A stretch of 64,000 nt of DNA. Source: Acidobacteriaceae bacterium. GTDB taxonomy: Bacteria > Acidobacteriota > Terriglobia > Terriglobales > Acidobacteriaceae. The notes beneath the pieces are model-generated. The model saw only the letters and a program-made list of their open reading frames with translations. It ran no database searches and had not been told where the DNA came from. Positions 1 to 64,000 of the stretch are shown piece by piece. A program made the translations under genes and the position numbers. Positions within the stretch are counted from its first letter, which is position 1, and the number at the start of each line of letters is the position of its first letter. The DNA is taken from assembly GCA_025350325.1 (NCBI GenBank), contig JANXYB010000114.1, positions 8,438 through 72,437 on the forward strand. The letters run 5' to 3'.

Positions 1-2637
1 CCAGCCGGGCGCTTTTAACAATTCGCGAGGCCGGGAGCCGTCGGCAGGGCCAATGAGGCCATCGCGCTCCATGAGATCGATAAGGTGCGCGGCGCGGCCA
101 TACCCGATTCTAAGGCGTCTCTGCAAGAGGGAAGTAGAGGCTTTGCCAAATTCAAAAACCAAACGTACTGCGTCATCGAACAAAGGATCGTTCTCATCGG
201 GGTCGCCATTGGAGCCTTCAATAGTAGGTCGCTCGTCGCGCGGTGACTCGAGGAAGCCCTCGACATATTCAGCCTGGCCCTGATCTTTCCAGAAGCCGAC
301 CACGGCGGCGGTCTCCTTTTCGCTGACGTAGGGCGCGTGCAAGCGCATGAGCCGGCTGGTACCGGGGGGGAGGAAGAGCATGTCGCCGCGCCCGAGGAGA
401 GCCTCCGCTCCGTTGGTGTCGAGAATGGTGCGCGAATCGACCTTGGTGGCGAGTCGAAAACTGATGCGGGTGGGGATGTTGGCCTTAATCAATCCCGTAA
501 TCACGTCAACACTGGGGCGCTGCGTGGCAAGTATGAGATGAATGCCAACGGCGCGCGCCATCTGGGCGAGACGGGTGATTGATTCTTCAACATTGGAACG
601 ATCGAGCATCATGAGATCGGCGAGCTCATCGATGATGATGACGATGTAGGGGAGGGGATTTTCATCTTCGCTGTCGGAAAAGAGCGAAGCCATCGCGCCG
701 TCAAACAGCTTGTTGTATTGGTCTATGTTGCGTACGCTGCGACTGGCGAGGAGCTTAAGGCGGCGCTCCATTTCGCGCACGGCATTGCGCAGCGCATTGG
801 CTGCCAGTTTCGGCTCGGTGATGATGGGCGTGAATAGATGCGGAATGCCCTCGTACATACCGAGTTCAACGCGCTTGGGATCAACGAGGATGAGCCGCAC
901 CTGGGACGGGGTGGTGCGGAAGAGCAGGCTCATGATCATGGCGTTGATTGCGACCGACTTGCCCGATCCTGTAGAGCCGGCGATGAGTACGTGGGGCATT
1001 GCGGCCAGGTCGGCAGTGACGATGCGGCCGTTGATGTCTTTGCCCATGGCCAGGGTAAGGCGCGACTTGGCCTTGTGGAAGGTTTCCGATTCCAGCACGT
1101 CGCGAAGATGAATGGTTTCGCGTTCGTGGTTGGGCACTTGGATGCCGACGGTGCTTTTGCCGGCCATGCGTTCAATGAGAATGCTCTCGGCGCGCATGGC
1201 AAGACAAAGATCTTCGGCGAGGCCGGTGACGCGGCTGTATTTGACACCGGCTTCGGGCTTGAATTCGTAGGTCGTGACCATGGGGCCGGGATTGATCTGC
1301 ACCACCTGTCCGGTGACGTCGAACTCGGCGCACTTTTCAACCAGGACGCGGGCCTCGTCGCGGAGGTCGTCTTCGCGCACGACTTGAGGGCCGGAGCCGA
1401 TGTTGAGAAGGGTGCTGGGCGGCAGCTTGAAGCCGCTGACATGTTTGGGTGCAACGGTTACGGTGCGTTCGTCGGCATCGGCGCGCTCGTGGATGGCAAT
1501 TTCAGCGATGGGCCGGGGCGCGGCTTGAGGCGAAACTGGAGCCGCGGCGGGAAGCGTGGCGGGCCCAGCAGCTGGACGCGCACTCGCCGTGGCCGGAGCG
1601 GCTGGCTCGTAGTTTGCCGGAGTCGGGCGCATTTCAACCAGCTTGCGCGCGGGCTGCGGAGTGGTGGTGGTTGGTGCAACTGGAGCCGGGGCAGGTGTTG
1701 CGGTGGATGTGGCGGAGACTGGAGTTGTCGGAGTAGCGGTCTCTGCGACGGTGCGTTCCCAGATGCTGGGGCGGCGCAGGGAGATGGGCGGCTCAGCCGG
1801 TCGACCGGCCGCTCGCTGGAAGGCGGGAATCTCGTCGACGGGGTCCGCTTCGACGGGGTGGTTGCGGCGGCCGAAGAGGGCTGCGAGTCGGCCGGGGCGC
1901 GGTGCGGGTGGCTCCGGAGCGGCCTCAGGAGAGCCGGAAATGGCACCTGAAAATAGGCGTTGCGCGGGACCGGGCTCCATCGCTTCGTCGCGGCGGGCCA
2001 TGAGGTCGGCCTTGCGCTCGGCCCGTTCCTCCCGCCAGTTTTGCCAGCGGTCGTGCCAGGCCATGAGGTTGATCCAGCGGTCTTCAAAGCCGGTCTTGAG
2101 AGCCCAGAAGCTGACCGCGGAGGCAAAGTAAACTCCGGTGACGGCGAATGCAGCGGCAATCAACCACGCTCCCTGGATGTTGAGGTAAAGCACCAGCCAG
2201 CCAGAGACAAGGCGGCCGGTGACGCCCTCAACAGGAAGGGCACGGAGCCACTGCCAATGCCACGGCAGCAGCCCGAATACTGCCGGCACGAAAATTAGGG
2301 CCAGTACAAATCCCACCCAGCGCAGCAATGCTGAACCGCCTGAGCGCGAACGCATCCACGTCCAACCGAGGCTGCCGAGCCACAAGGGAAGAAAGAAGGC
2401 TGTGACGCCGATCGATTGCAGCAACAGGTCACTTGAATACGCGCCAAACAGGCCGATCCAATTGCGCGGGGAATTTTGCAGTACCGAGCCGGAAGCGGTG
2501 TTGAAGGAGGGGTCAGTGGGGTGGTAGGTTGCTAAAGCGAGCAAAAGCAGGACGGAGAACAGGGCGAGTATCAAGCCCATGAACACGTTCAGAGCGCGGC
2601 TGCGCGTCGGCGAGAGGGCGATCGGTATGGTCTTCAT
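1..2637 (-). CDS. ftsK: DNA translocase FtsK/SpoIIIE (3' end runs off the window start)
   Basis: Absent from the ORF track because there is no stop in the window. Translated by hand from ATG at 2637 (MKTIPIALSPTRSRALNVFMGLILALFSVLLLLALATYHPTDPSFNT, N-terminal TM region). It has a Pro-rich linker, Walker A (PHLLIAGSTGSGKS), YIVIIIDELADLM, ILATQRPSVDVITGLIKAN and the gamma-domain ASTSLLQRRLRIGYGRAAHLID. The frame is still open at position 1 (PRELLKAPGW). Confidence 0.96.
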   Translation of the reverse strand, partial: MKTIPIALSPTRSRALNVFMGLILALFSVLLLLALATYHPTDPSFNTASGSVLQNSPRNWIGLFGAYSSDLLLQSIGVTAFFLPLWLGSLGWTWMRSRSGGSALLRWVGFVLALIFVPAVFGLLPWHWQWLRALPVEGVTGRLVSGWLVLYLNIQGAWLIAAAFAVTGVYFASAVSFWALKTGFEDRWINLMAWHDRWQNWREERAERKADLMARRDEAMEPGPAQRLFSGAISGSPEAAPEPPAPRPGRLAALFGRRNHPVEADPVDEIPAFQRAAGRPAEPPISLRRPSIWERTVAETATPTTPVSATSTATPAPAPVAPTTTTPQPARKLVEMRPTPANYEPAAPATASARPAAGPATLPAAAPVSPQAAPRPIAEIAIHERADADERTVTVAPKHVSGFKLPPSTLLNIGSGPQVVREDDLRDEARVLVEKCAEFDVTGQVVQINPGPMVTTYEFKPEAGVKYSRVTGLAEDLCLAMRAESILIERMAGKSTVGIQVPNHERETIHLRDVLESETFHKAKSRLTLAMGKDINGRIVTADLAAMPHVLIAGSTGSGKSVAINAMIMSLLFRTTPSQVRLILVDPKRVELGMYEGIPHLFTPIITEPKLAANALRNAVREMERRLKLLASRSVRNIDQYNKLFDGAMASLFSDSEDENPLPYIVIIIDELADLMMLDRSNVEESITRLAQMARAVGIHLILATQRPSVDVITGLIKANIPTRISFRLATKVDSRTILDTNGAEALLGRGDMLFLPPGTSRLMRLHAPYVSEKETAAVVGFWKDQGQAEYVEGFLESPRDERPTIEGSNGDPDENDPLFDDAVRLVFEFGKASTSLLQRRLRIGYGRAAHLIDLMERDGLIGPADGSRPRELLKAPGW

Positions 2638-3068
2638 GAGTGGAACGCCTCCGCACCTTGATCAATTGGAACGGCTGGCGCGTGCCGCTCTCAAAAGTCA
2701 AGGAAATCCAGGCCCGAGACCTTGCAATTAAACCGTCGCGCACCCTGCGGTGAGCGGCGACCGTGCACACATCAAACACGAATATGCATCCCTGATTTGG
2801 CCGGCAAAGATGGCCGAAAAAACCCAAGTGCAGCTTTTATTATCCCTGCTGGCAAGACCCCTTTCAGGCAAAAACGAAGGCGGGGGAACCTTGGTATGGA
2901 CTCCCCGAAAGGTATGGTTAGCGGACGGCGAAGAGGGTGAGGGATTCGACGGAACGGTGAGTTGGATGGTGGCGTTCGAATGTGTGGCGAATGACCCCGA
3001 TCGGCAAGTGTCGTCCCGTGATAAGACCCCCTGGCTCAACAACTGCCTCGCGCGCGCCGCTTGCGCGT

Positions 3069-3090
3069 CCCCCACCCCCACCCCCCACCC
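3069..3090 (-). other. Putative G-quadruplex-forming motif (G3-T-G6-T-G5-T-G5 on the minus strand)
   Basis: The plus strand reads CCCCC-A-CCCCC-A-CCCCCC-A-CCC: four tracts of at least 3 with 1-nt loops, in the intergenic region about 430 nt upstream of the ftsK ATG. Confidence 0.55.
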
Positions 3091-3382
3091 GTACTCTGGA
3101 TAGAACTCGTTTGTTTCGAGCTAGTTGAGGGTAGCCTCATGCTGTAAAGTCGTCTAAAAAAGAGAGTTGGCCGCAGAGTCGTGTGCATAAAGGGGTTACG
3201 GCACTTTAGTGGTCTGTGCAAAAGAATGGTTGGTGTCACTGACACACCTTCGACTTTATGTTTTTGTCTACTCATTCGCCTCAGAGTTAAGGATAGCGAT
3301 TGCGGAGAAATAGTCTGCAAATTGGGTGAGTCAACGGTGAAGTTTTTCCGCAGGGGCTAAAGCCGACTGATTTCATTGAGTT

Positions 3383-3501
3383 TATCGGCACGGCTGAAGC
3401 CATGCCCTGTTACAAGGCACCAGCGTGTATCGGCACGGCTTGAATCCATGCCCTGTTACAAGGCGCCAGCGTGTACCGGCACGGCTTGAAGCCATGCCCT
3501 G
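3383..3501. repeat. Tandem array (2.6 copies, 45-46 bp unit) of a palindromic REP-like element
   Basis: Units start at 3383, 3428 and 3474 with consensus TATCGGCACGGCT(T)GAAGCCATGCCCTGTTACAAGGCRCCAGCGTG. Each contains the imperfect hairpin GGCACGGCT..AGCCATGCC. A related mini-palindrome GGGGCTAAAGCC lies at 3353-3364. Confidence 0.85.
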
Positions 3502-3590
3502 ATTCAGAGAAATGCGTTGGGTTTCCGCAGCCTTTGGTTCGCTGTCTTCCAGAGCTAGGTCGATTCAGGACGTGTTCGGGTTCGTGCTTT

Positions 3591-3617
3591 CCCACCCATG
3601 ACTACGGTCTGGATGGG
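3591..3617. repeat. Isolated hairpin CCCACCCATGAC-TACG-GTCTGGATGGG (possible second REP-type element)
   Basis: Imperfect stem closed by a C(UACG)G tetraloop in the ftsK-uppP intergenic region. REP status is inference. Confidence 0.4.
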
Positions 3618-3757
3618 GGACCTTGCAGACCTTAAGCACCTTCTTTCATTGGCTTGTTTGGCATCGCTGAAAGTCGCGCCATGTTACGAGGCGCCAACGT
3701 TTATCGGCAGATTGACGTCGTAAGCCGCCAACGTTTGGTGCTGGATGACTCACGGTT

Positions 3758-4636
3758 CTAGCTGGCGAGCAGCTTGCTGCCCCAAATAAGCAGGGCAATG
3801 CCGATGAGAATGCGGTAGACGGCGAACACCACGAAGCCATGTTTGCGCACCCACATCAGGAACCATTCGACGACGCCGAGGGCGACGATGAAGGACACGA
3901 CGAAGCCGATGACTAGCACAAGCCAGCGTTCGCCGGTCATGACAACGTGCGCGGCCTGGCCGGCAGCAAGCGCTGCCTTACTAGGGTGGATTTCCTTAAG
4001 CAGGTCATAGCCGGTGGCGGCCAGCATGGTGGGAATCGAAAGCAGGAAGCTGAACTCAAGCGCCGATGGGCGGTCCATGCCGACCAACTGGCCGGCGGCG
4101 ATGGTGGACATGGAACGCGATGTTCCGGGGAAGATTGCGGAGAGCGACTGGCACAGGCCGATCCAGATCGCCTGGCCGAGGCTCATTTCTTCGACGTGGA
4201 GAGTATTCGGCTCAAAGCGGGTAGACCACGCATCGATCACCCACATAATGATGCCGCCCAGCAGCAGCGCGAGGGCCATGACGGTGATGCTTTTTAAATG
4301 CGCGTCGCTCCACTTTTTCAGCCCGAGAGCAAGCACAGAGGTACAGAAGAACGCAATCATGGTGAGCGAAATGGGGTGATTGAGCCAGGTGCGGTCGCCG
4401 CTCTCACCCTTGGGAAAGCTTTTAATGAATCCAACGATGCGCTCAGTAAAGAGGAGCACAAGAGCAAGGATCGCGCCGGCTTGAATGACGATGGTGTACA
4501 TCGCCCAATACGCATCGTCCAAAGGAATTTTCATCAACGCCTCGGTGAGACGCAGATGTGCTGTCGAACTGACGGGGAGAAACTCGGTCAAGCCTTCAAC
4601 AATACCAAGGAGAACAGACTGCAGATAGACGTTCAA
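3758..4636 (-). CDS. uppP: Undecaprenyl-diphosphate phosphatase (BacA/UppP)
   Basis: GIVEGLTEFLPVSSTAH and FPGTSRS motifs, EFSFLLSIPT, multiple TM helices. TTG start. Confidence 0.96.
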   Translation of the reverse strand: MNVYLQSVLLGIVEGLTEFLPVSSTAHLRLTEALMKIPLDDAYWAMYTIVIQAGAILALVLLFTERIVGFIKSFPKGESGDRTWLNHPISLTMIAFFCTSVLALGLKKWSDAHLKSITVMALALLLGGIIMWVIDAWSTRFEPNTLHVEEMSLGQAIWIGLCQSLSAIFPGTSRSMSTIAAGQLVGMDRPSALEFSFLLSIPTMLAATGYDLLKEIHPSKAALAAGQAAHVVMTGERWLVLVIGFVVSFIVALGVVEWFLMWVRKHGFVVFAVYRILIGIALLIWGSKLLAS

Positions 4637-4693
4637 AAACCCTCCCGACTACGATGAACCTGAGGCATGAGGTCAATTATTATTGTGCGCTGT

Positions 4694-5761
4694 TCAGGGC
4701 CGGTCGATGCCATAAACCGGTACTGCCTGATCCAACTTGTATACGAGCGCCGCCGAGCGCCATGCATAATCCGACTGCGGAAATTTGTCTTTGAGCCGGC
4801 CGGCCAGATCGTGGGCGCGAGATTTTGCAGCGTCGGTTTTTTTATCGTTGCCATCGGCCCCAAACATATCGACCAGCACGGCCTGTCGGTAGACCGCTTC
4901 ATAAAGAGCTTGTGCGGTGCGCGGTCCATCGGGATGTTCGGCCGCGTATTTCTCGTAGACTTCCGATTCTTTTTCGGGGCACTTCTGCTGCCCCTGCCAG
5001 TCGCCGCACAGTTTGTTGTCGATAAGCGCATAGGCGGCTAGGTCGGCCTGACGGGTATGCGGATAAAACTTGATGACCTTCTTCATCGCATCCTCATCCA
5101 TCTGATCGCGCAGGTATGCTTCTTTTTCCTTAGCCGAGGGACGAGTTGAGGCGTCGGCCTTTTGGATCTGCCAGAGGATGTCGGCAGCGCGCCATGATGC
5201 CTCTGCGGCGAGCGGCGAATTGGGAAATATTTCGGCAAGGCGGCGATAGAGCAGGCGGGCGCTGCGAGCGGCCATGACCGGACCACGCGGATCAGAGGCC
5301 AATGTCTCCTGATTGGCTGCCTCGCCCATGAGCACGGTGTCTCCGCTGGGTGTGGTCTCGATGACTACGCCCTTGGCCTGCATCCACCCGGAGATGGGAG
5401 GGGGCGTCTCATTGCTGCCGAAGATGGGCGTGTCGCTTTGATGTTCCTCTTCAATGTCGGTGTTGGCGTAGACACGGAGCCAGACGCCGCTCTTTTCAGC
5501 GACTACCATCTCGCGGCCGATTTGCACCTTGTCAACTTTTTGAGCACCGGTGTCGGGCGTGATGTAAAGCCAAGTGACGCGCAGAGGAGTAGCGCGGGGG
5601 CCGGCCATGGGTTTTTGCACCTGGTCTTTTTTTTGAATGGCGATGAGTTTTTGCGCAGGGATGGGCTTTTGCGCAGCGAGGGGTAGGGCAGTCAACAACG
5701 ACAAGGCAAGTAGCAGAACGCACGACACGATAGTGCGGGGATTCGTCACATCAGAAATCAT
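4694..5761 (-). CDS. Exported protein with an N-terminal SH3-like segment and BamD/TPR-like repeats
   Basis: Signal peptide (LLLALSLLTALPLAAQ), SH3-like VQIGREMVVAEKSGVWLRV, and repeated F/YP-x-S/T-xx-A helical motifs (FPNSPLAAEA, YPHTRQADLA, HPDGPRTAQA, FPQSDYAWRS). Confidence 0.65.
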   Translation of the reverse strand: MISDVTNPRTIVSCVLLLALSLLTALPLAAQKPIPAQKLIAIQKKDQVQKPMAGPRATPLRVTWLYITPDTGAQKVDKVQIGREMVVAEKSGVWLRVYANTDIEEEHQSDTPIFGSNETPPPISGWMQAKGVVIETTPSGDTVLMGEAANQETLASDPRGPVMAARSARLLYRRLAEIFPNSPLAAEASWRAADILWQIQKADASTRPSAKEKEAYLRDQMDEDAMKKVIKFYPHTRQADLAAYALIDNKLCGDWQGQQKCPEKESEVYEKYAAEHPDGPRTAQALYEAVYRQAVLVDMFGADGNDKKTDAAKSRAHDLAGRLKDKFPQSDYAWRSAALVYKLDQAVPVYGIDRP

Positions 5762-5773
5762 AGTCGAACGACG

Positions 5774-6778
5774 TCAGGAACTGGCTTCCGTGAGCACTTC
5801 GGCGAGCATCGCGGGCGCCACATTGCCACCGCTGACCACGGCTACGGCTTTGCGATACGGGGGCAGTTCGGCAGAGTGAAAGAGCAATGCGGCCGTCGCC
5901 ACTGCTCCGCTGGGCTCGGGGATGAGGCGGGCGGCCGCAACGATGGCACGCATGGCGGCGCGAATTTCAGCCTCGGTGACAGTGATGATGCCGTCAACGA
6001 ATGCCTGGATGTGCGCGAAGTTGTGCGTGCCGACGCTTTGGGTGCGGAGGCCGTCGGCAATGGTGCGGCTGGTGAGTTCGGCTCCCCAGGTAACGATTTT
6101 ACCGGTGCGAAAGCTCTCAGCGGTGTCGCCGGCCAGTTCCGGCTCAACCCCGAACACTTTGGCTTGCGGACGCAGACGCTTGACGGCAGTGGCGACGCCG
6201 CTGAGCAGGCCGCCGCCTGATACGGGCACGAGCACCAGGTCAACGTCGGGCAGGGCCTCGATGATTTCAAGGCCGCAGGTGGCCTGGCCGGCGATGATCT
6301 GTTCGTCATCGTAGGGCGGCACGACGATGTAGCCGTGCTTGGCGACGAGTTCGTCTGCCTTGGCGAGGCGTTCGCTGGAAGCGTTACCTACGTCGACGAC
6401 TTCGGCCCCGAGGGCAAGGGTGGCGGCACGCTTGATGGCGGGCGCGTTGGCTGGCATGACGATGACGGCCTTCGCTCCCACTTCGCGGGCGGCATAGGCC
6501 ACGCCCTGCGCATGATTGCCGCTTGAATACGTGATGACTCCGCGCGCGATCTGCTCGGGCGTGAGTTGGAGAACCTTGTTGGCCGCGCCGCGCAGCTTGA
6601 AACTGCCAATGGGCTGCAGGCTTTCAGCCTTGAGCCAGATTTGGTGGGGAGTGCCCCGGCCGGACACGCCTGCGAAGTCAGCACGCACCAACGGCGTTTT
6701 GACGGCGACATTCGCGATGCGTGCGGCGGCGGCGCGGATGGCTTCGAGTGAGACGAGGGAGTCGGTTGGGTCGGTCAT
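5774..6778 (-). CDS. PLP-dependent threonine/serine dehydratase family protein (short type, no regulatory domain)
   Basis: KAESLQPIGSFKLRGA (PLP lysine), SSGNHAQG, PVSGGGLLSG, EPSGA, VVSGGN; 334 aa. Confidence 0.9.
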   Translation of the reverse strand: MTDPTDSLVSLEAIRAAAARIANVAVKTPLVRADFAGVSGRGTPHQIWLKAESLQPIGSFKLRGAANKVLQLTPEQIARGVITYSSGNHAQGVAYAAREVGAKAVIVMPANAPAIKRAATLALGAEVVDVGNASSERLAKADELVAKHGYIVVPPYDDEQIIAGQATCGLEIIEALPDVDLVLVPVSGGGLLSGVATAVKRLRPQAKVFGVEPELAGDTAESFRTGKIVTWGAELTSRTIADGLRTQSVGTHNFAHIQAFVDGIITVTEAEIRAAMRAIVAAARLIPEPSGAVATAALLFHSAELPPYRKAVAVVSGGNVAPAMLAEVLTEASS

Positions 6779-7308
6779 GGAAGGTATTTCTGGGGCACGG
6801 TTTCAGCGGGGTTTTCAGCTTGCCAGAGGATTTCAATGACTTTCCATTGGTGGCCATCGAAGACTGCCTGAATGCTGTTGATTCCGCGATCTTGCGGCTC
6901 GCCGTCGGGAGTGGTGCGCGTCTCGTAGGTGCTCCACAGGTGCGCCATATGGCCCCAGGTTTGTGTTTCGACCTTGACCTGGTGCTCGTAGAAGACGGCG
7001 CTGCCGCGTTTGGCGACGGCGGCGATCCAGCCATCGACATTGAGCACGCGCGGCGCATAGCTGCCGTCGGCCGGATGCACGAGTGGGATGAGGCGGGCAT
7101 CGGGCACGAAAAGCGCGCGGAAGCAGGTGCGGTCCTTGTCGGCTGGCCCGCTGACGGCGGCGTCGATCGCTTTGACTAGCTCGTCGAGGTTTGCGGTCGA
7201 GGGGCAGGGAGCGGAGGCGGCCGGTGGGGATGGCTCGGGTGTTTGAGCGTGCAGGATTGGGGCAAGAAGAGCGGCGGCGAAGGCGGCTGCAATGGTTAGG
7301 CGGCGCAT
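6775..7308 (-). CDS. Exported NTF2-like fold hypothetical protein
   Basis: Signal peptide; pattern FRALFVPDARL, GHMAHLWSTYE, GINSIQAVFDGHQWKVIEILW. ATGA overlap with the dehydratase gene. Confidence 0.7.
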   Translation of the reverse strand: MRRLTIAAAFAAALLAPILHAQTPEPSPPAASAPCPSTANLDELVKAIDAAVSGPADKDRTCFRALFVPDARLIPLVHPADGSYAPRVLNVDGWIAAVAKRGSAVFYEHQVKVETQTWGHMAHLWSTYETRTTPDGEPQDRGINSIQAVFDGHQWKVIEILWQAENPAETVPQKYLP

Positions 7309-7390
7309 GGAGGGATTGTACAGAACGCGGGACGAGAGATAGGGGCAAAAGGATCTCAGGAGGGCAGGACTATTTAGAGATTCATCGATA

Positions 7391-7422
7391 CATAAACGGG
7401 GACGAACCTTAGCTCGTCCCCG
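7391..7422 (-). terminator. Intrinsic terminator after rnj
   Basis: Perfect 9-bp stem CGGGGACGA/TCGTCCCCG with an 8-nt loop, followed on the minus strand by TTTATG. Confidence 0.65.
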
Positions 7423-7446
7423 CGTAATGTCAGATTGCCGGACAGC

Positions 7447-9102
7447 TCAGATTTCCAATATCACCGGCATGATCATGGGGCGGCGGCCGGTGGTTTTTTG
7501 GATGAGGCGCTTTAGTTCGCCGCGGACTTTTTCTTTCACGGTGCCGTAGTCGGCTTTTTGTTCGGTGCTCAGGCCGTCCAGCGTTCTCAGCACTGCTTCG
7601 CGGGCCTGCTCGGTAATGTCGGCGCCGCCAAAGCCGCGCATGATGACTTCAGGCTGCTGTTCAACCTTGCCGGTGCGCTTGTTGATGGCGAGTACGGCGA
7701 GCACGATGCCATCTTCAGAAAGAATGCGGCGATCCTTGATGACCAGATCTTCAACGACATCGATGGATGATCCCGAATCGATGAGGATGCGGCCGGAGGT
7801 CACCTTATCTTTCTTGCGGGCATCATTCTTGTCGAGCTCAAGCACATCTCCATCTTCTAGAACGATGGCGTGTTCGACCGCGCCAGTTTCAATGGCGAGG
7901 CCGGCGTGCCGCTTGAGGTTGCGGTAGTCGCCGTGAACGGGAATGAAAAACTTGGGCCGAACAAGGTTGATGAGCAGGCGCATTTCTTCCTGGCAGCCGT
8001 GACCGCTGACGTGAATCAATCCATTAGACCCGTCGTCGCAGATGACGTGGGCGTCGCGGCGATAGAGGTGGTCGATGACACGGAAGATGCTCTTCTCGTT
8101 GCCGGGAATAATTCTGGAACTGAGAATGACGGTGTCGCCGGCGTCGATGTGCGCATGCTTGTGGTTGTCGACCGCGGCCCGGCTCAGCGCGCTCATGGGT
8201 TCGCCCTGTGTGCCGCTGATCATGACCAGCAACTGTTCCGGCGCGAAGTCGCGCATCTGGCCAGGATTGATGATCAGTCCGGGAGGAACATTGATGTAGC
8301 CGAGGTCCTGCGCAATTTCAGTGCTCTCCATCATGGAGCGGCCAACGACCGCGACCTTGCGCCCATGCTTGCGGGCCAGATCGAGAGCGATGCGGATGCG
8401 GTATATCGAAGAAGAAAAGCAACTGAAAAAGAGCTTGCGCTTGGCTTGCGAAAAAACTTCGTCGAGACGTGGAATCACGGCGCGTTCGCCGGGGGTATAG
8501 CCGGTGCGTTCGACGTTGGTCGAGTCCTGCAAGAGGGCCAGAACGCCGCGCTTGCCATATTCGGCGAAGGTGTGCAGGTCGAAGGCTTTGTCGTCGAGTG
8601 GAGCGAGGTCGATTTTGAAATCGCCGGTGTGGATGATTACGCCGACCGGAGTCTCGATTGCCAGTGCAACGCAATCAACCAGCGAGTGGGTCACGTGAAT
8701 CGGCTCGATGGTGAACGGGCCGATGGTGAACTTTTCGCGCGGCGTGATTTCAATCAGGGTGATCTCGTCGAGCAACTGATGCTCTTCAAGCTTGCCCTCG
8801 ACGTAGGCCAGCGTGAACTCAGTAGCGTAGACGGGAACTTTTAGCTCGCTGAGAATCCATGGAAGGCCGCCGATGTGGTCTTCATGGCCGTGGGTGAGGA
8901 CGATGGCGCGCACATGCGCCCTGTTTTCAACCAGGTAAGTGATATCGGGAACGACGATATCGACGCCGAGCAGTTCGGACTCGGGGAACATCAAGCCCGC
9001 GTCGATCACGATAATGTCGTCTTCCCAGCGAATTGCCAGGCAGTTCATGCCGAACTCGCCAAGCCCGCCGAGGGGGATGAGTTTCAGTGTTTTCGTTTGC
9101 AT
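7447..9102 (-). CDS. rnj: Ribonuclease J
   Basis: LIPLGGLGEFGMN, THGHEDHIG, HTGDFK, DSTN, GTQGEPMSAL, HVSGH and PVHGD metallo-beta-lactamase/beta-CASP motifs. Confidence 0.97.
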   Translation of the reverse strand: MQTKTLKLIPLGGLGEFGMNCLAIRWEDDIIVIDAGLMFPESELLGVDIVVPDITYLVENRAHVRAIVLTHGHEDHIGGLPWILSELKVPVYATEFTLAYVEGKLEEHQLLDEITLIEITPREKFTIGPFTIEPIHVTHSLVDCVALAIETPVGVIIHTGDFKIDLAPLDDKAFDLHTFAEYGKRGVLALLQDSTNVERTGYTPGERAVIPRLDEVFSQAKRKLFFSCFSSSIYRIRIALDLARKHGRKVAVVGRSMMESTEIAQDLGYINVPPGLIINPGQMRDFAPEQLLVMISGTQGEPMSALSRAAVDNHKHAHIDAGDTVILSSRIIPGNEKSIFRVIDHLYRRDAHVICDDGSNGLIHVSGHGCQEEMRLLINLVRPKFFIPVHGDYRNLKRHAGLAIETGAVEHAIVLEDGDVLELDKNDARKKDKVTSGRILIDSGSSIDVVEDLVIKDRRILSEDGIVLAVLAINKRTGKVEQQPEVIMRGFGGADITEQAREAVLRTLDGLSTEQKADYGTVKEKVRGELKRLIQKTTGRRPMIMPVILEI

Positions 9103-9406
9103 CTGTCAAGTCTGATGCTACCACTTTGTGCCCTGACGCTTGGTTTGGATTGGTCTCACGGTCTACTCAAAAGACGGCCTCGATGGCTCTGTGAAAGCAA
9201 ATTGGACGGGTCTCTCTAAAGCTAAACACGCAAATTCGAAGGGAAAGCGAGATCTGCGCGGCGGAGAGAATCACACAGTCTCCACCCTGTGTGCCGTTTT
9301 ATGCATCCATAATTACAGCGGACGTTTCGGCAATAAACATCGCCAACAAGTTCTATATTGTAAAAGTGGTCACTAAAACACAGTTTGATTTGCAGCTGCT
9401 TGGCTG

Positions 9407-10021
9407 ATGCAATTCCTCCCCATGGATAATCCTTCCAATCCGGCAAGGCCCTCTCATCGTTCTATAGATAGAGATTCAGGTCATCGCGATGAGGCGAGCA
9501 GAGCCGATACGCAATTGCTTAATCGCGTGAAGTGCAATGATCAGCAGGCCATGAGCGAGCTTTTTGATCGCTATGGGAGCATGGTTTATTCGGTCGCCTT
9601 GCGCGTATTGAACGATACGGGCCAGGCCGAAGACGTGATGCAAGAGATCTTTTTCCAGGTTTGGAGAAGCCCCAGTTCCTTTGTGCAGGGTCGTGGATCG
9701 CTCGGTGCGTGGCTTTCGGTAATGGCGCGCAACCGCTCAATCGATTCAATACGACGCAGGAAACCAACCGATTCAGTAGACGAAGTTGTCTTGACTTCAA
9801 ATACCGACCTGGCTTCTGAAGTTGAACGGAATTCAATGATGGAAAAGGTCAGGGGGATTCTCAACGGCCTGCCATCGGAGCAAAAGAAATCGGTCGAACT
9901 GGCCTTTTTTGAAGGGCTGAGTCATTCAGAAATCGCGGCTAGAACCGGCGACCCACTGGGCACGGTCAAGACGCGGATCAGGTCAGCTCTGCTGAGTTTG
10001 CGAAAGGCGATACAAGCATGA
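9407..10021 (+). CDS. ECF RNA polymerase sigma factor (SigK-like)
   Basis: Region 2 (AEDVMQEIFFQVW, GSLGAWLSVMARNRSID) and region 4 (LAFFEGLSHSEIAARTGDPLGTVKTRIR). Start could be 9422. Confidence 0.92.
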   Translation: MQFLPMDNPSNPARPSHRSIDRDSGHRDEASRADTQLLNRVKCNDQQAMSELFDRYGSMVYSVALRVLNDTGQAEDVMQEIFFQVWRSPSSFVQGRGSLGAWLSVMARNRSIDSIRRRKPTDSVDEVVLTSNTDLASEVERNSMMEKVRGILNGLPSEQKKSVELAFFEGLSHSEIAARTGDPLGTVKTRIRSALLSLRKAIQA

Positions 10022-10836
10022 TGCAAGGCGCGCACATTTCGCAGGAGGATTTAATTCTCTTTGCGATGCAGGCTCTCTCAGAGGGAGAGTCCGCAGCGGT
10101 GCATGCGCATCTTAAACACTGCGACACATGCCCCACGGAACTGGCCCAGATAAATGGCGATCTGGCCCTGGTTGCGATGAGCGTGGAGCAGCATGCGGTG
10201 CCTAAGGGTGCTCGCGAACGCTTTATGAATCGCATCGAAGCGGCACCCAATGAGGAGCAGGAGCTGATTGGGACGCCGGTGGTGGCGATCGATACCATCC
10301 GGACCAGCAGCGGGCCCTCGGTGTGGATACCCTGGATGGCTGTGGCGGCGATGCTGCTGGTGTCAATTCTAATGGGATGGCACATACGCACGCTCAACGA
10401 GGAATTGCGTAGACAGTCGGATGTGTTGGCGACGGAGGCTGCTGCCAATTCTCACGCGCAGGAAGTTTTGCAACTGCTCACCGCGCCGGCTGCGAAGCGC
10501 GTGACGTTGATAACCAGCAAGGCAAAGCCGGTGCCAACGGCGCGGGCTGTCTATCTGGCTGAGAGCGGCGGCTTGATTTTGCAGGCTAACGATCTTGAAC
10601 AACTGGCCGCAGGCACGACCTATGAACTATGGGTTATCCCGGCCAACGGACAAGCTCCGATTCCTGCTGGGCTTTTCAAGCCTGACGCGGCAGGTAGCGC
10701 GAGCGTGGTGTTGCCGCCGCTGCCCAAGGGAGTGCCTGCAAAGGCATTTGGCGTGACGGTTGAGAAGGCGGAGGGATCAGCCGCGCCGACCGCGCCTATA
10801 CTTCTTTCCGGTGCCGTTTCAGCTTCCGGCGAATAA
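10018..10836 (+). CDS. Anti-sigma factor, RskA type (zinc-finger, TM helix, RskA domain)
   Basis: HxxxCxxC (HLKHCDTC), single TM, YELWVIP...PAGLF, FGVTVE. ATGA overlap with the sigma gene. Confidence 0.9.
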   Translation: MMQGAHISQEDLILFAMQALSEGESAAVHAHLKHCDTCPTELAQINGDLALVAMSVEQHAVPKGARERFMNRIEAAPNEEQELIGTPVVAIDTIRTSSGPSVWIPWMAVAAMLLVSILMGWHIRTLNEELRRQSDVLATEAAANSHAQEVLQLLTAPAAKRVTLITSKAKPVPTARAVYLAESGGLILQANDLEQLAAGTTYELWVIPANGQAPIPAGLFKPDAAGSASVVLPPLPKGVPAKAFGVTVEKAEGSAAPTAPILLSGAVSASGE

Positions 10837-10930
10837 TCGAAATAAGGTTCTCAAGGTCGGCGGCGCGATGCAGCCGCGCACTTGCGTTTGTACAGGCGGC
10901 TGGAAAGAAATCTCCCACAGGTGGAAGACG

Positions 10931-11106
10931 ATGAAGATGCATACGTATCTGAACTATGGCGGCAACTGCGCGGAGGCGTTCCGCTTTTACGATTCATGCC
11001 GATGCGGGAGACCTTTTTCGCAACGAAGTTTGCCCAGTTGCGTGATCGCTTTGGCACATCGTGGATGATCATTCACGAACGGCCCATGCCGCCGCAAAAA
11101 GGCTGA
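10931..11106 (+). pseudogene. VOC/PhnB-family gene remnant with a large internal deletion and frameshift
   Basis: MKMHTYLNYGGNCAEAFRFY (frame of 10931) is joined at about 10991-10993 to a different frame encoding FMPMRETFFATKFAQLRDRFGTSWMIIHERP*. These match the N- and C-terminal ends of PhnB-type VOC proteins; the middle is missing. Confidence 0.85.
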
Positions 11107-11195
11107 ATGGGGTCAATTCGAACGCAAATTTGAGGCGATGACAGGTTTACTCCAGCCGACAGGAAGTCTGATAGCTTGGGTCTGGACGTGCATAA

Positions 11196-12350
11196 ATGCC
11201 TCGAATCCGTTGTTTCGCCTTTGCTCTCGCTTTAGCCCTTCCTGCTGGATGCGCGGCTGCGGCCCTTGCGCAGCAAATGCCGGTGGTGTGCGGGTATATC
11301 TTCCCGCGCAGCGCACTGCTGCAACCGGGGCAGATTGACGCGCACAGCATGACGCGTATCAATTACGCATTCGCAAACGTCAACGGCGGGCGCATGATTC
11401 TTGGCGTTCCTGAGGACGCACAAAACCTTGCACAGGTGACGGCTCTACGGCGACAAAATCCATCGCTCACCGTGCTGATCTCCGTCGGCGGATGGCTGTG
11501 GTCGACGCATTTCTCTGACATATCGCTTACGCCGCAGAGCAGAGCCATTTTTATCCAGAGCGTGATGGATTTTTTGAAACTTTACGATCTGGATGGCCTG
11601 GATGTGGACTGGGAATACCCCGGGATGGCGGGGTCGGGTCATCCCTTTCGTAAAGAAGACGGAAGGAACTTTACCGCGCTGCTGAAAGAACTGCGGGAGA
11701 GATTTGACAGGGAGACAGCGAAGACGCACAAGCGGCTTTATCTGACGATCGCGGCTGGCGCTTCAGACGAGTTCTTAGAGCACACCGAGATGGCCAAAGT
11801 GCAGCGATACGTAGATACAGTCAACCTGATGACGTATGACTATTATGAAGCCGGCTCAGATGCGAGCACCGGGCATCATGCTCCACTGTTTCAAAACCCT
11901 GCCGACCCTAAGAAAGTATCGGCGGACGAGTCGGTAAAGGCTTTTGAAAAGGCTGGAGTGCCGGCGGGGAAGATCTTGCTGGGCGTGCCGTTTTATGGAC
12001 GCATGTGGGGCGAAGTGCAGACTCGGAATCACGGCCTCTTCCAACCCGGCAAACTGGTGCCGAATGCGTATACGCCCTACAGCCTTATTGAAGGCAGTCT
12101 GTTGAGGCAGGGTTTCACGCGCTACTGGGATGGGGCAGCGGCTGCGCCCTACTTATACAGCGAAAGCAAACGGCAGTTCGTATCGTACGAAGACCCGGAA
12201 TCGCTCGCGCGGAAGTGTAAGTACGTGGTAACCCAAAAGCTGGGCGGAGTTATGTTCTGGGAGTACTCCGGCGACTCAAGCGGGAAGCTTTTGGGAGTTA
12301 TTGACGCTGCACTTATCAAGCCTGCCGGCGAAGGAACACGAAAGAAGTAG
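11196..12350 (+). CDS. Secreted glycoside hydrolase family 18 chitinase
   Basis: Signal peptide, LISVGGW, catalytic DxxDxDxE (LDGLDVDWE), MTYDY, GVPFYGR, GGVMFWEY. Confidence 0.95.
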   Translation: MPRIRCFAFALALALPAGCAAAALAQQMPVVCGYIFPRSALLQPGQIDAHSMTRINYAFANVNGGRMILGVPEDAQNLAQVTALRRQNPSLTVLISVGGWLWSTHFSDISLTPQSRAIFIQSVMDFLKLYDLDGLDVDWEYPGMAGSGHPFRKEDGRNFTALLKELRERFDRETAKTHKRLYLTIAAGASDEFLEHTEMAKVQRYVDTVNLMTYDYYEAGSDASTGHHAPLFQNPADPKKVSADESVKAFEKAGVPAGKILLGVPFYGRMWGEVQTRNHGLFQPGKLVPNAYTPYSLIEGSLLRQGFTRYWDGAAAAPYLYSESKRQFVSYEDPESLARKCKYVVTQKLGGVMFWEYSGDSSGKLLGVIDAALIKPAGEGTRKK

Positions 12351-12369
12351 CGCAATCAGGTCGGGCTCG

Positions 12370-13344
12370 CTATTCACCTGGAAAGCGAACACGGAGTGCG
12401 GCGCGAGCTGATTCGAGCAGGCGGGCCATGTCGAGCGACAGGGCATGGGTGATTTCGGGGCTTTCGCGCTGGCAATGGCGAATCAGATCGCAGAAATGCG
12501 AAGTCTCGTAATTGAATCCGCCGGCAGTAAACGGCTCGTGCAGTTCTATCCTGCGTCTATCGATGTAATGAATCGTTGCGCGGGTCGGGTTCCACCAATT
12601 TGGGTGCAGGATTACGTAGCCACGCGGGCCGCTCAGTAGCGCATCGCCCAAACTCATGAGATCGAGCCCGGTGTGAAGCTGCGCCATGCCGCGTTCGTGT
12701 TCCGACTGAAAAAGCGCGAAAGCATCGACCCCAGACACCGCCAGGCGGCCCATGGTCTGCACGCGCTTGAGAGGGCCGAGCCAATCGAGGGCAAGGAACG
12801 CTTCGTAGGGACCGATGCCCATGATGCCGCCGCCGCCAAGTTCTGAAAAACGCAATGGGTAGTCCGGCGGTAGAGAAGCGTCGCAGTGACCCGCACGAAC
12901 GAATCCGACCGAGCCAATGGGGTCAGCCAGCAGATGTTCGCGAAGACGCCTGTAGAGAGGAAAGAAGGGCGGCTTCATCGCTTCCATAAAGAGCCGGTCA
13001 TGAGAGCGGGCGGCGCTGAGCACCCGCTGCAACTGCGCAATATTGAGAGCGGCAGGCTTTTCGCAGAGCACGTGTTTTCCGGCTGCCAAGGCTTTGAGGC
13101 AGATTTCGGCGTGGGAGTCGGGGTGGGTAGCGACGTAGATGGCGTCGACGTCGGCGGCATTGAGCTCATCGAGCGTGGTACAGAGGTTCGCCACTTGGAA
13201 GCGTTGCGCGTATGCTTGCGCGCGATCTGGTCTGCGACCCCAGACTGCGGTGAGAGTAGCAGCGTCGACTGCTTTGAGGCCCTCAGCGAAGCGCTCGGCG
13301 GCGCGGCCTGGACCGGCGACCCCCCATCGAATGATTCTCTTCAT
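12370..13344 (-). CDS. Gfo/Idh/MocA family oxidoreductase
   Basis: Start reset to MKRIIRWG (ATG 13344); IYVATHPDSH, HVLCEKP. The longer ORF in the track overlaps dapD. Confidence 0.9.
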   Translation of the reverse strand: MKRIIRWGVAGPGRAAERFAEGLKAVDAATLTAVWGRRPDRAQAYAQRFQVANLCTTLDELNAADVDAIYVATHPDSHAEICLKALAAGKHVLCEKPAALNIAQLQRVLSAARSHDRLFMEAMKPPFFPLYRRLREHLLADPIGSVGFVRAGHCDASLPPDYPLRFSELGGGGIMGIGPYEAFLALDWLGPLKRVQTMGRLAVSGVDAFALFQSEHERGMAQLHTGLDLMSLGDALLSGPRGYVILHPNWWNPTRATIHYIDRRRIELHEPFTAGGFNYETSHFCDLIRHCQRESPEITHALSLDMARLLESARAALRVRFPGE

Positions 13345-13447
13345 AGTCTTATCGTCTTGTTTTGTGGGTGGGCCATGAGTCTTACTGCCACGTCGCCTTT
13401 GTGCTGGTTTGGGATGCGAAAGATTTCCGGATGCGAACCCGGGTGCC

Positions 13448-14296
13448 TCAACGCAGCAAGTCTTCGAGGGTGGTGCTGAGATCGGTCTTTTCGTCGCGGT
13501 ATTTGACGATGACGGGGCAGTAAAGATTGAGGCCCCATTCCCGGCCCTTGCCTTTGGAGACGGCACGGGAGCCCGGCACAACCACTGCATTGTCGGGGAT
13601 TATGAGGGGCATTTTGGCGGAGGCTCGCAAAATAGTCCCGTTAATCAGATCGAACACAGGAGTGCCTCGGGTGAGAATGGTGCCGGGGGCCAGGACCGCA
13701 CCTTTTCGCACAATGGTGCCCTCGTACACGCCGCAGTTTCCGCCGACGAGCACGTCGTCTTCAATAATCACCGGACTGGCGTTGATGGGCTCAAGGACTC
13801 CGCCGATTTGGGCAGCGGCGCTGAGGTGGACACGCTTGCCAATCTGCGCGCACGAGCCTACCAAGGCATGGGAATCGACCATCGTCCCTTCGTCGACCCA
13901 GGCGCCAGCATTGATGTACATGGGTGGTGCGCACACGACGCCACGTGCGACGTAGGCGCCGGCGCGCACCGAAGAACCGCCGAGCACGATCCGAATTCCG
14001 TCGCTCGAAGTAAAGTTCTGGAGCGGAAAGGTGTGCTTGTCTACGAAGGAGAGAACGCCGGCAGAGTAATCCTTTAGCGTACCGAGACGGAAGCCTAGCA
14101 GTATGCCTTGTTTCACCCAGGTATTGACGCGCCAGCCGGTAGGGGACGCGGCATCTGGCGCAGCCGAGCGGGCTTCTCCGCGCTCGAGGGCAGCTCTGAA
14201 ATCGAGGAACACTTGCATGGCGGCGGGATCGGCGATGGCTGTTTCGCCGGCTGCAAAATAGTGCTCAACAGCCTCTTGAAGTTGTGCGATGGTCAT
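13448..14296 (-). CDS. dapD: 2,3,4,5-tetrahydropyridine-2,6-dicarboxylate N-succinyltransferase
   Basis: WRVNTWVKQGILLGFR, GAWVDEGTMVD, GSCAQIGKRVHLS, IGGVLEP, IIEDDVLVG. Start reset to ATG 14296. Confidence 0.95.
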   Translation of the reverse strand: MTIAQLQEAVEHYFAAGETAIADPAAMQVFLDFRAALERGEARSAAPDAASPTGWRVNTWVKQGILLGFRLGTLKDYSAGVLSFVDKHTFPLQNFTSSDGIRIVLGGSSVRAGAYVARGVVCAPPMYINAGAWVDEGTMVDSHALVGSCAQIGKRVHLSAAAQIGGVLEPINASPVIIEDDVLVGGNCGVYEGTIVRKGAVLAPGTILTRGTPVFDLINGTILRASAKMPLIIPDNAVVVPGSRAVSKGKGREWGLNLYCPVIVKYRDEKTDLSTTLEDLLR

Positions 14297-14461
14297 TGCA
14301 TGTGAGTCTATCAATTGAGCGTGGATACCAGCGGAGTTGCGGGCGGGACGGAGGGGAGTCCAGGCCGCGCGGATGCGAGGCCCGCCCCAAAGCAGGATTA
14401 GATTTGATGGTTTGCCACAGCGCACACCCGCACTGCAGTGGCCGCAGTCGCAGTAGGCAAC

Positions 14462-14800
14462 CTAGTTTGCGGTTACGGGTAGTTTTGGCCGCACGCGGTT
14501 TGTAGCCGACATAGGCTGCAATTGGAAAGAATTGTCGTCGGCCGGAATCATTGCCATCGAGATCGAAGCGCGGTCGGTCTCTGAATAGGGATGTCGCGAA
14601 TCGAGCCAGGCGCACAAGCGAGGGTCGTATATGTCCGGCTGTCCGTGCCAGAAATCAGCTTTGAGACCACACTGGATTCTGAGATGCCCGAGTTGCAGTT
14701 CGATTGCCTGTGTGCCTTTGGGAAAATATCTTCGCACGTTACTTACGCCGACGTGCAAACCGATGATGCCGCGACCTTTGCTCTGAGTTTTTACCACCAT
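14462..14800 (-). CDS. Hypothetical protein (112 aa)
   Basis: Globular-looking ORF with GAGG-like RBS between dapD and neuC; no motif recognised. Confidence 0.6.
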
Positions 14801-15098
14801 GAGGCACCTGTTCTTCTAGATCGGATGATCGTAGAGGGCGAAGAGCCAGCAGTCCGAAATTTCAAATTAAGACTGTGCGACTCCCTCAATGGGGAAATTA
14901 GGCCGATAAGTCCCAAATTGGACAGAAAATAGATGATGTCTGTCTGCTTGCTGACATCGTCAGATTAAGCTCGGGGTTCGATTAACTTCAGACGGGGCAA
15001 CCGCTCTCTATGTGTCCGTAGTGACGAGGATGCATGAAGTTGATCGAAGGTTTGATGAAGATAATATTTTTATTTCGGAAATATTGGGACTCGGGGAA

Positions 15099-16319
15099 TC
15101 AAGGCTTCGCTGACCGGGGAAGCGGCGTGGGCTGCTTGACGAGCAAGTTGTCGAGCGAGACTGACGTAAGGACGCGCACAATGGACTTGGCGGCGGTCCC
15201 ACTGCCGTAAGGGTTAATCATGCCATGCAGGCGCTTTCTGAACGATGGATTGAGGGCGCGCTTGACTGCAGCGGCGATCAAATGGGAATCGGCAGGAGTG
15301 TCAATAATGTTGCGGGCGCGTTCACGGCCTTGCTGGCGAATGCCCACGTTGACTACAGGCAGGCCAAAGCTGGCCGCTTCCATGATGCCGCTCGACGAAT
15401 TGCCCACCATGGCGTCGACTTGGCCGAGCAGACTGCAATACGTAACCACATCGAGGTTTACGAAGATATAGGTATCTAGCCGCTTGAGAGCGAGAGACTT
15501 GGCGCGTTCAATGAACGAGTGGCTGCCGGCATCCGAATTGGGATACACGAATAGAAGCTGTCCTGGAATCGTTGCCAATGCGCTAAAGAGGGAGTCGGCC
15601 TCCTGCGTTGTGTCGCGAAGAATGGTTACCGGGTGCCAGGCCGCAAGAATGGTTGGCGAGGAAAAGCGAATGCCCAGGCGCGATTCCAGAGCGGCGTGGT
15701 CAAGCAACTTTGAACGCCGCAAGTGATCGAGCGATGGCGCGCCAACGTGGTGCACGCGCCAGGGTTCTTCTCCCATAAAAATCACGCGACGCCGCGCTGT
15801 GTCTGTCGAAGTGAAATGGATATGCGCCAGCTTGGTCAGCGCATTGCGCACATGGTCATCGATGGCGCCCTGGCTGATTTCTCCGCCCTCAATATGCGCG
15901 ATAGGAATCCGTAAGGCAAGAGCAACGGAGGCCGGCGCCAGCATTTCATAGCGATCGGCGATAAGCAGCAACAAGTCGGGCCGCCAGGCGGCGAACGCGT
16001 CGGCAAGCCCCAGTATTGCAACGCCAATAGTCTTGGCCATGCCTATATCGCTGTCGGAACTGAGCAGACACTCAATGCGTGTTTTGATTGGAAAGCCATC
16101 GCGCTCTATTTCAGCGATCGTATTGCCATAGCCTGGGGAGAGATGAGGGCCGATGGCGATGACGCCCAATTCAACATCGGGATGCGCGGCCAGTTCGCGC
16201 AAAACCCAGTAGAGATGGCTGTAGTCGGCGCGCGAGGTAGTGACTACGCCGATGCGCCGCTTGGGTCGATTGATATTCACGGCCTGCTTCTTAACATGAA
16301 TGACCGGGGCGCGAGACAT
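15099..16319 (-). CDS. neuC: UDP-N-acetylglucosamine 2-epimerase, hydrolysing (NeuC type)
   Basis: VVTTSRADY, ADRYE, HIEGGEISQGAIDDHVRNALTKLAHIHF, VGNSSSGIMEA, VNVGIRQQGR, NPYGSG. Start uncertain (ATG 16319 or GTG 16280). Confidence 0.88.
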   Translation of the reverse strand: MSRAPVIHVKKQAVNINRPKRRIGVVTTSRADYSHLYWVLRELAAHPDVELGVIAIGPHLSPGYGNTIAEIERDGFPIKTRIECLLSSDSDIGMAKTIGVAILGLADAFAAWRPDLLLLIADRYEMLAPASVALALRIPIAHIEGGEISQGAIDDHVRNALTKLAHIHFTSTDTARRRVIFMGEEPWRVHHVGAPSLDHLRRSKLLDHAALESRLGIRFSSPTILAAWHPVTILRDTTQEADSLFSALATIPGQLLFVYPNSDAGSHSFIERAKSLALKRLDTYIFVNLDVVTYCSLLGQVDAMVGNSSSGIMEAASFGLPVVNVGIRQQGRERARNIIDTPADSHLIAAAVKRALNPSFRKRLHGMINPYGSGTAAKSIVRVLTSVSLDNLLVKQPTPLPRSAKP

Positions 16320-16556
16320 CGAGTCTGCAGCCAGGAAGAATGCAGTGATGTTGTTCTTAGGAGACGCCAAAAACCTGCGCAAGTCTATGGTTTCGAGGGA
16401 AGCGATCACAGATGCCAGTATAGATTGCGCTGCAATGGTGGTATGTGTGGGCGCGGTATAGTCTGACGTTGTTCGGGTTCAGTCGCGGTCTGCTGCTTGC
16501 GGCCTTCGCACCACAAGAAGAAGCAGGTGCTTAAGTTTGTGCGATGAAAGAGGGGC

Positions 16557-16572
16557 TGGCACTCAGGATGCG
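16557..16572 (+). promoter_or_regulatory. Candidate sigma54 (-24/-12) promoter
   Basis: TGGCACTCAGGATGCG: GG at 16558-59 and GC at 16570-71 (exact 12-nt offset), a perfect TGGCAC half, 60 nt upstream of the 16633 ORF. Confidence 0.5.
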
Positions 16573-16632
16573 TACGGCGTGGCGTCTCGCTTACACTGAA
16601 AGTTCCGCGCCAAAATAAAGGTTTATAGCGCG

Positions 16633-19600
16633 TTGCTTGGAGCAGGATTGGGTAAGACGTTCATTGAAATCGGCAAGTACGTTGCTCTGATGCTGCTGGC
16701 GGCCGGGTCATTGGTTGAGGCGCAGTCCCGCTTCGATGTGGAAGCGGTGCGCCTCAATAATCGCGGTGTGGCGCAGATGGGGCAGCAGTTCACTGAGAAA
16801 GCGGCACAGAGTTTTGCAGATGCATTAAAAAAAGACCCTAAACTTGCCCAGGCGGCCGTCAACGACGGCATTGCATTGATGACGTTGCAGAAGCTCGACG
16901 AGGCTAAGCAAGCGCTCAACGAAGCAATCGCACTCGATGCCAAGAGCGCACAAGCGTGGTACAACCTGGGTCTCGCGCAGCACGCGAACAACGAACTGGA
17001 TGCTGCGCTGGCCAGCTTCCAGCATGCCGTGAAGCTAGATCCCCGTGACGCGGACTCGCTGTATTTCGAAGGCGTCTGCTATCGAGAAATGAAGCAGTTT
17101 GACAAAGCCATTGAAGCGCTCAAGCAGGCGCTGGCGATCAACCCTCTGCACGCCTCTTCTGAATTTGCGCTGGCGCGCGTTCTGCAGGCTTCCGGCAATA
17201 AGGAAGATGCGAAAACCCATTTCAAACTTTTTCAGCACATGACGAGCACTAAGATTTCCGCAGCCATTGGATTGGCTTACGGAGAGCAGGGCCACTATTC
17301 AACGGTCACGCCCGTTGAGGAGCCGCAGACGCGTGAGCAGGGCATGATTCCGGTAAAGCTGGTGGCGCGGAGCATGATTGTTGACAAGCGCGGGTCAAGC
17401 GAAACGGGCGGCGCCTGCATGATAGACGCGACAGGTTCGGGGCAGATGGATTTGGTGCTTATGGAATCAGGTGCGCAAGCTATCCGCGTGCTTCATCGAC
17501 GTGGCGACGGGACGTTTGAAGACCTCGATGCGGAGGCATCCGGGCTGAAGGCAGCGGGTCATGCGGTGGCGTGCGCGGTGGGAGATTACGATGCCGATAA
17601 TCTGAATGATCTGGCCGTGGCGCTCGATGACAAGGTGCTACTGTTTCGCAATCTTGGAAAGGGAAAATTTCAAGATGTGACGGGGGAATCCGGGCTGGCC
17701 CCGCGCAATAACCCCGCAGGCATTACTTTTGTCGACTACGATCACGACGGCGATCTTGACCTGCTGTTGACGGGCGCACCCGGCAAAGAGGGTGAGACGC
17801 CCAACGTGCTGTGGCGCAACAACGGCAACAAGACTTTCACCGAGTGGACGGAACCGACTGGATTGGGAGGCAGCGGCAAGACGGCCGCCGCAATCCTTAC
17901 TGACTTTAATAATGATCGTGCTGTAGATATAGCAGTCACTAGCGACGGTGAGACGCCTCTGTTATTTGTCAATCCACGCGAAGGGAAATATCCCACGCAA
18001 GCTCTTTTTGAAAAAGAGAAACTGCCGCCGACGCTGGGAATTGCCGTGCTCGATTTCAATAAGGACGGCTGGATGGATATAGCGGTCACACACGCTGGCG
18101 CGCCGGGTCTTACACTATGGCGCAATGTCACCGGCCCGGAAAACATAGGGCGCAGATTTGAACGTGTAGCATTGCCGCTCAACGGTGTGTCGCGCGGATG
18201 GGGCGTGACCCCGATCGATATAGATAATGACGGATGGATCGACCTGGCTGCGATCGTAGACACCAGTGCAGGGCCGCGCGTGAAGGTGCTGCGCAACCGG
18301 GGAGACGGCAGCTTTGAAGACGTGAGTCATGCGCTGGGGCTGGACAGCGTGGTGCTGCACGCGCCGCGCGGACTGATTGCGGCAGATGTGGATGGCGACG
18401 GTGCGGCGGACTTGATTGTGACGCAACTCAACGCACCGCCTGTCTTGCTGAAGAATGTAGGCGCGAACAAAAACCATTTTGTGCGGCTCGACTTGAGCGG
18501 CTACGCAGACAACAAAACTGCGTTGGGAGCGAAGGTTGAAGTTTTCGCTAACGGGCAATGGCAGAAGTGGGAACTGGCCGGAGCATCGGGATATCAGACG
18601 CAGGCGCCGCCGCAGCTTCTTGTCGGACTCGGTAAGGCTGAAGGGATCGACCTGCTGCGTATTTTGTGGCCAACGGGAGTTTTGCAGGATGAGATTGATT
18701 TGCCGCACACGCCAACGATTGCGATGAAAGAGGCAGACCGGCGCGGTAGTTCGTGCCCGGTGTTGTTTGCTTGGGATGGGCATAAATACAGGCTCGTGAC
18801 TGACATCATCGGCGCAGCGGTGGTCGGGCACTGGTTCACGCCGACACGCCGTAATACACCCAACCCGGGCGAATGGATCAAGGTTGACGGCGAAAAGCTT
18901 GCCGCGGTCGATGGCAAGATGAGCCTGCGTTTTATCGAGCCGATGGAAGAGGTCAACTACATCGATCAGTTGCGATTGGTGGCGGTGGACCATCCTGACA
19001 GCGCAGAGGTCAATCCGGATGAGCGGTTCCTCGATGATCCGCCGTTTGCTTCGGGACGCGTGGTTGCATCGGCTGGGGCACGGCTGCCTCGGGGCGCGTG
19101 GGACGGTGACGGGAACGACGTGCTCGATCAGTTGAGTCGCAGCGATCACAAATTCGCCAGCGGATTCACACCGACGCCCTATGATGGCATTGCGAATGTG
19201 CATGCGCTGACGCTTGATTTAGGCGACGTGCGCGAGGGAGCGCCCCTGCGCCTGCTGATGACGGGGTACGTGAATTATTTCAGCGCAACGTCTCTTTACG
19301 GTGCGTGGCAGGCGGGTATCAAGCCCATTTCACCCTACGTTGAGGCGCAGACGGCAGATGGCAAGTGGCAAAGAATTCCGGGCGAAGCCGGATTTCCGGC
19401 AGGGCTTGAACGCACCATCGTCGTGGACCTGAGCGGTAGGCTGCCTGCGCACACGCGGCGCATTCGGCTGGTGAGCAACCTTGAAATTTATTGGGACCAG
19501 GTGCTGATCGATAACAGTGCTGAAGCTGAGGCGCGAACCACCGAGCTGCCGCTGTCGGTCGCCCGAGAACACTTCCGCGGCTATCCCAAACAGATTGACG

Positions 19601-20091
19601 GTGCGAGCCCCGGTGACCTCGATTACGATTACGACCGAGTAAGTTTGACGGGGCCTTTTCAACATCAACGTGGCAACTACACGCGTATGGGCGATGTAAC
19701 TGAGCTGGTTAAGGGCATCGACGATCGCTATGCAATCTTTGGTAGCGGCGAAGAGATTGCGACGGAATTCGATGCCGTTCGACTCCCCGCGTTGCCGCCG
19801 CATTGGAAGCGCGATTACTTTTTTTACGCCAATGGATTTGTGAAGGACATGGATTGGTGGGATGCATCGCCATTCACGGTGTCGCAATTGCCGTTTCACA
19901 TGATGAGTGCATACCCTTATCCGGCCAGCGAACAGTTCCCTGAAGACGAAGACGCGATCAATTATCAGCTGAAGTGGAACGATCGCTTCGATACGGGCGA
20001 TCCGGTGCGTTCTTATCGGTTTGACTACCAACAGCTACCCGCCACGCCTGCGAATGACGCAACACCAGCATCGACCACGGCGCACCCATGA
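16633..20091 (+). CDS. Secreted TPR + FG-GAP (CRTAC1-like) + ASPIC/UnbV multidomain protein
   Basis: About five N-terminal TPRs, many DxDxDG Ca-binding loops (DYDADNLND, DYDHDGDLD, DFNNDRAVD, DFNKDGWMD, DIDNDGWID, DVDGDGAAD), UnbV motif (GYQTQAPPQLLVGLG...IRILWPTG) and a C-terminal domain beginning SSCPVLFAWDG. Start uncertain. Confidence 0.9.
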   Translation: MLGAGLGKTFIEIGKYVALMLLAAGSLVEAQSRFDVEAVRLNNRGVAQMGQQFTEKAAQSFADALKKDPKLAQAAVNDGIALMTLQKLDEAKQALNEAIALDAKSAQAWYNLGLAQHANNELDAALASFQHAVKLDPRDADSLYFEGVCYREMKQFDKAIEALKQALAINPLHASSEFALARVLQASGNKEDAKTHFKLFQHMTSTKISAAIGLAYGEQGHYSTVTPVEEPQTREQGMIPVKLVARSMIVDKRGSSETGGACMIDATGSGQMDLVLMESGAQAIRVLHRRGDGTFEDLDAEASGLKAAGHAVACAVGDYDADNLNDLAVALDDKVLLFRNLGKGKFQDVTGESGLAPRNNPAGITFVDYDHDGDLDLLLTGAPGKEGETPNVLWRNNGNKTFTEWTEPTGLGGSGKTAAAILTDFNNDRAVDIAVTSDGETPLLFVNPREGKYPTQALFEKEKLPPTLGIAVLDFNKDGWMDIAVTHAGAPGLTLWRNVTGPENIGRRFERVALPLNGVSRGWGVTPIDIDNDGWIDLAAIVDTSAGPRVKVLRNRGDGSFEDVSHALGLDSVVLHAPRGLIAADVDGDGAADLIVTQLNAPPVLLKNVGANKNHFVRLDLSGYADNKTALGAKVEVFANGQWQKWELAGASGYQTQAPPQLLVGLGKAEGIDLLRILWPTGVLQDEIDLPHTPTIAMKEADRRGSSCPVLFAWDGHKYRLVTDIIGAAVVGHWFTPTRRNTPNPGEWIKVDGEKLAAVDGKMSLRFIEPMEEVNYIDQLRLVAVDHPDSAEVNPDERFLDDPPFASGRVVASAGARLPRGAWDGDGNDVLDQLSRSDHKFASGFTPTPYDGIANVHALTLDLGDVREGAPLRLLMTGYVNYFSATSLYGAWQAGIKPISPYVEAQTADGKWQRIPGEAGFPAGLERTIVVDLSGRLPAHTRRIRLVSNLEIYWDQVLIDNSAEAEARTTELPLSVAREHFRGYPKQIDGASPGDLDYDYDRVSLTGPFQHQRGNYTRMGDVTELVKGIDDRYAIFGSGEEIATEFDAVRLPALPPHWKRDYFFYANGFVKDMDWWDASPFTVSQLPFHMMSAYPYPASEQFPEDEDAINYQLKWNDRFDTGDPVRSYRFDYQQLPATPANDATPASTTAHP

Positions 20092-21503
20092 CAGCGGTTG
20101 TGTTCGAGTCGGCGGTGCGGCAATTGGAAATGCTGCGCGCAGGTCAAATTTCAATCATCGAGTTGGCAGAAGAGCATATTCGGCAGATTGAGCGACTTGA
20201 TCCGGCGCTGAACGCATTCGCGGATTTCGATGCGGAACGCGTTCGCGCAGAAGCCCGGCGGCTGAGCGCTATGCACGATGGGCGCGGCCCGCTGCATGGC
20301 TTGCCGGTAACGGTGAAGTCATCGATTGCGGCGGCGGGATTCCGTTGCGAAATTGGCAGCCTGCTTCATAAAGGCGAGGTGCCGCGCGAAGACGCGGTAG
20401 TGGTGGCAAGACTGCGTGCGGCCGGGGCATTGATCCTGGGCACGACAAATTGTCCCGAATTCCTGATGGCCTATGAGACCGCGAACCTGTTGCATGGCCG
20501 GACGAACAATCCATGGGACGTGAGTCGGACGCCCGGCGGATCGAGCGGCGGAGAGGCGGCAGCGATTGCAGCGGGCATGTCGGCTGCGGGACTGGGAAGC
20601 GACAGTGGCGGATCGGTCCGCGTGCCCGCACACTTCACCGGCATCTGTGCGCTGAAGCCGACGCCCGGCAGGGTCCCCGGTCGAGGCCATTTGCCGCCAT
20701 GCGTAGGGCCCTTCGCTATCCTCGGCGCAGTTGGACCGATGGCGCGGACAATTGTCGATGTCACATTGATGTTTCGCACGCTTGGTGGCCACGATCTTGC
20801 GGATCCGGCAAGTGCGCCGGTGCAGTTTCGCGAACGTGATTTGAATGAACTGCGCTGCAATCGAGTCGGATTTTTTGAAGATGACGAGCTAGTCCCGGTG
20901 ACTGCTGAAACGCGGGCTGCTGTCAACGCTGCTGCTGCGGCACTGCGCGATGCCGGCTTCAGAGTGGAACGGTTCAGGCCGAGCACACTTGAGCGGTTGC
21001 GCAAGCTTTGGTGGAAGTTTTTTGTGCAATGCGGGGCAATGTTTTATGAGCCGGCAATTCGCGGCAAGCTGGATAAATTGAGTCCAATTTTCAATGAGTT
21101 TCTAGGTATAGCAGCGAGCGTGCCGCCATTGACCGCAACGCAGCTATTGGACGCGTGGGCCGAGTTGGACGTGCTGCGCGCCAAGACTCTCGAAGAGATG
21201 CGCGAGTATCCAGTGCTGCTTTGTCCTGTGGCCAGCGTCCCGGCGTTCCGTCATGGGGAGCGCTCGTGGAACGTCGATGGCCAAGTGGTTGACTACCTCG
21301 ATGCAGTACGCCACACCCAATGGTTCAACGGGCTCGCCGCGCCTGCTGTTGTGGTGCCTGTAAGTCGATCGCGGGATGGACTGCCGATTGGAGTGCAGAT
21401 CGTTGCACGGCCATTTGAAGATGAGACTGCGCTGGGGGTAGCGACCATTGTCGATGCGGCATTTGGGTACCGTGTACCACCGATCGCAGGTAATTCTTGT
21501 TAG
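20088..21503 (+). CDS. Amidase-signature family enzyme (Ser-cisSer-Lys triad)
   Basis: GPLHGLPVTVK, TPGGSSGGEAAA, LGSDSGGSVRVPAHFTG, GLPIGVQIV. ATGA overlap with the upstream gene. Confidence 0.93.
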   Translation: MTAVVFESAVRQLEMLRAGQISIIELAEEHIRQIERLDPALNAFADFDAERVRAEARRLSAMHDGRGPLHGLPVTVKSSIAAAGFRCEIGSLLHKGEVPREDAVVVARLRAAGALILGTTNCPEFLMAYETANLLHGRTNNPWDVSRTPGGSSGGEAAAIAAGMSAAGLGSDSGGSVRVPAHFTGICALKPTPGRVPGRGHLPPCVGPFAILGAVGPMARTIVDVTLMFRTLGGHDLADPASAPVQFRERDLNELRCNRVGFFEDDELVPVTAETRAAVNAAAAALRDAGFRVERFRPSTLERLRKLWWKFFVQCGAMFYEPAIRGKLDKLSPIFNEFLGIAASVPPLTATQLLDAWAELDVLRAKTLEEMREYPVLLCPVASVPAFRHGERSWNVDGQVVDYLDAVRHTQWFNGLAAPAVVVPVSRSRDGLPIGVQIVARPFEDETALGVATIVDAAFGYRVPPIAGNSC

Positions 21504-21677
21504 TGCTGATTGAAGCGCAGAATGCTAGCAGTTCGCGTTGTTGATCGACTTTATTCGCAGTCAAGATTCTGTCAAGCTCAACCATCACATACAAATATTT
21601 ATTACGCCGCTAAAAACGAAGTGGCAGGTGCGGCAGGAGGCTCATTGCTCACCTCAACCTTTGGATGGAGGCGTGCG

Positions 21678-22607
21678 ATGAGCGATCGCGGTATTCTGAC
21701 GCTTCCCCGGAATGGAGCGCAGAAGTTGCGCGATAGCTGGCATGATCGTTTTGCCGAAACGCCTGATGTTCTAAAGAGTCCCGAACTCGAACACACTGTG
21801 GTGCGGGTTTTGGATCTTGAGATTGGTGGCGAGGACTTCATCACCATGGCCGGGCCGTGTTCGGTCGAGACTGAAGCCGAACTCATAGCCACAGCAATTC
21901 ATGTACGCCGGGGCGGTGCGCGCATCCTGCGCGGCGGCGCGTTTAAACCGCGCAGTTCGCCCTATGCATTCCAAGGTCATGGTGTCAAAGGTTTGAAGAT
22001 GCTTGACCGCGCGCGCACGGAAAGCGGCCTGGCCATTGTCACCGAGGTCATGTCGGAAGACGATGTGCCGCTGGTAGCGGAATACGCCGATATTTTGCAG
22101 ATTGGCTCGCGCAGCATGGAGAATTACACGCTGCTTGCGGCGGCGGCACGCTCTGGCCGACCTATCTTGCTCAAGCGCGGCATGATGGCTACGGTGGCAG
22201 ATCTGCTGCGTTCGGCGCAGGTGGTCATAGATGCGGGAAATCCCAACGTCATTCTCTGCGAACGAGGCATTCGGACCTTCGACACATCGCTGCGCAATAC
22301 ATTTGATACGGGCGCCATCGCGCTGCTCAAGTACATTTCGCATCTCCCAATCATCGCCGACCCAAGTCACGCCGCCGGACATAGTGAGTTAGTGCCCGCA
22401 CTGGCCCGCGTCGGCATCGCGGCAGGAGCGGACGGGCTGATCGTTGAGGTGCATCCGAACCCTGCAAAGGCGTGGAGCGACGGCGAGCAGTCGCTCACGT
22501 TTGCTGAATTCGACGAGATGATGGCCTCTATTCAGCCATATATTTCACTGCGTGCAATGTCCCTAAGCCAGTCAGCTGACGCTCGGCCGATGGAGGCCGT
22601 TAGATGA
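21678..22607 (+). CDS. aroF: 3-deoxy-7-phosphoheptulonate (DAHP) synthase, type I-beta
   Basis: MAGPCSVE, RGGAFKPRSSPY, LQIGSRSMEN, LLKRG, LCERGIRTF, ADPSH, IVEVH, SDG. Start set at ATG 21678 behind a GGAGG RBS (309 aa). Confidence 0.93.
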   Translation: MSDRGILTLPRNGAQKLRDSWHDRFAETPDVLKSPELEHTVVRVLDLEIGGEDFITMAGPCSVETEAELIATAIHVRRGGARILRGGAFKPRSSPYAFQGHGVKGLKMLDRARTESGLAIVTEVMSEDDVPLVAEYADILQIGSRSMENYTLLAAAARSGRPILLKRGMMATVADLLRSAQVVIDAGNPNVILCERGIRTFDTSLRNTFDTGAIALLKYISHLPIIADPSHAAGHSELVPALARVGIAAGADGLIVEVHPNPAKAWSDGEQSLTFAEFDEMMASIQPYISLRAMSLSQSADARPMEAVR

Positions 22608-24010
22608 GGGTCTGTGCCAGTGTTCTGCGTGCCGTTGCCTGGGTTGCATTCCTTTTGCCGGTCTGCGGGTTCGCTCCTAATCCATCACAAAAGATTGGTA
22701 CGGATGTCATTGTGACGGCGGCGCTGGCATACGAACCTTTGGCTGCGATTCGGGGCGAGGAACGTTTTCCTAAAGGTGCGCAGCTTCTGTTGCTTCATGA
22801 CGGAAAAACGGAGCCGCTGCTCACGGACTTCGCAGCAACTGCGGACGCCAATGTTTCGTTCGATGCGCATAGGGTGTTGTTCTCTGGCAAGAAGAGGGTG
22901 ACCGATGCGTGGCAAATATGGGAACTCACGCTGCGAGATCATGATGTACGCCAGTTGACCGAAGGGCAGCAGGATGCAATTCGCCCCCTGTACCTGCCGG
23001 ATGGAAATATGGTGTATGCGCTGCGGACGCCGCAGGGATTCCAGTTGGAATCGGCAAAAATTGCCCTTACAGAAAATAGTGACGGTCAAAAGCCTGCGGG
23101 TACTCTTGCGGTTCTGCCGTTGACTTACTCGCAGGCTAGCGCGGTGCCGGCAGACGTTCTGGCGGATGGGCGCATTTTATTCGAGGCGGGTTTCCCGCTT
23201 GGGTCGGGTGCGGTACCGGAGATGTTTCTGGTTTACTCCGATGGATCGGGCGTTGAGTCTTATCGTTGCGATCACGGCACGGGAATGGTAGGCGGGCGGT
23301 GGGGCGGGAAACAATTGGCGTCGGGCGACGTGGTGTTCACGCACGGTGATTCGCTGGCGCGGTTTACCTCTCCGCTCGCACACGAGGAACGAATCGCTGC
23401 GCCTCACGCAGAGTATGCGGGAGCCATTATTGAAACAGCTTCAGGTGCGTGGCTTGTGAGTGCGCGGTCTACAAACAGCAGTCCTTATGCATTGAAGCTT
23501 TTTAAGCCGGGTGCAGTGGCGAGCCGAACGGTCTACGCGAGGGGTGAGAATGTAGTCGAACCGGTTCTGGTTGCGCCGCGCAATCGACCGCGTCGACATC
23601 CTTCAGCGCTGCACGAATGGGATTACGCCAACATGCTTGCACTCGATGCGCGGATCTCGCGCGATGGGCCACTGTCTGGTGTACCAGTCTCCGTTCGCCT
23701 TGAGATGCAGGATGCCGCAGGACGCGCGGTTGCGATGGGCACTGCGCCGGTCGAGAAAGACGGATCCTTCTTTGTTAAAGCACCTGCCGACAAGCCAATT
23801 CGCTTTGCGCTGCTCGATGGCAAAGGTGCAGTGCTGCGGCAGGAGCACGGATGGTTCTGGATTCGCCGCGGTGAGCAACGCATTTGCGTGGGTTGCCATG
23901 CGGGGCCTGAACGCGCCTCGGAAAATCGTGTGCCCGCCGTATTGCTTCGCACGACAACGGCTGTCGATCTAACTTCCGCCGTGCAGCATTCGCTATCGGG
24001 AGGCAACTGA
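22604..24010 (+). CDS. Secreted hydrazine synthase alpha-subunit-like protein (propeller + HZS_alpha middle domain, 1 CxxCH)
   Basis: Signal peptide; propeller start (LLTDFAATADANVSFDAHRVLFSG...WQIWEL...VRQLT); C-terminal GTAPVEKDGSF..APADKPIRFALLDGKG...WFWIRRGEQRICVGCH, with CVGCH at 23885-23899. ATGA overlap with aroF. The HZS similarity is recognised from memory. Confidence 0.82.
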   Translation: MRVCASVLRAVAWVAFLLPVCGFAPNPSQKIGTDVIVTAALAYEPLAAIRGEERFPKGAQLLLLHDGKTEPLLTDFAATADANVSFDAHRVLFSGKKRVTDAWQIWELTLRDHDVRQLTEGQQDAIRPLYLPDGNMVYALRTPQGFQLESAKIALTENSDGQKPAGTLAVLPLTYSQASAVPADVLADGRILFEAGFPLGSGAVPEMFLVYSDGSGVESYRCDHGTGMVGGRWGGKQLASGDVVFTHGDSLARFTSPLAHEERIAAPHAEYAGAIIETASGAWLVSARSTNSSPYALKLFKPGAVASRTVYARGENVVEPVLVAPRNRPRRHPSALHEWDYANMLALDARISRDGPLSGVPVSVRLEMQDAAGRAVAMGTAPVEKDGSFFVKAPADKPIRFALLDGKGAVLRQEHGWFWIRRGEQRICVGCHAGPERASENRVPAVLLRTTTAVDLTSAVQHSLSGGN

Positions 24011-24011
24011 A

Positions 24012-25694
24012 ATGGTGTATCGCACTCTTCTCTTACTTTTGAGTATTGCTCCCGTCATCGCGGCTCAGACCGTGACCACGGCACCACCGATCGCGCCGCA
24101 CACGCTGCCCTCGAGCGCAGCTAAATCCACCGACGCTGTAATTCGCTTTGAAGATGCAAGCGACAAGGCGGGCATCAACTTTACGCACAGCATTGGCTCG
24201 CGCCAGCTTGGTTCACTGCTTGAGGGCACGGGCGCAGGCTGCGTCTGGATCGATTACAACAATTCAGGCCTGCCCTCGTTATATGTTGTGAATGGGCGGC
24301 CGCTCGACGACTCGGTGCATCCCTTTCCGCTGAAAGATAAACCCGCAACACCGCCGCATAATCATCTTTATCGCAATGATGGCAACGGTCATTTCACTGA
24401 TGTGACGGACGCGGCCGGTCTCAATCCCGACATGTATTCGGTGGCGGTTACGGCGGCAGATTATGACAACGATGGATTTGTCGATCTGCTCGTGACGGGC
24501 TACGGCAAAACGATTCTCTACCACAATGATGGCAATGGGCACTTCACAGATGTAACTGCCAAGGCCGGTATAAGCGTCGATGGTTGGGCGATCAGTTCGA
24601 CCTGGCTGGACTACGACAAAGATGGTTGCGTTGATCTTTTTGTTGGTCGCTACGTGAAATTCGATCCCAAGTACCGCGCGTTTTATGCGGCGGATAACTA
24701 TCCGGGACCGCTCGATTACGAGGGTGAAACCAATCGTCTCTATCACAACAATTGCAACGGCACATTCACCGACGTTACCGATAAATCAGGCATCGGCGCA
24801 TTTGTGGGGCGGACAATGGGCGTGACGGCGGCGGATTTTGACGGCGATGGATGGGACGACATCTACGTGGCCAACGATCGCACCGAAAATTTTCTATTCC
24901 GCAACAAGCACGACGGAACATTTGAAGAAGTTGGCAACGACACGGGTACTGCTTTTGGACAGAATGGCGAGTCCACCTCGTCGATGGGGCCGATATTCGC
25001 GGATTTTGAAGGACGAGGCGTGCTCGACCTCTGGGTGACCGATGGGCACTATAACCGGATGTTGCACAACGCCGGCAAGCAGGGTTTCGAAGACATGGGC
25101 GCGTCGAACGGCGTGTCCCAAACCAACGCGCAGTATGTAAGTTGGGGCACCGGCGTCTACGACTTCGACAATGACGGGCTCCTCGACATTCTTATTTTTC
25201 ACGGTGGCCTAATCCACATGATCCCGCAGGAACATACGCTGTTTCACGGGCTGGGGGATAGGCGATTCGCGGACACGTCTCGCACCGCAGGGCCGGTGCT
25301 GAGTGCGCGCACCGTCGCGCGGGGCGCATGTTTTGCCGACTATGACAATGACGGCAAGGTCGACGCGTTCCTCGTAAACCTGGGCGCTAAGGGAACGCTG
25401 GTGCATAACGTTTCTACGGGCTCGGGGCATTGGGTAGCGATCAAGCTTGTGGGCAGTAAAAGCAACCGGGATGGGATTGGTGCGCGCGTGGAAGTGTTTG
25501 CGGGCAGCAAGCACTGGACGGCTGAGCGAGTTGCATCTTCGGGATATCTTTCGCAGGATGACAGCCGGTTGCATTTTGGATTAGGCGCGGCAAGTGCCAT
25601 CGACAAAATCATTGTGCGTTGGCCGAGCGGTCGCGAGCAGACGCTGGAAACGCAGGGCCTGGACCGAGTTCTCACGATAGAGGAGCCGAAGTGA
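24012..25694 (+). CDS. Secreted CRTAC1-family (FG-GAP repeats + ASPIC/UnbV) protein
   Basis: Signal peptide, DYDNDGFVD, DYDKDGCVD, DFDGDGWDD, DFDNDGLLD and DYDNDGKVD loops, NRDGIGARV, GYLSQDDSRLHFGLG, VRWPSG. Starts 1 nt after the upstream stop. Confidence 0.93.
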   Translation: MVYRTLLLLLSIAPVIAAQTVTTAPPIAPHTLPSSAAKSTDAVIRFEDASDKAGINFTHSIGSRQLGSLLEGTGAGCVWIDYNNSGLPSLYVVNGRPLDDSVHPFPLKDKPATPPHNHLYRNDGNGHFTDVTDAAGLNPDMYSVAVTAADYDNDGFVDLLVTGYGKTILYHNDGNGHFTDVTAKAGISVDGWAISSTWLDYDKDGCVDLFVGRYVKFDPKYRAFYAADNYPGPLDYEGETNRLYHNNCNGTFTDVTDKSGIGAFVGRTMGVTAADFDGDGWDDIYVANDRTENFLFRNKHDGTFEEVGNDTGTAFGQNGESTSSMGPIFADFEGRGVLDLWVTDGHYNRMLHNAGKQGFEDMGASNGVSQTNAQYVSWGTGVYDFDNDGLLDILIFHGGLIHMIPQEHTLFHGLGDRRFADTSRTAGPVLSARTVARGACFADYDNDGKVDAFLVNLGAKGTLVHNVSTGSGHWVAIKLVGSKSNRDGIGARVEVFAGSKHWTAERVASSGYLSQDDSRLHFGLGAASAIDKIIVRWPSGREQTLETQGLDRVLTIEEPK

Positions 25695-27595
25695 ATTGGC
25701 CCATTCACAGGTGGCTGCAGCCCGCAGTCGTCGCGGTCCTGGCGGCGGTGGCTGCGGTCCTGTTGGGCGTCAGCGTGGGGCACGGCGATGCTGCCCATGC
25801 GGCAGCGATGCCTGTTACGGGAGAGGTTCTCAACTACGCGTCGCCAGTAGAGCTGCTGTTTTCGCCTGACGGTGCGCGGCTTTACGTGCTCTGCCAACAG
25901 AGCGACGAAGTCAGAGTGCTCGATGCAAAAAGCGATGCGGCGATCAAAAGCATTACCGTGGGCCGCGTCCCGCGCGGATTCTCGTTGTCGGCAAGCGGCG
26001 ATCGCCTGTTTGTGGCGAATTCGTGGGACGATACTGTTTCAATCATCGATACGAAATCACTCGCGATAACGGCGACATGGCCGGTAGGGTCTGAGCCTTC
26101 GAGCATCGTTGCGGATCGCGAAGGCAAGCGTTTGTTTGTTGCCAATCGGATATCGAACGATGTGGCTGTGCTCGATGCAAACACCGGCGTTGAGGAGAAG
26201 CGGCTGGCGGCAGGGCGCGGGGCAAGTTATATAACTCCGTCGCCTGATGGGAGCCGGCTTTATGTCACGCATGTTTATCCCAACCCGACCCCCCATCGTA
26301 CCGCGCCTGAATCGGAAATCACGGTGATCGATACAGCGCGGGCGGTTGTCGTAGACAGAATTATTCTGCATAACATCGCGCATGCCTTTCACGTGGCTTT
26401 CTCTGCCGACGGGCGGTTGGGCGTTGCCGCCGAAATGCATCCAAAAAATCTGATTCCGCTCGCACACCTTGAGCACGGCGGAGCTTTTGCAGACACGTTG
26501 ATGCTGTTTGGTGCGGATGTTGGCAAGCCGGTGGAGATACCTCTCGATGAGTTGGAACGCTATGCTGTGCGGCCGTTCGGTGTGGCAATCATGGCTGATA
26601 AATCGCGCATCTTCGTTACTTGCGAAGGCTCGGAACTCGTGACTGTGCTCGATGTGCAAAGGCTTCTGCGTTTTGCGCATACACATCGCGGTCCGAATGC
26701 ACAAGATCTTTCAGCGAGCGCTGATTATGTGATCGCGCACATCGCCGTCGGTCATGATCCGCGTGGTATGGCAATGAAGCACGATGGGCATAGCTTGCTG
26801 GTTGCGAATCGGCTGGACGACACGATCAGCGTTATCGATACGCGAACCAATCGTCTCGCATCTACGATTGCGCTGGCAGGGCCGAAGAAATTGTCGGTGC
26901 TGCGCCACGGTGAGCAAACGTTCTATACAGCGCGGCATTCCTTTCAAGGTCAGATTGGCTGCGCCAACTGTCATATCGATTCAACGTTTGACGGACTGAC
27001 GTGGGATTTGGAGCCAGACGGGTTTGGTCGCGACATTGTCGACAATCGGCCAATTGAAGACGTCAAGGATACCGAGCCTTTCAAGTGGAACGGCGGCAAT
27101 CCAAACCTTCCGACCGAATGCGGACCGCGGACTGAGAAATATTTTTGGCGCGCGGAGAATTACGACGACCTTACGCTTACCGACCTCGTTGTTTACATCC
27201 GCAGCTTGCAGGCGCGACCGAATCGCTGGCGTCGTCCGATAAGTGAATCGACGCCGGCGCAGGAGCGCGGCAAAGATCTGTTCACGCGAGACAAAGACAA
27301 GTTTGGAAACGCAATTCTGGAAACCAATCGCTGCGTGTTTTGCCATAGCGGAAAAAAAGGCACCAACCAGAAGTCCTTTGACGTGGGAACGAAGAAGTGG
27401 ACCGACAACACGGGCCCGCTTGATACGCCGCAACTGACCAACATCGGAATCACCGGGCCTTATCTTCATGACGGCTCAGCGGCCACACTCGAGCAGATAT
27501 GGACAGTATTCAACCCCGAAGACAAGCATGGGCGCACCAACGATTTAACCAAGGACGAATTGAACGACCTGATCGAATATCTGAGGACGCGATGA
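25691..27595 (+). CDS. Secreted YVTN beta-propeller fused to a di-haem cytochrome c (CcP/MauG/HZS-gamma fold); HZS beta-gamma-like
   Basis: GTG start overlapping the upstream stop, signal peptide, YVTN repeats (LFVANSWDDTVSIID, LFVANRISNDVAVLD, LLVANRLDDTISVID), CANCH at 26960-26974, CVFCH at 27332-27346, DTPQL..GPYLHDGSAATL, KHG. Confidence 0.88.
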   Translation: MNWPIHRWLQPAVVAVLAAVAAVLLGVSVGHGDAAHAAAMPVTGEVLNYASPVELLFSPDGARLYVLCQQSDEVRVLDAKSDAAIKSITVGRVPRGFSLSASGDRLFVANSWDDTVSIIDTKSLAITATWPVGSEPSSIVADREGKRLFVANRISNDVAVLDANTGVEEKRLAAGRGASYITPSPDGSRLYVTHVYPNPTPHRTAPESEITVIDTARAVVVDRIILHNIAHAFHVAFSADGRLGVAAEMHPKNLIPLAHLEHGGAFADTLMLFGADVGKPVEIPLDELERYAVRPFGVAIMADKSRIFVTCEGSELVTVLDVQRLLRFAHTHRGPNAQDLSASADYVIAHIAVGHDPRGMAMKHDGHSLLVANRLDDTISVIDTRTNRLASTIALAGPKKLSVLRHGEQTFYTARHSFQGQIGCANCHIDSTFDGLTWDLEPDGFGRDIVDNRPIEDVKDTEPFKWNGGNPNLPTECGPRTEKYFWRAENYDDLTLTDLVVYIRSLQARPNRWRRPISESTPAQERGKDLFTRDKDKFGNAILETNRCVFCHSGKKGTNQKSFDVGTKKWTDNTGPLDTPQLTNIGITGPYLHDGSAATLEQIWTVFNPEDKHGRTNDLTKDELNDLIEYLRTR

Positions 27596-28674
27596 CGAAA
27601 TTCTTTTTCAAATCGGTGGCAAGGCTCGCAGCTGTAGCCTCGGTGGCGCTGGGCACGCTGGCATGGGCCGCTCCGCCGCAGATGCCGATGTTTCGCTTTG
27701 AAAAGTTTACGACCGCAAACGGTCTGCCCGACAATCACGTTTTTGCAGTTCTTGTGGACGGGGATCGGGTTTGGGCTGGAACGGAGAACGGACTCGCAGT
27801 TTACGAAAATCACGCGTGGAAAACCTACACCACGACAGATGGCCTGGCGCACCGTGCAGTTCTGTCGCTGGCGCTGGACGAGCGCACTGGCGACGTGTGG
27901 GCAGGCACCATGGGTGGGCTGAGCCGCATTTCAGGCGGCCGCATTGATACTTTCACGCAGTTGAACTCGGGTCTGAGCAATGACGTGGTGTACGGCGTAT
28001 CCGTCGAGGGCGAAAACGTGTGGGTAGCAACCGCAGCGGGCGCGTGCCGCTACGATCTTCGTTCTGGAGGGTGGTCGCTTTTTAACGAGCGCAACACCCC
28101 TATGAACGAGATTTGGGTTTACGGTGTTTCGGCTACTCCGACCAAGGTTTATTTCGCCGTATGGGGTAGTGGCCTGCTTGAATATGACCAAAAAACCGGC
28201 CGCTGGGACAAGTATGACGACCCCGATGGAGAGAATGAGATTGTGCTCTTCAAAGATCAGGGCCTGATCCATGAGATTGTCACTTCGGTCAGTTATGTAG
28301 ACAATATTGTTTGGGCCGCTACATATTTCGGCGACAGCAGGTACGACGGCCGCTACTGGCACAACTTTCTTACGAAAGACAGTGGGCTTCCCTCGAACTT
28401 CACGAACACAATCAAAGGCGTGGACGCCAAGCGCGCCTGGTTTGGCACGGACAAAGGGCTGGCCTACTACGACGGAGTGAATTGGGCGGTATATCGACCA
28501 TCTCTCACTACCGGCAAGCCTGAAATGACCATACGCGATGGCAAGGGGAACGTAACTTCCGTCGAGGTCACGTCTGCGCCGGCACACAACTATGTTTTGG
28601 GAATTGATTTTCAGGGGAGCGACATTTGGGTCGCTACTGCTAAGGGTTTAAGTCACGGGATTCATCAGCCATAA
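27592..28674 (+). CDS. Secreted stand-alone beta-propeller (two-component-regulator propeller repeats, no kinase)
   Basis: Start reset to ATG 27592 (ATGA overlap); signal peptide; repeats GLPDNHV..VWAGTENGL, GLAHRAV..VWAGTMGGL, GLSNDVV..VWVATAAG, GLPSNFT..WFGTDKGL. Confidence 0.85.
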   Translation: MTKFFFKSVARLAAVASVALGTLAWAAPPQMPMFRFEKFTTANGLPDNHVFAVLVDGDRVWAGTENGLAVYENHAWKTYTTTDGLAHRAVLSLALDERTGDVWAGTMGGLSRISGGRIDTFTQLNSGLSNDVVYGVSVEGENVWVATAAGACRYDLRSGGWSLFNERNTPMNEIWVYGVSATPTKVYFAVWGSGLLEYDQKTGRWDKYDDPDGENEIVLFKDQGLIHEIVTSVSYVDNIVWAATYFGDSRYDGRYWHNFLTKDSGLPSNFTNTIKGVDAKRAWFGTDKGLAYYDGVNWAVYRPSLTTGKPEMTIRDGKGNVTSVEVTSAPAHNYVLGIDFQGSDIWVATAKGLSHGIHQP

Positions 28675-28686
28675 GGAGCTATCGAG

Positions 28687-29187
28687 ATGATTGCATTTTC
28701 AGAAATTCTAGATACGATCGCGCACGCGCCTATCATAAAGCGCGCGATGACCAACCACGGAGTACTTAACGAGGCTTACGCCTATGCCAAGCCAAGCTCG
28801 TTTTCGCGTGGCATGCGCATTGATTTGAACGGGCTCACCATCCTGCTCATCTCGGGTACAGCGTCGATTGACGAGAACGGTGTAAGCGTTCACGTCGGCG
28901 ACTTTCGCGCGCAGATGAAGCGCACGCTCGAGAACATCACAGGTCTGCTCGCAAGCGAAGGATGCACCTGGCACGATATCGTGCGCACCAGCTGCTACCT
29001 CCGCGACATCGATCGTGACTACGATGCATTCAACGACGAGCGAACCGCCTTCTTTACGGCGCAGGGTCTTGATCCGCTACCTGCCTCAACGGGTATCGAG
29101 GCGCACTTGTGCCGGCCTGAGTTGCTTATTGAGATCGAGGCGATTGCGATGTTTCGCACGGAGAAAGCTGCTAGCACCAAGGAGTAA
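28687..29187 (+). CDS. Rid/YjgF-superfamily protein resembling the catalytic domain of FkbO/Hyg5 chorismatases
   Basis: PSSFSRG, LLISGTASI, HVGDFRAQ..TLENI, CYLRD, LCRPELLIEIEAIA; no signal peptide; AGGAG RBS. Confidence 0.8.
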   Translation: MIAFSEILDTIAHAPIIKRAMTNHGVLNEAYAYAKPSSFSRGMRIDLNGLTILLISGTASIDENGVSVHVGDFRAQMKRTLENITGLLASEGCTWHDIVRTSCYLRDIDRDYDAFNDERTAFFTAQGLDPLPASTGIEAHLCRPELLIEIEAIAMFRTEKAASTKE

Positions 29188-29192
29188 GTGCA

Positions 29193-31211
29193 ATGGGCAA
29201 GGGACTGGTACTGCTAGCGGTTTGTGGTTTTACTTTGAGCACGGTATATGGGGCAGCTCAGGATACGACGAAAGGTGCGGGCGCATGTGAGTGTGGTGCG
29301 CACCCGCCCGGGCCGCCGCGTGACCGCTCGGTGACTCCGTACGCTGGCGAGCCTGCCGATCTGAGCCCTTATTCAAAGTTTGCCGCACCTTACGACCTCA
29401 ACTATACCCATCCTAATATTTATGCTGGCGCCTCGCGGGACTTGCCTCAGCCTGAAAATCTGACTGAAGTGCGTATCGGGTTTTTCGGACCGATCGAGCA
29501 CAATCCCGAACAGGTTTTTGGATTGCGTATGTTGCATGGTGCACAATTAGCGGTCGAAGAAGCCAACGCACGCGGTGGTTACGGCGGCAAGCCATTCAAG
29601 CTGATGCTGCATAACGATTACGACAATTGGCAGGCAAAGACGGTATACGGCGATGATCGTTCGACCGACCCGACCATCTGGGGCTCCGCTTCAAACGAAG
29701 TGGTGAAGATGGTTTATGACGATCAGGACTGGGCCGTGTTTGGCTCCATCAGTTCCGAGTCAACGCATATCGCTCTGCGCGTTGCGCTTCGCGCGGAGAT
29801 TCCCATCGTCAACTCCGCATCGACCGATCCCACGATCCCGGAAACATACATCCCGTGGTACTTCACCAACCTGCAGGATGATCGCGTACAGGATTTAACG
29901 CTGGCCCGTCATATCTTCACCGAGTCGGGCCTGAAGCGCGTGGCATTGCTGAGAATCAACAGTCGCTACGGGCGCTTTGGCGTTATCAAGTTTCGCGACG
30001 CGGCCAGGCGGCTCGGGCATCCCGTGGTGATCGAGCAGAAATTTTTGCCCGGCGACACGGACTACACGCGCGAACTCAAAATTATTCAATCGTCGCGCGC
30101 AGATGCCATCGTTTTGTGGACCGACGAGATTCCGGCGGCGAACATTCTCAAGCAGATGAGAGCGCTGGGGATGAAGCAGCGCGTTTTCGGTTCGTATCGT
30201 ACGCTGGGGCCTGAATTGCTCGCTGAGGCTGGCCCTGCTGCAGAGGGTTTTGAGGCTGTGTTTCCATACGACCCCACGCGGAAAGATTCGCGCTGGCTCG
30301 ACTTTAACAGCCGATTCGACGCTCGATTTCAAGAGCAACCTGAGCAGTTTGCTGCGCTGGCCTACGATGCAATGAACGCACTGCTCAGCTCCATTTGCAA
30401 GGCTGGACTCAACCGCGCGCGCATTCACGACGCGCTGGCCAGTATCGAGCAATACGATGGCGTGACCGGGCACATGATGTTCGATCCCAATCAAAAGAAC
30501 GTCGCGCCGATGTATATGGGGATAGTCCACAACGGAGCAATTACGTATCGCGTAGCAAGCATGGAGAAGCCGGGTACAGCTGACCCGGCAGCGATCGCTT
30601 TTCCTGCTGTATCAATGGGTGCAGACAGTGGTGCTCCCAAGCCCCAGCAAGCTCGCGCTCCAGCGACGCCGTACGCGCGGGTGGGGGAGGGGGGCGTTGC
30701 CATTGCGGGTCCGCATAGTGCGGATGCGCCGGATGGTGCAATGCGCGTGGTGCTGTTTGGACCGCAAGCGGTGAAGATTGCCGAGTCGGTCGAAATGCGC
30801 GCGCAACTTGCCGGCGCTGCCGCAAAAGGACGTGTCTGGGTTGTACTGCCGGTTGCGAGCAACCAGAACTGGGGCGCGGCTTCAACCCAATTAGTGCATG
30901 CGCTCATGGATCTACACGCGCTGGCCATCCTCGCGCTCGATCGTGAGTCAGCGCACCTCGCAGAGCAATTGGCGCTCAAGACGTTTGTGCCTGTTGTTGC
31001 GCTAAGCGATGACAAGACGCTGACTTCGACGAACGTGCCATGGATTTTTCGCCTGCCGTCTAGCACCGAACCCGTAGCGGCCTTGCGCCTGATTCAAACT
31101 GCATCGCAAAAGAGCGGCGTTAACGCGGACCGGCTGAGAGACGTGCTGGCATCAGGCGATGCAATCGATGGGCTGGCGTTCTCGTCGACGGGCGAGGTAA
31201 AGCTGCCGTGA
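29193..31211 (+). CDS. Secreted type-1 periplasmic binding protein (Leu/Ile/Val-like) with N-terminal CxCGAH segment and an extra C-terminal half-domain
   Basis: Signal peptide, VRIGFFGP, GAQLAVEEANARGG, AVFGSISSESTH, AALAYDAMNAL, YDGVTGHMMFD. The C-terminal ~170 aa repeat the first PBP lobe (LAEQLALKTFVPVV..NVPWIFRL). Confidence 0.82.
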   Translation: MGKGLVLLAVCGFTLSTVYGAAQDTTKGAGACECGAHPPGPPRDRSVTPYAGEPADLSPYSKFAAPYDLNYTHPNIYAGASRDLPQPENLTEVRIGFFGPIEHNPEQVFGLRMLHGAQLAVEEANARGGYGGKPFKLMLHNDYDNWQAKTVYGDDRSTDPTIWGSASNEVVKMVYDDQDWAVFGSISSESTHIALRVALRAEIPIVNSASTDPTIPETYIPWYFTNLQDDRVQDLTLARHIFTESGLKRVALLRINSRYGRFGVIKFRDAARRLGHPVVIEQKFLPGDTDYTRELKIIQSSRADAIVLWTDEIPAANILKQMRALGMKQRVFGSYRTLGPELLAEAGPAAEGFEAVFPYDPTRKDSRWLDFNSRFDARFQEQPEQFAALAYDAMNALLSSICKAGLNRARIHDALASIEQYDGVTGHMMFDPNQKNVAPMYMGIVHNGAITYRVASMEKPGTADPAAIAFPAVSMGADSGAPKPQQARAPATPYARVGEGGVAIAGPHSADAPDGAMRVVLFGPQAVKIAESVEMRAQLAGAAAKGRVWVVLPVASNQNWGAASTQLVHALMDLHALAILALDRESAHLAEQLALKTFVPVVALSDDKTLTSTNVPWIFRLPSSTEPVAALRLIQTASQKSGVNADRLRDVLASGDAIDGLAFSSTGEVKLP

Positions 31212-31249
31212 GAATTTCTCGCTGAACTAATGCCGGGTGAAAACACTTC

Positions 31250-31293
31250 AAACAAGAGAGGCAGCCCGTTGCGGACTGCCTCTCTCTTGTTTT
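31250..31293. terminator. Bidirectional intrinsic terminator closing the 16.6-31.2 kb block and the porin gene
   Basis: AAACAAGAGAGGCAG...CTGCCTCTCTCTTGTTT long stem with A/T tails on both sides, between convergent genes. Confidence 0.8.
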
Positions 31294-31313
31294 GACCGCT
31301 TGCAGATTTTGTT

Positions 31314-33410
31314 CTAAGGCAAGTAGTAGCGGAAGGACGTCCAAATCATATTGTCGATTCCCTTGGCGCCGATGCCTGATGCTCCAGACCATCCCTCGCG
31401 CACGGCATAGCCGTATTGAACGCTCTGGCGCAGGCGACCGCGATCACCCTTGTAGATGTCATACCAGTAACCGCCTGTGATCTCTTGCACGTCGCGGTTT
31501 TGCGCACCGCAGGACCCGCCGGGGTAATAGCCTGTCGAACTGCCGTTGAAGCCGGGTGTAGTGGTTGTGTTGCAAGCGGAATTGCCGAGTAGCCTCGAGC
31601 CGTAGCCGACAGCAGCTGCCGTCGGTGCGCCCCAGTGGCCGCCCCACGTGCCTCCTGCTGCAAGTTGTGCCGCAGTGGGCTTGGCAACGCATTGCGCCGC
31701 CAGGGTGAATCCAGTCGGGCAGAAGGTGGCTGTAGGGCCGCCGAGCGTAGTGGCCAGCGGGTTTGCATAGTCGGCGCGGCTCGCATAGTCCCCGCCGTAG
31801 TTCATGTAAATCGCGAGGCGAGGCGTTGGGTTGATTTCAACTGTAAGCAGGCCAGAGAGGTTGTGAATCGGCGCCAATCCGCCCCCGCTTTTCGCGGTAA
31901 CGTCGGCTAGAGTTGAGTCGCCGTAGCGTCCCATGCCGGTTCCGTAGAGGGCCTTGGCTCCCACGATCAGCTTGTCTTTGATTACTGGAACGCGGAAGCT
32001 GCCGCCGAAGCCGCCAAGTACGATGCTGTCGGAGAACGCGCCTGCCGTGGACGAAGCCGGAGCAACCACTGCGCCGGTTTCGATGTCTTTTTGGCCGCCG
32101 TATCGCACGGTGTCGTTGCTCACGCCGGGATAGATGGTTTCATGCGCAAATCGACCGATGCCCAGGATCTCATAGTGTCCCCAGCCCGGGTCGAATGCGA
32201 TTTTGGCAAGAATGTCAGGCGCTCTGTTAAAGGAAAGGTTAGCGATGTTAGTGTTTGCGACCAAGGTGTTATACACGGGCAGATACGTCGTTGACCCGGG
32301 CACCTGCGTGTAGTTTTGCACATAGGTCGTGGTGGCACTGGCGCTGATCGCCGCGTTGTAGTTACCGCCATTGTTGCCGGCGCTGCCGAGCACCGCGTAG
32401 GGGGTGTTGCCCGCCAGCGTAGCGGTGTAGAGGAGCTGCGGGTTCTCAACTGCGATGCCGAAAGCCGCGTGCTTGGCGGTTTTGGTGACGCGGAATCCGT
32501 ATTGCCGCGTCCACACAAAGCCGGGGACGTAATTCGGATCGATGGTCTGCGGGGCCATGATATCGCCGGAAATATTGGAGATGCCCTTTTTGTCTTCGGT
32601 GGCAAGCGACCATAACTGACCACCGGTAAAGGCCCAGTGATTATTGGTTTCAGCCTGACCCCAGATGACGCGCTGACGCAACACATAGCTATTCGATTGA
32701 TTGTTGTTGGACGAGACGCCGGTGCCAAGCCAATCTGCCTCGTAATAGCCTCGTAGTGTGCCCCAATCGGTTTTGCCCTCGGCCATGAGGGAGATGCGCG
32801 AGTGACGACCGCTGCCATAGAACTCGCCCAGAGAATACGCATCCGCATGTTCGTAAGGAATCGCATTGAACGCAGTCGGAGTGTCGCCGCCGGTGGCTTT
32901 GGTGCGATATATCGTCTCGCCCGCCAAGTAACCGCCCGGAGTCAAACCGATTCCCTTGTAGTGGAGCACGCTCGGATTATTTATTGCCTTCTTCAGTGCC
33001 GAAGTTTCGTCGGAGATGCTGGATACGATCGTGGTGTTGACCGCCTTCATGTCAGTCACGGTGGACTGCAGAGTGCTTACGGCAGCGGTGTTTTCAGTAG
33101 TCGCTTGCTGTTGCGATGTGGCGTCGGCCTCAGCCTTGGCCGCTGCGGTCTGCGCGTCTGCCGCAGTTTGCTGCGCCTGTTTCAACTGCGCGTCTTTAGC
33201 TGACAGATCGGTCTTCAAACTGTCGATCTGTAGTTGAAACTCTTGACGCAGAGATTCAATCTGTTCTTGAACAGTGGGCTTGGGAGGCTGCTTCTTTCTG
33301 GCGGTAACGTGTTTTCTCGCAGGCGCGGGGGGATCGCCGGCATAGGCAAACGGGCTGACAAGACTGGCTGCCACAATTGCAGCGACAGCAGTTTTGAGTT
33401 TGTAGTTCAT
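31314..33410 (-). CDS. Outer-membrane porin-like beta-barrel with N-terminal coiled coil
   Basis: Start reset to MNYKLKT (ATG 33410, GAGG RBS); signal peptide, coiled-coil segment, amphipathic beta-strands, C-terminal WTSFRYYLP. Confidence 0.75.
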   Translation of the reverse strand: MNYKLKTAVAAIVAASLVSPFAYAGDPPAPARKHVTARKKQPPKPTVQEQIESLRQEFQLQIDSLKTDLSAKDAQLKQAQQTAADAQTAAAKAEADATSQQQATTENTAAVSTLQSTVTDMKAVNTTIVSSISDETSALKKAINNPSVLHYKGIGLTPGGYLAGETIYRTKATGGDTPTAFNAIPYEHADAYSLGEFYGSGRHSRISLMAEGKTDWGTLRGYYEADWLGTGVSSNNNQSNSYVLRQRVIWGQAETNNHWAFTGGQLWSLATEDKKGISNISGDIMAPQTIDPNYVPGFVWTRQYGFRVTKTAKHAAFGIAVENPQLLYTATLAGNTPYAVLGSAGNNGGNYNAAISASATTTYVQNYTQVPGSTTYLPVYNTLVANTNIANLSFNRAPDILAKIAFDPGWGHYEILGIGRFAHETIYPGVSNDTVRYGGQKDIETGAVVAPASSTAGAFSDSIVLGGFGGSFRVPVIKDKLIVGAKALYGTGMGRYGDSTLADVTAKSGGGLAPIHNLSGLLTVEINPTPRLAIYMNYGGDYASRADYANPLATTLGGPTATFCPTGFTLAAQCVAKPTAAQLAAGGTWGGHWGAPTAAAVGYGSRLLGNSACNTTTTPGFNGSSTGYYPGGSCGAQNRDVQEITGGYWYDIYKGDRGRLRQSVQYGYAVREGWSGASGIGAKGIDNMIWTSFRYYLP

Positions 33411-33650
33411 CGGGCCTCTTTTTCCTCTCGGATCAGGTTGAATGATGCGACGCTCATTACGCTCGGAGCGCCATGATGCTCCGTTGCTGCAGGAGTCTCT
33501 GACATGAAACCGTGTTGAATAGTCTGCTTGTGTGCCTTGAATCGGTGTGTGATGAGATAGCGCTATGCAAGCAGGACTTTCCTCAATACTTCTGATTCCC
33601 AGCATCGCAGAGTCAGGTTAATATTTGACTAATTCACACAGTTTTAACAA

Positions 33651-33706
33651 GTTACAGCGCGCAGTTGCACGATGTTACAAAACCATGAATTGACGGTTCT
33701 GTAACA
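33651..33706. promoter_or_regulatory. Repeated GTTACA/TGTAAC boxes upstream of the porin gene
   Basis: GTTACA at 33651 and 33674, inverted TGTAACA at 33700, in an AT-rich intergenic stretch. Confidence 0.35.
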
Positions 33707-33772
33707 ATGCCTCGCGTTCTATAAGGACTTAGGTTACGAGCGCCTGCAATGCCTGTTGCAAGGCCACGTGAG

Positions 33773-36661
33773 CTATCGTGCGTGCGTAGAAGCCGTATGG
33801 CCCGCACTTAGAAGATTAGCGAGCAAGCGATAAGACCCCGGCACCAATTCAGGTAACTGGCGATAGAGCGCATAAGCAATGTAGATATAGGTGCCTTTAT
33901 CGAGATGCGCGACAATCAGGCCGCCGCGTTGGGGGTCCTGACCTGGGTCCCCGGTCTCGGTGAGGGCCGTATATCGCGGGTCCCAAGTGTCGAGGAAGGA
34001 GTGGCCGCGTTCTTCAACCCACCCATCAAAGTCGGCTGAGGTGATGACGTTCGGTGAAGACAGCAGCGGATCTGTGGGTACCAGCAGCTTCACTGTGGAC
34101 TGCTCATCGACAACGCGCTCGGCCATGCGCCCTACGGCAACGGGGAAGGGAGCAGGGAAGGTCGCGCTCTGATACTGCACAATGAGTGTTCCACCGGCGC
34201 GCACGAATGCTTCGAGACGCGGCTGAACTTGAGCCAGTTCAGGGCGCACGGAATAGGCGCGGATGCCGATTACGATCACGTTATAAGCAGATAAATCGCT
34301 TGCTGCAAGCTCGGCGCCGGAGAGCGCATGCACTGGCACTCCGATGCCTTCGATGGCGTCGGGAACCAGATCGCCGGTGCCCATCACGTAGCCGACGCGT
34401 AATCCGGGAACAATTTTTACGTCGACTTTGCGGGTCTTCAATTCGGCGGACTTGTATTGGTTATAAGGTTGCAATCCCGTGTAACCCACGCTCTGCCAAC
34501 CGGCGTCATACGTGCGATCGCCAGCATGCACGATCGCGCGAATCGAATAGGAACCTGTCTCGACAGCGGAAGAAGTCACCGAGAAAAGAATTGGGTCGCT
34601 GTCGCCGGCACTGTCACGTTTGAAGTGAGCAATGGCAGGCTCAGAGTGCCAGCCTGCCGGGAGCTTCAGATCAACAGTTCCCGCAGCGGCAGCTTGCGAG
34701 TGAATCGTTACGTGCACCGGCAGGGCACTACCGTCGAGGGGCAGAATCTGCGTGCTGGGATCAACGCTGACACCAATCGCGGGCGTTACGACGAGCGGTT
34801 GATAGACACCGCCGGGACCGGTTATGCGCTCAAGGCTCTGCACTACTCGTCCCAAACGAATGGGGACGCCGTCGAAAGTGAAGCTCGCCCAGGCAGACAG
34901 TGGATAGGGAGCGAATGATCTCTCACGCCACTCAGTCGGGGCGACATCGTAATAGGGCTGTTCAATCGAAGGGCGTGTAAAAAAGGGCTGGGTTGGCTGT
35001 GCGTTGGCGGCAGCGTGCACGGTGAAGAGCGGATCGGCAATGGGAGCCGCGGGATCAATAGCACCGGATAGAAGTTCGCTCTTCCACTGATCGCCGCTGC
35101 GGCTCTCAAGCCAGACTTTGTCGAGGCGGGTTGCAGTAGTCGCTTGCGCTGCGTGCACGTGCACGCGCAACTCTTCGCCGGGCGTGACATTGCGCGATGC
35201 TTCGTCGGCCGATGCGCCGCGAAACCCCGCTGCCTGCGCGTGTGCGTCATTGGTGCGAAAGGCTACAAGATCGAGGCCAAGCAAGTCACTGAGTGCAGAC
35301 TGAAATTGAGCGATCTTGGCATCCAGTTCAAGCAGAAGATCCGCTTTGGACTTTGCCTCGACATTGCTTGCCTCGACCTTGCCACGCAGGGCCAGTGTCT
35401 CGCGATAAATTGGCACGAGCTTATGCGCCGAATCTATTCCTTGATCGCAGGGGCATTTACTTGTGAATTGCTTGAGGTCTGCGTCGATTTTCTGCAAACC
35501 TTGTGCGAGCCACTCAGGTGCATCTCCACTGTCGACGCGCGCAAGCCCGGCAATAGTCGTGTCGATGTAAACGCGACTGTTTTGAAAGAGGTCGGAGTCT
35601 CCAGATCTGTTCGTGAGCGGGTTTGCGGGGCTTGAACTTGACTGTGCTGAGGGCATTACCGCCCACAGATGATAGCTGGCTGCGGCAGGTCCGCTAAGCG
35701 ATGGATTGGCGCCGCCGTTTTGCGACTTTTGTTCACCCCAGCCTTGACGCGCAATCTGTGCATAGCTGCGGCCCAACCAGGGGTCAAGCGTGCCAACGGG
35801 AACCTTAACATCGGTGGAGGGTATGCCCAGGATATATTCGCCGGTCACGTAGTTGCGAAATTTTGCGGGAGCCCATTTTCCGGTTGCGTAATCGAACATG
35901 CCCTTGTCAGTAACGGGCGCAAACGGAACCATGGAGTAGACGGCAAGGGGTTGCCAGGGCTGGACGCCGGGGTTGCCGTTTCTGTCGGGCTGCAGTTGCT
36001 CTGGGAAAACATTCGGGTCAGGTGCAGCCTTGAATACTTCCTGCGCGATCTCTCCGGACACCTGGTGATGACCGTGGCCATCGGTGATGCCGCCGACAAA
36101 AGTGGAGACGATAATCTGCGGCCGCTCGCGTCGCACCGCTAGAACAGCATCGAAGAGCACGCGGTCGTGTCCCCATTTTGCGAAGGCTTCTTCCTGAGTC
36201 TTCGAGAAGCCGAAGTCAGCTTCTGTTCCCCACAACTGCTTTGTGCCATAAAATTCGCCCGCCCGCAGCAATTCGTTGGTACGTATGATGCCGAGCGCGT
36301 CGTAGCTTTCAACGGACATGGCGTTCTGGCCGCCCTCGCCTCGGGTCAAGGTAAGCAGGGTGGTACGCACCCCGTGGCCGCGCGATAGGTAGGTCAGCAG
36401 CGCACCATCTTCGTCGTCGGGATGGGCGACGATCATCATCAGGCTGGCTGTCGTGCTCAGACGTTTGAGTGTCTGCTCAAGGCCTGCTTGGCCACGGTCC
36501 TCGGGAAGGGGCAGCGCAGCAACGCTCGGTTCAGTAGCCGGCAGCGGTGCAGGTGCGTCGGCTTGTTGAGCGCAAAGAAAATGAGGACTCGCACTTGCAA
36601 AAACAAGTCCTGCGAAGGCGACTAAGACAGATGCGCGAAAAACTCTTTCATGAAAGGACAT
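33773..36661 (-). CDS. Large secreted PIG-L/LmbE-family deacetylase with NEW3-like and C-terminal GATase-like domains
   Basis: Start reset to MSFHERVF (36661); signal peptide; MIVAHPDDEDG, LTRGEGGQN, DFGFSK, DGHGHHQ; C-terminal LRVGYVMGTGD...WVEERG...AGSYRLLANLLS. Confidence 0.88.
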   Translation of the reverse strand: MSFHERVFRASVLVAFAGLVFASASPHFLCAQQADAPAPLPATEPSVAALPLPEDRGQAGLEQTLKRLSTTASLMMIVAHPDDEDGALLTYLSRGHGVRTTLLTLTRGEGGQNAMSVESYDALGIIRTNELLRAGEFYGTKQLWGTEADFGFSKTQEEAFAKWGHDRVLFDAVLAVRRERPQIIVSTFVGGITDGHGHHQVSGEIAQEVFKAAPDPNVFPEQLQPDRNGNPGVQPWQPLAVYSMVPFAPVTDKGMFDYATGKWAPAKFRNYVTGEYILGIPSTDVKVPVGTLDPWLGRSYAQIARQGWGEQKSQNGGANPSLSGPAAASYHLWAVMPSAQSSSSPANPLTNRSGDSDLFQNSRVYIDTTIAGLARVDSGDAPEWLAQGLQKIDADLKQFTSKCPCDQGIDSAHKLVPIYRETLALRGKVEASNVEAKSKADLLLELDAKIAQFQSALSDLLGLDLVAFRTNDAHAQAAGFRGASADEASRNVTPGEELRVHVHAAQATTATRLDKVWLESRSGDQWKSELLSGAIDPAAPIADPLFTVHAAANAQPTQPFFTRPSIEQPYYDVAPTEWRERSFAPYPLSAWASFTFDGVPIRLGRVVQSLERITGPGGVYQPLVVTPAIGVSVDPSTQILPLDGSALPVHVTIHSQAAAAGTVDLKLPAGWHSEPAIAHFKRDSAGDSDPILFSVTSSAVETGSYSIRAIVHAGDRTYDAGWQSVGYTGLQPYNQYKSAELKTRKVDVKIVPGLRVGYVMGTGDLVPDAIEGIGVPVHALSGAELAASDLSAYNVIVIGIRAYSVRPELAQVQPRLEAFVRAGGTLIVQYQSATFPAPFPVAVGRMAERVVDEQSTVKLLVPTDPLLSSPNVITSADFDGWVEERGHSFLDTWDPRYTALTETGDPGQDPQRGGLIVAHLDKGTYIYIAYALYRQLPELVPGSYRLLANLLSAGHTASTHAR

Positions 36662-36702
36662 ACTTATCGTCAGTGTACAATCCGTGAAGCATTGCGGCTT
36701 GA

Positions 36703-38214
36703 ATGATCCCTCAGACCCCCACCGACGACAACGCGACCTCGATTCAACCTGCACTGAGCGGTGGGCCGACCGGTAATTCCAAATCAGGTAATTCCCAATC
36801 TTCCGAATCTTCCCAATCACTGGAGCGGCGCATCGGCTTGCGCTCCGCAGTGCTGTTTAACATGCTCGAGATGATTGGGGTTGGTCCATTCATCACGCTG
36901 CCGCTGGTGATTGCGGCCGCGGGCTACAAGCTCTCGGTGTGGGCCTGGCTGCTGGGTGCAACGATCGCGGTGGCCGACGGGCTGGTGTGGGCTGAGCTGG
37001 GTGCGGCCTTTCCGCGTGCCGGCGGTTCATACGCATTCCTCCGCGAGATATACGGTCCGAGGGGCGCAGGGAACTGGTTGAGCTTTCTCTATGTGTGGCA
37101 ATTGAGCTTTTCTGCGCCGCTATCGATTGCCTCGGGATGTATCGGACTATCGAGCTTTCTGGCTTGGTTTTGGCCTAGCCTCGAGAATGCTCCCATTGCC
37201 GCGTTACCTGCGTTGCACTATGCGAATTTTGCCGCGGCGGCCGCCTGCTTGCTGGTAACGGCGCTCTTGTATCGGAACTTGAGTTCGGTGACGCGATTGG
37301 CATGGGTGCTGTTTGCAGGCGTGATGGCCGCCATGACAGGAGTAATTGTGTCGGGCTTTGCGCACGCAGCGGCGACAGGCGGCTGGCACATGCCAGCTTC
37401 GCCCGCGCAGTCGGCAATGATTGCGATTGGCGGGCTTGCGCAGGCTACGCTGATCACGACCTATGACTATTGGGGCTACTACAACATCACGTTTCTGGGT
37501 AGCGAGGTCAAGCGGCCGGAGAAGACGATTCCGCGGTCGATTCTTTTGTCGGTGCTGTTTGTGTCGGCGCTCTACGTAACGATGAACCTGGCTTCACTGC
37601 CGTCGCTGCGCAATGCTGCTTCGCACACGGCTGAGAGTGCTCTGCTGCGCGCTCAACTGGTGGCGGAAATTGCGCAATCGGCTTTTGGCAAGTGGGCTGG
37701 ATACACGGTGGCGGCGCTGGTCGTGTGGACGGCGTTTGCGTCTGTGTTTTCGCTTCTGCTGGGCTACTCGCGCGTGCCGTATGCGGCTGCGCGCGATGGA
37801 AATTATTTTCGCGTGCTGGCGGCCATCCATCCCAAGCATGGGATTCCGCACCGATCGCTGGTGGCGCTGGGGCTGGTCGCTGCGGCGTTTTGCTTTTTCT
37901 CTCTTCAGCAGGTGATCACGATGCTGGTCATCACGCGAATCCTGCTTCAGTTCTTTCTACAGCAGGTGGGCGTGATGGTGTTGCGGGTGCAGCGGCCGCA
38001 ATTGGAGCGCCCGTTTCGGATTCCGCTCTATCCGCTGCCGCCGTTGGTGGCGATCGCAGGGTTTGTCTTTATCCTCGTGAACCGCAGCGACGCGCTGGGC
38101 GGCCTAGCGGTGGCGGCGGGGATTGCATGCAGCGGAACGGTGATTTATCTCGTTCGGGCTAAAAGGCTGGGGCAGTGGCCGTTCGAACTTCCCGCTCCTC
38201 TGCGGCCCGAGTAG
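36703..38214 (+). CDS. APC-family amino acid permease
   Basis: MIGVGPF, WAELGAAFPRAGGSYAFLREIYG, DYWGYYN..GSEVKRPEKTIPRSI, HPKHGIP, RPFRIPLYP; about 12 TM helices. Confidence 0.92.
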   Translation: MIPQTPTDDNATSIQPALSGGPTGNSKSGNSQSSESSQSLERRIGLRSAVLFNMLEMIGVGPFITLPLVIAAAGYKLSVWAWLLGATIAVADGLVWAELGAAFPRAGGSYAFLREIYGPRGAGNWLSFLYVWQLSFSAPLSIASGCIGLSSFLAWFWPSLENAPIAALPALHYANFAAAAACLLVTALLYRNLSSVTRLAWVLFAGVMAAMTGVIVSGFAHAAATGGWHMPASPAQSAMIAIGGLAQATLITTYDYWGYYNITFLGSEVKRPEKTIPRSILLSVLFVSALYVTMNLASLPSLRNAASHTAESALLRAQLVAEIAQSAFGKWAGYTVAALVVWTAFASVFSLLLGYSRVPYAAARDGNYFRVLAAIHPKHGIPHRSLVALGLVAAAFCFFSLQQVITMLVITRILLQFFLQQVGVMVLRVQRPQLERPFRIPLYPLPPLVAIAGFVFILVNRSDALGGLAVAAGIACSGTVIYLVRAKRLGQWPFELPAPLRPE

Positions 38215-38414
38215 CCCCAGAATCCTGAATGACTGTCGCGACGACACGGTTGAGATGTCTTCTGCGGCATAGTCACATTGGGCAGAAAACAAGCCAATAT
38301 GGGCCAGTTCGACACAAGAGCACAAAAAAGCTACTTCTAGCCTCAGACGCAACCCGCGCATCGGGCCGCGCTTTCAGATGCTGGCTGTCCGGCTAAAACA
38401 TCCATGGCAAATCA

Positions 38415-39419
38415 CTACTTCGAAGAAAGGGCGCGCGCGATTAAACGGCCATGGAATCGCCCATTCTCGATGAAGATTTCATTGGTCCGCGCACCGGCGA
38501 CGATGACACCCGCGAGGTAGATACCGGGCACATTGCTTTCCAGAGTTTCAGGGTCGTACACCGGCGTCCTGTCCGCGCCATTGAAGCGCACCCCCAGACT
38601 TTCAAGAAAGCTGAAGTCGGGGTGATAGCCCGTCAATGCGAAGACGAAGTCGTTCTTGAGCACTTCGCGGCCTTGCGGCGTTTCCAGAGTCACCGTATCG
38701 GTGGAGATCTCGACGACTTTCGTTAGAAAATATGCCTTCACTTCGCCATTTTTAATGCGATTTTCGATGTCCGGCTTAATCCAGTACTTCACATGTGAGT
38801 GAATGCCCTCGCCGCGATGCACCAGTGTCACCCGCGCGCCGCTTCGCCACAAATCGAGCGCTGCGATTGCCGCTGAATTCTTGCCACCGATAACCACTAC
38901 ATCCATCTGGAAAAAAGGATGTGGATCGTTGTAGTAGTGATGTACTTTGCTCAGGTTTTCGCCGGGAATTCCCATGATGTTGGGCAAGTCGTAATAGCCC
39001 GTAGAGACCACAATCTTGCGCGCATGGAGCGATTCAGGACGGCTGAAACGGTCAAGGGTATGCACGGTAAAATCGCCATCGCTGCCGGTGATCTTTTCGA
39101 CCCTCTGATACTGGCGGACGTCGAGATGGTAGTAGGCTGCGACCAGTCGGTAGTACTGCAGGGCTTCGTTGCGGGTCGGCTTGGGATTGGGACTGGGGAA
39201 AGGAATGCCTCCAATCTCAAGTAGCTCCGGCGTGGTGAAGAAAGTCATGTGCGCCGGGTAGTGAAACAGGGAGTTGCAGATGCAGCCCTTATCGACCAGC
39301 GCCGCGGTCAAACCCGCCTTTTTGGCCTCGATGGCACAGGCCAGACCGGTCGGCCCAGCGCCGATTACGAGGACGTCGATGCTATTTTTCCGGTCATCGC
39401 TCGCGGTCAGGTTGTTCAC
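38415..39419 (-). CDS. ypdA: YpdA-family flavoprotein (putative bacillithiol disulfide reductase)
   Basis: GAGPTGLAC, FFTTPELLEIG, KPTRNEALQYYR, TGYYD, HYYNDPHP, GGKNSA, YWIKPDIENRI, FIENGRFHG. GTG start. Confidence 0.9.
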   Translation of the reverse strand: MNNLTASDDRKNSIDVLVIGAGPTGLACAIEAKKAGLTAALVDKGCICNSLFHYPAHMTFFTTPELLEIGGIPFPSPNPKPTRNEALQYYRLVAAYYHLDVRQYQRVEKITGSDGDFTVHTLDRFSRPESLHARKIVVSTGYYDLPNIMGIPGENLSKVHHYYNDPHPFFQMDVVVIGGKNSAAIAALDLWRSGARVTLVHRGEGIHSHVKYWIKPDIENRIKNGEVKAYFLTKVVEISTDTVTLETPQGREVLKNDFVFALTGYHPDFSFLESLGVRFNGADRTPVYDPETLESNVPGIYLAGVIVAGARTNEIFIENGRFHGRLIARALSSK

Positions 39420-39498
39420 ACTTCTTAGATTAGGTCATCTCGTTGCTTTCGACCTAGAGTGTGTGCAGACAGCAATGACGTCGTTGTAATCGTTTTGA

Positions 39499-39525
39499 TG
39501 GTAGAATGGTAGCTACCAAAGGTAG
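39499..39525 (+). promoter_or_regulatory. vapBC promoter/operator: extended -10 plus palindrome
   Basis: TGgTAGAAT (39499-39507) immediately followed by the perfect palindrome TGGTAGCTACCA (39507-39518). GGTAG occurs at 39500, 39508 and 39521. Confidence 0.6.
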
Positions 39526-39537
39526 AAAGGTATAACT

Positions 39538-39795
39538 ATGGCTCTTAGCTTGAAAAACGTTGAAACGGAACGGCTCGCAAAAGAACTCGCCCGCCGCACC
39601 GGCGAAAGCATTACCCGCGCGGTGACTGTGGCGATTAAAGAGCGTCTCGAACGTGAAGAGAAAGCCAGCAAGAAAGAAGGCCGCATGGAGTGGCTCAATG
39701 AGCTGACGAAGAGAACTGCAGCGATCATGAACGACGGGCGAACTTCGAAACAACTTATGGACGAACTCTACGACGAGACTGGCCTGCCCAAGTGA
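39538..39795 (+). CDS. vapB: VapB antitoxin (Rv0623-like ribbon-helix-helix)
   Basis: MALSLKNVETERLAKELARRTGESITRAV..ERL; C-terminal LYDETGLPK; GTGA overlap with vapC. Confidence 0.9.
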   Translation: MALSLKNVETERLAKELARRTGESITRAVTVAIKERLEREEKASKKEGRMEWLNELTKRTAAIMNDGRTSKQLMDELYDETGLPK

Positions 39796-40193
39796 CGGTT
39801 GACACTTCAGTCCTGATAGCGATTCTCAAACGCGAACCTGGTTGGGAATCATTCGCAGACGCTTTGAATACCGCTAGCTTAGCGCACATTACCGCTGCCA
39901 ATTATCTTGAGGCCGGCATCGTGGTCGACCAGTGGAAAAACCCAGAGTTGAGTCGGCGGCTTGACGAGTTAATCGAGGAGTTCAACATCACCATCGAGCC
40001 TTTTACCCTCGAACAAGCCCGCATAGCCCGCCAAGCCTATCGGGATTACGGCCGTGGCAGTGGCCACCCCGCCAATTTAAACTTTGGCGACTGCTTCAGC
40101 TACTCTCTCGCCCGCGACAAACGTGAATCGATCCTCTACAAGGGCGACGACTTCATCCATACCGATCTGCGCGCAGCGGTCAACGAGCAATAG
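39792..40193 (+). CDS. vapC: VapC PIN-domain toxin
   Basis: VDTSVLIAIL, NYLEAGIV, GSGHPANLNFGDCFSY, LYKGDDF..TD. Confidence 0.93.
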   Translation: MTVDTSVLIAILKREPGWESFADALNTASLAHITAANYLEAGIVVDQWKNPELSRRLDELIEEFNITIEPFTLEQARIARQAYRDYGRGSGHPANLNFGDCFSYSLARDKRESILYKGDDFIHTDLRAAVNEQ

Positions 40194-40311
40194 CCTGCCC
40201 ACTCTTCTGGACTTCTGGTCATCCAAGCCTCGTGACTAGAACCGACGCTGTTTATTGATGACCCGGCGACGCGTTCGGGGCTCCCAGAACTTTGCATTGC
40301 ATGAGGTTCCC

Positions 40312-40773
40312 ATGACTATCCTGTGCACATTAATACTCGGTTTTGTTGCTGGATTGCGCTCCATGCTGGCCCCCGCCGCCGTCAGTTGGGCCGTCTGGCT
40401 GGGCATTCTCAATGTCGATCAAACACCCCTTGGCTTCATGGGCTACCGTTACACTCACATCATTTTGACAGTGCTCGTGCTCGGCGAACTCATCGCGGAT
40501 AAGCTGCCGTTTACGCCTAGCCGCAAATCGCCGCCTGCTTTCATCGCGCGCATCCTGAGCGGGGGCCTTACCGGCGCCACTATTGGGGCCTCCCTGCACT
40601 TGATCCCACTGCTCCTGATCCTCGGCGCGGTTGGTGCGGTCGCTGGCACGCTTGGTGGAGCATTTGTGCGCGCCAAGCTTGCAGCCGTCTTTCGCCATGA
40701 TCTTCCCGCAGCGGTTCTTGAGGATATATTCGCCGTCCTTTTCGCAGTTCTCTCCGTGCGTGGACTCAAATGA
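40312..40773 (+). CDS. DUF4126-like membrane protein
   Basis: GFVAGLRSM, GELIADKLP.TPSR, PAAVLEDIFA; hydrophobic helices; start reset to ATG 40312. Confidence 0.75.
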   Translation: MTILCTLILGFVAGLRSMLAPAAVSWAVWLGILNVDQTPLGFMGYRYTHIILTVLVLGELIADKLPFTPSRKSPPAFIARILSGGLTGATIGASLHLIPLLLILGAVGAVAGTLGGAFVRAKLAAVFRHDLPAAVLEDIFAVLFAVLSVRGLK

Positions 40774-40998
40774 TCGATAAAGCAGTTGGGATTTTCACGG
40801 ACTCCAATCGGTGACCGCCTCGAATTCGATGCTGCCAGCCCTCCTGCACATCCGTTACCTTAAGAGCAGTTTCGGAATACACGTAGACTTTTTGCGATTG
40901 GTGAGGGGTGTCTTTTTCTTGATAAAAGCCACTTAAGCGCGTGCTTTCGTCAAACACCAAAACCGAAACGGCTGTAGAGTGTTCGAGGAGTGCATTTC

Positions 40999-42525
40999 AT
41001 GACCGTCATTCGCCAGGAAGATTTCATCCGCAGCGTTGCGGGCGCACTGCAATACATCAGCTATTACCACCCGGTCGACTACATCACCAGCCTCACCAAG
41101 GCCTATGAACGCGAGCAGTCGCATGCGGCTAAAGATGCGATGGCGCAAATCCTCATCAACAGCCGGATGTGTGCTGAAGGTCATCGCCCCATCTGCCAGG
41201 ACACCGGCATCGTCAATGTTTTTGTAAAAGTCGGCATGGATGTACATTTTGAGTGTTCGCCGGGAGCGCAGCCCCTCGACCTGCAGGAGATGAGCGACGA
41301 GGGCGTACGCCGGGCCTACCTCGATCCCGACAACAAACTCCGCGCCTCGCTGCTCGCGGACCCCGCCGGAGCGCGCAAAAACACCAAGGACAATACTCCT
41401 GCAGTCGTAAACGTTGAATTGGTCAAGGGCTCGACCGTAGAAATCACCGTCGCCGCTAAAGGGGGCGGATCAGAAGCCAAATCGAAATTCGTGATGCTCA
41501 ATCCCTCCGACTCGGTCGTCGAATGGGTCCTCAAAACGGTGCCCACAATGGGCGCTGGATGGTGCCCGCCCGGCATGCTTGGCATCGGTATCGGCGGCAC
41601 GGCAGAGAAAGCGATGCTTCTGGCTAAGCAGGCTCTGATGGATCCAATCGACATCCAGGACCTCATTGAGCGTGGCCCCAAGACGACCGCTGAAAAGCTC
41701 CGCGTCGAGCTGTACGACAAGGTCAACCGGCTCGGCATCGGTGCGCAGGGTCTGGGGGGACTGACGACGGTGCTCGACGTGAAAGTGCTAGACACACCTG
41801 CGCACGCGGCCAATTTGCCTGTCGCCATGATCCCCAACTGTGCAGCCACGCGCCACGCGCACGTTGTGCTCAATGGTTCCGGGCCAGTGTTCCTAGACCC
41901 GCCCGATCTCAAGGACTGGCCGGAACTCGTTCATGACGTCTCGCGAGCCAAGCGTGTGAATCTTGACACGGTCACCCGGACCGAAGCAGCCACATGGTTG
42001 CCAGGTGAAGTGCTGCTGCTCTCAGGCAAGCTGCTCACCGGCCGCGACGCCGCCCACAAGCGCATGACCGACATGCTCAGCCGCGGTGAAAAACTTCCCG
42101 TCGACTTCCGTGATCGATTCATCTACTACGTCGGCCCCGTCGACCCGGTTCGCGAAGAGGTCATCGGCCCGGCTGGCCCTACGACCGCCACGCGCATGGA
42201 CAAGTTCACCCGTCAGATGCTCGCCGAAACCGGCCTGCTCGGCATGGTGGGCAAGGCCGAACGCGGCCCGGTCGCCATCGAAGCGATCAAGGAATTCGGT
42301 GCGGTCTACCTGATGGCCGTCGGTGGCGCTGCCTACCTCGTTTCAAAGGCGATCATCGCCGCGCGACCGTTGGCCTTTGAAGATCTCGGCATGGAAGGCA
42401 TCTATGAATTCGAAGTCAAAGACATGCCAGTCACGGTAGCCGTGGATACGGAGGGCACCAGCGTACACCAGACCGGGCCCGCCGAATGGCAACAGCGCAT
42501 CGCAGGGATTCCGATCCTGCAGTGA
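40999..42525 (+). CDS. fumA: Fumarate hydratase class I (Fe-S)
   Basis: RPICQDTG, AKGGGSE, GAGWCPPG, GLGGLTT, PNCAATRH, LTGRDAAHKR, AGPTTATRMD. GAGGAG RBS before ATG 40999. Confidence 0.95.
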   Translation: MTVIRQEDFIRSVAGALQYISYYHPVDYITSLTKAYEREQSHAAKDAMAQILINSRMCAEGHRPICQDTGIVNVFVKVGMDVHFECSPGAQPLDLQEMSDEGVRRAYLDPDNKLRASLLADPAGARKNTKDNTPAVVNVELVKGSTVEITVAAKGGGSEAKSKFVMLNPSDSVVEWVLKTVPTMGAGWCPPGMLGIGIGGTAEKAMLLAKQALMDPIDIQDLIERGPKTTAEKLRVELYDKVNRLGIGAQGLGGLTTVLDVKVLDTPAHAANLPVAMIPNCAATRHAHVVLNGSGPVFLDPPDLKDWPELVHDVSRAKRVNLDTVTRTEAATWLPGEVLLLSGKLLTGRDAAHKRMTDMLSRGEKLPVDFRDRFIYYVGPVDPVREEVIGPAGPTTATRMDKFTRQMLAETGLLGMVGKAERGPVAIEAIKEFGAVYLMAVGGAAYLVSKAIIAARPLAFEDLGMEGIYEFEVKDMPVTVAVDTEGTSVHQTGPAEWQQRIAGIPILQ

Positions 42526-42544
42526 AATTTGCTTCTTTCACCCA

Positions 42545-42598
42545 AAGCGATGCCCTCTATCGGACGAAAAAATCGTCGAGGTAGAAGGCATCGTGCTT
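42545..42598. terminator. Long hairpin between convergent fumA and beta-barrel genes
   Basis: GATGCCCTCTA/TAGAAGGCATC outer stem and GACGA/TCGTC inner stem with an A-rich loop. Confidence 0.55.
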
Positions 42599-42645
42599 AT
42601 ACGCTAATCCGGCGTCACTAAGGCCTAGAAGTGGTGGCTACGTCA

Positions 42646-43407
42646 TCACTTTCCGAGTCGATAGACGAAGCCATACGTGAATCCGTAGTCGTTCTGCATC
42701 TTCGACCCAAATCCCGTGCTGAAGTATTCGGGCGCCAGGCGCAGCGAAAGATTAGCGCTGACATTGGCCTCGCCCAAAACGCCGGCACTGATGGCATAAC
42801 TCGTCGAATCGGGATAGAGCCCCAGCACTGCCGTGCCGAAACCGTTGGTGTCGCTAGAAAAATTACTGTGTGCGACGCCGCCCATGACGCGCGCTGCGAG
42901 CGAATACCTGGGTCGCATGTAGAACCGGTATGTGGGTCCGATCAATCCATCGTAGTGACTGATCGCGGGTCGCGTGACCGATGTTGAGTTGAGGCCTACA
43001 AAAGCCGTTCCATAGTAACCGCGCCCGTCGATCGTCACGCCCAGTCGATCGTTCCAGTAGCGAGTCAGCGCTACATCCCACGAATACATCGTCAAGTGTT
43101 GCAGGTTTGGCCCCGGCGTCAATCGCTGGTAACCGCCCCCAACAAACGCTTCGTAAGTATGCGAGTAGGTGTCGTGGATCGCCTGTGCACGACGCTGTTC
43201 GCGACGCGCCCGAATACGACTCTGGACGGTGACCTGCCCATTACGATTGTCGGTCGACGGGGGAGCCGGAGCCTGGGTCTGGCTTGGATTCTGGTTTGGC
43301 GGGACCACAGCCGGGTCGCTGCTTGAAGTTGGGCTTTGTGCCAGCACAGAAAGAGGGGCTGCAGAAAGAATCATGAGCAAAAAAGCAAAACGGCGAAAAG
43401 AATACAT
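42646..43407 (-). CDS. Outer-membrane beta-barrel protein (8-stranded type), hypothetical
   Basis: Signal peptide, S/P/Q-rich linker, alternating strands, C-terminal FTYGFVYRLGK. Confidence 0.7.
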   Translation of the reverse strand: MYSFRRFAFLLMILSAAPLSVLAQSPTSSSDPAVVPPNQNPSQTQAPAPPSTDNRNGQVTVQSRIRARREQRRAQAIHDTYSHTYEAFVGGGYQRLTPGPNLQHLTMYSWDVALTRYWNDRLGVTIDGRGYYGTAFVGLNSTSVTRPAISHYDGLIGPTYRFYMRPRYSLAARVMGGVAHSNFSSDTNGFGTAVLGLYPDSTSYAISAGVLGEANVSANLSLRLAPEYFSTGFGSKMQNDYGFTYGFVYRLGK

Positions 43408-43624
43408 CGGTATTGGCTTACCTCCACCACATTACGGCAGGGCACTCAGCCAGTGCAGAGTTCCCCCTTAGGTATTAAACCATCTGCAGGCGGCGCGGCG
43501 TGGGTTGACGGCCTGGCGATGCGAATCGCGTCGCATATGTTTGCCGGCGATAGAGATGAAGGCGGGTGATGCATAACCCCGGGTGATGCACTACGATAGA
43601 AAGCGTTGGAGGCAAACAGCTCAC

Positions 43625-44197
43625 ATGGTGCGAACTCTTTTAGGAATTGTACTTGGGGTGCTGTTGGTGCCCCTGGCCGTCGCCTTGTACCTCAGATATG
43701 GCAAAGTACCCGTGGCGGTCGCCGATCCTCCCTTCCCTCATGAGGAACAGATCGTTTCGGTGCCGCTGCAAGCGCGTATCAAGCAAGAAACGATAGGCGC
43801 GCCTCCCATCCAATCCACTGAGGCCACGTTCGTTGCTGGAGCGCGCATCTACACCGAACGCTGCGCTGTGTGTCATGGATTGCATGGCAGAAAGTCGGCC
43901 ATCGGCGCTGACATGTATCCCAGCGCGCCGCAGCTTCTTGAAAAGCATCACAGCGGCAACGTCGTGGGCGTGAGCGACGATCCGGCAGGCGAGACATACT
44001 GGAAGGTCTATAACGGCATTCGCCTCACCGGCATGCCCGCCTTTGAGCATCAGTTGAGTGAAACGGAGATGTGGCAGGTAAGCCTGCTCTTGGCCAACGC
44101 TGACAAGCCTCTGCCTCCCGGCGCACTCGAAATTTTGAATCACGCCCCGACTCCGCCTACAGAGGCTGTAGTTCCGCACAACGCGCATGAACAGTAG
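43625..44197 (+). CDS. Membrane-anchored mono-haem cytochrome c
   Basis: N-terminal TM (start reset to MVRTLLG), CAVCH, NGIRLTGMPAF (distal Met), LSETEMW. Confidence 0.88.
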   Translation: MVRTLLGIVLGVLLVPLAVALYLRYGKVPVAVADPPFPHEEQIVSVPLQARIKQETIGAPPIQSTEATFVAGARIYTERCAVCHGLHGRKSAIGADMYPSAPQLLEKHHSGNVVGVSDDPAGETYWKVYNGIRLTGMPAFEHQLSETEMWQVSLLLANADKPLPPGALEILNHAPTPPTEAVVPHNAHEQ

Positions 44198-44260
44198 CAG
44201 CGCATTGCGCAGTGGCAGTGATAACCGCCGTTTGAGCGCGTCGCAGAGAGGCTAAGAAAG

Positions 44261-44389
44261 ATGAGCGTATTCGATTCCTTGCGCAAGGGATTTGGGTTTC
44301 TGCTGCTGAGCATGGGCATCTCGAGTCCGGTCAAAAAGCCGCGTCCGGCGTCCAAACCAGATACCGCAAGCAAGAACACTCAGGAATGA
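44261..44389 (+). CDS. Small hypothetical protein (42 aa)
   Basis: ATG 44261 to TGA 44389: MSVFDSLRKGFGFLLLSMGISSPVKKPRPASKPDTASKNTQE, after the purine-rich GAGAGGCTAAGAAAG; below the ORF-track cutoff. Confidence 0.55.
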   Translation: MSVFDSLRKGFGFLLLSMGISSPVKKPRPASKPDTASKNTQE

Positions 44390-44821
44390 ATCGAGGTACG
44401 CTTGCGCGGGTCAATCGGCACTTTATTTACGACTCCCGCGCTCTCCGTTCCACCAGCTATACGAGTTTCAGCGGGCCGCGTAAATGTTCTGAGCCGTCGA
44501 AGGGATTGGCAAGTCTAAACAGGTGCAGGACCCACGATGACCGATGCAGCGCGACCAACTACGACCATTGCCAATAAGAACCGATATTTAGGCGTGTTCT
44601 GGGATTGGTTTGTTCTATTCAGCGGCATTTCGACTCGATCAAATCTGTCGCGCACACGCAAAGACCCGATCCAGAGCCGCGGTGTTTTTCTCTTTCGCAA
44701 GAAGCGGGAAGAGTGATTCGCACACGTTCAACCGCGTGACCCGCTACTCGAAGTTACGCAATGCAAGACACGCACGCTCGACTTGAAGACACAGAACTTT
44801 GCAGATTGGTAAAATTGCACT

Positions 44822-45883
44822 ATGTCGCTGACACGCCAAGAGGCACTGGACTACTTTCACTCCCCCGACCTGATCGGCTTGGGCTTTGAGGCAGATGCGC
44901 TGCGCCGCCGTCTGCACCCTGAGGGCGTCGTCACCTACATCATCGATCGCAACATCAACTACACCAATTTCTGCACCGAGTACTGCACCTTCTGCGCCTT
45001 CTTCCGCCCGCTCCCGAAAGCCGGGACTAAGGACCCCCGGGCCGACGAAGGGTACATTCTCTCCTTCGAGAAGATCTACGAAAAGATTGCCGAGACCGTT
45101 GAAATGGGCGGAACCGGGGTGCTCATGCAGGGCGGCATTCACCCTGACCTGAAGATCGACTGGTTTGAACGCCTCTTCAGCGGCATCAAGCAGCGCTTCC
45201 CAAAAATCTGGCTCCACTGCCTGTCTGCCTCTGAAGTTCTCGCCATCGCCGAATACTCCGAGCTTAGCTTGCGTGACACCATCGCTCGTTTGCGCGACGC
45301 GGGACTGGATTCGATCCCCGGCGGTGGCGCTGAGATTCTCGACGACGACGTGCGCAAGCGTATCGCACGGCTCAAATGCCGCACTGAGGATTGGGTCAGC
45401 GTTCATCGCACTGCTCACCAGCTCGGCATGCGCACCACCGCCACCATGATGTTCGGCGTTGGAGAAACGTTCGAGCAGCGCATCAATCATTTCGAAGTCG
45501 TGCGCAATCTGCAGGAAGAAACGGGCGGCTTTACCGCCTTCATCCCGTGGAGCTTCCAGCCTGGCAACACCGCTCTCGGCGGCCGCGGCTGGGAGGAAGC
45601 GACCTCGATCGAGTACCTCAAGGTGCTGGCCATCGCGCGGCTCCACCTCGACAATATCGAGAACGTGCAGGCCAGTTGGGTCACGCAGGGTCTTAAGGTT
45701 CTCGAGGTCGGGCTTCACTTCGGCGGCAACGACGTGGGTTCGGTGATGCTGGAAGAAAATGTAGTTAAAGCCGCCGGCACCTCGAACTGCACCACCGAAG
45801 AGGAACTTCGCCGCATCATTCGCGACGCCGGCTTCAAGCCCGTGCAGCGCGACACCCTATACCGCACCATGTTCCTCAACTGA
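44822..45883 (+). CDS. mqnC: Cyclic dehypoxanthinyl futalosine synthase (radical SAM, menaquinone futalosine pathway)
   Basis: IDRNINYTNFCTEYCTFC, LMQGG, DSIPGGGAEIL, TTATMMFG, GGFTAFIPW, IENVQASWVTQG, FGGNDVGSVMLEENVV. Confidence 0.93.
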   Translation: MSLTRQEALDYFHSPDLIGLGFEADALRRRLHPEGVVTYIIDRNINYTNFCTEYCTFCAFFRPLPKAGTKDPRADEGYILSFEKIYEKIAETVEMGGTGVLMQGGIHPDLKIDWFERLFSGIKQRFPKIWLHCLSASEVLAIAEYSELSLRDTIARLRDAGLDSIPGGGAEILDDDVRKRIARLKCRTEDWVSVHRTAHQLGMRTTATMMFGVGETFEQRINHFEVVRNLQEETGGFTAFIPWSFQPGNTALGGRGWEEATSIEYLKVLAIARLHLDNIENVQASWVTQGLKVLEVGLHFGGNDVGSVMLEENVVKAAGTSNCTTEEELRRIIRDAGFKPVQRDTLYRTMFLN

Positions 45884-46111
45884 CCCGATCGTAATCACAC
45901 AGCGGTGCAAGTCGTGGCTGCACAGCTTGCGGAACCGGTCCAAGAGGCCGACACTTTCCTGTGTGCGGTTCATCGGCGAGTCGTAGCTACATAAGCGACG
46001 GAACTTTTTCCCAGCACCGGGGTTTCAAAATGTAACGGGTAGGGCAACTTCCCGTCTAAACAGGTAACACCGGCACCGATGTTCGGGATCAATGTTGGCA
46101 GGAGACATAAG

Positions 46112-47581
46112 ATGAATACGCAATTGTCTAAAAAACTTTTCGCTCAGGCTTTTGCCTGGGCGGCTGTGGTTGCTTTGAGCGGCGCGATGGGCTTGGCGCA
46201 GGATGCGTCGCCCATGGGTGGCCAGCGCAGTGACGGACAAATTGAGATGGACGTCGTGCACGCTCTCGATGCATCGCAGGCCCTCAAAAACGACCTCATT
46301 ACGGCGGCGACGATTCAGAGTGAGGTTACGCTCTCGGGAACGGTTTCACTGGATGCTTCGCGGCAACTCGCAGAGTCGGTGGCCAAGAGCGTACCCGGCG
46401 TCAGCAAGGTGCACAACAATTTGAAGGTGGGCAATCCCGCCGAAGATCAAAATGCGCAGGGCGCGGTCATTGCCGACCAGGGCGGTCAGGACGCCACAGA
46501 CAGCGAGGAGCGGCCTCATTCGAACCAGCCCGCATATTCGCAAGACAACGGTCAATCCAGCCAGCCAAGCATCAATCAAAATCCACCGCCAAACTGGGGC
46601 CAGGCGGGCCCCGAGCCGACACAGCAAAATCAGCAGCCGCCTTACGGTCAGGATCAGCAGGGCTACGGCCAGAATAGGCGTCCTGCGTACGGACAGAATC
46701 CACAGCAAGGCTACGGCCAGGCACCTCCGCCGCCCGGATATGGACAGCAGGCTCCCCCGCAGTCTGGATACGGGGAAGACCAGGGATACGGGCGAGATCA
46801 GGGCAATGGGCAAAATCGGGGGAATGGTCAGGATCGATATCCGCCGCAGGGTTATGACGACCGTCGCCCGGCACCTCCGCCCTATGAAATGGCGCGAGGA
46901 CCCGTCACAGTGCCACAAGGGACTTTGATTCAGCTTCGCACCAGTGAACCCGTGGGCAGCAAGCGAGCCAAGGGCGGCGAGCCAGTGCATTTCACTGTGA
47001 TTCAAGATGTTGTCTATGACGGAGTGCTGGCGATTCCGCGCGGTGCGACCGTGTATGGCGTGATTGCCGAAGTGAAGCAGCCCAAGGAAGGCACCGTTAC
47101 GGGCAGTTCCGAACTGGCTTTGCAACTGACATCTCTTGATCTCGGTGGACAGACGTACGATCTGCAATCCGATTTATTCAAGGTAAAGGGGCCCGGGAAG
47201 GGCGAGCGCTCAGCGGGTAACGTGGTTGGCGGCGCCGTCCTGGGTGCAATTATCGGTGGGGCCATAGGTCGCGGTTCGGGTGCGGCGATCGGCGCAGCAG
47301 CGGGCGGCGGCGCGGGCTACGCGGCGTCGGCAGCTTCATCGGGACCGGGCGTATGGATTCCGGCCGAGGCGATGGTTACTTTCCATTTGGCGGCGCCAAT
47401 CACGGTACAGCCCGTCAGCCAGCAGGAAGCGATGCGGCTGGCGCAGGGCCTAAACCCCGGCGGACCCTCTCTATACCGGCGTCCACCGTACGGCTATCCC
47501 TATAGGCCCTATCCCTATCGGTATGCACCGGTTTACTACCGTCCCTACTACACGGTTGGCGGATTCTACTACTGGCGGTAA
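46112..47581 (+). CDS. Exported BON-domain protein with a Q/G/P/Y-rich linker and a TrbI/VirB10-like C-terminal region with glycine zipper
   Basis: GGAGA RBS, signal peptide, BON (VTLSGTV..AESVAKSVPGVSKVHNNL), low-complexity linker, VTVPQGTLIQLR, GGAVLGAIIGGAIG, Tyr/Pro-rich tail. Confidence 0.8.
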   Translation: MNTQLSKKLFAQAFAWAAVVALSGAMGLAQDASPMGGQRSDGQIEMDVVHALDASQALKNDLITAATIQSEVTLSGTVSLDASRQLAESVAKSVPGVSKVHNNLKVGNPAEDQNAQGAVIADQGGQDATDSEERPHSNQPAYSQDNGQSSQPSINQNPPPNWGQAGPEPTQQNQQPPYGQDQQGYGQNRRPAYGQNPQQGYGQAPPPPGYGQQAPPQSGYGEDQGYGRDQGNGQNRGNGQDRYPPQGYDDRRPAPPPYEMARGPVTVPQGTLIQLRTSEPVGSKRAKGGEPVHFTVIQDVVYDGVLAIPRGATVYGVIAEVKQPKEGTVTGSSELALQLTSLDLGGQTYDLQSDLFKVKGPGKGERSAGNVVGGAVLGAIIGGAIGRGSGAAIGAAAGGGAGYAASAASSGPGVWIPAEAMVTFHLAAPITVQPVSQQEAMRLAQGLNPGGPSLYRRPPYGYPYRPYPYRYAPVYYRPYYTVGGFYYWR

Positions 47582-47596
47582 GTACTGCACGCAATA

Positions 47597-47638
47597 GCAA
47601 AGCGGGCATCTCCGAGGTAAGGAGATGTCCGCTTTTGC
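47597..47638. terminator. Bidirectional intrinsic terminator
   Basis: GCAAAGCGGGCATCTCC...GGAGATGTCCGCTTTTGC between the convergent BON and ggt genes. Confidence 0.8.
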
Positions 47639-47668
47639 ATCGGGCCACATTTTCTTCCGCTTCAGTGG

Positions 47669-49441
47669 TTAGTAGCCGGCCGCTTTTCCATAGTGGCTGC
47701 GATGATCCTGCCCACCCTCGAGCTCCCCGGAATGCGGATCGATGGCGATGCACTCGCCATTGGACCAATGGCCATCCTTGATGTCTAACGTGTAACCCAT
47801 GGCGCGCAATTTTTCGAGCGACCGCGGGGGGAAGCCGGGCTCAAGATAAACCGTGTCAGGCATGTATTGATGGTGAAAACGCGGAGCGTCCACTGCTTGC
47901 TGGATGTTGAGACCGCCCTCGGCGACGGACAGAAAGATATTGGCGACCGTAGTGATGATGCGCGCGCCGCCCGGCGATCCAAGCACGTAGCGTAGCTTTC
48001 CGTCTTCCAAAACGATAGTAGGCGTCATCGAACTCAAAGGCCGCTTCCCGGGCGCGATGGCGTTGGCCGGTCCCTGGATTAACCCGAACATATTCGGTAC
48101 GCCCATCTTCGCGGCGAAGTCATCCATTTCGTCGTTGAGCAAGAAGCCCAATGAACCCGATGTCACGCGTGATCCGAATCCATCGTTGAGGGTCGTGGTG
48201 ACGGAGACCGCATTTCCCTCAGCATCGACGACTGAAAAATGGGTAGTATCCGAAGACTCCATGCGGCGTCCCGGAGTTTTCGGAGCCGGCGGCAAGAATC
48301 CCTCAGGCCGCTTGAGTGCGTCACTCGGTGTGGCTGCATCTTCTGCGATGCTCTGCCGCCATGCTTCTGCATATTTCTTCGTAGTCAGTTCCTTGACGGG
48401 CATGCGGTTGTAATCCGGGTCGCCAAGGTAGTCCGTGCGATCCATGTAGGCGCGACGATATGCCTCGGTGATCAGGTGCAACGATTGGGGCGAGCGGTCA
48501 CCGAGATGCGCCAGGTCGTATTTTTCTAGGATGTTGAGCGCACTGAGCAGCACGATGCCACCCGAGGAAGGCGGCGGGGCACTGATCACTGTGTAGTTGT
48601 GAAAGCTGCCGGTGATGGGTTGGCGCTCGACTACGTCGTACTGGGCCATGTCTTCCCTGGTGAGCAGGCAGCCATGTTTTTTAAGATCATCGACTAGAGA
48701 TTGCGCCATCTTGCCGTGATAGAAGTCGTCTGGATCAGCAGCGATGCGCTGCAGCGTGCCGGCCAGCAGCGGTTGTTTGAAAATCTCTCCGGCCTTGTAA
48801 AGTTGGCCGTCGCGTTGAAAGATTCGTTTGGAATCCGGAAAGCGGGCGAGGTCGGGGTCGGTGAGTTCCTCTGCTTCCTCCGCCGAAAGTGTAAAACCTT
48901 TGGCGGCCAATTCGATCGCAGGCGCCATGACGCGTTTCAAATCGAGCTTGCCATATTTGCGCTCGGCATAGACCATTCCTGCGACCGACCCCGGCGTCGC
49001 GATGGATCGATATCCAATTACGCTCGCGTCGGGAATCACGTTTCCCTTGGCGTCCTGATACATGGTCTCAGTCGCTGCCAGCGGAGCCTTTTCGCGATAG
49101 TCGATAAAGGTGGTTTTACCATCGTGCGTGCGCAGCAGCAGAAAACCCCCGCCTCCCAGGTTGCCTGCTGCTGGATGTACAACCGCAAGGGCGAAGCCGG
49201 TGGCCACCGCTGCGTCGACTGCATTGCCGCCTTCGCGCAATACTGCGACTCCAGCATCCGCCGCAAGATGGTGTACGCTCACCACCATTCCATGCTGCGC
49301 ACGCGCAGGCTGCTCGCTACGATAGGGAATTGAGTTCATCGATCCCTCTTGCGCGACGTTAAAAAGGGGAAGAGTGAGCGCGGCGCCTGTGAGGGCCGGC
49401 AGGATAAAGAAGAGTGGCCGTCTATGCATAGTTATGGTCAC
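47669..49441 (-). CDS. ggt: Gamma-glutamyltransferase
   Basis: GGNAVDAAVA, AGNLGGGGF, DYREKAP, nucleophile site DTTHFSVVD, LLNDEMDDF, KRPLSSMTP, GSPGG, PRFHHQ. Confidence 0.96.
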   Translation of the reverse strand: MTITMHRRPLFFILPALTGAALTLPLFNVAQEGSMNSIPYRSEQPARAQHGMVVSVHHLAADAGVAVLREGGNAVDAAVATGFALAVVHPAAGNLGGGGFLLLRTHDGKTTFIDYREKAPLAATETMYQDAKGNVIPDASVIGYRSIATPGSVAGMVYAERKYGKLDLKRVMAPAIELAAKGFTLSAEEAEELTDPDLARFPDSKRIFQRDGQLYKAGEIFKQPLLAGTLQRIAADPDDFYHGKMAQSLVDDLKKHGCLLTREDMAQYDVVERQPITGSFHNYTVISAPPPSSGGIVLLSALNILEKYDLAHLGDRSPQSLHLITEAYRRAYMDRTDYLGDPDYNRMPVKELTTKKYAEAWRQSIAEDAATPSDALKRPEGFLPPAPKTPGRRMESSDTTHFSVVDAEGNAVSVTTTLNDGFGSRVTSGSLGFLLNDEMDDFAAKMGVPNMFGLIQGPANAIAPGKRPLSSMTPTIVLEDGKLRYVLGSPGGARIITTVANIFLSVAEGGLNIQQAVDAPRFHHQYMPDTVYLEPGFPPRSLEKLRAMGYTLDIKDGHWSNGECIAIDPHSGELEGGQDHRSHYGKAAGY

Positions 49442-49589
49442 AGGATAACCCGGAAAGTTCAGCGTGAAGGCACCTACGGCCGTTTTTGATATCCATTACT
49501 AACCGCATTTGTACTTCGCCCGCTTACCAATCGGCTTTTATAAAGCTTGGAAGGTGGCTGCCGATTTGTACGGCGCGATATCATGTCGC

Positions 49590-50327
49590 ATGCGTCCTAA
49601 TGCAGCCCGCGTGCTGACCATCCTAGTGTGTCTTTGTTTTGCGGGCCATGCCTGGCCTGAGAATAGTGAATCGCCGCAGTCTCTGCATCTGACTTCCGCG
49701 CAAATTGTCGAGCAGATCGCAATCCACAATCAAGAGCGCACGCTCCGCCTCAAGCAGTACCAATCTTTGCGCCATTATCAAGTGGAGTATCACGGATTCT
49801 CTGCAACGCTCGCGGCGAAGATGGAGGTCGAGGTCAACTACGATCTCACCTCTGGCAAAAGCTTCCGTATTGTCTCGCAGAGCGGATCGAAACTGCTTTG
49901 CGACAAGGTTTTGAAGCGCGCAATCGACAGCGAAAAAGAGGCTGCTCAAGACAAAGCTCAAACGGCGTTGAGCGAGGCGAACTACAAGTTCTCTCTCGAC
50001 GGCAGTGAGAACCTTGAGGGCCGTCCCGCTTACAAGCTTGACGTCGAGCCGATCAAGGAAAGCAAGTTTCTTTATCGCGGCAAGATCTGGGTCGACGCGA
50101 CAGACTTCGCGGTGAAGAAGATTGAGGTCGAGCCATCGAAGAATCCATCCTTCTGGATTTCGCGCACGCAGATTAAAAACTCAAACGCTAAGACCGGCGA
50201 CTTCTGGCTGCCGCAGCATCTGCGCAGCGAGACCAAGGTCCGCATTGGCGGCACCGCAGTGCTGACCATCGATTACGGAACCTATACGATCGTGCCGCAA
50301 AGCGCCTTGTCGGCGGGTGGCCTCTAA
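49590..50327 (+). CDS. Exported LolA/RseB-like (lipoprotein-sorting fold) protein
   Basis: Signal peptide from MRPNAARV; YKLDVEPIKESKFLYRGKIWVDATDFAVKKIE; WLP. Confidence 0.7.
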   Translation: MRPNAARVLTILVCLCFAGHAWPENSESPQSLHLTSAQIVEQIAIHNQERTLRLKQYQSLRHYQVEYHGFSATLAAKMEVEVNYDLTSGKSFRIVSQSGSKLLCDKVLKRAIDSEKEAAQDKAQTALSEANYKFSLDGSENLEGRPAYKLDVEPIKESKFLYRGKIWVDATDFAVKKIEVEPSKNPSFWISRTQIKNSNAKTGDFWLPQHLRSETKVRIGGTAVLTIDYGTYTIVPQSALSAGGL

Positions 50328-51592
50328 GGCAAGAGTTTGCGAATGGCGAACATTATCGCGGATTTGGCCGAGTTTTTGGTCCTCGCCCGCAAGGTAGTAT
50401 GTGCCGGCGCAGGCGCTGGGCTGGGTTCAATATGCTGCGTCGCGCATGCCGTTCGATAGTGCTCCAGCAACCGCGCCGTGGCGACTCTCCAGCTTTGCTG
50501 AGTTGCCCTTTCTCGGGCGTGCTTTCCCATTGCCTCGCTCTTCGCGGGCGACGCTAATAGGCTTTCAATCGCTCCGATAGCCTGGCTTTCATCGTCAAAG
50601 AGGAATCCGCTAACCCCGTTCTCAATCATCTCCGGGATACCCCCCGCACGCGCCGCGACAACCGGAAGACCGGACGCCATAGCCTCAAGCACCACCAGGC
50701 CCAGCGTCTCGGTGCGCGACGGCATGATAAACATGTCGCTTGCGGCGTAAGCAGCAGCCAATTCGTCGCCATGCAAAAACCCGGCCATGTGCACCGGCAA
50801 ACCAGCGAAGTGTTCCGCGAGCGCTTTTTGGTGAGGTCCGCCGCCCACCAACGCAAGGCGAGCTGTGGGGATCGCTTGCAAAATAGGCTTGAGCCGTTCA
50901 ATTTCTTTTTCAGCAGAGAGACGGCCAACATAAAGAAGCAGCGTGCAGTCGGGATGGCCATCGGTGAGCCGGGCCCGCATGGCCGCGCAGAGTCCCGAGG
51001 TCCGCTGCGGATCAAAGCGGTCCCCATCGACGCCGCCCGGCCATAAGGCTACTCTGCTGATTCCGTGTTGCTCTAACTCGCGCACCATGGTCATTGAAGT
51101 AGCGAGGTTGACCGTTCCGCGATTGTGTCGCACTCGCAAAATCTGCCAGACATAGCGTTCGAGAAATCCCAGCCGATAGTAGCGAAGGTATTTCGGCAAA
51201 TCAGTGTGATAACTGACCACCAGCGGAAGGCGAAGCCCTCCACCGTGCGGCCCGCCCGCATAGTAGAGGCCTGCGATACCGAGGAGCGCCGGTTCAACGA
51301 CGTGAATCAGGTCTGGCTGGAATGCGGCGATGGTTTGGCGGATTGAAGCACGCGGCAGAGACAGTCTGAGTTCGGGATAGAAAGGGAAGGCATTACTCTT
51401 GATGCCGACGACGCGGCATTGCGCGAACTCATCGATGCCGCCATCGGCCGAAAAAATCAGAACTTCATGGCCGAGACTCTTGAGTTGCTTTATGGTCTGC
51501 GAAACCGTGGTGACGATGCCATCGACTTTGGGGACGAACGTCTCGGTGAAGAGAACAATTCGTAGCACTCGTGCTGGGTTAGTAGTCGGCAA
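50324..51592 (-). CDS. GT4 glycosyltransferase, SqdX/SQD2-like (anionic glycolipid synthase candidate)
   Basis: RIVLFTETFVPKVDGIV, FQPDLIHVV.PA.LG.AGLYY, SYHTDLPKYL, LLLYVGRLSAEKEI, PSRTETLGLVVLEAMASG. Confidence 0.8.
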   Translation of the reverse strand: MPTTNPARVLRIVLFTETFVPKVDGIVTTVSQTIKQLKSLGHEVLIFSADGGIDEFAQCRVVGIKSNAFPFYPELRLSLPRASIRQTIAAFQPDLIHVVEPALLGIAGLYYAGGPHGGGLRLPLVVSYHTDLPKYLRYYRLGFLERYVWQILRVRHNRGTVNLATSMTMVRELEQHGISRVALWPGGVDGDRFDPQRTSGLCAAMRARLTDGHPDCTLLLYVGRLSAEKEIERLKPILQAIPTARLALVGGGPHQKALAEHFAGLPVHMAGFLHGDELAAAYAASDMFIMPSRTETLGLVVLEAMASGLPVVAARAGGIPEMIENGVSGFLFDDESQAIGAIESLLASPAKSEAMGKHARERATQQSWRVATARLLEHYRTACATQHIEPSPAPAPAHTTLRARTKNSAKSAIMFAIRKLLP

Positions 51593-51653
51593 GAATTAGA
51601 CCGAGCCTACCATGCCCCAAAAGCGAATACGTTGAACAGGCGGCTAAATTTAT

Positions 51654-52184
51654 TCAGCGACCAGCCACCAGCATCATGGGGTCGGGGGCGACGTGACATC
51701 CATCGTGCGGCGAAAGAGTACGTGTCGATCCATCGGCGTATGCAATGGACTGGAGCACGATGGCATTGACCGCAGTGAATCCGGGAAGAACGAGGTCGAC
51801 GTAGACGGTTCCATCCGGCTTGTCGCGAAAGGCCGCGTGAATCGATTTCGTCACATTAGATGGGCCCCCGCGCATTGCGTCCGCCTGAACGAAACGATAT
51901 TTTGCGCTCAGCCCAAACGCTGTGACTATCGCTGACACGATACGCGCGGGGTTTTTATCGAGCAGGCTCAGGTGGATGCGCTGGCCAGACGGCGCTGCCT
52001 GCTGCCCGCCCAGCACCACGACTGTCTGTCCGCTCATGCGCTGTCCTGCGGTCATTCCAATCGGGCAGGTGTTGGCAATCAGAGTCGACTGCAGCAGCGT
52101 GCCGGCAAACGATTGACGATCATTTTGCGCAGACAACGTCAAAGATGTGAAGAGGAGCAGGATCGTAATCCCAATATTTTTCAT
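51654..52184 (-). CDS. Exported hypothetical protein
   Basis: Signal peptide MKNIGITILLLFTSLTLSAQ; two Cys (CPIG, GCHVAPDP); no family recognised. Confidence 0.65.
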   Translation of the reverse strand: MKNIGITILLLFTSLTLSAQNDRQSFAGTLLQSTLIANTCPIGMTAGQRMSGQTVVVLGGQQAAPSGQRIHLSLLDKNPARIVSAIVTAFGLSAKYRFVQADAMRGGPSNVTKSIHAAFRDKPDGTVYVDLVLPGFTAVNAIVLQSIAYADGSTRTLSPHDGCHVAPDPMMLVAGR

Positions 52185-52434
52185 GGCATGAGTCCTTAAA
52201 GGAAAGAACCGCGTATACCCACGAAGGAACCGAACTGCTTACACCCACAAAAATACGCCGCGCGGTGTTTGAAATCAACGGTATTGTGCCATCCGAGATC
52301 GGTCAGGTGACCGGCCCGTCGCAGTGGCTGTGTTACCGTTGCAGTACGGCGTCCCTGATCGGGCTCGGCAGTTTTCGGGCCTCTGTCAAATGCTGGGCGA
52401 GAGGGCAATGGGGGGCGACGGGCGTATACACAGA

Positions 52435-52818
52435 ATGTCTCAGCAGCCGGAATTGACATCGCCTCCTGTAACCGCGAGCCCGGCTCCCGTGCCCGAGGCC
52501 CTATCCGCCACTGGATTCGACGCGGCCCCGCCTGCAACCGTAGCGGCTAACGCAATTGCAGCCCATCCGCAACGCATTCCGCGCTGGCTGGTGCGTACAG
52601 AGCTTTACCTGCGCGTGCTGCTCAGGATGTACATCGGTCTGGCGGTTTGCTATGCGCCATGGTCACACCTTTTCTGGGATCAGAACCCACTCTTCGTTCA
52701 ATACCCTACGCTTTCAATTTATGCGGCCAATGGCGCGGTACGGGGCATCATTTCGGGATTGGGCGTGTTGAATCTGTGGATTGCGTTTCAAGACGCAATT
52801 CGCCATCGGGACGGATGA
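52435..52818 (+). CDS. Small membrane protein, hypothetical
   Basis: Start reset to MSQQPEL; P/A-rich N-terminus, then two hydrophobic helices (YIGLAVCYAPW, GAVRGIISGLGVLNLW). Confidence 0.7.
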   Translation: MSQQPELTSPPVTASPAPVPEALSATGFDAAPPATVAANAIAAHPQRIPRWLVRTELYLRVLLRMYIGLAVCYAPWSHLFWDQNPLFVQYPTLSIYAANGAVRGIISGLGVLNLWIAFQDAIRHRDG

Positions 52819-52821
52819 ACC

Positions 52822-53943
52822 ATGAACGGCAAAGATTTAGGAACAGCAGACCGGGATCAACAAGCGAAGATCACAGACCATAGCGCAGCGGCATCGTCGA
52901 CAACGGACGCCCCGGGCAATCCGGAAACATTTTCATCGCAGCCCGGCCCCGATGGCATAACTTCAAAAAACGTTGAGCCGCCGCCACTCGCGCGTGCTCC
53001 GCTGGCTTATGAAAACCCGGGATTTCTAAACAGCGCCGACGGCCGACTCATCCGCATTGTGTCGGAATACATGGAGCCGCTGGCGCGCTTTCGCCGGGAA
53101 AACATTCAGGACACCGTAGTCTTTTTTGGTTCAGCGCGCTTTCGCGGTCGCGAAGAAGCCGACCACGCATTGGAGTTGCTCGACAACACCGGATCGAGCC
53201 GTCCTGCGCCGAGCGAAGAACAACCGGCCAGCGTTCCCGACATTGCTACCGGCAAGGCTACTGACTTGCAGCGCAAGCGCGCCGTCGCGGCGGTTGCGAT
53301 GGCGCGGTATTACGAAGACGCAAGGCGTCTGGCGCAGATGCTCACGCAATGGGCAGCCAAGATTCCCTCGCGCCGTCATCGATTTGTTGTTACCTCTGGC
53401 GGTGGGCCCGGCATTATGGAGGCGGCCAATCGCGGCGCTTTCGAAGTTGGCGGTAAAACCATCGGCATGAATATCCGTTTGCCGTTTGAACAATCGCCTA
53501 ATCCCTACATCACACCGTCTCTGAACTTTGAGTTTCATTACTTCTTCATGCGCAAGCTGTGGTTCGCATACCTGGCAAAGGCGCTGGTAGTTTTTCCCGG
53601 CGGCTTCGGAACTCTCGATGAAATGTTCGAGATTCTGACGTTGGCGCAGACCCATAAACTGGCCAAGAAAATGACGGTCGTTGTTTACGGTTCGGAATAT
53701 TGGAAACGAATCTTCGATCTTGATGCGCTGGTGGATACAGGCGCCATCTCGCCAAAGGACATTGAACTCTTTCAATTTGCCGACACGCCAGAGCAGGCGT
53801 TCGAAATGCTGCACCAGGGATTAACCGAAAACTACCTGATTCCCGAATCAATTGGAGCGACCAACCGCCCGGTTCATGAGCTGTTGCCGGGCTCGACTTT
53901 CGACGATTTTTTGGGGCCTGAACTGATCAAGGCCAGCAAATGA
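52822..53943 (+). CDS. LOG-family (TIGR00730-like) nucleotide monophosphate phosphoribohydrolase
   Basis: VVFFGSAR, SGGGPGIMEAANRGA, FHYFFMRK, VFPGGFGTLDE (PGGxGTxxE). Confidence 0.9.
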   Translation: MNGKDLGTADRDQQAKITDHSAAASSTTDAPGNPETFSSQPGPDGITSKNVEPPPLARAPLAYENPGFLNSADGRLIRIVSEYMEPLARFRRENIQDTVVFFGSARFRGREEADHALELLDNTGSSRPAPSEEQPASVPDIATGKATDLQRKRAVAAVAMARYYEDARRLAQMLTQWAAKIPSRRHRFVVTSGGGPGIMEAANRGAFEVGGKTIGMNIRLPFEQSPNPYITPSLNFEFHYFFMRKLWFAYLAKALVVFPGGFGTLDEMFEILTLAQTHKLAKKMTVVVYGSEYWKRIFDLDALVDTGAISPKDIELFQFADTPEQAFEMLHQGLTENYLIPESIGATNRPVHELLPGSTFDDFLGPELIKASK

Positions 53944-54113
53944 TTTCCTTGTTTCTTCTTTAACCGTGAACGTAGTATTAAATGCATAGGTTCACTCCAA
54001 GCTCTTATATGAGTGATTCTGTTGTGCACGAAGGCCTTTGCACTGTTTTGAAACGGTTGGCTCCGTTTGATACTGGGTGCGTAGGATTCAGGGCAATCGG
54101 ACCAAGGAGCAGA

Positions 54114-55352
54114 ATGGCCAATTCGACGGTCTCTTACCTGTGGCGCGACCGGGATGCGCCACAGGAATTTCGTACCGGTGTTTCGCTTCACAGCCACACC
54201 AATCAATCGAAAGAGACGCTGAAGTTCCTGGCGAAGTTCAGTGGCCAGCATCCTGCCGTGCGTTCCTTCTTCGCATACATGGAGCGCCGTTCAGAAGTCA
54301 ATCACGGCATGAGCGTAAACTACGCCGCCGGTTATTGGACGCCGCCGATGACGCCGCAACTGGCACTCCAATTAGAGAGCCGGCAGATTGAGCAACTCGG
54401 TGTAGACGCGATGGTCTCGCTCTCCGATCACGACAGCATCAGCGCATCCACACTGCTGCGCGCAGTTCCAAGCGAGCGCGAGATCCCGATTTCACTTGAG
54501 TGGAGCGTACCTTACGGCGGTGCACACGATTTTCATCTCGGAGTACATAATCTGCCCGCCATACGTGCCGAGCAATGGATGCAGGTTCTGCAAAGCTACA
54601 CTGCCGATCCGAACGACGAGCGCCTTGAAGAGATCCTGATAGCGCTCAACAGTGAGCCCGATGTGCTGGTAGTCTTCAACCATCCGACATGGGATCTGTT
54701 TCTGATCACGCGCCAAAAACACGATTTTCTAGTGAATGAGTTTCTACAGAAGTTCAGCCGGTGGTTGCATGCGCTTGAACTCAATGGTCTGCGCAACTGG
54801 GACGAGAACCGCGCCACCTGTCGGCTCGCAAAAAAGTGGAACATGCTGCTGATCAGCGGCGGCGACCGTCATGGCGTCGAACCGAATGCCAACATCAATT
54901 TGACCAACGCTAATAACTTCGCAGAATTCGTCTACGAGATCCGCAGTGAAAAGCAGAGCCGCATACTTTTCATGCCGCAGTATGCCGAGCCTTGGAAGCA
55001 GCGGATTCTGCGCTCGACGATCGATGCGGTCCGCGACTATCCCGATTTTCCTCTAGGTTCGCGCACATGGGACGAGAGGGTTTTTCATCCCGATGCGAAT
55101 GGCGTGGTGCACTCGCTGCACGATCTCTGGCCTAATGGCTTTGCTCCGCCGGTGATGCGCCTGGGTGTCGCCATGATCCGGTTGATGGGCAGCGGATTGG
55201 TTTCAAGCGGCCTGCGTATGGCATGGGGCGATGCGCGCCAATTGCGCGTGGCCCTCGGCGAACCCGCACTAAACACCGCATCGAAGGCAGTCGGTCATCC
55301 GGCCCTGTCTCCTATCGATGAATCAGTCGGCACTTCCATCATTCAAAATTGA
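54114..55352 (+). CDS. PHP-fold putative metallo-phosphoesterase, paralogue 1
   Basis: AAGGAG RBS then MANSTVSYLW; SLHSHT, SLSDHD, HLGVHNL, VFNHP, LELNG, SGGDRHG. Confidence 0.72.
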   Translation: MANSTVSYLWRDRDAPQEFRTGVSLHSHTNQSKETLKFLAKFSGQHPAVRSFFAYMERRSEVNHGMSVNYAAGYWTPPMTPQLALQLESRQIEQLGVDAMVSLSDHDSISASTLLRAVPSEREIPISLEWSVPYGGAHDFHLGVHNLPAIRAEQWMQVLQSYTADPNDERLEEILIALNSEPDVLVVFNHPTWDLFLITRQKHDFLVNEFLQKFSRWLHALELNGLRNWDENRATCRLAKKWNMLLISGGDRHGVEPNANINLTNANNFAEFVYEIRSEKQSRILFMPQYAEPWKQRILRSTIDAVRDYPDFPLGSRTWDERVFHPDANGVVHSLHDLWPNGFAPPVMRLGVAMIRLMGSGLVSSGLRMAWGDARQLRVALGEPALNTASKAVGHPALSPIDESVGTSIIQN

Positions 55353-55446
55353 CCTGACATTTGCACGCTTTTCATTCTCCGCTGACGCGCTTCACGCAAA
55401 CTGGCGTTGGGAAGATACTCGCTGACTCGCGAAATGAGGAGGAGCA

Positions 55447-56607
55447 ATGGCCACGTCGACCATCTCGTACCTGTGGCGCGACAAAGATGCAGTTAAAGGG
55501 TTCCGCGCCGCCGTTTCGTTGCATAGCCACACTAACCAATCCAAAGAGACCCTCGATTTTCTGGCTAATCTTGGCAGCCAGTATCCGCTGATCCGTCCCT
55601 TGCTTGGGTTACTAGAACGCCGCTCCCGCGCGAGTCATGGCTTGCAGGTCAATTACGCTGCCAGCTATTGGACCCCGCCGATGACTCCCAAGTTGACCTT
55701 TGATACCGAGCGGGAACAAATCGAAAAGCTTGGCGTCACAGCGATGGTATCGATCACCGATCACGACAATATCAATGCTCCGATGCTGCTGCGAACGATT
55801 CCAAGCGCTCGACAAATACCCGTTTCAGTTGAGTGGAGCGTTCCTTACGGCGGCGCGCAGGACTTTCACCTTGGTGTGCACAACCTGCCCAGTGCGCGCG
55901 CCAGAGAATGGATGCAGATTCTCGCCGAATACACCGCGGCCCCCCGCGAAGAAAGTCTGCGAGAAATCCTCGTCGCACTGAATGCTGAGCCGAACGTGGT
56001 CGTGGTCTTCAACCATCCACTGTGGGATTTGTTTGTGATCGGGCGAGAAAAGCATGAATTTCTGGTGAATGAGTTCCTACAGAAATTTGGCGCCTGGCTG
56101 CATGCGCTCGAATTGAACGGCCTGCGTAACTGGGAAGAGAATCGTGCTGTGCGCCGCCTCGCCCAACAATGGAACATGCTGCTCATCAGCGGGGGGGACC
56201 GCCATGGCGTCGAACCCAATGCGAATATAAATCTGACCAACGCAACCAGCTTCACCGCTTTCGTCCACGAGATTCGCAAAGAGAAGAAGAGCAATGTGCT
56301 TTTCATGCCGCAATACGCCGAGCCGTGGAAGCATCGGCTGTTGCGCGCGACGCTTGATGCGATTCGCGATTATCCTGAGTTTCCGCTAGGCTCGCGCACC
56401 TGGGATGAGCGCGCCTATCACCCCGATGCCGACGGAGTGATGCGGCCCTTGACTGAGTTATGGCCCAGGGGTCGGGCCCCGTTCGCGATTGCAGCGACGA
56501 TCAAGCTAGTGCAACTGCTGGGCAAGGGCCCGGTCTCAGGCAGTCTGCGCAAAGCGTGGCAAGATGCACAGCAACTTGACATGGCGATGGGCGAGACAGA
56601 GGGTTAG
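55447..56607 (+). CDS. PHP-fold putative metallo-phosphoesterase, paralogue 2
   Basis: GAGGAG RBS; the same motif set as paralogue 1 (SLHSHT, SITDHD, VFNHP, LELNG, SGGDRHG). Confidence 0.72.
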   Translation: MATSTISYLWRDKDAVKGFRAAVSLHSHTNQSKETLDFLANLGSQYPLIRPLLGLLERRSRASHGLQVNYAASYWTPPMTPKLTFDTEREQIEKLGVTAMVSITDHDNINAPMLLRTIPSARQIPVSVEWSVPYGGAQDFHLGVHNLPSARAREWMQILAEYTAAPREESLREILVALNAEPNVVVVFNHPLWDLFVIGREKHEFLVNEFLQKFGAWLHALELNGLRNWEENRAVRRLAQQWNMLLISGGDRHGVEPNANINLTNATSFTAFVHEIRKEKKSNVLFMPQYAEPWKHRLLRATLDAIRDYPEFPLGSRTWDERAYHPDADGVMRPLTELWPRGRAPFAIAATIKLVQLLGKGPVSGSLRKAWQDAQQLDMAMGETEG

Positions 56608-57188
56608 AGCCTGGGAAGCCGTAAGCCGGTTTTCAAGTCAACCGCAAACGGTGTTTCCCTGTCAGTCATCAAGTTCCAACCAGTGCCGCGCAATACGCCT
56701 GGTGTGCTGTCGGTAATGGTGACGCCCTCGTCAGAAAGCTTTTCTGTCTGCCACGCTTGGCCGTGTGGGCCCCAGGCCAGGATGGCGTGATGGCCCACGA
56801 ACAGCAGCAAACGCTCCGCAACCAAGGCGCGAATTTCGAGCACCGGACGATAAACAATCATGGTGAATCGCTCGGGCGCAGTGGTGTCGATCATGTACAC
56901 GTAGCCGCCAGAAACCGCACAAATTTCCTTCGGATCAGGAGCAGACCAAAGGCCGCTTGGAACCGAAGAGTCGCGAAACCCAAGTGCACACGTAGCCAGA
57001 AACGCCGCTGCATTCACCCCATCGGGTCGCACCAGCACTTCGAGTGCTCCCCGCTCTACCTCTTCTGCTTCGCGAGGATAGACGAAGTGTCTTGGCGGAA
57101 GGATGAGGGGCCGCGAGGCCAGAATTTCCGCCTGCCAGAGATGCAGAAAGCTAAAATTGACAGGTGTGGGTGCGGGCTTTTCTTTCAC
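56604..57188 (-). CDS. Hypothetical protein, probably co-transcribed with gltX
   Basis: 194-aa ORF starting 6 nt after the gltX stop. Confidence 0.7.
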   Translation of the reverse strand: MKEKPAPTPVNFSFLHLWQAEILASRPLILPPRHFVYPREAEEVERGALEVLVRPDGVNAAAFLATCALGFRDSSVPSGLWSAPDPKEICAVSGGYVYMIDTTAPERFTMIVYRPVLEIRALVAERLLLFVGHHAILAWGPHGQAWQTEKLSDEGVTITDSTPGVLRGTGWNLMTDRETPFAVDLKTGLRLPRL

Positions 57189-57194
57189 GCTGGC

Positions 57195-58721
57195 TTACAC
57201 CCCGACAAATCTCTCGACCCGTTCGCGAATACCAGGTACGTCGATGTTGAGAGCGGCGCCCTGTTCAATGAGTGGGATCAGCTTGTCAAACTCGGGACCG
57301 GAATGACTTCCGGTTATCGCAATGCGGACCGGATGGAACAGCTCTTTGCCTTTGACGCCCGTCGCCGCCTTGATTTCGCTCATCCATTTTGAGAAATCGG
57401 CAGGCAACACGGCCCCGGTATGGGCCCGCACGTGGTCTGCTAATTCCGTCAGCACCACCCGCGCGGAATCGACCGCAAGGATCGCCGCATTCTCCGGGTC
57501 GGCCCGTGCGATTTCTGGATCGAAGCCGAATATGAAAGCAGCCTTCGCGGTCAGCAAATCAAGATGATTTACCGATGGCGCAAACAATTCAATGAGGTGA
57601 AGGAACCAGACTTGAACAGCTTCGGAGGCTTCCTCTTTTTCTGGCATCTGTTCTTTGAAGTAATCCCACGCCAGCGCCGTGAGCCGTGCTGGATCAACCT
57701 GCTTGATGTAGTGCCGATTGAGCCAATTCAGTTTCTCGAAATCAAAAATCGCGGGGCTGGGAGTGACGCGGTCCAGCGAAAAGGCCTGGATCAAAGCCCC
57801 AGGCGTAAACGTTTCCGTTTTGCCATCTTCTGCGCCCCACCCTAGCAGTGCCAGGTAGTTCACCATTGCTTCCGGCAAGTAGCCCATCTCGTGAAAGCTT
57901 GAAATCGACGTCGCACCATGACGCTTTGAAAGCCGCTCGCGATCTGCGCCCAAGATCGTGGAGAGGTGCGCAAATTCCGGTACAGCCCAGCCGAACGCCT
58001 CATAGATGGCGACCTGCTTAGGCGTGTTTGAAATATGATCATCCCCGCGGATTACATGCGTGATCTTCATCAACGCGTCATCGACCGTAACCACATAGTT
58101 GTAAACGGGCACGCCCGCCGACGCACCGCCTGCTGCCGACCGAACCAGGATGGGATCGCTGACAGTTTCAGGAGCAAACTCGAGAGTGCCGCGAACCATG
58201 TCGTGAAAGCGAATCGGGCGGTCTTCAATCTTCAGCCGCACCGCATACGGCTTGCCCGTGGCCAGGTTGTGATGGATTGACGGCTTGCTGAGGATTCGAC
58301 ATTTGCCAGAATAGACCTGCGGGCGGTGCGCAGCGATGTCTTGACGGCGCTCTTCCTCGAGTTCCGCCGCCGTGCAGAAGCAGCGGTACGCCTTGTCCTC
58401 TGCCAGCAGGCGCTCTGTGTGTTCGGCATAAATCTCAAGCCGCTTCGATTGCCGGTAGGGTCCATATGCGCCCTTCTCTCCGGCATCGAATTCGTTCGGC
58501 CCCTCGTCCCAATCAAGACCGAGCCAACGCAGATCCTCGATGAGTTGTTTTTCATACCGCGACTCGGATCGTTCCTGGTCTGTGTCTTCAATGCGAAGGA
58601 GAAAATCCCCGCCCATGCGGCGGGCAAACAACCAGTTATAAAGGGCAGTTCGTGCATTGCCTACGTGCAACAGGCCTGTGGGGGATGGTGCGAAGCGCAC
58701 CCGAATTTTTCGGCTTTCCAT
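57195..58721 (-). CDS. gltX: Glutamate--tRNA ligase
   Basis: RFAPSPTGLLHVGNAR (HIGH), LRIEDTD, RGDDHISNT, RLSKRHG (KMSKS equivalent), anticodon-domain PVRIAITG...GPE. Confidence 0.97.
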   Translation of the reverse strand: MESRKIRVRFAPSPTGLLHVGNARTALYNWLFARRMGGDFLLRIEDTDQERSESRYEKQLIEDLRWLGLDWDEGPNEFDAGEKGAYGPYRQSKRLEIYAEHTERLLAEDKAYRCFCTAAELEEERRQDIAAHRPQVYSGKCRILSKPSIHHNLATGKPYAVRLKIEDRPIRFHDMVRGTLEFAPETVSDPILVRSAAGGASAGVPVYNYVVTVDDALMKITHVIRGDDHISNTPKQVAIYEAFGWAVPEFAHLSTILGADRERLSKRHGATSISSFHEMGYLPEAMVNYLALLGWGAEDGKTETFTPGALIQAFSLDRVTPSPAIFDFEKLNWLNRHYIKQVDPARLTALAWDYFKEQMPEKEEASEAVQVWFLHLIELFAPSVNHLDLLTAKAAFIFGFDPEIARADPENAAILAVDSARVVLTELADHVRAHTGAVLPADFSKWMSEIKAATGVKGKELFHPVRIAITGSHSGPEFDKLIPLIEQGAALNIDVPGIRERVERFVGV

Positions 58722-58793
58722 AACAGTTCGATCATAGTCGGTCGATGTGCAGACCTATTGGGTTCAAAGCATTGTGGCTGGGCTGACCCTGCT

Positions 58794-59846
58794 TCAAGAG
58801 AAGTGTTCCCAACCATGCGGCGGCAGCGGGCGGGAGCCCTCAATGGTCAGCAACGTTATCTGCGGTCGTCCCCGCCGGGCTGGCACGAAGCGTCCGATGC
58901 AGGTAACAGCCACTCCGGCGATGGCGCGCGGCAGTTTGGCTTTTGGCGGCGCGGCAAAGAGCAGTTCATAGTCCTCGCCCCCGTTGAGAGCTTGCTCCAG
59001 GGTAGCGCTGGGGTGCAGGGGCAGCGCAGCGGCATCCACCTCAGCAGCCACACTCGACTCCGCGCATAGGTGGGCGAGGTCGGTAGAGAGGCCATCGCTG
59101 AGGTCAATTGCGGCCGTCGCCAGTCCCCGCCGCCGCAAAAAAAGGCCTTGGGCAATCCTGGGTCGCGGGTACAGATGCGGTTCGAGAGCCAACTTTATTT
59201 TGTCAGGGAAGGACCTCGGCATCCCGCTTTTATATGGTCCGGCTTCGGCCATAAACTTTAGACCCGCTGCCGCACCACCTAAACATCCGGTGACATACAG
59301 ACGATCCCCGGCCCGCGCTCCTGTTCGCAGCAAGGCTTTGCCATGCGTTACAGCCCCGATCAGCACAATATCCGCGAGTGCAACTGGCGATTGGGCCAGA
59401 TCGCCGCCAGCCAAAGGAGTCTTGTACAGATCTGCCAAAGCCAGCAATCCGTCGTAGAACCGGTCAAGCCAGGTCCGCCCGGCCAATATTCGGCGGGCGT
59501 GGCGACCTGTGTGGCGCGTCAACTCCTCCGGTAAACCCAATGAAAGAAATGCCGCCACGGGTCTTGCCCCCATCGCCGCCAGATCGCTTAAACCGCGCGC
59601 AAGAGCTCGATGGCCAATCACCTCGGGTGTATGCCAATCCAAACGGAAATGGCGCCCTGCGATTGATAAATCAGTAGTTACAGCGACTTCTTCACCCGGT
59701 CGCAAACCCAGCAAAGCACAATCGTCCCCAATCCCCAGCCGTACTGCGCCAGCGCCCGACCGGGCTGCCTGGCTGCGAATCTGGTCAAGCAGGGCTCGTT
59801 CAGGCAAAAGGCTGTCTTTTGAAACTTTAAACCGTGATTTGGGCAT
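58794..59846 (-). CDS. thiL: Thiamine-monophosphate kinase
   Basis: LGIGDDCA, HFRLDW, LSDLAAMGA, GGDL, AIDLSDGLSTDL, GGEDYELLF. Start reset to 59846. Confidence 0.94.
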   Translation of the reverse strand: MPKSRFKVSKDSLLPERALLDQIRSQAARSGAGAVRLGIGDDCALLGLRPGEEVAVTTDLSIAGRHFRLDWHTPEVIGHRALARGLSDLAAMGARPVAAFLSLGLPEELTRHTGRHARRILAGRTWLDRFYDGLLALADLYKTPLAGGDLAQSPVALADIVLIGAVTHGKALLRTGARAGDRLYVTGCLGGAAAGLKFMAEAGPYKSGMPRSFPDKIKLALEPHLYPRPRIAQGLFLRRRGLATAAIDLSDGLSTDLAHLCAESSVAAEVDAAALPLHPSATLEQALNGGEDYELLFAAPPKAKLPRAIAGVAVTCIGRFVPARRGRPQITLLTIEGSRPLPPHGWEHFS

Positions 59847-60112
59847 CCAAGGAAGGATAGGGCACGCACCCCCGGGGCGGTGTACGAAACCGATTGGCCT
59901 TTGACCGGCCCAACGCAAACTTCGGCGTAAGTTTCGTCGGTGGCTTTCGTTGACCCTGCGGACAGAGGGCTGATAGCCTGAGAGAACGTTCAACTGATAG
60001 CAGATGTGAAAGAGTCTGGTAGTCGAGGATGTTCCACTGGCCCTCCCAATCCGTCTAATCTTCGGAATTCATTCCGGTTGTGGCTTTGGACTATAAAACG
60101 AAAGCAGGATGA

Positions 60113-61090
60113 ATGCTTCGTAAGCGCTATTACATTCTTTTTGTCGCGAGAGACGAGGACGGACGGGTGCGGAAGATTCCGCTGCCGTTGCACTACGTCT
60201 ATGGATTTGTTGCTGCTGCTCTGGTCGGCGCCTTCACGATTGTGGGCCTGGCCGGCTCTTATACCCGCATGTTGCTCAAGACAGAAAGCTATAATCAGGT
60301 TCGTGACGACCGAGAAAATCTGCGCAAAAATTATCGCCAGATGGCGCGAATCGCCCATGATAGGGATGTGCAGGTTGCGTCCCTCGGCGCACTCGCCAGT
60401 GAAGTAACAGCCCTCTACGGATTGCGCCAGAATCGGCTCATTCCGGCGCGGCATGGTGCGGCGAGCGTGGCCGCAGCCGCAGCAACGCCGGTCAGTCTTG
60501 CAGTCACCGACGAAGTCAGTCAGCAGAACGTTAAGAGTTCAATCGATCAATTTTATGCGTTGCGTGCCGAGGCGATGTCGGGCCAAGTGACGCGCGCCAT
60601 TGCCAGCGGTCTGGCTCCCGGATTTATGGGCGATTGGAGGCAGCTTGCAGACGCCCCCTCCATCTGGCCGGTTGAGGGCCGGGTAGGATCGAGCTTCGGT
60701 GAGCGCGAAGATCCAATCAACGGGGAAGGCGCCTTTCACCCAGGAATCGATATTGAGGCACCCATGGGTGCGCCGGTACGCGCAGCCGCCGATGGCGACG
60801 TGACCGGTACTACGATGGGCGCGGGATACGGTCGTCAAATTGTGCTCGATCACGGTCACGATTTGCTCACACTGTATGGGCATCTCTCGGCGATCGCAGT
60901 CGTCCCCGGCCAGCATGTCACGCGCGGCGAGGTCATCGGCTACGTCGGTCAGACCGGTCGCGCCACCGGTCCGCATCTTCATTACGAAGTGCGCGTGCAC
61001 AAGGTGCCGGTCAATCCGCACAAGTATCTGCGCTCGACTTATGAGCAAATCACAGACCTCGCAACGATCGATCATCTATCGACCAAGTAG
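60113..61090 (+). CDS. M23-family metallopeptidase
   Basis: N-terminal TM and coiled coil; PSIWPVEG, FHPGID (HxxxD), YGHLS, TGPHLHYEV (HxH). Confidence 0.94.
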   Translation: MLRKRYYILFVARDEDGRVRKIPLPLHYVYGFVAAALVGAFTIVGLAGSYTRMLLKTESYNQVRDDRENLRKNYRQMARIAHDRDVQVASLGALASEVTALYGLRQNRLIPARHGAASVAAAAATPVSLAVTDEVSQQNVKSSIDQFYALRAEAMSGQVTRAIASGLAPGFMGDWRQLADAPSIWPVEGRVGSSFGEREDPINGEGAFHPGIDIEAPMGAPVRAAADGDVTGTTMGAGYGRQIVLDHGHDLLTLYGHLSAIAVVPGQHVTRGEVIGYVGQTGRATGPHLHYEVRVHKVPVNPHKYLRSTYEQITDLATIDHLSTK

Positions 61091-61112
61091 TCGACAAAAA
61101 TCTGCGTTTCGC

Positions 61113-61142
61113 AAGCGGCTCCCTTGGGGCCGCTTTTGTTTT
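61113..61142 (+). terminator. Intrinsic terminator after the M23 gene
   Basis: AAGCGGCTCC-CTT-GGGGCCGCTT followed by TTGTTTT. Confidence 0.75.
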
Positions 61143-61216
61143 GGTGCGCGCCTGAAACGCAGCCGACGAACGTAGAATGGTTGCACCACAATTTTCTGCT
61201 GCATCGAGGAGCTAAA

Positions 61217-62353
61217 GTGCGATTGCGCTTCTGTTGTTTTCTGGCTGTATTAATTTTTGCTTTGTCCGCGGCGGGGCAGGATAATTCCGCAAAATCACAA
61301 ATCGCCTTTAGCCGCGCGCAACACCTGCGTCACGGCATAAATGCATCTGAATGGTTTGCGCAATCGGCGAGCGACTATTCCGCTTCGCGCACGAGCCGCT
61401 ACACCGACGATGCCGACATTGCGTTGATGGCGAAATTGGGTTTTGACAACGTGCGTTTAAGCATCGACGCTACGCCGCTCGAGCAATTCCCGCTTAGCAA
61501 AGAGGGGCTTAGTGCGGACTTTGTCGGCCGCCTCGATCACGCCGTCGATGCGATGCTCGCCGCAGGCATGGCCGTTCAAATCGATGTGCATCCGGAATCG
61601 ACCTACAAGACGCAGGTGCGCACCACCAGTGAGGGCGCCGAACGGTTTGTGATGCTGTGGCGCAAACTGGCTGCGCACTATGCGACGCGCGATCCCGAGA
61701 AGGTCTTCTTCGAAGTGATGAATGAGCCGGAGGTGAGCGATCCCTATCGCTGGTCCGGCATACAGGCGAGCGCGGCCGCAGCCATTCGAGAGGCAGCACC
61801 GAAAAACACGATAATCGCGACGGGGCCGAACTACTCAAGCATCGCCGATTTGCTGACTCAGCAGCCTTTGCCCGATGGCAATGTAATTTATACCTTCCAC
61901 TTCTACGAGCCACATGAGTTCACGCATCAGGGTGCGGGCTGGGGCGTGCCGTGGTGGAGTTACACGCATGGCATTCCCTATCCTGCGACGGACAGCTCAA
62001 TGCAGGAAGTCTTGCAGCAGGTACCCGATGCTGCGAACCGCTATGCGCTCGAGCACTACTGGCTCGATCATTGGGATGCGCGGCGCATTCGCCTGCAGAT
62101 TGATGCTGCCGCTGCCTGGGGCCACGAACATAACGTGCCGCTGATCTGCAATGAATTTGGCGCCTACCGCAGGGTGACTGCGCCGGCGTCGCGCATGGCC
62201 TGGATTCACGATGTGCGGACGGCCTTGGAAGCGGACGGCATCGGCTGGACGATGTGGGATTATCGCGGTAGCTTCGGCGTGGTCTTCAAGGAAGACGGCC
62301 AGTCAGCTAAAGTCGACCCCGCAGTGGTTGAGGCGCTGGGGCTGAAGAAATAA
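61217..62353 (+). CDS. Secreted glycoside hydrolase family 5 (cellulase family)
   Basis: GTG start behind GAGGAG; signal peptide; FDNVRL, IDVH, FEVMNEP (acid/base), FHFYEP, CNEFG (nucleophile), WTMWDY. Confidence 0.92.
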   Translation: MRLRFCCFLAVLIFALSAAGQDNSAKSQIAFSRAQHLRHGINASEWFAQSASDYSASRTSRYTDDADIALMAKLGFDNVRLSIDATPLEQFPLSKEGLSADFVGRLDHAVDAMLAAGMAVQIDVHPESTYKTQVRTTSEGAERFVMLWRKLAAHYATRDPEKVFFEVMNEPEVSDPYRWSGIQASAAAAIREAAPKNTIIATGPNYSSIADLLTQQPLPDGNVIYTFHFYEPHEFTHQGAGWGVPWWSYTHGIPYPATDSSMQEVLQQVPDAANRYALEHYWLDHWDARRIRLQIDAAAAWGHEHNVPLICNEFGAYRRVTAPASRMAWIHDVRTALEADGIGWTMWDYRGSFGVVFKEDGQSAKVDPAVVEALGLKK

Positions 62354-62409
62354 GCTCTCAATCGGCGGAGCGGGTCATCATCTTGCAATCGCCCGCTCAG
62401 CCCGCAGCA

Positions 62410-63741
62410 TTACTTCCCGGCGTACGTAACATGCCAGATGGAATGCGATCCATCATCGGACACGAACAACGATCCGTCTTTCGCTTCCGCGACACCGACA
62501 GGCCGTCCCCAGACTTTGCCGTCGGGGGTTACGAATCCAGTGAGAAAGTCTTCATACTCTCCGGTGGCGTGACCGTCCTTCATGGGCAGGCGAATGACTT
62601 CGTAGCCGGCGCGCTGGGCGCGATTCCAAGAGCCGTGTTCGGCAGCGAATCCGTCGCCTTTAAATTCGGCAGGGAACTGCGAGCCCTGATAGAAAAACAT
62701 TTCAAGCGAAGCAAAATGGGGATTCACCAAGATGTCTGGCGTGATCACCCTGGCTTGTAACTCAGGATGCTTGCCTGGGTGGCGCGGGTCTTGCTTGCCG
62801 CCGCTGGGGCCGCCCATGAAGAACCACGGCCAGCCATAAAATCCACCTTCCTGCACGTGCGTCACGTAGTCGGGCACGAGGTTGTTGCCCAGACCATCGC
62901 GTTCGTTGGTTGAGCACCACAGCTCGCCGGTGATGGGGTTGATAGCTTCACCGACGCAGTTGCGCAGGCCCCACGCGTAGACCTTTACAAACTTGCCCTC
63001 CGTGGTGAACTGCAACACGTCGGCGCGGTGAAATTCCTCAGGATGCGTGTCCGAGTCGTCCACGTTTGAGTGCGATCCGACCGAAGCGAGAAGCTTGGTG
63101 CCGTCTTTCGAGAAGATGAGATCGCGCGTCCAGTGTCCGCCACCGCGCAGACGGCCGCCGCCCGGCAGCTCTGCGAGGGCACTCTGCGCGCCGCGTGCTT
63201 TGAGATCGCCATTCTGATAAGGAAAGCGAACGATGCCGTCCGTGTCGCCGATGTAAACCCACTTAGGATCGGGGCCGGCGGGATAGAACGCAATGCCAAA
63301 CGGCTGGTGCAGGCCCGTTGCGAAAACAGCGGCTTGCTGCGGTTTACCGTCCGAGCCGACGCCGCGAAAAACCCTGATTTTGCCGCTTTCGCTTTCCGCC
63401 AAAAACAGGTCCCCGTTGGGTGCCGTCCGCAGCAGGCGCGGATTGTCGAGTCCTGTGGCGTAAAGGTCAACTTTGAAACCTTTAGGTGCGATGGGCCATG
63501 CGTTGCCGGGCCGCGCGACCACGCTGGGGCCGTTGTCCACGGATTGGTCGGGCGCCGGGCCGGGCAGGTCGGCGGCGGTGAGGTGACGGCGCGTCCCCGG
63601 CGATTCGTGGGCGGCGTCGGTAAAAGCCAACTGGCCGGTCAGAGTTTTCGCCTGCGCCGTCTTGTCGGCGGCGTGAGCGCCCAAGTTGAAGAAACTGACA
63701 GCGGTGCAAAGCAGAATGTGAGATCTGAGGAAGCGGAGCAT
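62410..63741 (-). CDS. Secreted sorbosone/PQQ-dependent sugar dehydrogenase family protein
   Basis: GLDNPRLLRTAPNGDLF, GLHQPFGIAF, GGGHWTR, GLRNCVG, NERDGLG, PDYVTHV, YGWP, AEHGSWNR, GRPVGV. Confidence 0.9.
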   Translation of the reverse strand: MLRFLRSHILLCTAVSFFNLGAHAADKTAQAKTLTGQLAFTDAAHESPGTRRHLTAADLPGPAPDQSVDNGPSVVARPGNAWPIAPKGFKVDLYATGLDNPRLLRTAPNGDLFLAESESGKIRVFRGVGSDGKPQQAAVFATGLHQPFGIAFYPAGPDPKWVYIGDTDGIVRFPYQNGDLKARGAQSALAELPGGGRLRGGGHWTRDLIFSKDGTKLLASVGSHSNVDDSDTHPEEFHRADVLQFTTEGKFVKVYAWGLRNCVGEAINPITGELWCSTNERDGLGNNLVPDYVTHVQEGGFYGWPWFFMGGPSGGKQDPRHPGKHPELQARVITPDILVNPHFASLEMFFYQGSQFPAEFKGDGFAAEHGSWNRAQRAGYEVIRLPMKDGHATGEYEDFLTGFVTPDGKVWGRPVGVAEAKDGSLFVSDDGSHSIWHVTYAGK

Positions 63742-63885
63742 GACACCTCTTTAAAAATTTGGGCCGCCACGCCGTGGCGGAGCCTGTATGTAGGAGGGAT
63801 GCAGAATCGAGGTAAAGAATGCAACGAAGCCGACTGAATAAAAGGCGTTCGATGCAGGAGAAGTACGAAGGCTAGAGACGGCGAA

Positions 63886-63941
63886 ACCGCCTGAAATATG
63901 ACTTCCTCCGATGAAGCGAAGCGAAATCATATTCCGGCGGT
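63886..63941. other. Intergenic nested hairpin
   Basis: ACCGCC/GGCGGT outer stem and AATATGACTTC/GAAATCATATT inner stem (10 of 11 pairs). Confidence 0.4.
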
Positions 63942-64000
63942 CATTCGAGGAGCAGAAATCGGGAAGCGCGCTAGTAATAACTGTGATGTGGGCGGAGTGG

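Follow-up and report, generated by a model that had tools for sequence, protein, structure and literature searches.

A block of nine genes in an Acidobacteriaceae genome encodes two proteins that resemble subunits of hydrazine synthase (HZS), which raises the question of whether the locus builds an HZS-like complex and, if so, whether that complex makes hydrazine. An initial annotation of the sequence had proposed a periplasmic haem complex of HZS architecture, possibly engaged in N–N or N–O chemistry, encoded together with chorismate and amidase enzymes. The block occupies positions 16633–31211 of the window (the whole stretch of 64,000 nucleotides that was analysed) and consists of nine ORFs, g1–g9, all on the + strand, with the coordinates and domain content (Pfam, NCBIfam) initially given (Table 1). 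The locus comes from a peat-soil acidobacterium.

Direct reading of the letters confirmed the compact arrangement of the block, with ATGA overlaps at 20088, 22604 and 27592, a GTGA overlap at 25691 and small gaps of 1 nt (24010/24012), 12 nt (28674/28687) and 5 nt (29187/29193). The only long gap, of 174 nt, extends from 21503 to the ATG of the DAHP synthase gene at 21678. The longest-ORF starts of g3, g6 and g7 lie upstream of the starts used here, at 21510, 25619 and 27499. In Telmatobacter sp. DSM 110680, the independently called genes (304, 634 and 375 aa, respectively) agree with the starts of g3 and g6 in Table 1; the call for g7 is close (375 aa versus 360 aa here). Inspection of the N-termini by eye indicated putative signal peptides in six products.

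Table 1. Positions of the genes and other features of the locus in the window
Feature	Position	Strand	Evidence
g1, exported (predicted) TPR + FG-GAP + UnbV_ASPIC protein, CRTAC1-like, 1152 aa	16633–20091	+	Pfam
g2, amidase-signature amidase, cytoplasmic	20088–21503	+	Pfam Amidase, 2.2e-98
g3, type I-beta DAHP synthase, 309 aa from ATG 21678	21678–22607	+	NF006421
g4, HZS-alpha-like propeller + middle domain	22604–24010	+	Pfam PF18582 (HZS_alpha), 1.6e-16
g5, exported (predicted) CRTAC1-like FG-GAP propeller + UnbV_ASPIC	24012–25694	+	Pfam
g6, 7-bladed YVTN propeller + di-haem domain	25691–27595	+	Pfam, NCBIfam, PDB, Foldseek
g6 haem motif CANCH	26960–26974	+	
g6 Trp466	27086–27088	+	
g6 Cys477	27119–27121	+	
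g6 haem motif CVFCH	27332–27346	+	
g7, exported (predicted) single Reg_prop beta-propeller	27592–28674	+	Pfam Reg_prop
g8, Rid/YjgF-fold protein, cytoplasmic, 166 aa, single domain	28687–29187	+	Pfam, NCBIfam
g9, exported (predicted) LivJ/HAAT-type solute-binding protein	29193–31211	+	Peripla_BP_6, 2.4e-42
Hairpin between convergent genes g9 and 31314–33605 (−)	31248–31294	.	

The g4 product is a shortened, single-haem homologue of HZS alpha. A sequence search of the PDB matched it to chain 5c2v_A of Kuenenia stuttgartiensis HZS (PDB 5C2V) at 7e-10, in two stretches, and Foldseek placed the same chain first (2.6e-17), nine orders of magnitude ahead of the runner-up, TolB (4e-8). The propeller, the middle domain and the haem alpha-I motif are common to both proteins; the single haem motif of g4 is CVGCH (residues 428–432, nt 23885–23899). 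An 'RCDH' motif at residues 221–224 is invariant in 47 orthologues. Unlike the Kuenenia subunit, g4 has no second haem domain, and thus no alpha-II haem, ending in a tail of only 36 aa; alignment to 5c2v_A revealed neither a proximal Tyr after CXXCH (the equivalent of HZS alpha Tyr591) nor the Zn site.

The g6 product is a homologue of fused HZS beta–gamma with two haems, the fusion being as in Scalindua. It matches 5c2v_B at 4e-31 and 5c2v_C at 2e-22 in the PDB sequence search, where CcP/MauG proteins score about 1e-6 or worse; the NCBIfam hydrazine_BC match (4e-53) is far under the family cut-off. The seven-bladed YVTN propeller is shared with HZS beta, and 5c2v_B is the best Foldseek match (7e-26, TMt 0.83), ahead by five orders of magnitude. 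The claim of a specific relationship of both haem proteins to HZS thus held in sequence, and in structure HZS chains were preferred over all other solved structures. The di-haem domain was modelled at pLDDT < 50, and the comparison with gamma therefore has a sequence basis only. Residue mapping places Trp at the position of gamma-His144 and Thr at that of gamma-Asp168, and the HZS-gamma-specific extra haem cysteine near haem gamma-I (the Cys165 equivalent) is kept. This cysteine is retained in the clade II lineage of g6 and in clade III loci, and is replaced by Asp in one distant locus (L106). Its retention may mean that some HZS-gamma-specific chemistry persists.

The locus belongs to the 'clade II' HZS-homologue clusters already described by Hagglund et al. 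(2025, Genome Biol Evol evaf244, PMC12758564). According to the available part of that paper, the gene order in clade II is alpha, FG-GAP/CRTAC1, fused beta–gamma; alpha is without haem alpha-II, the last ~100 residues and Tyr591; in the fused protein, Trp takes the place of gamma-His144 and the haem motifs are just the two canonical ones; and genes for substrate-binding proteins follow downstream. All these features are found in the window, and the same text reports the Cys165 equivalent for clade I only. Compared with Kuenenia HZS, the gene order is reversed, and HZS has no counterpart to the accessory propellers and binding proteins of the locus. In contrast to anammox HZS, the locus is found in an acidobacterium and lacks any evident hydrazine dehydrogenase context; the initial view that the locus does not serve anammox energy metabolism stands. 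Since the alpha Tyr, the alpha-II haem, gamma-His144 and gamma-Asp168 are all missing, comproportionation of hydroxylamine and ammonium to hydrazine is almost certainly not its reaction, and the locus very probably produces no hydrazine; the published analysis, as far as its text was available, also reaches this negative conclusion. We have considerable confidence that this is a clade II HZS homologue and not a hydrazine synthase.

The two haem genes were expected to co-occur in related genomes, and in a survey of 301 Acidobacteriota genomes they did so in 17 of 18 positive genomes each way (p = 1e-25). Fifteen distant loci from nine families (26–51% identity, shuffled gene order) delimit the core of the cluster: g4, g5 and g6 occur in all of them, and g7 and g9 in all 14 that are not clipped by a contig end. 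The g5 gene adjoins alpha in 15/15 distant loci; the genome has at least ten g5 paralogues. The g7 product, 44–51% identical to its distant relatives, matches PDB 4a2l, a domain of a hybrid two-component sensor, at 1.2e-25. The g9 product matches PDB 4gnr at 1.7e-27, and its residues 456–672 correspond to what is a second binding-protein gene in distant loci; it is best read as a binding protein fused to the N-lobe remnant of a second one. One or two such genes are present in all 14 distant loci that reach that far, and no ABC permease or ATPase gene for g9 was found among the neighbours scanned. The invariable core thus extends beyond the available published text by a Reg_prop propeller and one or more orphan LivJ-type binding proteins. 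The link of g1 to this core is moderate, since 3/15 distant loci (L106, L108, L114) have a homologue within or next to the cluster; its C-terminal ~450 aa have no Pfam domain assignment.

Of the cytoplasmic enzymes, the amidase g2, for which every NCBIfam match is under its cut-off, is lineage-specific, as it is in-cluster only in Acidobacteriaceae-type loci and L106. The g3 product, one of three DAHP synthase (DAHPS) paralogues in the genome, scores 385.9 bits against NF006421 (cut-off 335) and has no N-terminal regulatory domain. Cluster-linked DAHPS copies lack this domain of ~75 aa, whereas unlinked paralogues have it; in a tree, the linked copies fall mostly into one clade, within which g3 itself is not resolved. 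The g8 product shares the Rid fold with RidA/YjgF proteins and with the chorismatases FkbO, Hyg5 and XanB2, and has the C-terminal 'EIEAIA' motif, but falls well short of the length of FkbO (344 residues) and Hyg5 (340 residues). Among PDB entries, it is closest to the RidA family (1e-9; FkbO 0.026, Hyg5 0.21). Ser replaces the catalytic Arg105 of that family ('PAS' aligned to 'PAR'), so canonical imine hydrolysis is unlikely. An assignment of g8 as a chorismatase was rejected (TIGR04444, 34.5 bits versus a cut-off of 325). The identity of g8 to its distant relatives (54–71%) is the highest among the genes compared. The genes around it belong to the chorismate pathway: they encode DAHP synthase and, in one genome, also prephenate dehydratase and an MqnP-like prenyltransferase. 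The g8 and short DAHPS genes are adjacent even where they lie apart from the cluster. The proposed chorismate link accordingly survives for the DAHP synthase g3 and the Rid-fold g8, and falls for the amidase and for a chorismatase function of g8. The available text of PMC12758564 makes no mention of this pair.

The nine genes might not form one unit at all: an HZS-like core (g4–g7, g9) could lie amid unrelated housekeeping genes (g1–g3, g8), held in place by slow genome rearrangement in the family. About 55 Terracidiphilus/Acidobacteriaceae MAGs and the cultured Telmatobacter strain share the nine-gene order, and the flanking genes, g0 (UDP-GlcNAc 2-epimerase) and g10, are also syntenic; since within-family synteny includes such unrelated genes, the conserved order argues only weakly for g1 and g2. 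The absence of the amidase from 14/15 distant clusters and the 174-nt gap 5′ of g3 fit the same explanation. Yet g8 and the short DAHPS recur in or beside the cluster across distant families despite shuffled order, g8 follows alpha phylum-wide (orthologues in 14/18 alpha-positive versus 5/283 alpha-negative genomes, p = 8e-17), and the four start/stop overlaps and gaps of 1–12 nt imply co-translation within the block, which makes this explanation unlikely.

For the clade II homologue itself, the exported proteins would form an HZS-like periplasmic haem complex, with the alpha:beta–gamma interface assumed from homology. One site would be a gamma-type active-site haem bound by CXXCH and the third cysteine, with a CcP/MauG-type Trp connecting it to a second haem for electron transfer; at the other, the alpha-like propeller would carry a conventional c-haem with a His ligand. 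Tentatively, the complex may be a two-site redox enzyme, in which the gamma-like haem would convert a small diffusible O- or N-species and pass either its product or oxidising equivalents on to the alpha-like haem; the ligand reacting there, an organic amine or an aromatic acid, would be bound by the orphan binding protein. The cytoplasmic g8 and g3 pair probably provides or processes a compound of the chorismate pathway linked to this chemistry.

A CcP/MauG-type system, whose di-haem domain would use H2O2 for detoxification or, as in MauG and MbnH, modify a partner protein (the alpha-like, CRTAC1-like, Reg_prop or binding protein) through a high-valent haem, would make the likeness to HZS ancestral only. 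The di-haem CcP/MauG/MbnH superfamily and g6 have in common two c-haems ~120 residues apart, a predicted periplasmic location and a Trp between the haems, invariant in an alignment of g6 relatives and found in CcP and MauG according to the available part of PMC12758564; the C-terminal half of g6 also matches Pfam CCP_MauG and NCBIfam MbnH/MauG, and several co-conserved exported proteins that lack a clear catalytic role might serve as its substrates or subunits. However, g6 is far closer to HZS gamma (2e-22 versus 4e-7 or worse), it is fused to a YVTN propeller, and its extra haem-proximal cysteine is not a CcP/MauG feature. A plain peroxidase would have no need of alpha, two propellers and binding proteins, and relatives in clade I have eight more haems, implying sustained electron flow and not a peroxide shunt; this alternative is quite improbable.

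Least probable, and doubtful in the extreme, is an N–N or N–O bond-forming enzyme, in which the gamma-like haem would reduce NO to hydroxylamine as in HZS and the alpha-like haem would condense this hydroxylamine with either ammonium or an organic or aromatic amine from the binding protein, the product being hydrazine or a substituted hydrazine/hydroxylamine. The specific similarity to each of the three HZS subunits, the third haem cysteine, orphan amine/amino-acid-type binding proteins and the chorismate-branch gene pair speak for it, but the initial suggestion of N–N chemistry gained no positive evidence, the residues and cofactors considered necessary for making hydrazine (alpha Tyr591, Zn site, alpha-II haem, gamma-His144 and gamma-Asp168) being absent or replaced, the published conclusion being negative and HAO-type genes showing no co-occurrence with the cluster (3/18 cluster-positive versus 65/283 other genomes). 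An HAO-like octahaem gene is present in the window's genome.

The hairpin downstream of g9, initially described as a terminator closing the block, is real (−25 kcal/mol, z = −4.0, 0/200 shuffles as stable). Its T-run has four bases only and a consensus terminator scan did not pick it up; located between convergent genes, it is likely a bidirectional terminator.

The block consists of nine plus-strand ORFs, g1 to g9, within positions 16633–31211 of the window. Read directly, adjacent genes overlap by ATGA at 20088, 22604 and 27592 and by GTGA at 25691; three junctions have gaps of 1, 12 and 5 nt, and 174 nt lie ahead of the DAHP synthase (DAHPS) ATG at 21678. A hairpin located between g9 and a convergent gene ends the block (−25 kcal/mol, z = −4.0, with 0 of 200 shuffles equally stable); it was detected by direct folding and was not picked up by a consensus terminator scan. 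The initial annotation, which had described a nine-gene block with these junctions and a strong closing terminator, was therefore accurate. The presence of signal peptides on six products is a by-eye judgement of the sequence. The C-terminal 215 or so residues of g9 (456–672) represent what is left of a second binding protein; since this protein is encoded separately in distant clusters, g9 looks like a fusion plus truncation.

Genes and other features of the window and of the compared genomes
Feature	Location	Strand	Content
g1	window, 16633–20091	+	TPR + FG-GAP + UnbV_ASPIC protein
g2	window, 20088–21503	+	amidase
g3	window, 21678–22607	+	type I-beta DAHP synthase
g4	window, 22604–24010	+	HZS_alpha-domain protein, one CXXCH
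g5	window, 24012–25694	+	CRTAC1-like FG-GAP/UnbV_ASPIC protein
g6	window, 25691–27595	+	YVTN propeller + two CXXCH
g7	window, 27592–28674	+	single Reg_prop propeller; resembles Bacteroides hybrid two-component sensor domains (PDB 4a2l, 1e-25)
g8	window, 28687–29187	+	Rid/YjgF-fold protein
g9	window, 29193–31211	+	LivJ/HAAT-type binding protein (PDB 4gnr, 2e-27)
Closing hairpin	window, 31248–31294		ends the block
763-aa protein	window, 31314–33605	−	no Pfam match
1015-aa protein	window, 33773–36820	−	sole match PIG-L deacetylase domain
Sigma-54 −24/−12-like motif	window, 16557–16571	+	TGGCAC-N5-ATGC, 62 nt 5′ of g1
HAO-family gene	same genome, contig C4, 27264–28496		membrane-anchored octahaem hydroxylamine-oxidoreductase-family protein (PF13447, 84.6 bits)
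Second DAHPS paralogue	same genome, contig C51, 3186–5197		DAHPS with regulatory N-domain, adjoining a stand-alone YVTN propeller gene
L159	genome G032, contig C87, 5418–8873		g8 orthologue (67%) beside a monofunctional prephenate dehydratase and an MqnP/UbiA-type prenyltransferase

No flanking regulator of the block was found: the upstream divergent gene encodes a UDP-GlcNAc 2-epimerase, and Pfam gave no match for the product of the convergent gene downstream. Synteny with the cluster extends, in related genomes, to the genes of the 763-aa and 1015-aa proteins. The sigma-54-like motif TGGCACTCAGGATGC was rejected; such matches show no excess over chance expectation in the window, and the motif occurs in 2 of 58 orthologous loci against a background of 8%, this lack of conservation indicating that it is probably a chance match.

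The likeness of the g4 and g6 products to chains of hydrazine synthase (HZS; PDB 5C2V) is specific. The g4 protein matches PF18582 (1.6e-16), and a sequence search of all PDB chains gave a sole significant match, HZS alpha (5c2v_A, 7e-10), composed of two stretches, the propeller and the surroundings of the haem motif. With a g4 model of pLDDT 69.5, Foldseek likewise ranked 5c2v_A first (2.6e-17), followed by TolB (4e-8). The Pfam, PDB and Foldseek results agree in assigning to g4 the HZS alpha arrangement of a propeller and a middle domain with haem alpha-I.

The g6 protein matches the whole of HZS beta (5c2v_B) at 4e-31 and HZS gamma at 2e-22, against 4e-7 to 0.4 for the best CcP, MauG or MbnH-type chains. 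The Scalindua-type beta-gamma fusion model came first among NCBIfam models (4e-53), yet far under its cut-off, and PF03150 matched the C-terminal half only (35.2 bits against a cut-off of 25.6). The propeller of g6 was modelled confidently (pLDDT about 90), with 5c2v_B as the first Foldseek hit (7e-26, TMt 0.83, rmsd 3.8 Å) and an archaeal YVTN S-layer protein as the runner-up (1e-20, TMt 0.63); both sequence and fold thus assign it to the seven-bladed HZS-beta type. The AF2 model of the di-haem domain has pLDDT <50 and is unusable for structure comparison, so the comparison with gamma rests on sequence. This domain carries CXXCH at residues 424 and 548 with a conserved Trp466 between them, as is typical of CcP/MauG di-haem proteins. 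Both products prefer HZS chains over MauG/CcP or unrelated propellers, by sequence throughout and by fold for alpha and beta.

HZS was long believed to be without relatives; its homologues inform on the origin of anammox. A search of GTDB for HZS homologues was reported by Hagglund et al. (Genome Biol Evol 2025, PMC12758564). According to that study, alpha and fused beta-gamma genes are co-localised in non-anammox bacteria, including Paludibaculum, Syntrophobacter, Opitutus and several Planctomycetota, and can be sorted into clades I–IV; many Acidobacteriota are listed in the supplementary hit tables. Clades I and II are described as having an FG-GAP/CRTAC1 gene between alpha and beta-gamma, clades II and III as having an alpha without haem alpha-II and the last ~100 residues, and clade II as having a beta-gamma without extra haems and binding-protein genes downstream. 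All homologues are stated there to lack alpha Tyr591 and alpha Cys303 and to have Trp at the position of gamma His144, and the homologues are concluded to be unable to make hydrazine. HZS-like enzymes had earlier been suggested to be a wider family with other substrates (PMC10732223, 2023). The window locus likewise has alpha upstream, FG-GAP/CRTAC1 between and a fused beta-gamma; its alpha lacks the alpha-II site and its beta-gamma lacks extra haem motifs, the CXXCH counts being 1 and 2. It agrees in every feature with clade II and is a member of a published cluster type and not a newly discovered system.

Regions of 20 kb around the alpha gene were compared in 15 genomes from nine families, the proteins being 26–51% identical. 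Genes g4, g5 and g6 are present in all 15 distant loci, and g7 and g9 in all 14 loci not truncated by a contig end, usually with a second binding-protein gene beside g9. The g5 and g7 propellers and the orphan binding proteins are strictly co-inherited with the HZS-like genes. All-against-all ORF clustering of the same 15 loci revealed no further widely shared family beyond g1–g9, with an ORF caller that is crude and misses some genes in this GC-rich DNA. Haem counts sort these loci into clade I (decahaem beta-gamma), clade III (trihaem, with FG-GAP upstream) and clade II (dihaem). One beta-gamma protein, from locus L108 (genome G280, contig C7), has two canonical haem motifs and four C-terminal CXXCH, a layout outside clades I–III as they are described. 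Compared with the accessible text of the published study, the module is larger, a Reg_prop propeller and a pair of Rid-fold and short DAHPS genes being added. The amidase occurs in 1 of the 15 loci and g1 in 3. That the nine genes form a single unit only in part, with which the near absence of the amidase is consistent, is considered unlikely; the tracking of alpha by g8 and the nearly continuous junctions stand on the other side.

Within the 20-kb regions, g8-type Rid genes are found in 10 of the 15 distant loci: seven at 54–71% identity, the highest among the genes compared, and three tandem copies at 36–38%. Across the phylum sample described below, a g8 orthologue is present in 14/18 alpha-positive and 5/283 alpha-negative genomes (p = 8e-17). 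Short DAHPS genes occur in 6/15 of the distant regions, in varying positions and orders, and a DAHPS directly follows g8 even when g8 is encoded outside the cluster or the genome has no alpha gene (loci L153, L157, L158, L160 and L161). This recurrence near and away from the cluster indicates that the chorismate branch is a real and conserved companion of the haem core. Taken as a whole, the initial annotation stands in its observation, in the relatedness to HZS and in the link to chorismate; the amidase, which it had also named as a companion, is lost from that role by its near absence from distant loci. One congener lacks the HZS-like cluster; there, the genes beside the g8 orthologue (L159 in the table) both belong to the chorismate pathway.

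The g3 enzyme is a type I-beta DAHPS (NF006421, 385.9 against a cut-off of 335; TIGR01361, 345.9 against 267.75) without the N-terminal regulatory domain, and is one of three I-beta paralogues in the genome. Among 41 paralogues, the regulatory extension of about 75 residues is carried by nearly all DAHPS unlinked to the cluster and missing from nearly all linked ones; 11 of 16 linked sequences fall in one clade, a clustering of labels equalled by none of 500 shuffles. The window g3 forms its own long branch, with unresolved placement. The arrangement of the second paralogue, on contig C51, is repeated in its orthologue in genome G062.

The best PDB and profile matches of g8 are ordinary Rid proteins (1e-9). 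Identification of g8 as a chorismatase of the FkbO/Hyg5/XanB2 type was rejected in favour of a plain Rid protein: FkbO was matched with E = 0.026 and Hyg5 with E = 0.21, TIGR04444 scored 34.5 bits against a cut-off of 325 with the last domain matched alone, and the protein is a single domain of 166 aa compared with about 340. The catalytic Arg105 of RidA is replaced by Ser in g8 ('PAS' aligned with 'PAR' of PH0854 and HI0719). According to Niehaus et al. (PMC4433059), about 10% of the RidA subfamily lack this Arg, which speaks against imine hydrolase activity. It is only through its gene context that g8 is linked to chorismate; this context suggests a role in that pathway, in which g8 may act with the unregulated DAHPS like a mutase, a lyase or a regulator.

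The phylum sample comprised 301 Acidobacteriota genomes. The alpha-like gene was found in 18 of them and the beta-gamma-like gene in 18, with both in 17; in the single alpha-only genome the locus is cut by a contig end. Co-occurrence of the two haem-protein genes in related genomes is thus nearly complete (Fisher p = 1e-25, by a test that ignores phylogeny, the positives spanning 12 families). Their distribution is patchy, covering 6% of the sample and 2/4 genomes of the window's own genus. In public data the alpha-like gene forms >4,000 sequence clusters at 90% identity; its named close matches are mostly Terracidiphilus-type peat bacteria, and the cluster hence occurs widely across metagenomes of peat and soil. 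Some peat MAGs have a second alpha-like locus (L039 and L069 on the same contig, PLPA01000283.1; L044 and L080 in the same MAG), consisting of alpha, beta-gamma and a distant Rid-like gene (38–41% identity), without a CRTAC1-like gene. All nine genes recur in identical order in a cultured strain, Telmatobacter sp. DSM 110680 (CP121196.1, about 2.247–2.262 Mb; locus L162). Its genome is complete, and it is a tractable host in which genetics and biochemistry are possible. The literature was searched for expression and proteomic data on proteins with an HZS_alpha domain, with no relevant result.

Residues of functional HZS were mapped using HMMER alignments to 5c2v, 47–48 orthologues and 16 distant relatives. 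The g4 motif 'CVGCHAGPE' aligns with 'CSGCHYGSY' of HZS alpha (His587, Tyr591), with no Tyr downstream; g4, like 16/16 relatives examined, thus lacks the HZS arrangement in which Tyr591 ligates haem alpha-I and the CXXCH His is redirected to a Zn site. The C-terminal bis-His haem alpha-II domain is also missing, the g4 protein having one CXXCH and ending 36 residues past it. Spectroscopy ties alpha-I chemistry to a Tyr-ligated, very low-potential haem (PMC12607021), and g4, unlike HZS, lacks the features concerned. The alpha-like propeller contains an 'RCDH' motif (g4 residues 221–224), invariant across 47 orthologues, a possible set of metal or haem-distal ligands.

At the sequence level, g6 retains as Cys477 ('ECGPR') the gamma Cys165 ('VCGRD') that in HZS forms the third thioether to haem gamma-I; its conservation across 48 orthologues is at least 90%, and it is kept in all correctly aligned distant loci but L106, which has Asp. 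Gamma His144 is replaced by an invariant Trp466 and the distal Asp168 by Thr. Around the HZS beta-loop Glu that serves as Mg ligand in the tunnel between subunits ('AHLEHGG' in g6, 'CEAENGQ' in HZS), one Glu is aligned and the other is His, the published residue numbering being mapped uncertainly. By these alignments, g6 combines one HZS-gamma hallmark with one CcP/MauG hallmark.

We infer an HZS-like periplasmic assembly. A gamma-type catalytic haem would be wired through Trp to an electron-transfer haem, and the alpha-like subunit would carry a canonical His-ligated haem. The preferred reading, put forward tentatively, is a two-site redox enzyme acting on a small O- or N-species and on an organic ligand that the binding protein would hold; a chorismate-derived compound would take part. 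A role as a CcP/MauG-like peroxidase or in protein modification, with which Trp466 is consistent, is regarded as unlikely; clade I relatives, with their eight additional haems, favour sustained electron flow, that is, an oxidoreductase over a peroxide shunt. The conserved module might, at a stretch, be an unrecognised periplasmic N-/O-transforming enzyme system of abundant peat and soil Acidobacteriota with a chorismate-derived aromatic as co-substrate or mediator, an improbable reading. One example would be the coupling of an aromatic amine or acid with NO or hydroxylamine; if true, this reaction would in evolutionary terms be a sister of hydrazine synthesis. Hydrazine synthesis or other N–N/N–O bond formation, which the relatedness to HZS brings to mind, is very improbable with Tyr591 and the alpha-II domain missing.

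The same genome encodes an octahaem HAO-family protein on contig C4. HAO-like genes show no co-occurrence with alpha, being found in 3/18 alpha-positive and 65/283 alpha-negative genomes (68/301 in total; p = 0.77). An HAO-type (hydrazine dehydrogenase) partner of the cluster was rejected, since these genes do not track alpha. The extended conserved module, the lack of an HAO-type partner and the cultured host are additions to the picture given in the accessible parts of the published study (PMC12758564). Many multihaem cytochrome ORFs, with 16, 11, 11, 10, 9, 8 and 7 CXXCH, are located on contigs C74, C68, C78, C126 and C113 of the genome, several of those on C74 near CRTAC1-like paralogues; this abundance may reflect a capacity for extracellular electron transfer.

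Follow-up and report, generated by a model that had tools for sequence, protein, structure and literature searches.

The gene at 25691-27595 of the window, by which we mean the whole stretch of 64,000 nucleotides of Acidobacteriaceae DNA analysed here, probably codes for the beta-gamma-like fusion subunit of a periplasmic haem complex resembling hydrazine synthase (HZS), a non-anammox homologue that makes no hydrazine. The di-haem domain of the protein is derived from the CcP/MauG family, and the closest relatives in both sequence and fold are HZS beta and HZS gamma. As read from the alignments, the third haem-binding cysteine of HZS gamma appears to be ancestral and retained, whereas Asp168, His144 and the anammox inserts are absent and the peroxidase-type Trp and Gln/Glu are kept. 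The residue pattern suggests that HZS inherited its triple haem attachment and did not acquire it for hydrazine chemistry.

The window protein adds one example to an already described, uncharacterised group of HZS homologues. Two papers from 2025 are at odds over HZS-like genes outside Brocadiia, since a cold-seep survey read HzsA-like genes in ten phyla as anammox potential (PMC11828985), whereas Hagglund et al. (Genome Biol Evol) described non-anammox HZS homologues in clades I-III and argued that catalytic residues are missing from HZS-like genes outside Brocadiia (PMC12758564). The locus provides a residue-level answer on the gamma-type active site from a soil acidobacterium, and the residue pattern backs not counting HZS-like clusters as hydrazine synthases.

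The gene and its neighbourhood

The beta-gamma-like gene and its neighbours are all encoded on the forward strand:

16633-22607, + strand: TPR-CRTAC1 gene (1152 aa), amidase and an extra DAHP-synthase paralogue, upstream and co-directional
22604-24010, + strand: HZS-alpha-like gene, 468 aa, one CxxCH (PF18582, E 1.6e-16; 5C2V_A, E 7e-10)
24012-25694, + strand: CRTAC1-like FG-GAP / ASPIC-UnbV secreted protein, between the alpha-like and beta-gamma-like genes
25691-27595, + strand: HZS beta-gamma-like fusion gene, 634 aa (NCBIfam hydrazine_BC, 181 bits; matches to 5C2V_B and 5C2V_C)
27592-28674, + strand: Reg_prop beta-propeller protein, its ATG overlapping the beta-gamma stop (ATGA)
28687-29187, + strand: Rid/YjgF-fold protein with weak FkbO/Hyg5 chorismatase similarity
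29193-31211, + strand: LivK-type periplasmic binding protein, 672 aa, present as one or two copies in 13 of 14 loci

The start codon of the beta-gamma-like gene is GTG at 25691, which overlaps the stop codon of the upstream gene (GTGA) and agrees with the homologues, since lengths of 633-635 aa at 97-100% query coverage are frequent among them. The gene is translationally coupled to the alpha-like, CRTAC1-like and Reg_prop genes, and the module is conserved across Acidobacteriota. The alpha-like/CRTAC1/beta-gamma cluster is accompanied by Reg_prop, Rid and LivK-type genes in 13 of 14 Acidobacteriota genomes with the beta-gamma-like gene. The order alpha-like, CRTAC1, beta-gamma is identical in two loci (L088 and L091), the same gene set recurs in 13/14 loci, and the Reg_prop gene adjoins the beta-gamma gene in 13/14 genomes. 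The Rid-like ORF lies within the examined stretch in eight of 13 module loci and adjoins the module in about six. Transporter genes were not found beside the gene of the LivK-type binding protein. The cluster holds the sole PF18582 match and the sole PF03150-type match of the genome.

The alpha-like protein, a single-haem propeller, lacks the haem alpha-II domain, shows a 2-aa gap at HZS Ser590/Tyr591 in the alignment, and reaches 56 bits against an NCBIfam alpha cut-off of 800. Thousands of database proteins are members of the module. A close homologue with 81% identity is found in Telmatobacter sp. DSM 110680, a strain with a culture-collection number, which makes the chemistry of the module open to experiment.

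Homology, fold and phylogeny

In the protein a propeller is joined to a di-haem domain, and CxxCH occurs just twice, at residues 424 and 548. Its features are as follows:

25706-25780, + strand: N-terminal hydrophobic helix, aa 6-30 (AF2 helix 6-30; sequence WLQPAVVAVLAAVAAVLLGVSVG)
25838-26860, + strand: seven-bladed YVTN beta-propeller, aa ~50-390, HZS-beta-like (Foldseek 5C2V_B; TIGR02276 repeats)
26960-26974, + strand: CANCH, haem I motif (C424, C427, H428), invariant columns in the homologue alignment
27086-27088, + strand: Trp466 in FKWNG, gamma-His144 position (column counts; PMC12758564)
27116-27136, + strand: distal-side motif E476-C477-G-P-R480-T481-E482 (phmmer and MAFFT alignments; 151/151 close homologues)
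27332-27346, + strand: CVFCH, haem II motif (C548, C551, H552), invariant columns in the homologue alignment
27527-27529, + strand: His613 in DKHG, presumed distal ligand of a bis-His haem II, invariant column

The helix of aa 6-30 would act in export, as a Sec signal peptide or a membrane anchor. All sequence blocks quoted in the original prediction are present in the translation, namely CANCH, LTWDLEPDGFG, TECGPRTEKYFWRAENY, LVVYIRSL, PAQERG, CVFCH, FDVGT, DTPQL, YLHDGSAATL and DKHGRTNDLTKDELNDLIEYL, and its proposal of a fused HZS beta-gamma-like subunit is borne out by matches to the 5C2V_B propeller and the 5C2V_C di-haem domain in both sequence and fold. Among solved structures, phmmer gave 5C2V_B (E 4e-31, propeller) and 5C2V_C (E 2e-22, di-haem domain) as the best matches. 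The full-length AF2 model (pLDDT 88.7) likewise had 5C2V_B as its best Foldseek match (target TM 0.88, rmsd 2.7). After 5C2V_B the list was dominated by propeller matches (WD40, G-beta), and the gamma domain was therefore modelled separately. This gamma-only model (pLDDT 83.3) best matched 5C2V_C (E 1.8e-14, TM 0.76), with weaker matches to MbnH, YhjA and CcP (E about 1e-8). The similarity to HZS in E values and fold is thus well beyond chance. The top NCBIfam matches were hydrazine_BC, beta and gamma (NF052342, NF052340 and NF052341), all far under their cut-offs (181 vs 1250, 141.6 vs 560 and 82.1 vs 625 bits, respectively). A profile search with the homologue alignment recovered almost solely the same Acidobacteriaceae clade, with a gain of 37 near-identical sequences.

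A more ordinary identity has also to be weighed, that of a di-haem CcP/MauG-type enzyme fused to a propeller, in which Cys477 would be an incidental free thiol without a link to haem; we consider it unlikely. The protein does share with the CcP/MauG/MbnH family (PF03150; 1IQC, 2VHD, 3L4M, 6E1C) the two-domain di-haem fold at TM 0.6-0.7, the inter-haem Trp and an acid or amide in the distal Gln column (Glu here), Ala occurs in the Cys column of sister-clade proteins, and the PF03150 score of 35.3 bits exceeds the gathering threshold of 25.6. However, this match is limited to residues 545-624, the six-frame search of the genome gave 25.1 bits, under the cut-off, and the HZS-like family scores 25-35 bits whereas canonical Acidobacteriota CcPs reach 67-201. 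The NPxEM segment, and with it the catalytic Glu, is deleted, and an invariant His replaces the Met/Tyr ligand, haem II being probably His/His and not His/Met or His/Tyr. Where CcP has Ala, the protein has an extra Cys that is invariant in all 151 close homologues, and the gene is coupled to an HZS-alpha-like gene. In the gamma-domain tree the HZS-like proteins and HzsC form one clade that excludes the 30 canonical CcP/MauG proteins (SH-aLRT 100); the protein falls with HzsC and outside the CcP/MauG clade. The tree and the missing catalytic segment led us to reject an ordinary CcP.

The extra cysteine

The codon at 27119-27121 is TGC and encodes Cys477, the sole cysteine in residues 390-634 besides C424/C427 and C548/C551. 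In the search against the PDB, phmmer pairs ECGpRTE with VCG-RDP of 5C2V_C, and MAFFT L-INS-i runs on two data sets gave an identical register with Cys477 in the gamma-Cys165 column, so that the predicted homology of the two cysteines is upheld by all three alignments. The phmmer and MAFFT alignments also equate C424, C427 and H428 of CANCH with gamma-Cys102, Cys105 and His106. Residue columns were counted in 35 diverse HZS-like homologues, 8 HzsC and 30 CcP. The Cys165 column holds Cys in 8/8 HzsC, 24/35 HZS-like proteins and 0/30 CcP, and the other 11 HZS-like proteins have Asp, Glu, Ala, Phe or Val. Within the clade of the window protein ECGPRTE is invariant (151/151 close homologues), and in a sister Acidobacteriaceae clade the column holds Asp (99/120) or Ala (21/120), which implies that the family can do without the third haem link.

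The third link in HZS is made by a Cys bound to a porphyrin methyl group. [quoted passage not shown] Judged from its place in the alignment, Cys477 probably lies at the edge of haem I, where it would form a third thioether as gamma-Cys165 does.

A competing possibility is that Cys477 is uncrosslinked and acts as sixth axial ligand of haem I, or as a redox-active thiol or persulfide, in an enzyme directed towards sulphur or thiols. His/Cys-ligated haems exist in TsdA and SoxAX, and Cys477 is both the only free cysteine of the domain and, one residue after the CcP distal-pocket Gln position, placed on the distal side. We find this reading decidedly improbable, given that the equivalent Cys of HZS is covalently bound to haem gamma-I with water or hydroxide on the iron (PMC12607021) and that an obligatory ligand would hardly be exchanged for Asp, Glu or Ala in relatives. 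Sulphur-metabolism genes, moreover, were not found in the module.

Ester links to haem occur in mammalian peroxidases and CYP4. An ester link from Asp/Glu at the Cys column to the same haem substituent, replacing the thioether, is a low-probability proposal, and an obligatory ester cross-link is ruled out by the Ala of the sister clade (21/120).

Distal pocket and second haem

The absence of the distal aspartate was correctly foreseen, the gamma-Asp168 column being occupied by Thr481 and holding Asp in none of the 35 HZS-like proteins as against 8/8 HzsC. The description of this segment as CGPR in place of CGRD holds in that Asp168 is not kept, but an insertion of one residue is the better reading, by which Arg167 is kept as Arg480, Asp168 becomes Thr481 and Glu482 follows. 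The gap of one residue in CG(P)R can be placed otherwise, and Arg480, not Thr481, could then occupy the Asp168 site; the AF2 model has moderate confidence in residues 481-490 (pLDDT about 65). In HZS, Asp168 lies 4.08 A from the iron of haem gamma-I and is protonated upon reduction (PMC12607021).

Two residues of peroxidase type, Trp466 and Glu476, had been overlooked earlier. Trp466 corresponds to the inter-haem Trp of CcP/MauG, and its column, that of His144, holds Trp in 32/35 HZS-like proteins and 27/30 CcP and His in 8/8 HzsC. Glu476 occupies the distal-Gln column of CcP/MauG, where most relatives have Gln.

The His of DxHG is present in 35/35 HZS-like proteins and 8/8 HzsC, and by comparison with the bis-His haem gamma-II of HZS (PMC12607021) His613 would be a ligand of haem II. 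The bis-His second haem put forward in the original prediction is compatible with this invariance. The HzsC blocks that it had listed match HzsC translated from anammox loci, except that Kuenenia has YIRAL and YIRSL is the version of Jettenia and Scalindua.

Proposed function

We envisage that the surface bis-His haem II (His552/His613) would be the entry or exit point for electrons, which would pass the conserved Trp466 to haem I (His428), the distal side of which may be open or water-bound. Cys477, one residue past the peroxidase distal-Gln position, would tether the edge of haem I as a third thioether, and Glu476, Arg480 and Thr481 would line the distal pocket in place of Val164, Arg167 and Asp168. 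With these residues swapped, proton-delivery chemistry is expected to be unlike that of the reduction of NO to hydroxylamine by HZS. The earlier expectation of a reaction other than that of HZS is a sensible one and agrees with Hagglund et al. 2025. Most likely, a small N- or O-species would be reduced or oxidised here, with hand-over in the direction of the alpha-like haem, which is canonically ligated by His.

One may speculate further, though we give it little credence, that the cysteine predates anammox and that a triple-tethered catalytic haem works in a widespread, non-anammox periplasmic two-site haem machine. Its parts would be the alpha-like, CRTAC1, beta-gamma and Reg_prop proteins together with orphan LivK-type binding proteins, and Rid, amidase and DAHP-synthase would be its partners. 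If so, a small nitrogen compound, for instance hydroxylamine, NO or an intermediate derived from an amide or amine, would be transformed in aerobic soil Acidobacteria in a way so far unrecognised.

Comparison with known systems

With HZS beta and gamma of anammox bacteria (Kuenenia stuttgartiensis, 5C2V; Scalindua, where they are fused) the protein shares about 24-29% identity, the seven-bladed propeller, the di-haem CcP-like domain, the extra Cys past the first haem domain, Arg167, the YIRSL helix, the FDTP..YxHDG block and the His of DxHG. It differs in that Asp168 is Thr, His144 is Trp and Val164 is Glu, and the anammox inserts (10 aa and ~35 aa; around His144 and after haem II) are absent. 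The gene order is reversed relative to anammox HZS, and the alpha-like partner is without Tyr591 and haem alpha-II. That the locus encodes a genuine hydrazine synthase in an acidobacterium with anammox potential is extremely improbable, even though alpha-, beta- and gamma-like parts are co-located and the Cys165 equivalent is present. The absent residues and inserts, the alpha-like partner without Tyr591 and haem alpha-II, and the reversed gene order all speak against it, as do the NCBIfam scores far under the cut-offs (alpha included), and PMC12758564 likewise concludes against it. The cut-offs and residue columns rule this candidate out; the window protein is not a hydrazine synthase.

By its architecture and our own tree of database representatives, we assign the locus to the clade II HZS-homologue clusters (PMC12758564). 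In common with these are the order alpha-like, FG-GAP/CRTAC1, fused beta-gamma-like, with ABC-type binding proteins downstream, a beta-gamma protein without an extra N-terminal haem motif and with Trp at the gamma-His144 position, and a short single-haem alpha-like protein with the 2-aa gap at Ser590/Tyr591. The hit tables of PMC12758564 include Terracidiphilus proteins. That paper describes no Reg_prop, Rid, DAHP-synthase or amidase partners, gives the Cys165 equivalent only for clade I and leaves Asp168 undiscussed. New with respect to that study are the presence of the Cys also in clade II-/III-type proteins and its lineage-specific swaps for Asp, Glu, Ala and Phe.

Architecture and kinship of the beta-gamma-like protein

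All sequence blocks quoted in the original prediction were found in the translation of the beta-gamma-like ORF, in which a propeller is fused to a di-haem domain.

25691-27595 (+): beta-gamma-like ORF, 634 aa, GTG start lying in the preceding gene's stop (GTGA)
Residues 6-30: hydrophobic helix, signal peptide or anchor
Residues about 50-390: seven-bladed YVTN propeller
Residues about 395-634: di-haem domain with two CxxCH motifs
Residues 424-428: CANCH haem motif
Residues 548-552: CVFCH haem motif

The TGC codon at 27119-27121 encodes Cys477, the sole cysteine of the C-terminal domain besides those of the haem motifs. In phmmer searches against the PDB, the beta subunit of Kuenenia stuttgartiensis hydrazine synthase (HZS; 5C2V_B) matched residues 50-385 (E 4e-31) and the gamma subunit (5C2V_C) matched at E 2e-22, while MbnH-like and CcP chains matched only at 1e-7 to 1e-3. 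The top functional NCBIfam matches were hydrazine_BC, hydrazine_beta and hydrazine_gamma, all far under their cut-offs (181, 142 and 82 bits against 1250, 560 and 625), and the MbnH and MauG models gave 38 and 24 bits. The full-length AlphaFold2 model (pLDDT 88.7, pTM 0.88) had 5C2V_B as its top PDB match (TM on target 0.88). Modelled alone, the gamma domain (pLDDT 83.3) best matched 5C2V_C (E 1.8e-14, TM 0.76), followed by MbnH 6E1C, YhjA, Nitrosomonas CcP, MacA, MauG and BthA at E 1e-8 to 1e-4.

A tree was built from 35 diverse gamma domains of non-anammox homologues (HZS-like), eight HzsC/HzsBC sequences translated from anammox loci, and canonical PF03150 members, 30 in all, encoded by genomes of Acidobacteriota. 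HZS-like proteins and HzsC, the anammox gamma subunit, formed a single clade (SH-aLRT 100) split from CcP/MauG with support 100, HzsC being nested within the HZS-like proteins. Since this clade is separated from CcP/MauG, the placement inside ordinary CcP/MauG clades that would have told against the original prediction was not recovered.

Clusters of exactly this kind were described by Hagglund et al. 2025 (PMC12758564), with the order alpha, FG-GAP, beta-gamma and binding proteins downstream, and with clades I-III set by the number of extra haems; their match tables include Terracidiphilus proteins. The beta-gamma-like protein is a clade II-type member of this published, functionally uncharacterised family. 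One database representative, P0144, is an HZS-like beta-gamma protein with four extra CxxCH at the C-terminus rather than the N-terminus, an architecture absent from clades I-III as described there.

Gene neighbourhood and distribution

Four genes here are coupled in translation, and the beta-gamma-like gene comes third among them.

16633-20091: TPR-CRTAC1 protein (TPR + FG-GAP + UnbV/ASPIC), 1152 aa, upstream
20088-21503: amidase-signature enzyme, upstream, coupled (ATGA) to the TPR-CRTAC1 gene
21510-22607: DAHP-synthase paralogue, upstream of the module and co-directional with it
22604-24010: alpha-like gene, first of four; PF18582 E 1.6e-16, 5C2V_A E 7e-10, one CxxCH
24012-25694: CRTAC1-like gene, second of four
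From 27592: Reg_prop propeller gene, fourth of four
28687-29187: Rid-fold protein, downstream of the Reg_prop gene and likewise co-directional with the module; weak FkbO/Hyg5 chorismatase similarity (E 1.3e-8)
29193-31211: LivK-type binding protein, 672 aa, following the Rid-fold protein; Peripla_BP_6 only at residues 92-446

The module, comprising the four genes and the binding-protein gene, holds the sole PF18582 match and the sole CcP-type match in a search of the whole genome. In the aligned alpha-like protein the Ser590/Tyr591 site is a 2-aa gap and the haem alpha-II domain is absent. The C-terminal ~225 aa of the LivK-type protein lie outside Peripla_BP_6, and no permease or ATPase gene adjoins its gene; in other genomes two separate binding-protein genes occupy this position. 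The DAHP-synthase gene is an extra copy, as it scores lowest among the genome's five PF00793 members. On the reverse strand, a 763-aa ORF at 31314-33605 (-) without a Pfam match has a coiled, Ala/Gln-rich N-terminal part and a Gly/Tyr-rich C-terminal part with an aromatic residue near the C-terminus, and so may encode an outer-membrane beta-barrel.

The distribution is patchy, a homologue being carried by 14/201 sampled Acidobacteriota genomes and by 2/4 in the same genus. In 13/14 carriers synteny extends over the genes for the alpha-like, CRTAC1, beta-gamma, Reg_prop and binding proteins, and within the fetched stretches of these 13 loci a Rid-like ORF was seen in 8/13 and a DAHP-synthase paralogue in 6/13, both recurring in several distant Acidobacteriota families. 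The amidase/TPR-CRTAC1 pair also lies upstream of the module in the same-genus genome L088 and at L091, an Acidobacteriaceae locus. At L091 (8855-10712) the CRTAC1-like gene is read as a pair of overlapping ORFs (337 and 323 aa); a frameshift or a misassembly could account for this, or the gene could be a pseudogene. In Candidatus Scalindua sp. RBC_AMX3 (L068), a second locus with only 62% identity to HzsC is followed by an hzsA-like ORF; no intact hzsB/hzsC ORF of at least 250 aa was found there, and this copy may have decayed or diverged.

Residues around haem I

In phmmer and two MAFFT L-INS-i alignments alike, T-E-C-G-P-R-T-E of the query pairs with R-V-C-G-(gap)-R-D-P of HzsC, and Cys477 aligns with gamma-Cys165. 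With a chain offset of 39, the aligned HzsC residues are Cys165, Arg167, Asp168 and His144, as in PMC12758564 and PMC12607021.

Residue columns in HzsC (n=8), HZS-like (n=35) and canonical CcP (n=30) proteins
Cys165: HzsC Cys 8/8; HZS-like Cys 24/35 (Asp 4, Val 4, Glu 1, Ala 1, Phe 1); CcP Cys 0/30 (Ala 25)
Asp168: HzsC Asp 8/8; HZS-like Asp 0/35 (Phe, Ala, Thr, Leu and others); CcP unscored, since a deletion removes the stretch from HZS-type proteins and the column cannot be transferred
His144: HzsC His 8/8; HZS-like Trp 32/35; CcP Trp 27/30
CcP distal Gln: HzsC Val 8/8; HZS-like Gln 23, Glu 7 (query Glu476); CcP Gln 29/30
DxHG His: HzsC His 8/8; HZS-like His 35/35; CcP no counterpart (gap or varied residues)

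Since these columns mix HZS-type and peroxidase-type positions, the active-site side of haem I in the query is, judged from sequence, a hybrid: the extra Cys and the Arg are of HZS type, the Trp is of peroxidase type and the Gln position holds an acid. No Asp168 equivalent was found in the query on alignment with HzsC. The one-residue gap can be placed in more than one way; Thr481 is the most parsimonious counterpart and Arg480 the alternative. In HZS, Asp168 is 4.08 A away from the iron of haem gamma-I, forms a hydrogen bond with the axial water and gains a proton on reduction (PMC12607021), so its absence is functionally meaningful. PMC12758564 reports the Trp in the His144 position and the lack of alpha-Tyr591, and does not discuss Asp168. 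The proposal that CGPR stands in place of CGRD was right as to the lost Asp168, but the alignments favour reading CG-P-R-T, with the Arg retained. DKHG instead of DMHG precedes the conserved His in some anammox HzsC (L042, L058; Brocadiia JP1; RIFCSPLOWO2_12_FULL_50_35), so the Lys of the query's DKHG is not distinguishing.

Conservation of the extra cysteine

The heptad ECGPRTE was present in 151/151 sequences of the query's own clade in which the motif could be located (64-100% identity; Terracidiphilus and Telmatobacter names), and also in L088. P0122, which represents a 50% cluster and is 69% identical, carries Phe in the Cys column. A sister Acidobacteriaceae lineage, represented by L091 (G062:C3) 6885-8984, whose operon is the same, carries QDGPR (99/120) or QAGPR (21/120), that is Asp or Ala at the gamma-Cys165 column with Gln replacing the preceding Glu. 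In other Acidobacteriota families, nearly all proteins with ten haems (clade I-type) or three (clade III-type) have QCG(P/A/V/I)R, and a cysteine at gamma-Cys165 is reported for clade I (PMC12758564). At least five changes in this column are required on the gamma-domain tree. Being kept in the query's clade and the clade I and III types and replaced in the sister lineage, the cysteine is, on this pattern, ancestral to HzsC and the main HZS-like clade, strongly kept in the query lineage and dispensable in others. As first read, the cysteine is homologous, the Asp is lost and the His of haem II is kept; a third thioether to haem I may form in the query but, given Asp/Ala in the sister lineage, is not required across the family.

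Implications and comparison with known systems

Most likely, haem II would serve as an electron relay, with Trp466 in the path to haem I; this second site would be open-sided and covalently reinforced, its pocket made up of Glu, Arg and Thr, and the target would be a small N- or O-species inside a multi-propeller periplasmic complex. A cold-seep survey (PMC11828985) read HzsA-like genes in ten phyla including Acidobacteriota as anammox potential; PMC12758564 concluded that the homologues are not hydrazine synthases. At the level of single residues the locus speaks against classing such genes as hydrazine synthase, and it points to a tractable enzyme of uncharacterised function.

Compared with anammox HzsC, the query has not kept Asp168 and His144 but shares the Cys165 and Arg167 equivalents and the DxHG His. 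The catalytic-Glu segment NPxEM of CcP is deleted from HZS and the HZS-like family alike in the alignment; the HZS-like family mostly shares with canonical CcP the Trp at the His144 column and has Gln or Glu at the CcP distal-Gln column.
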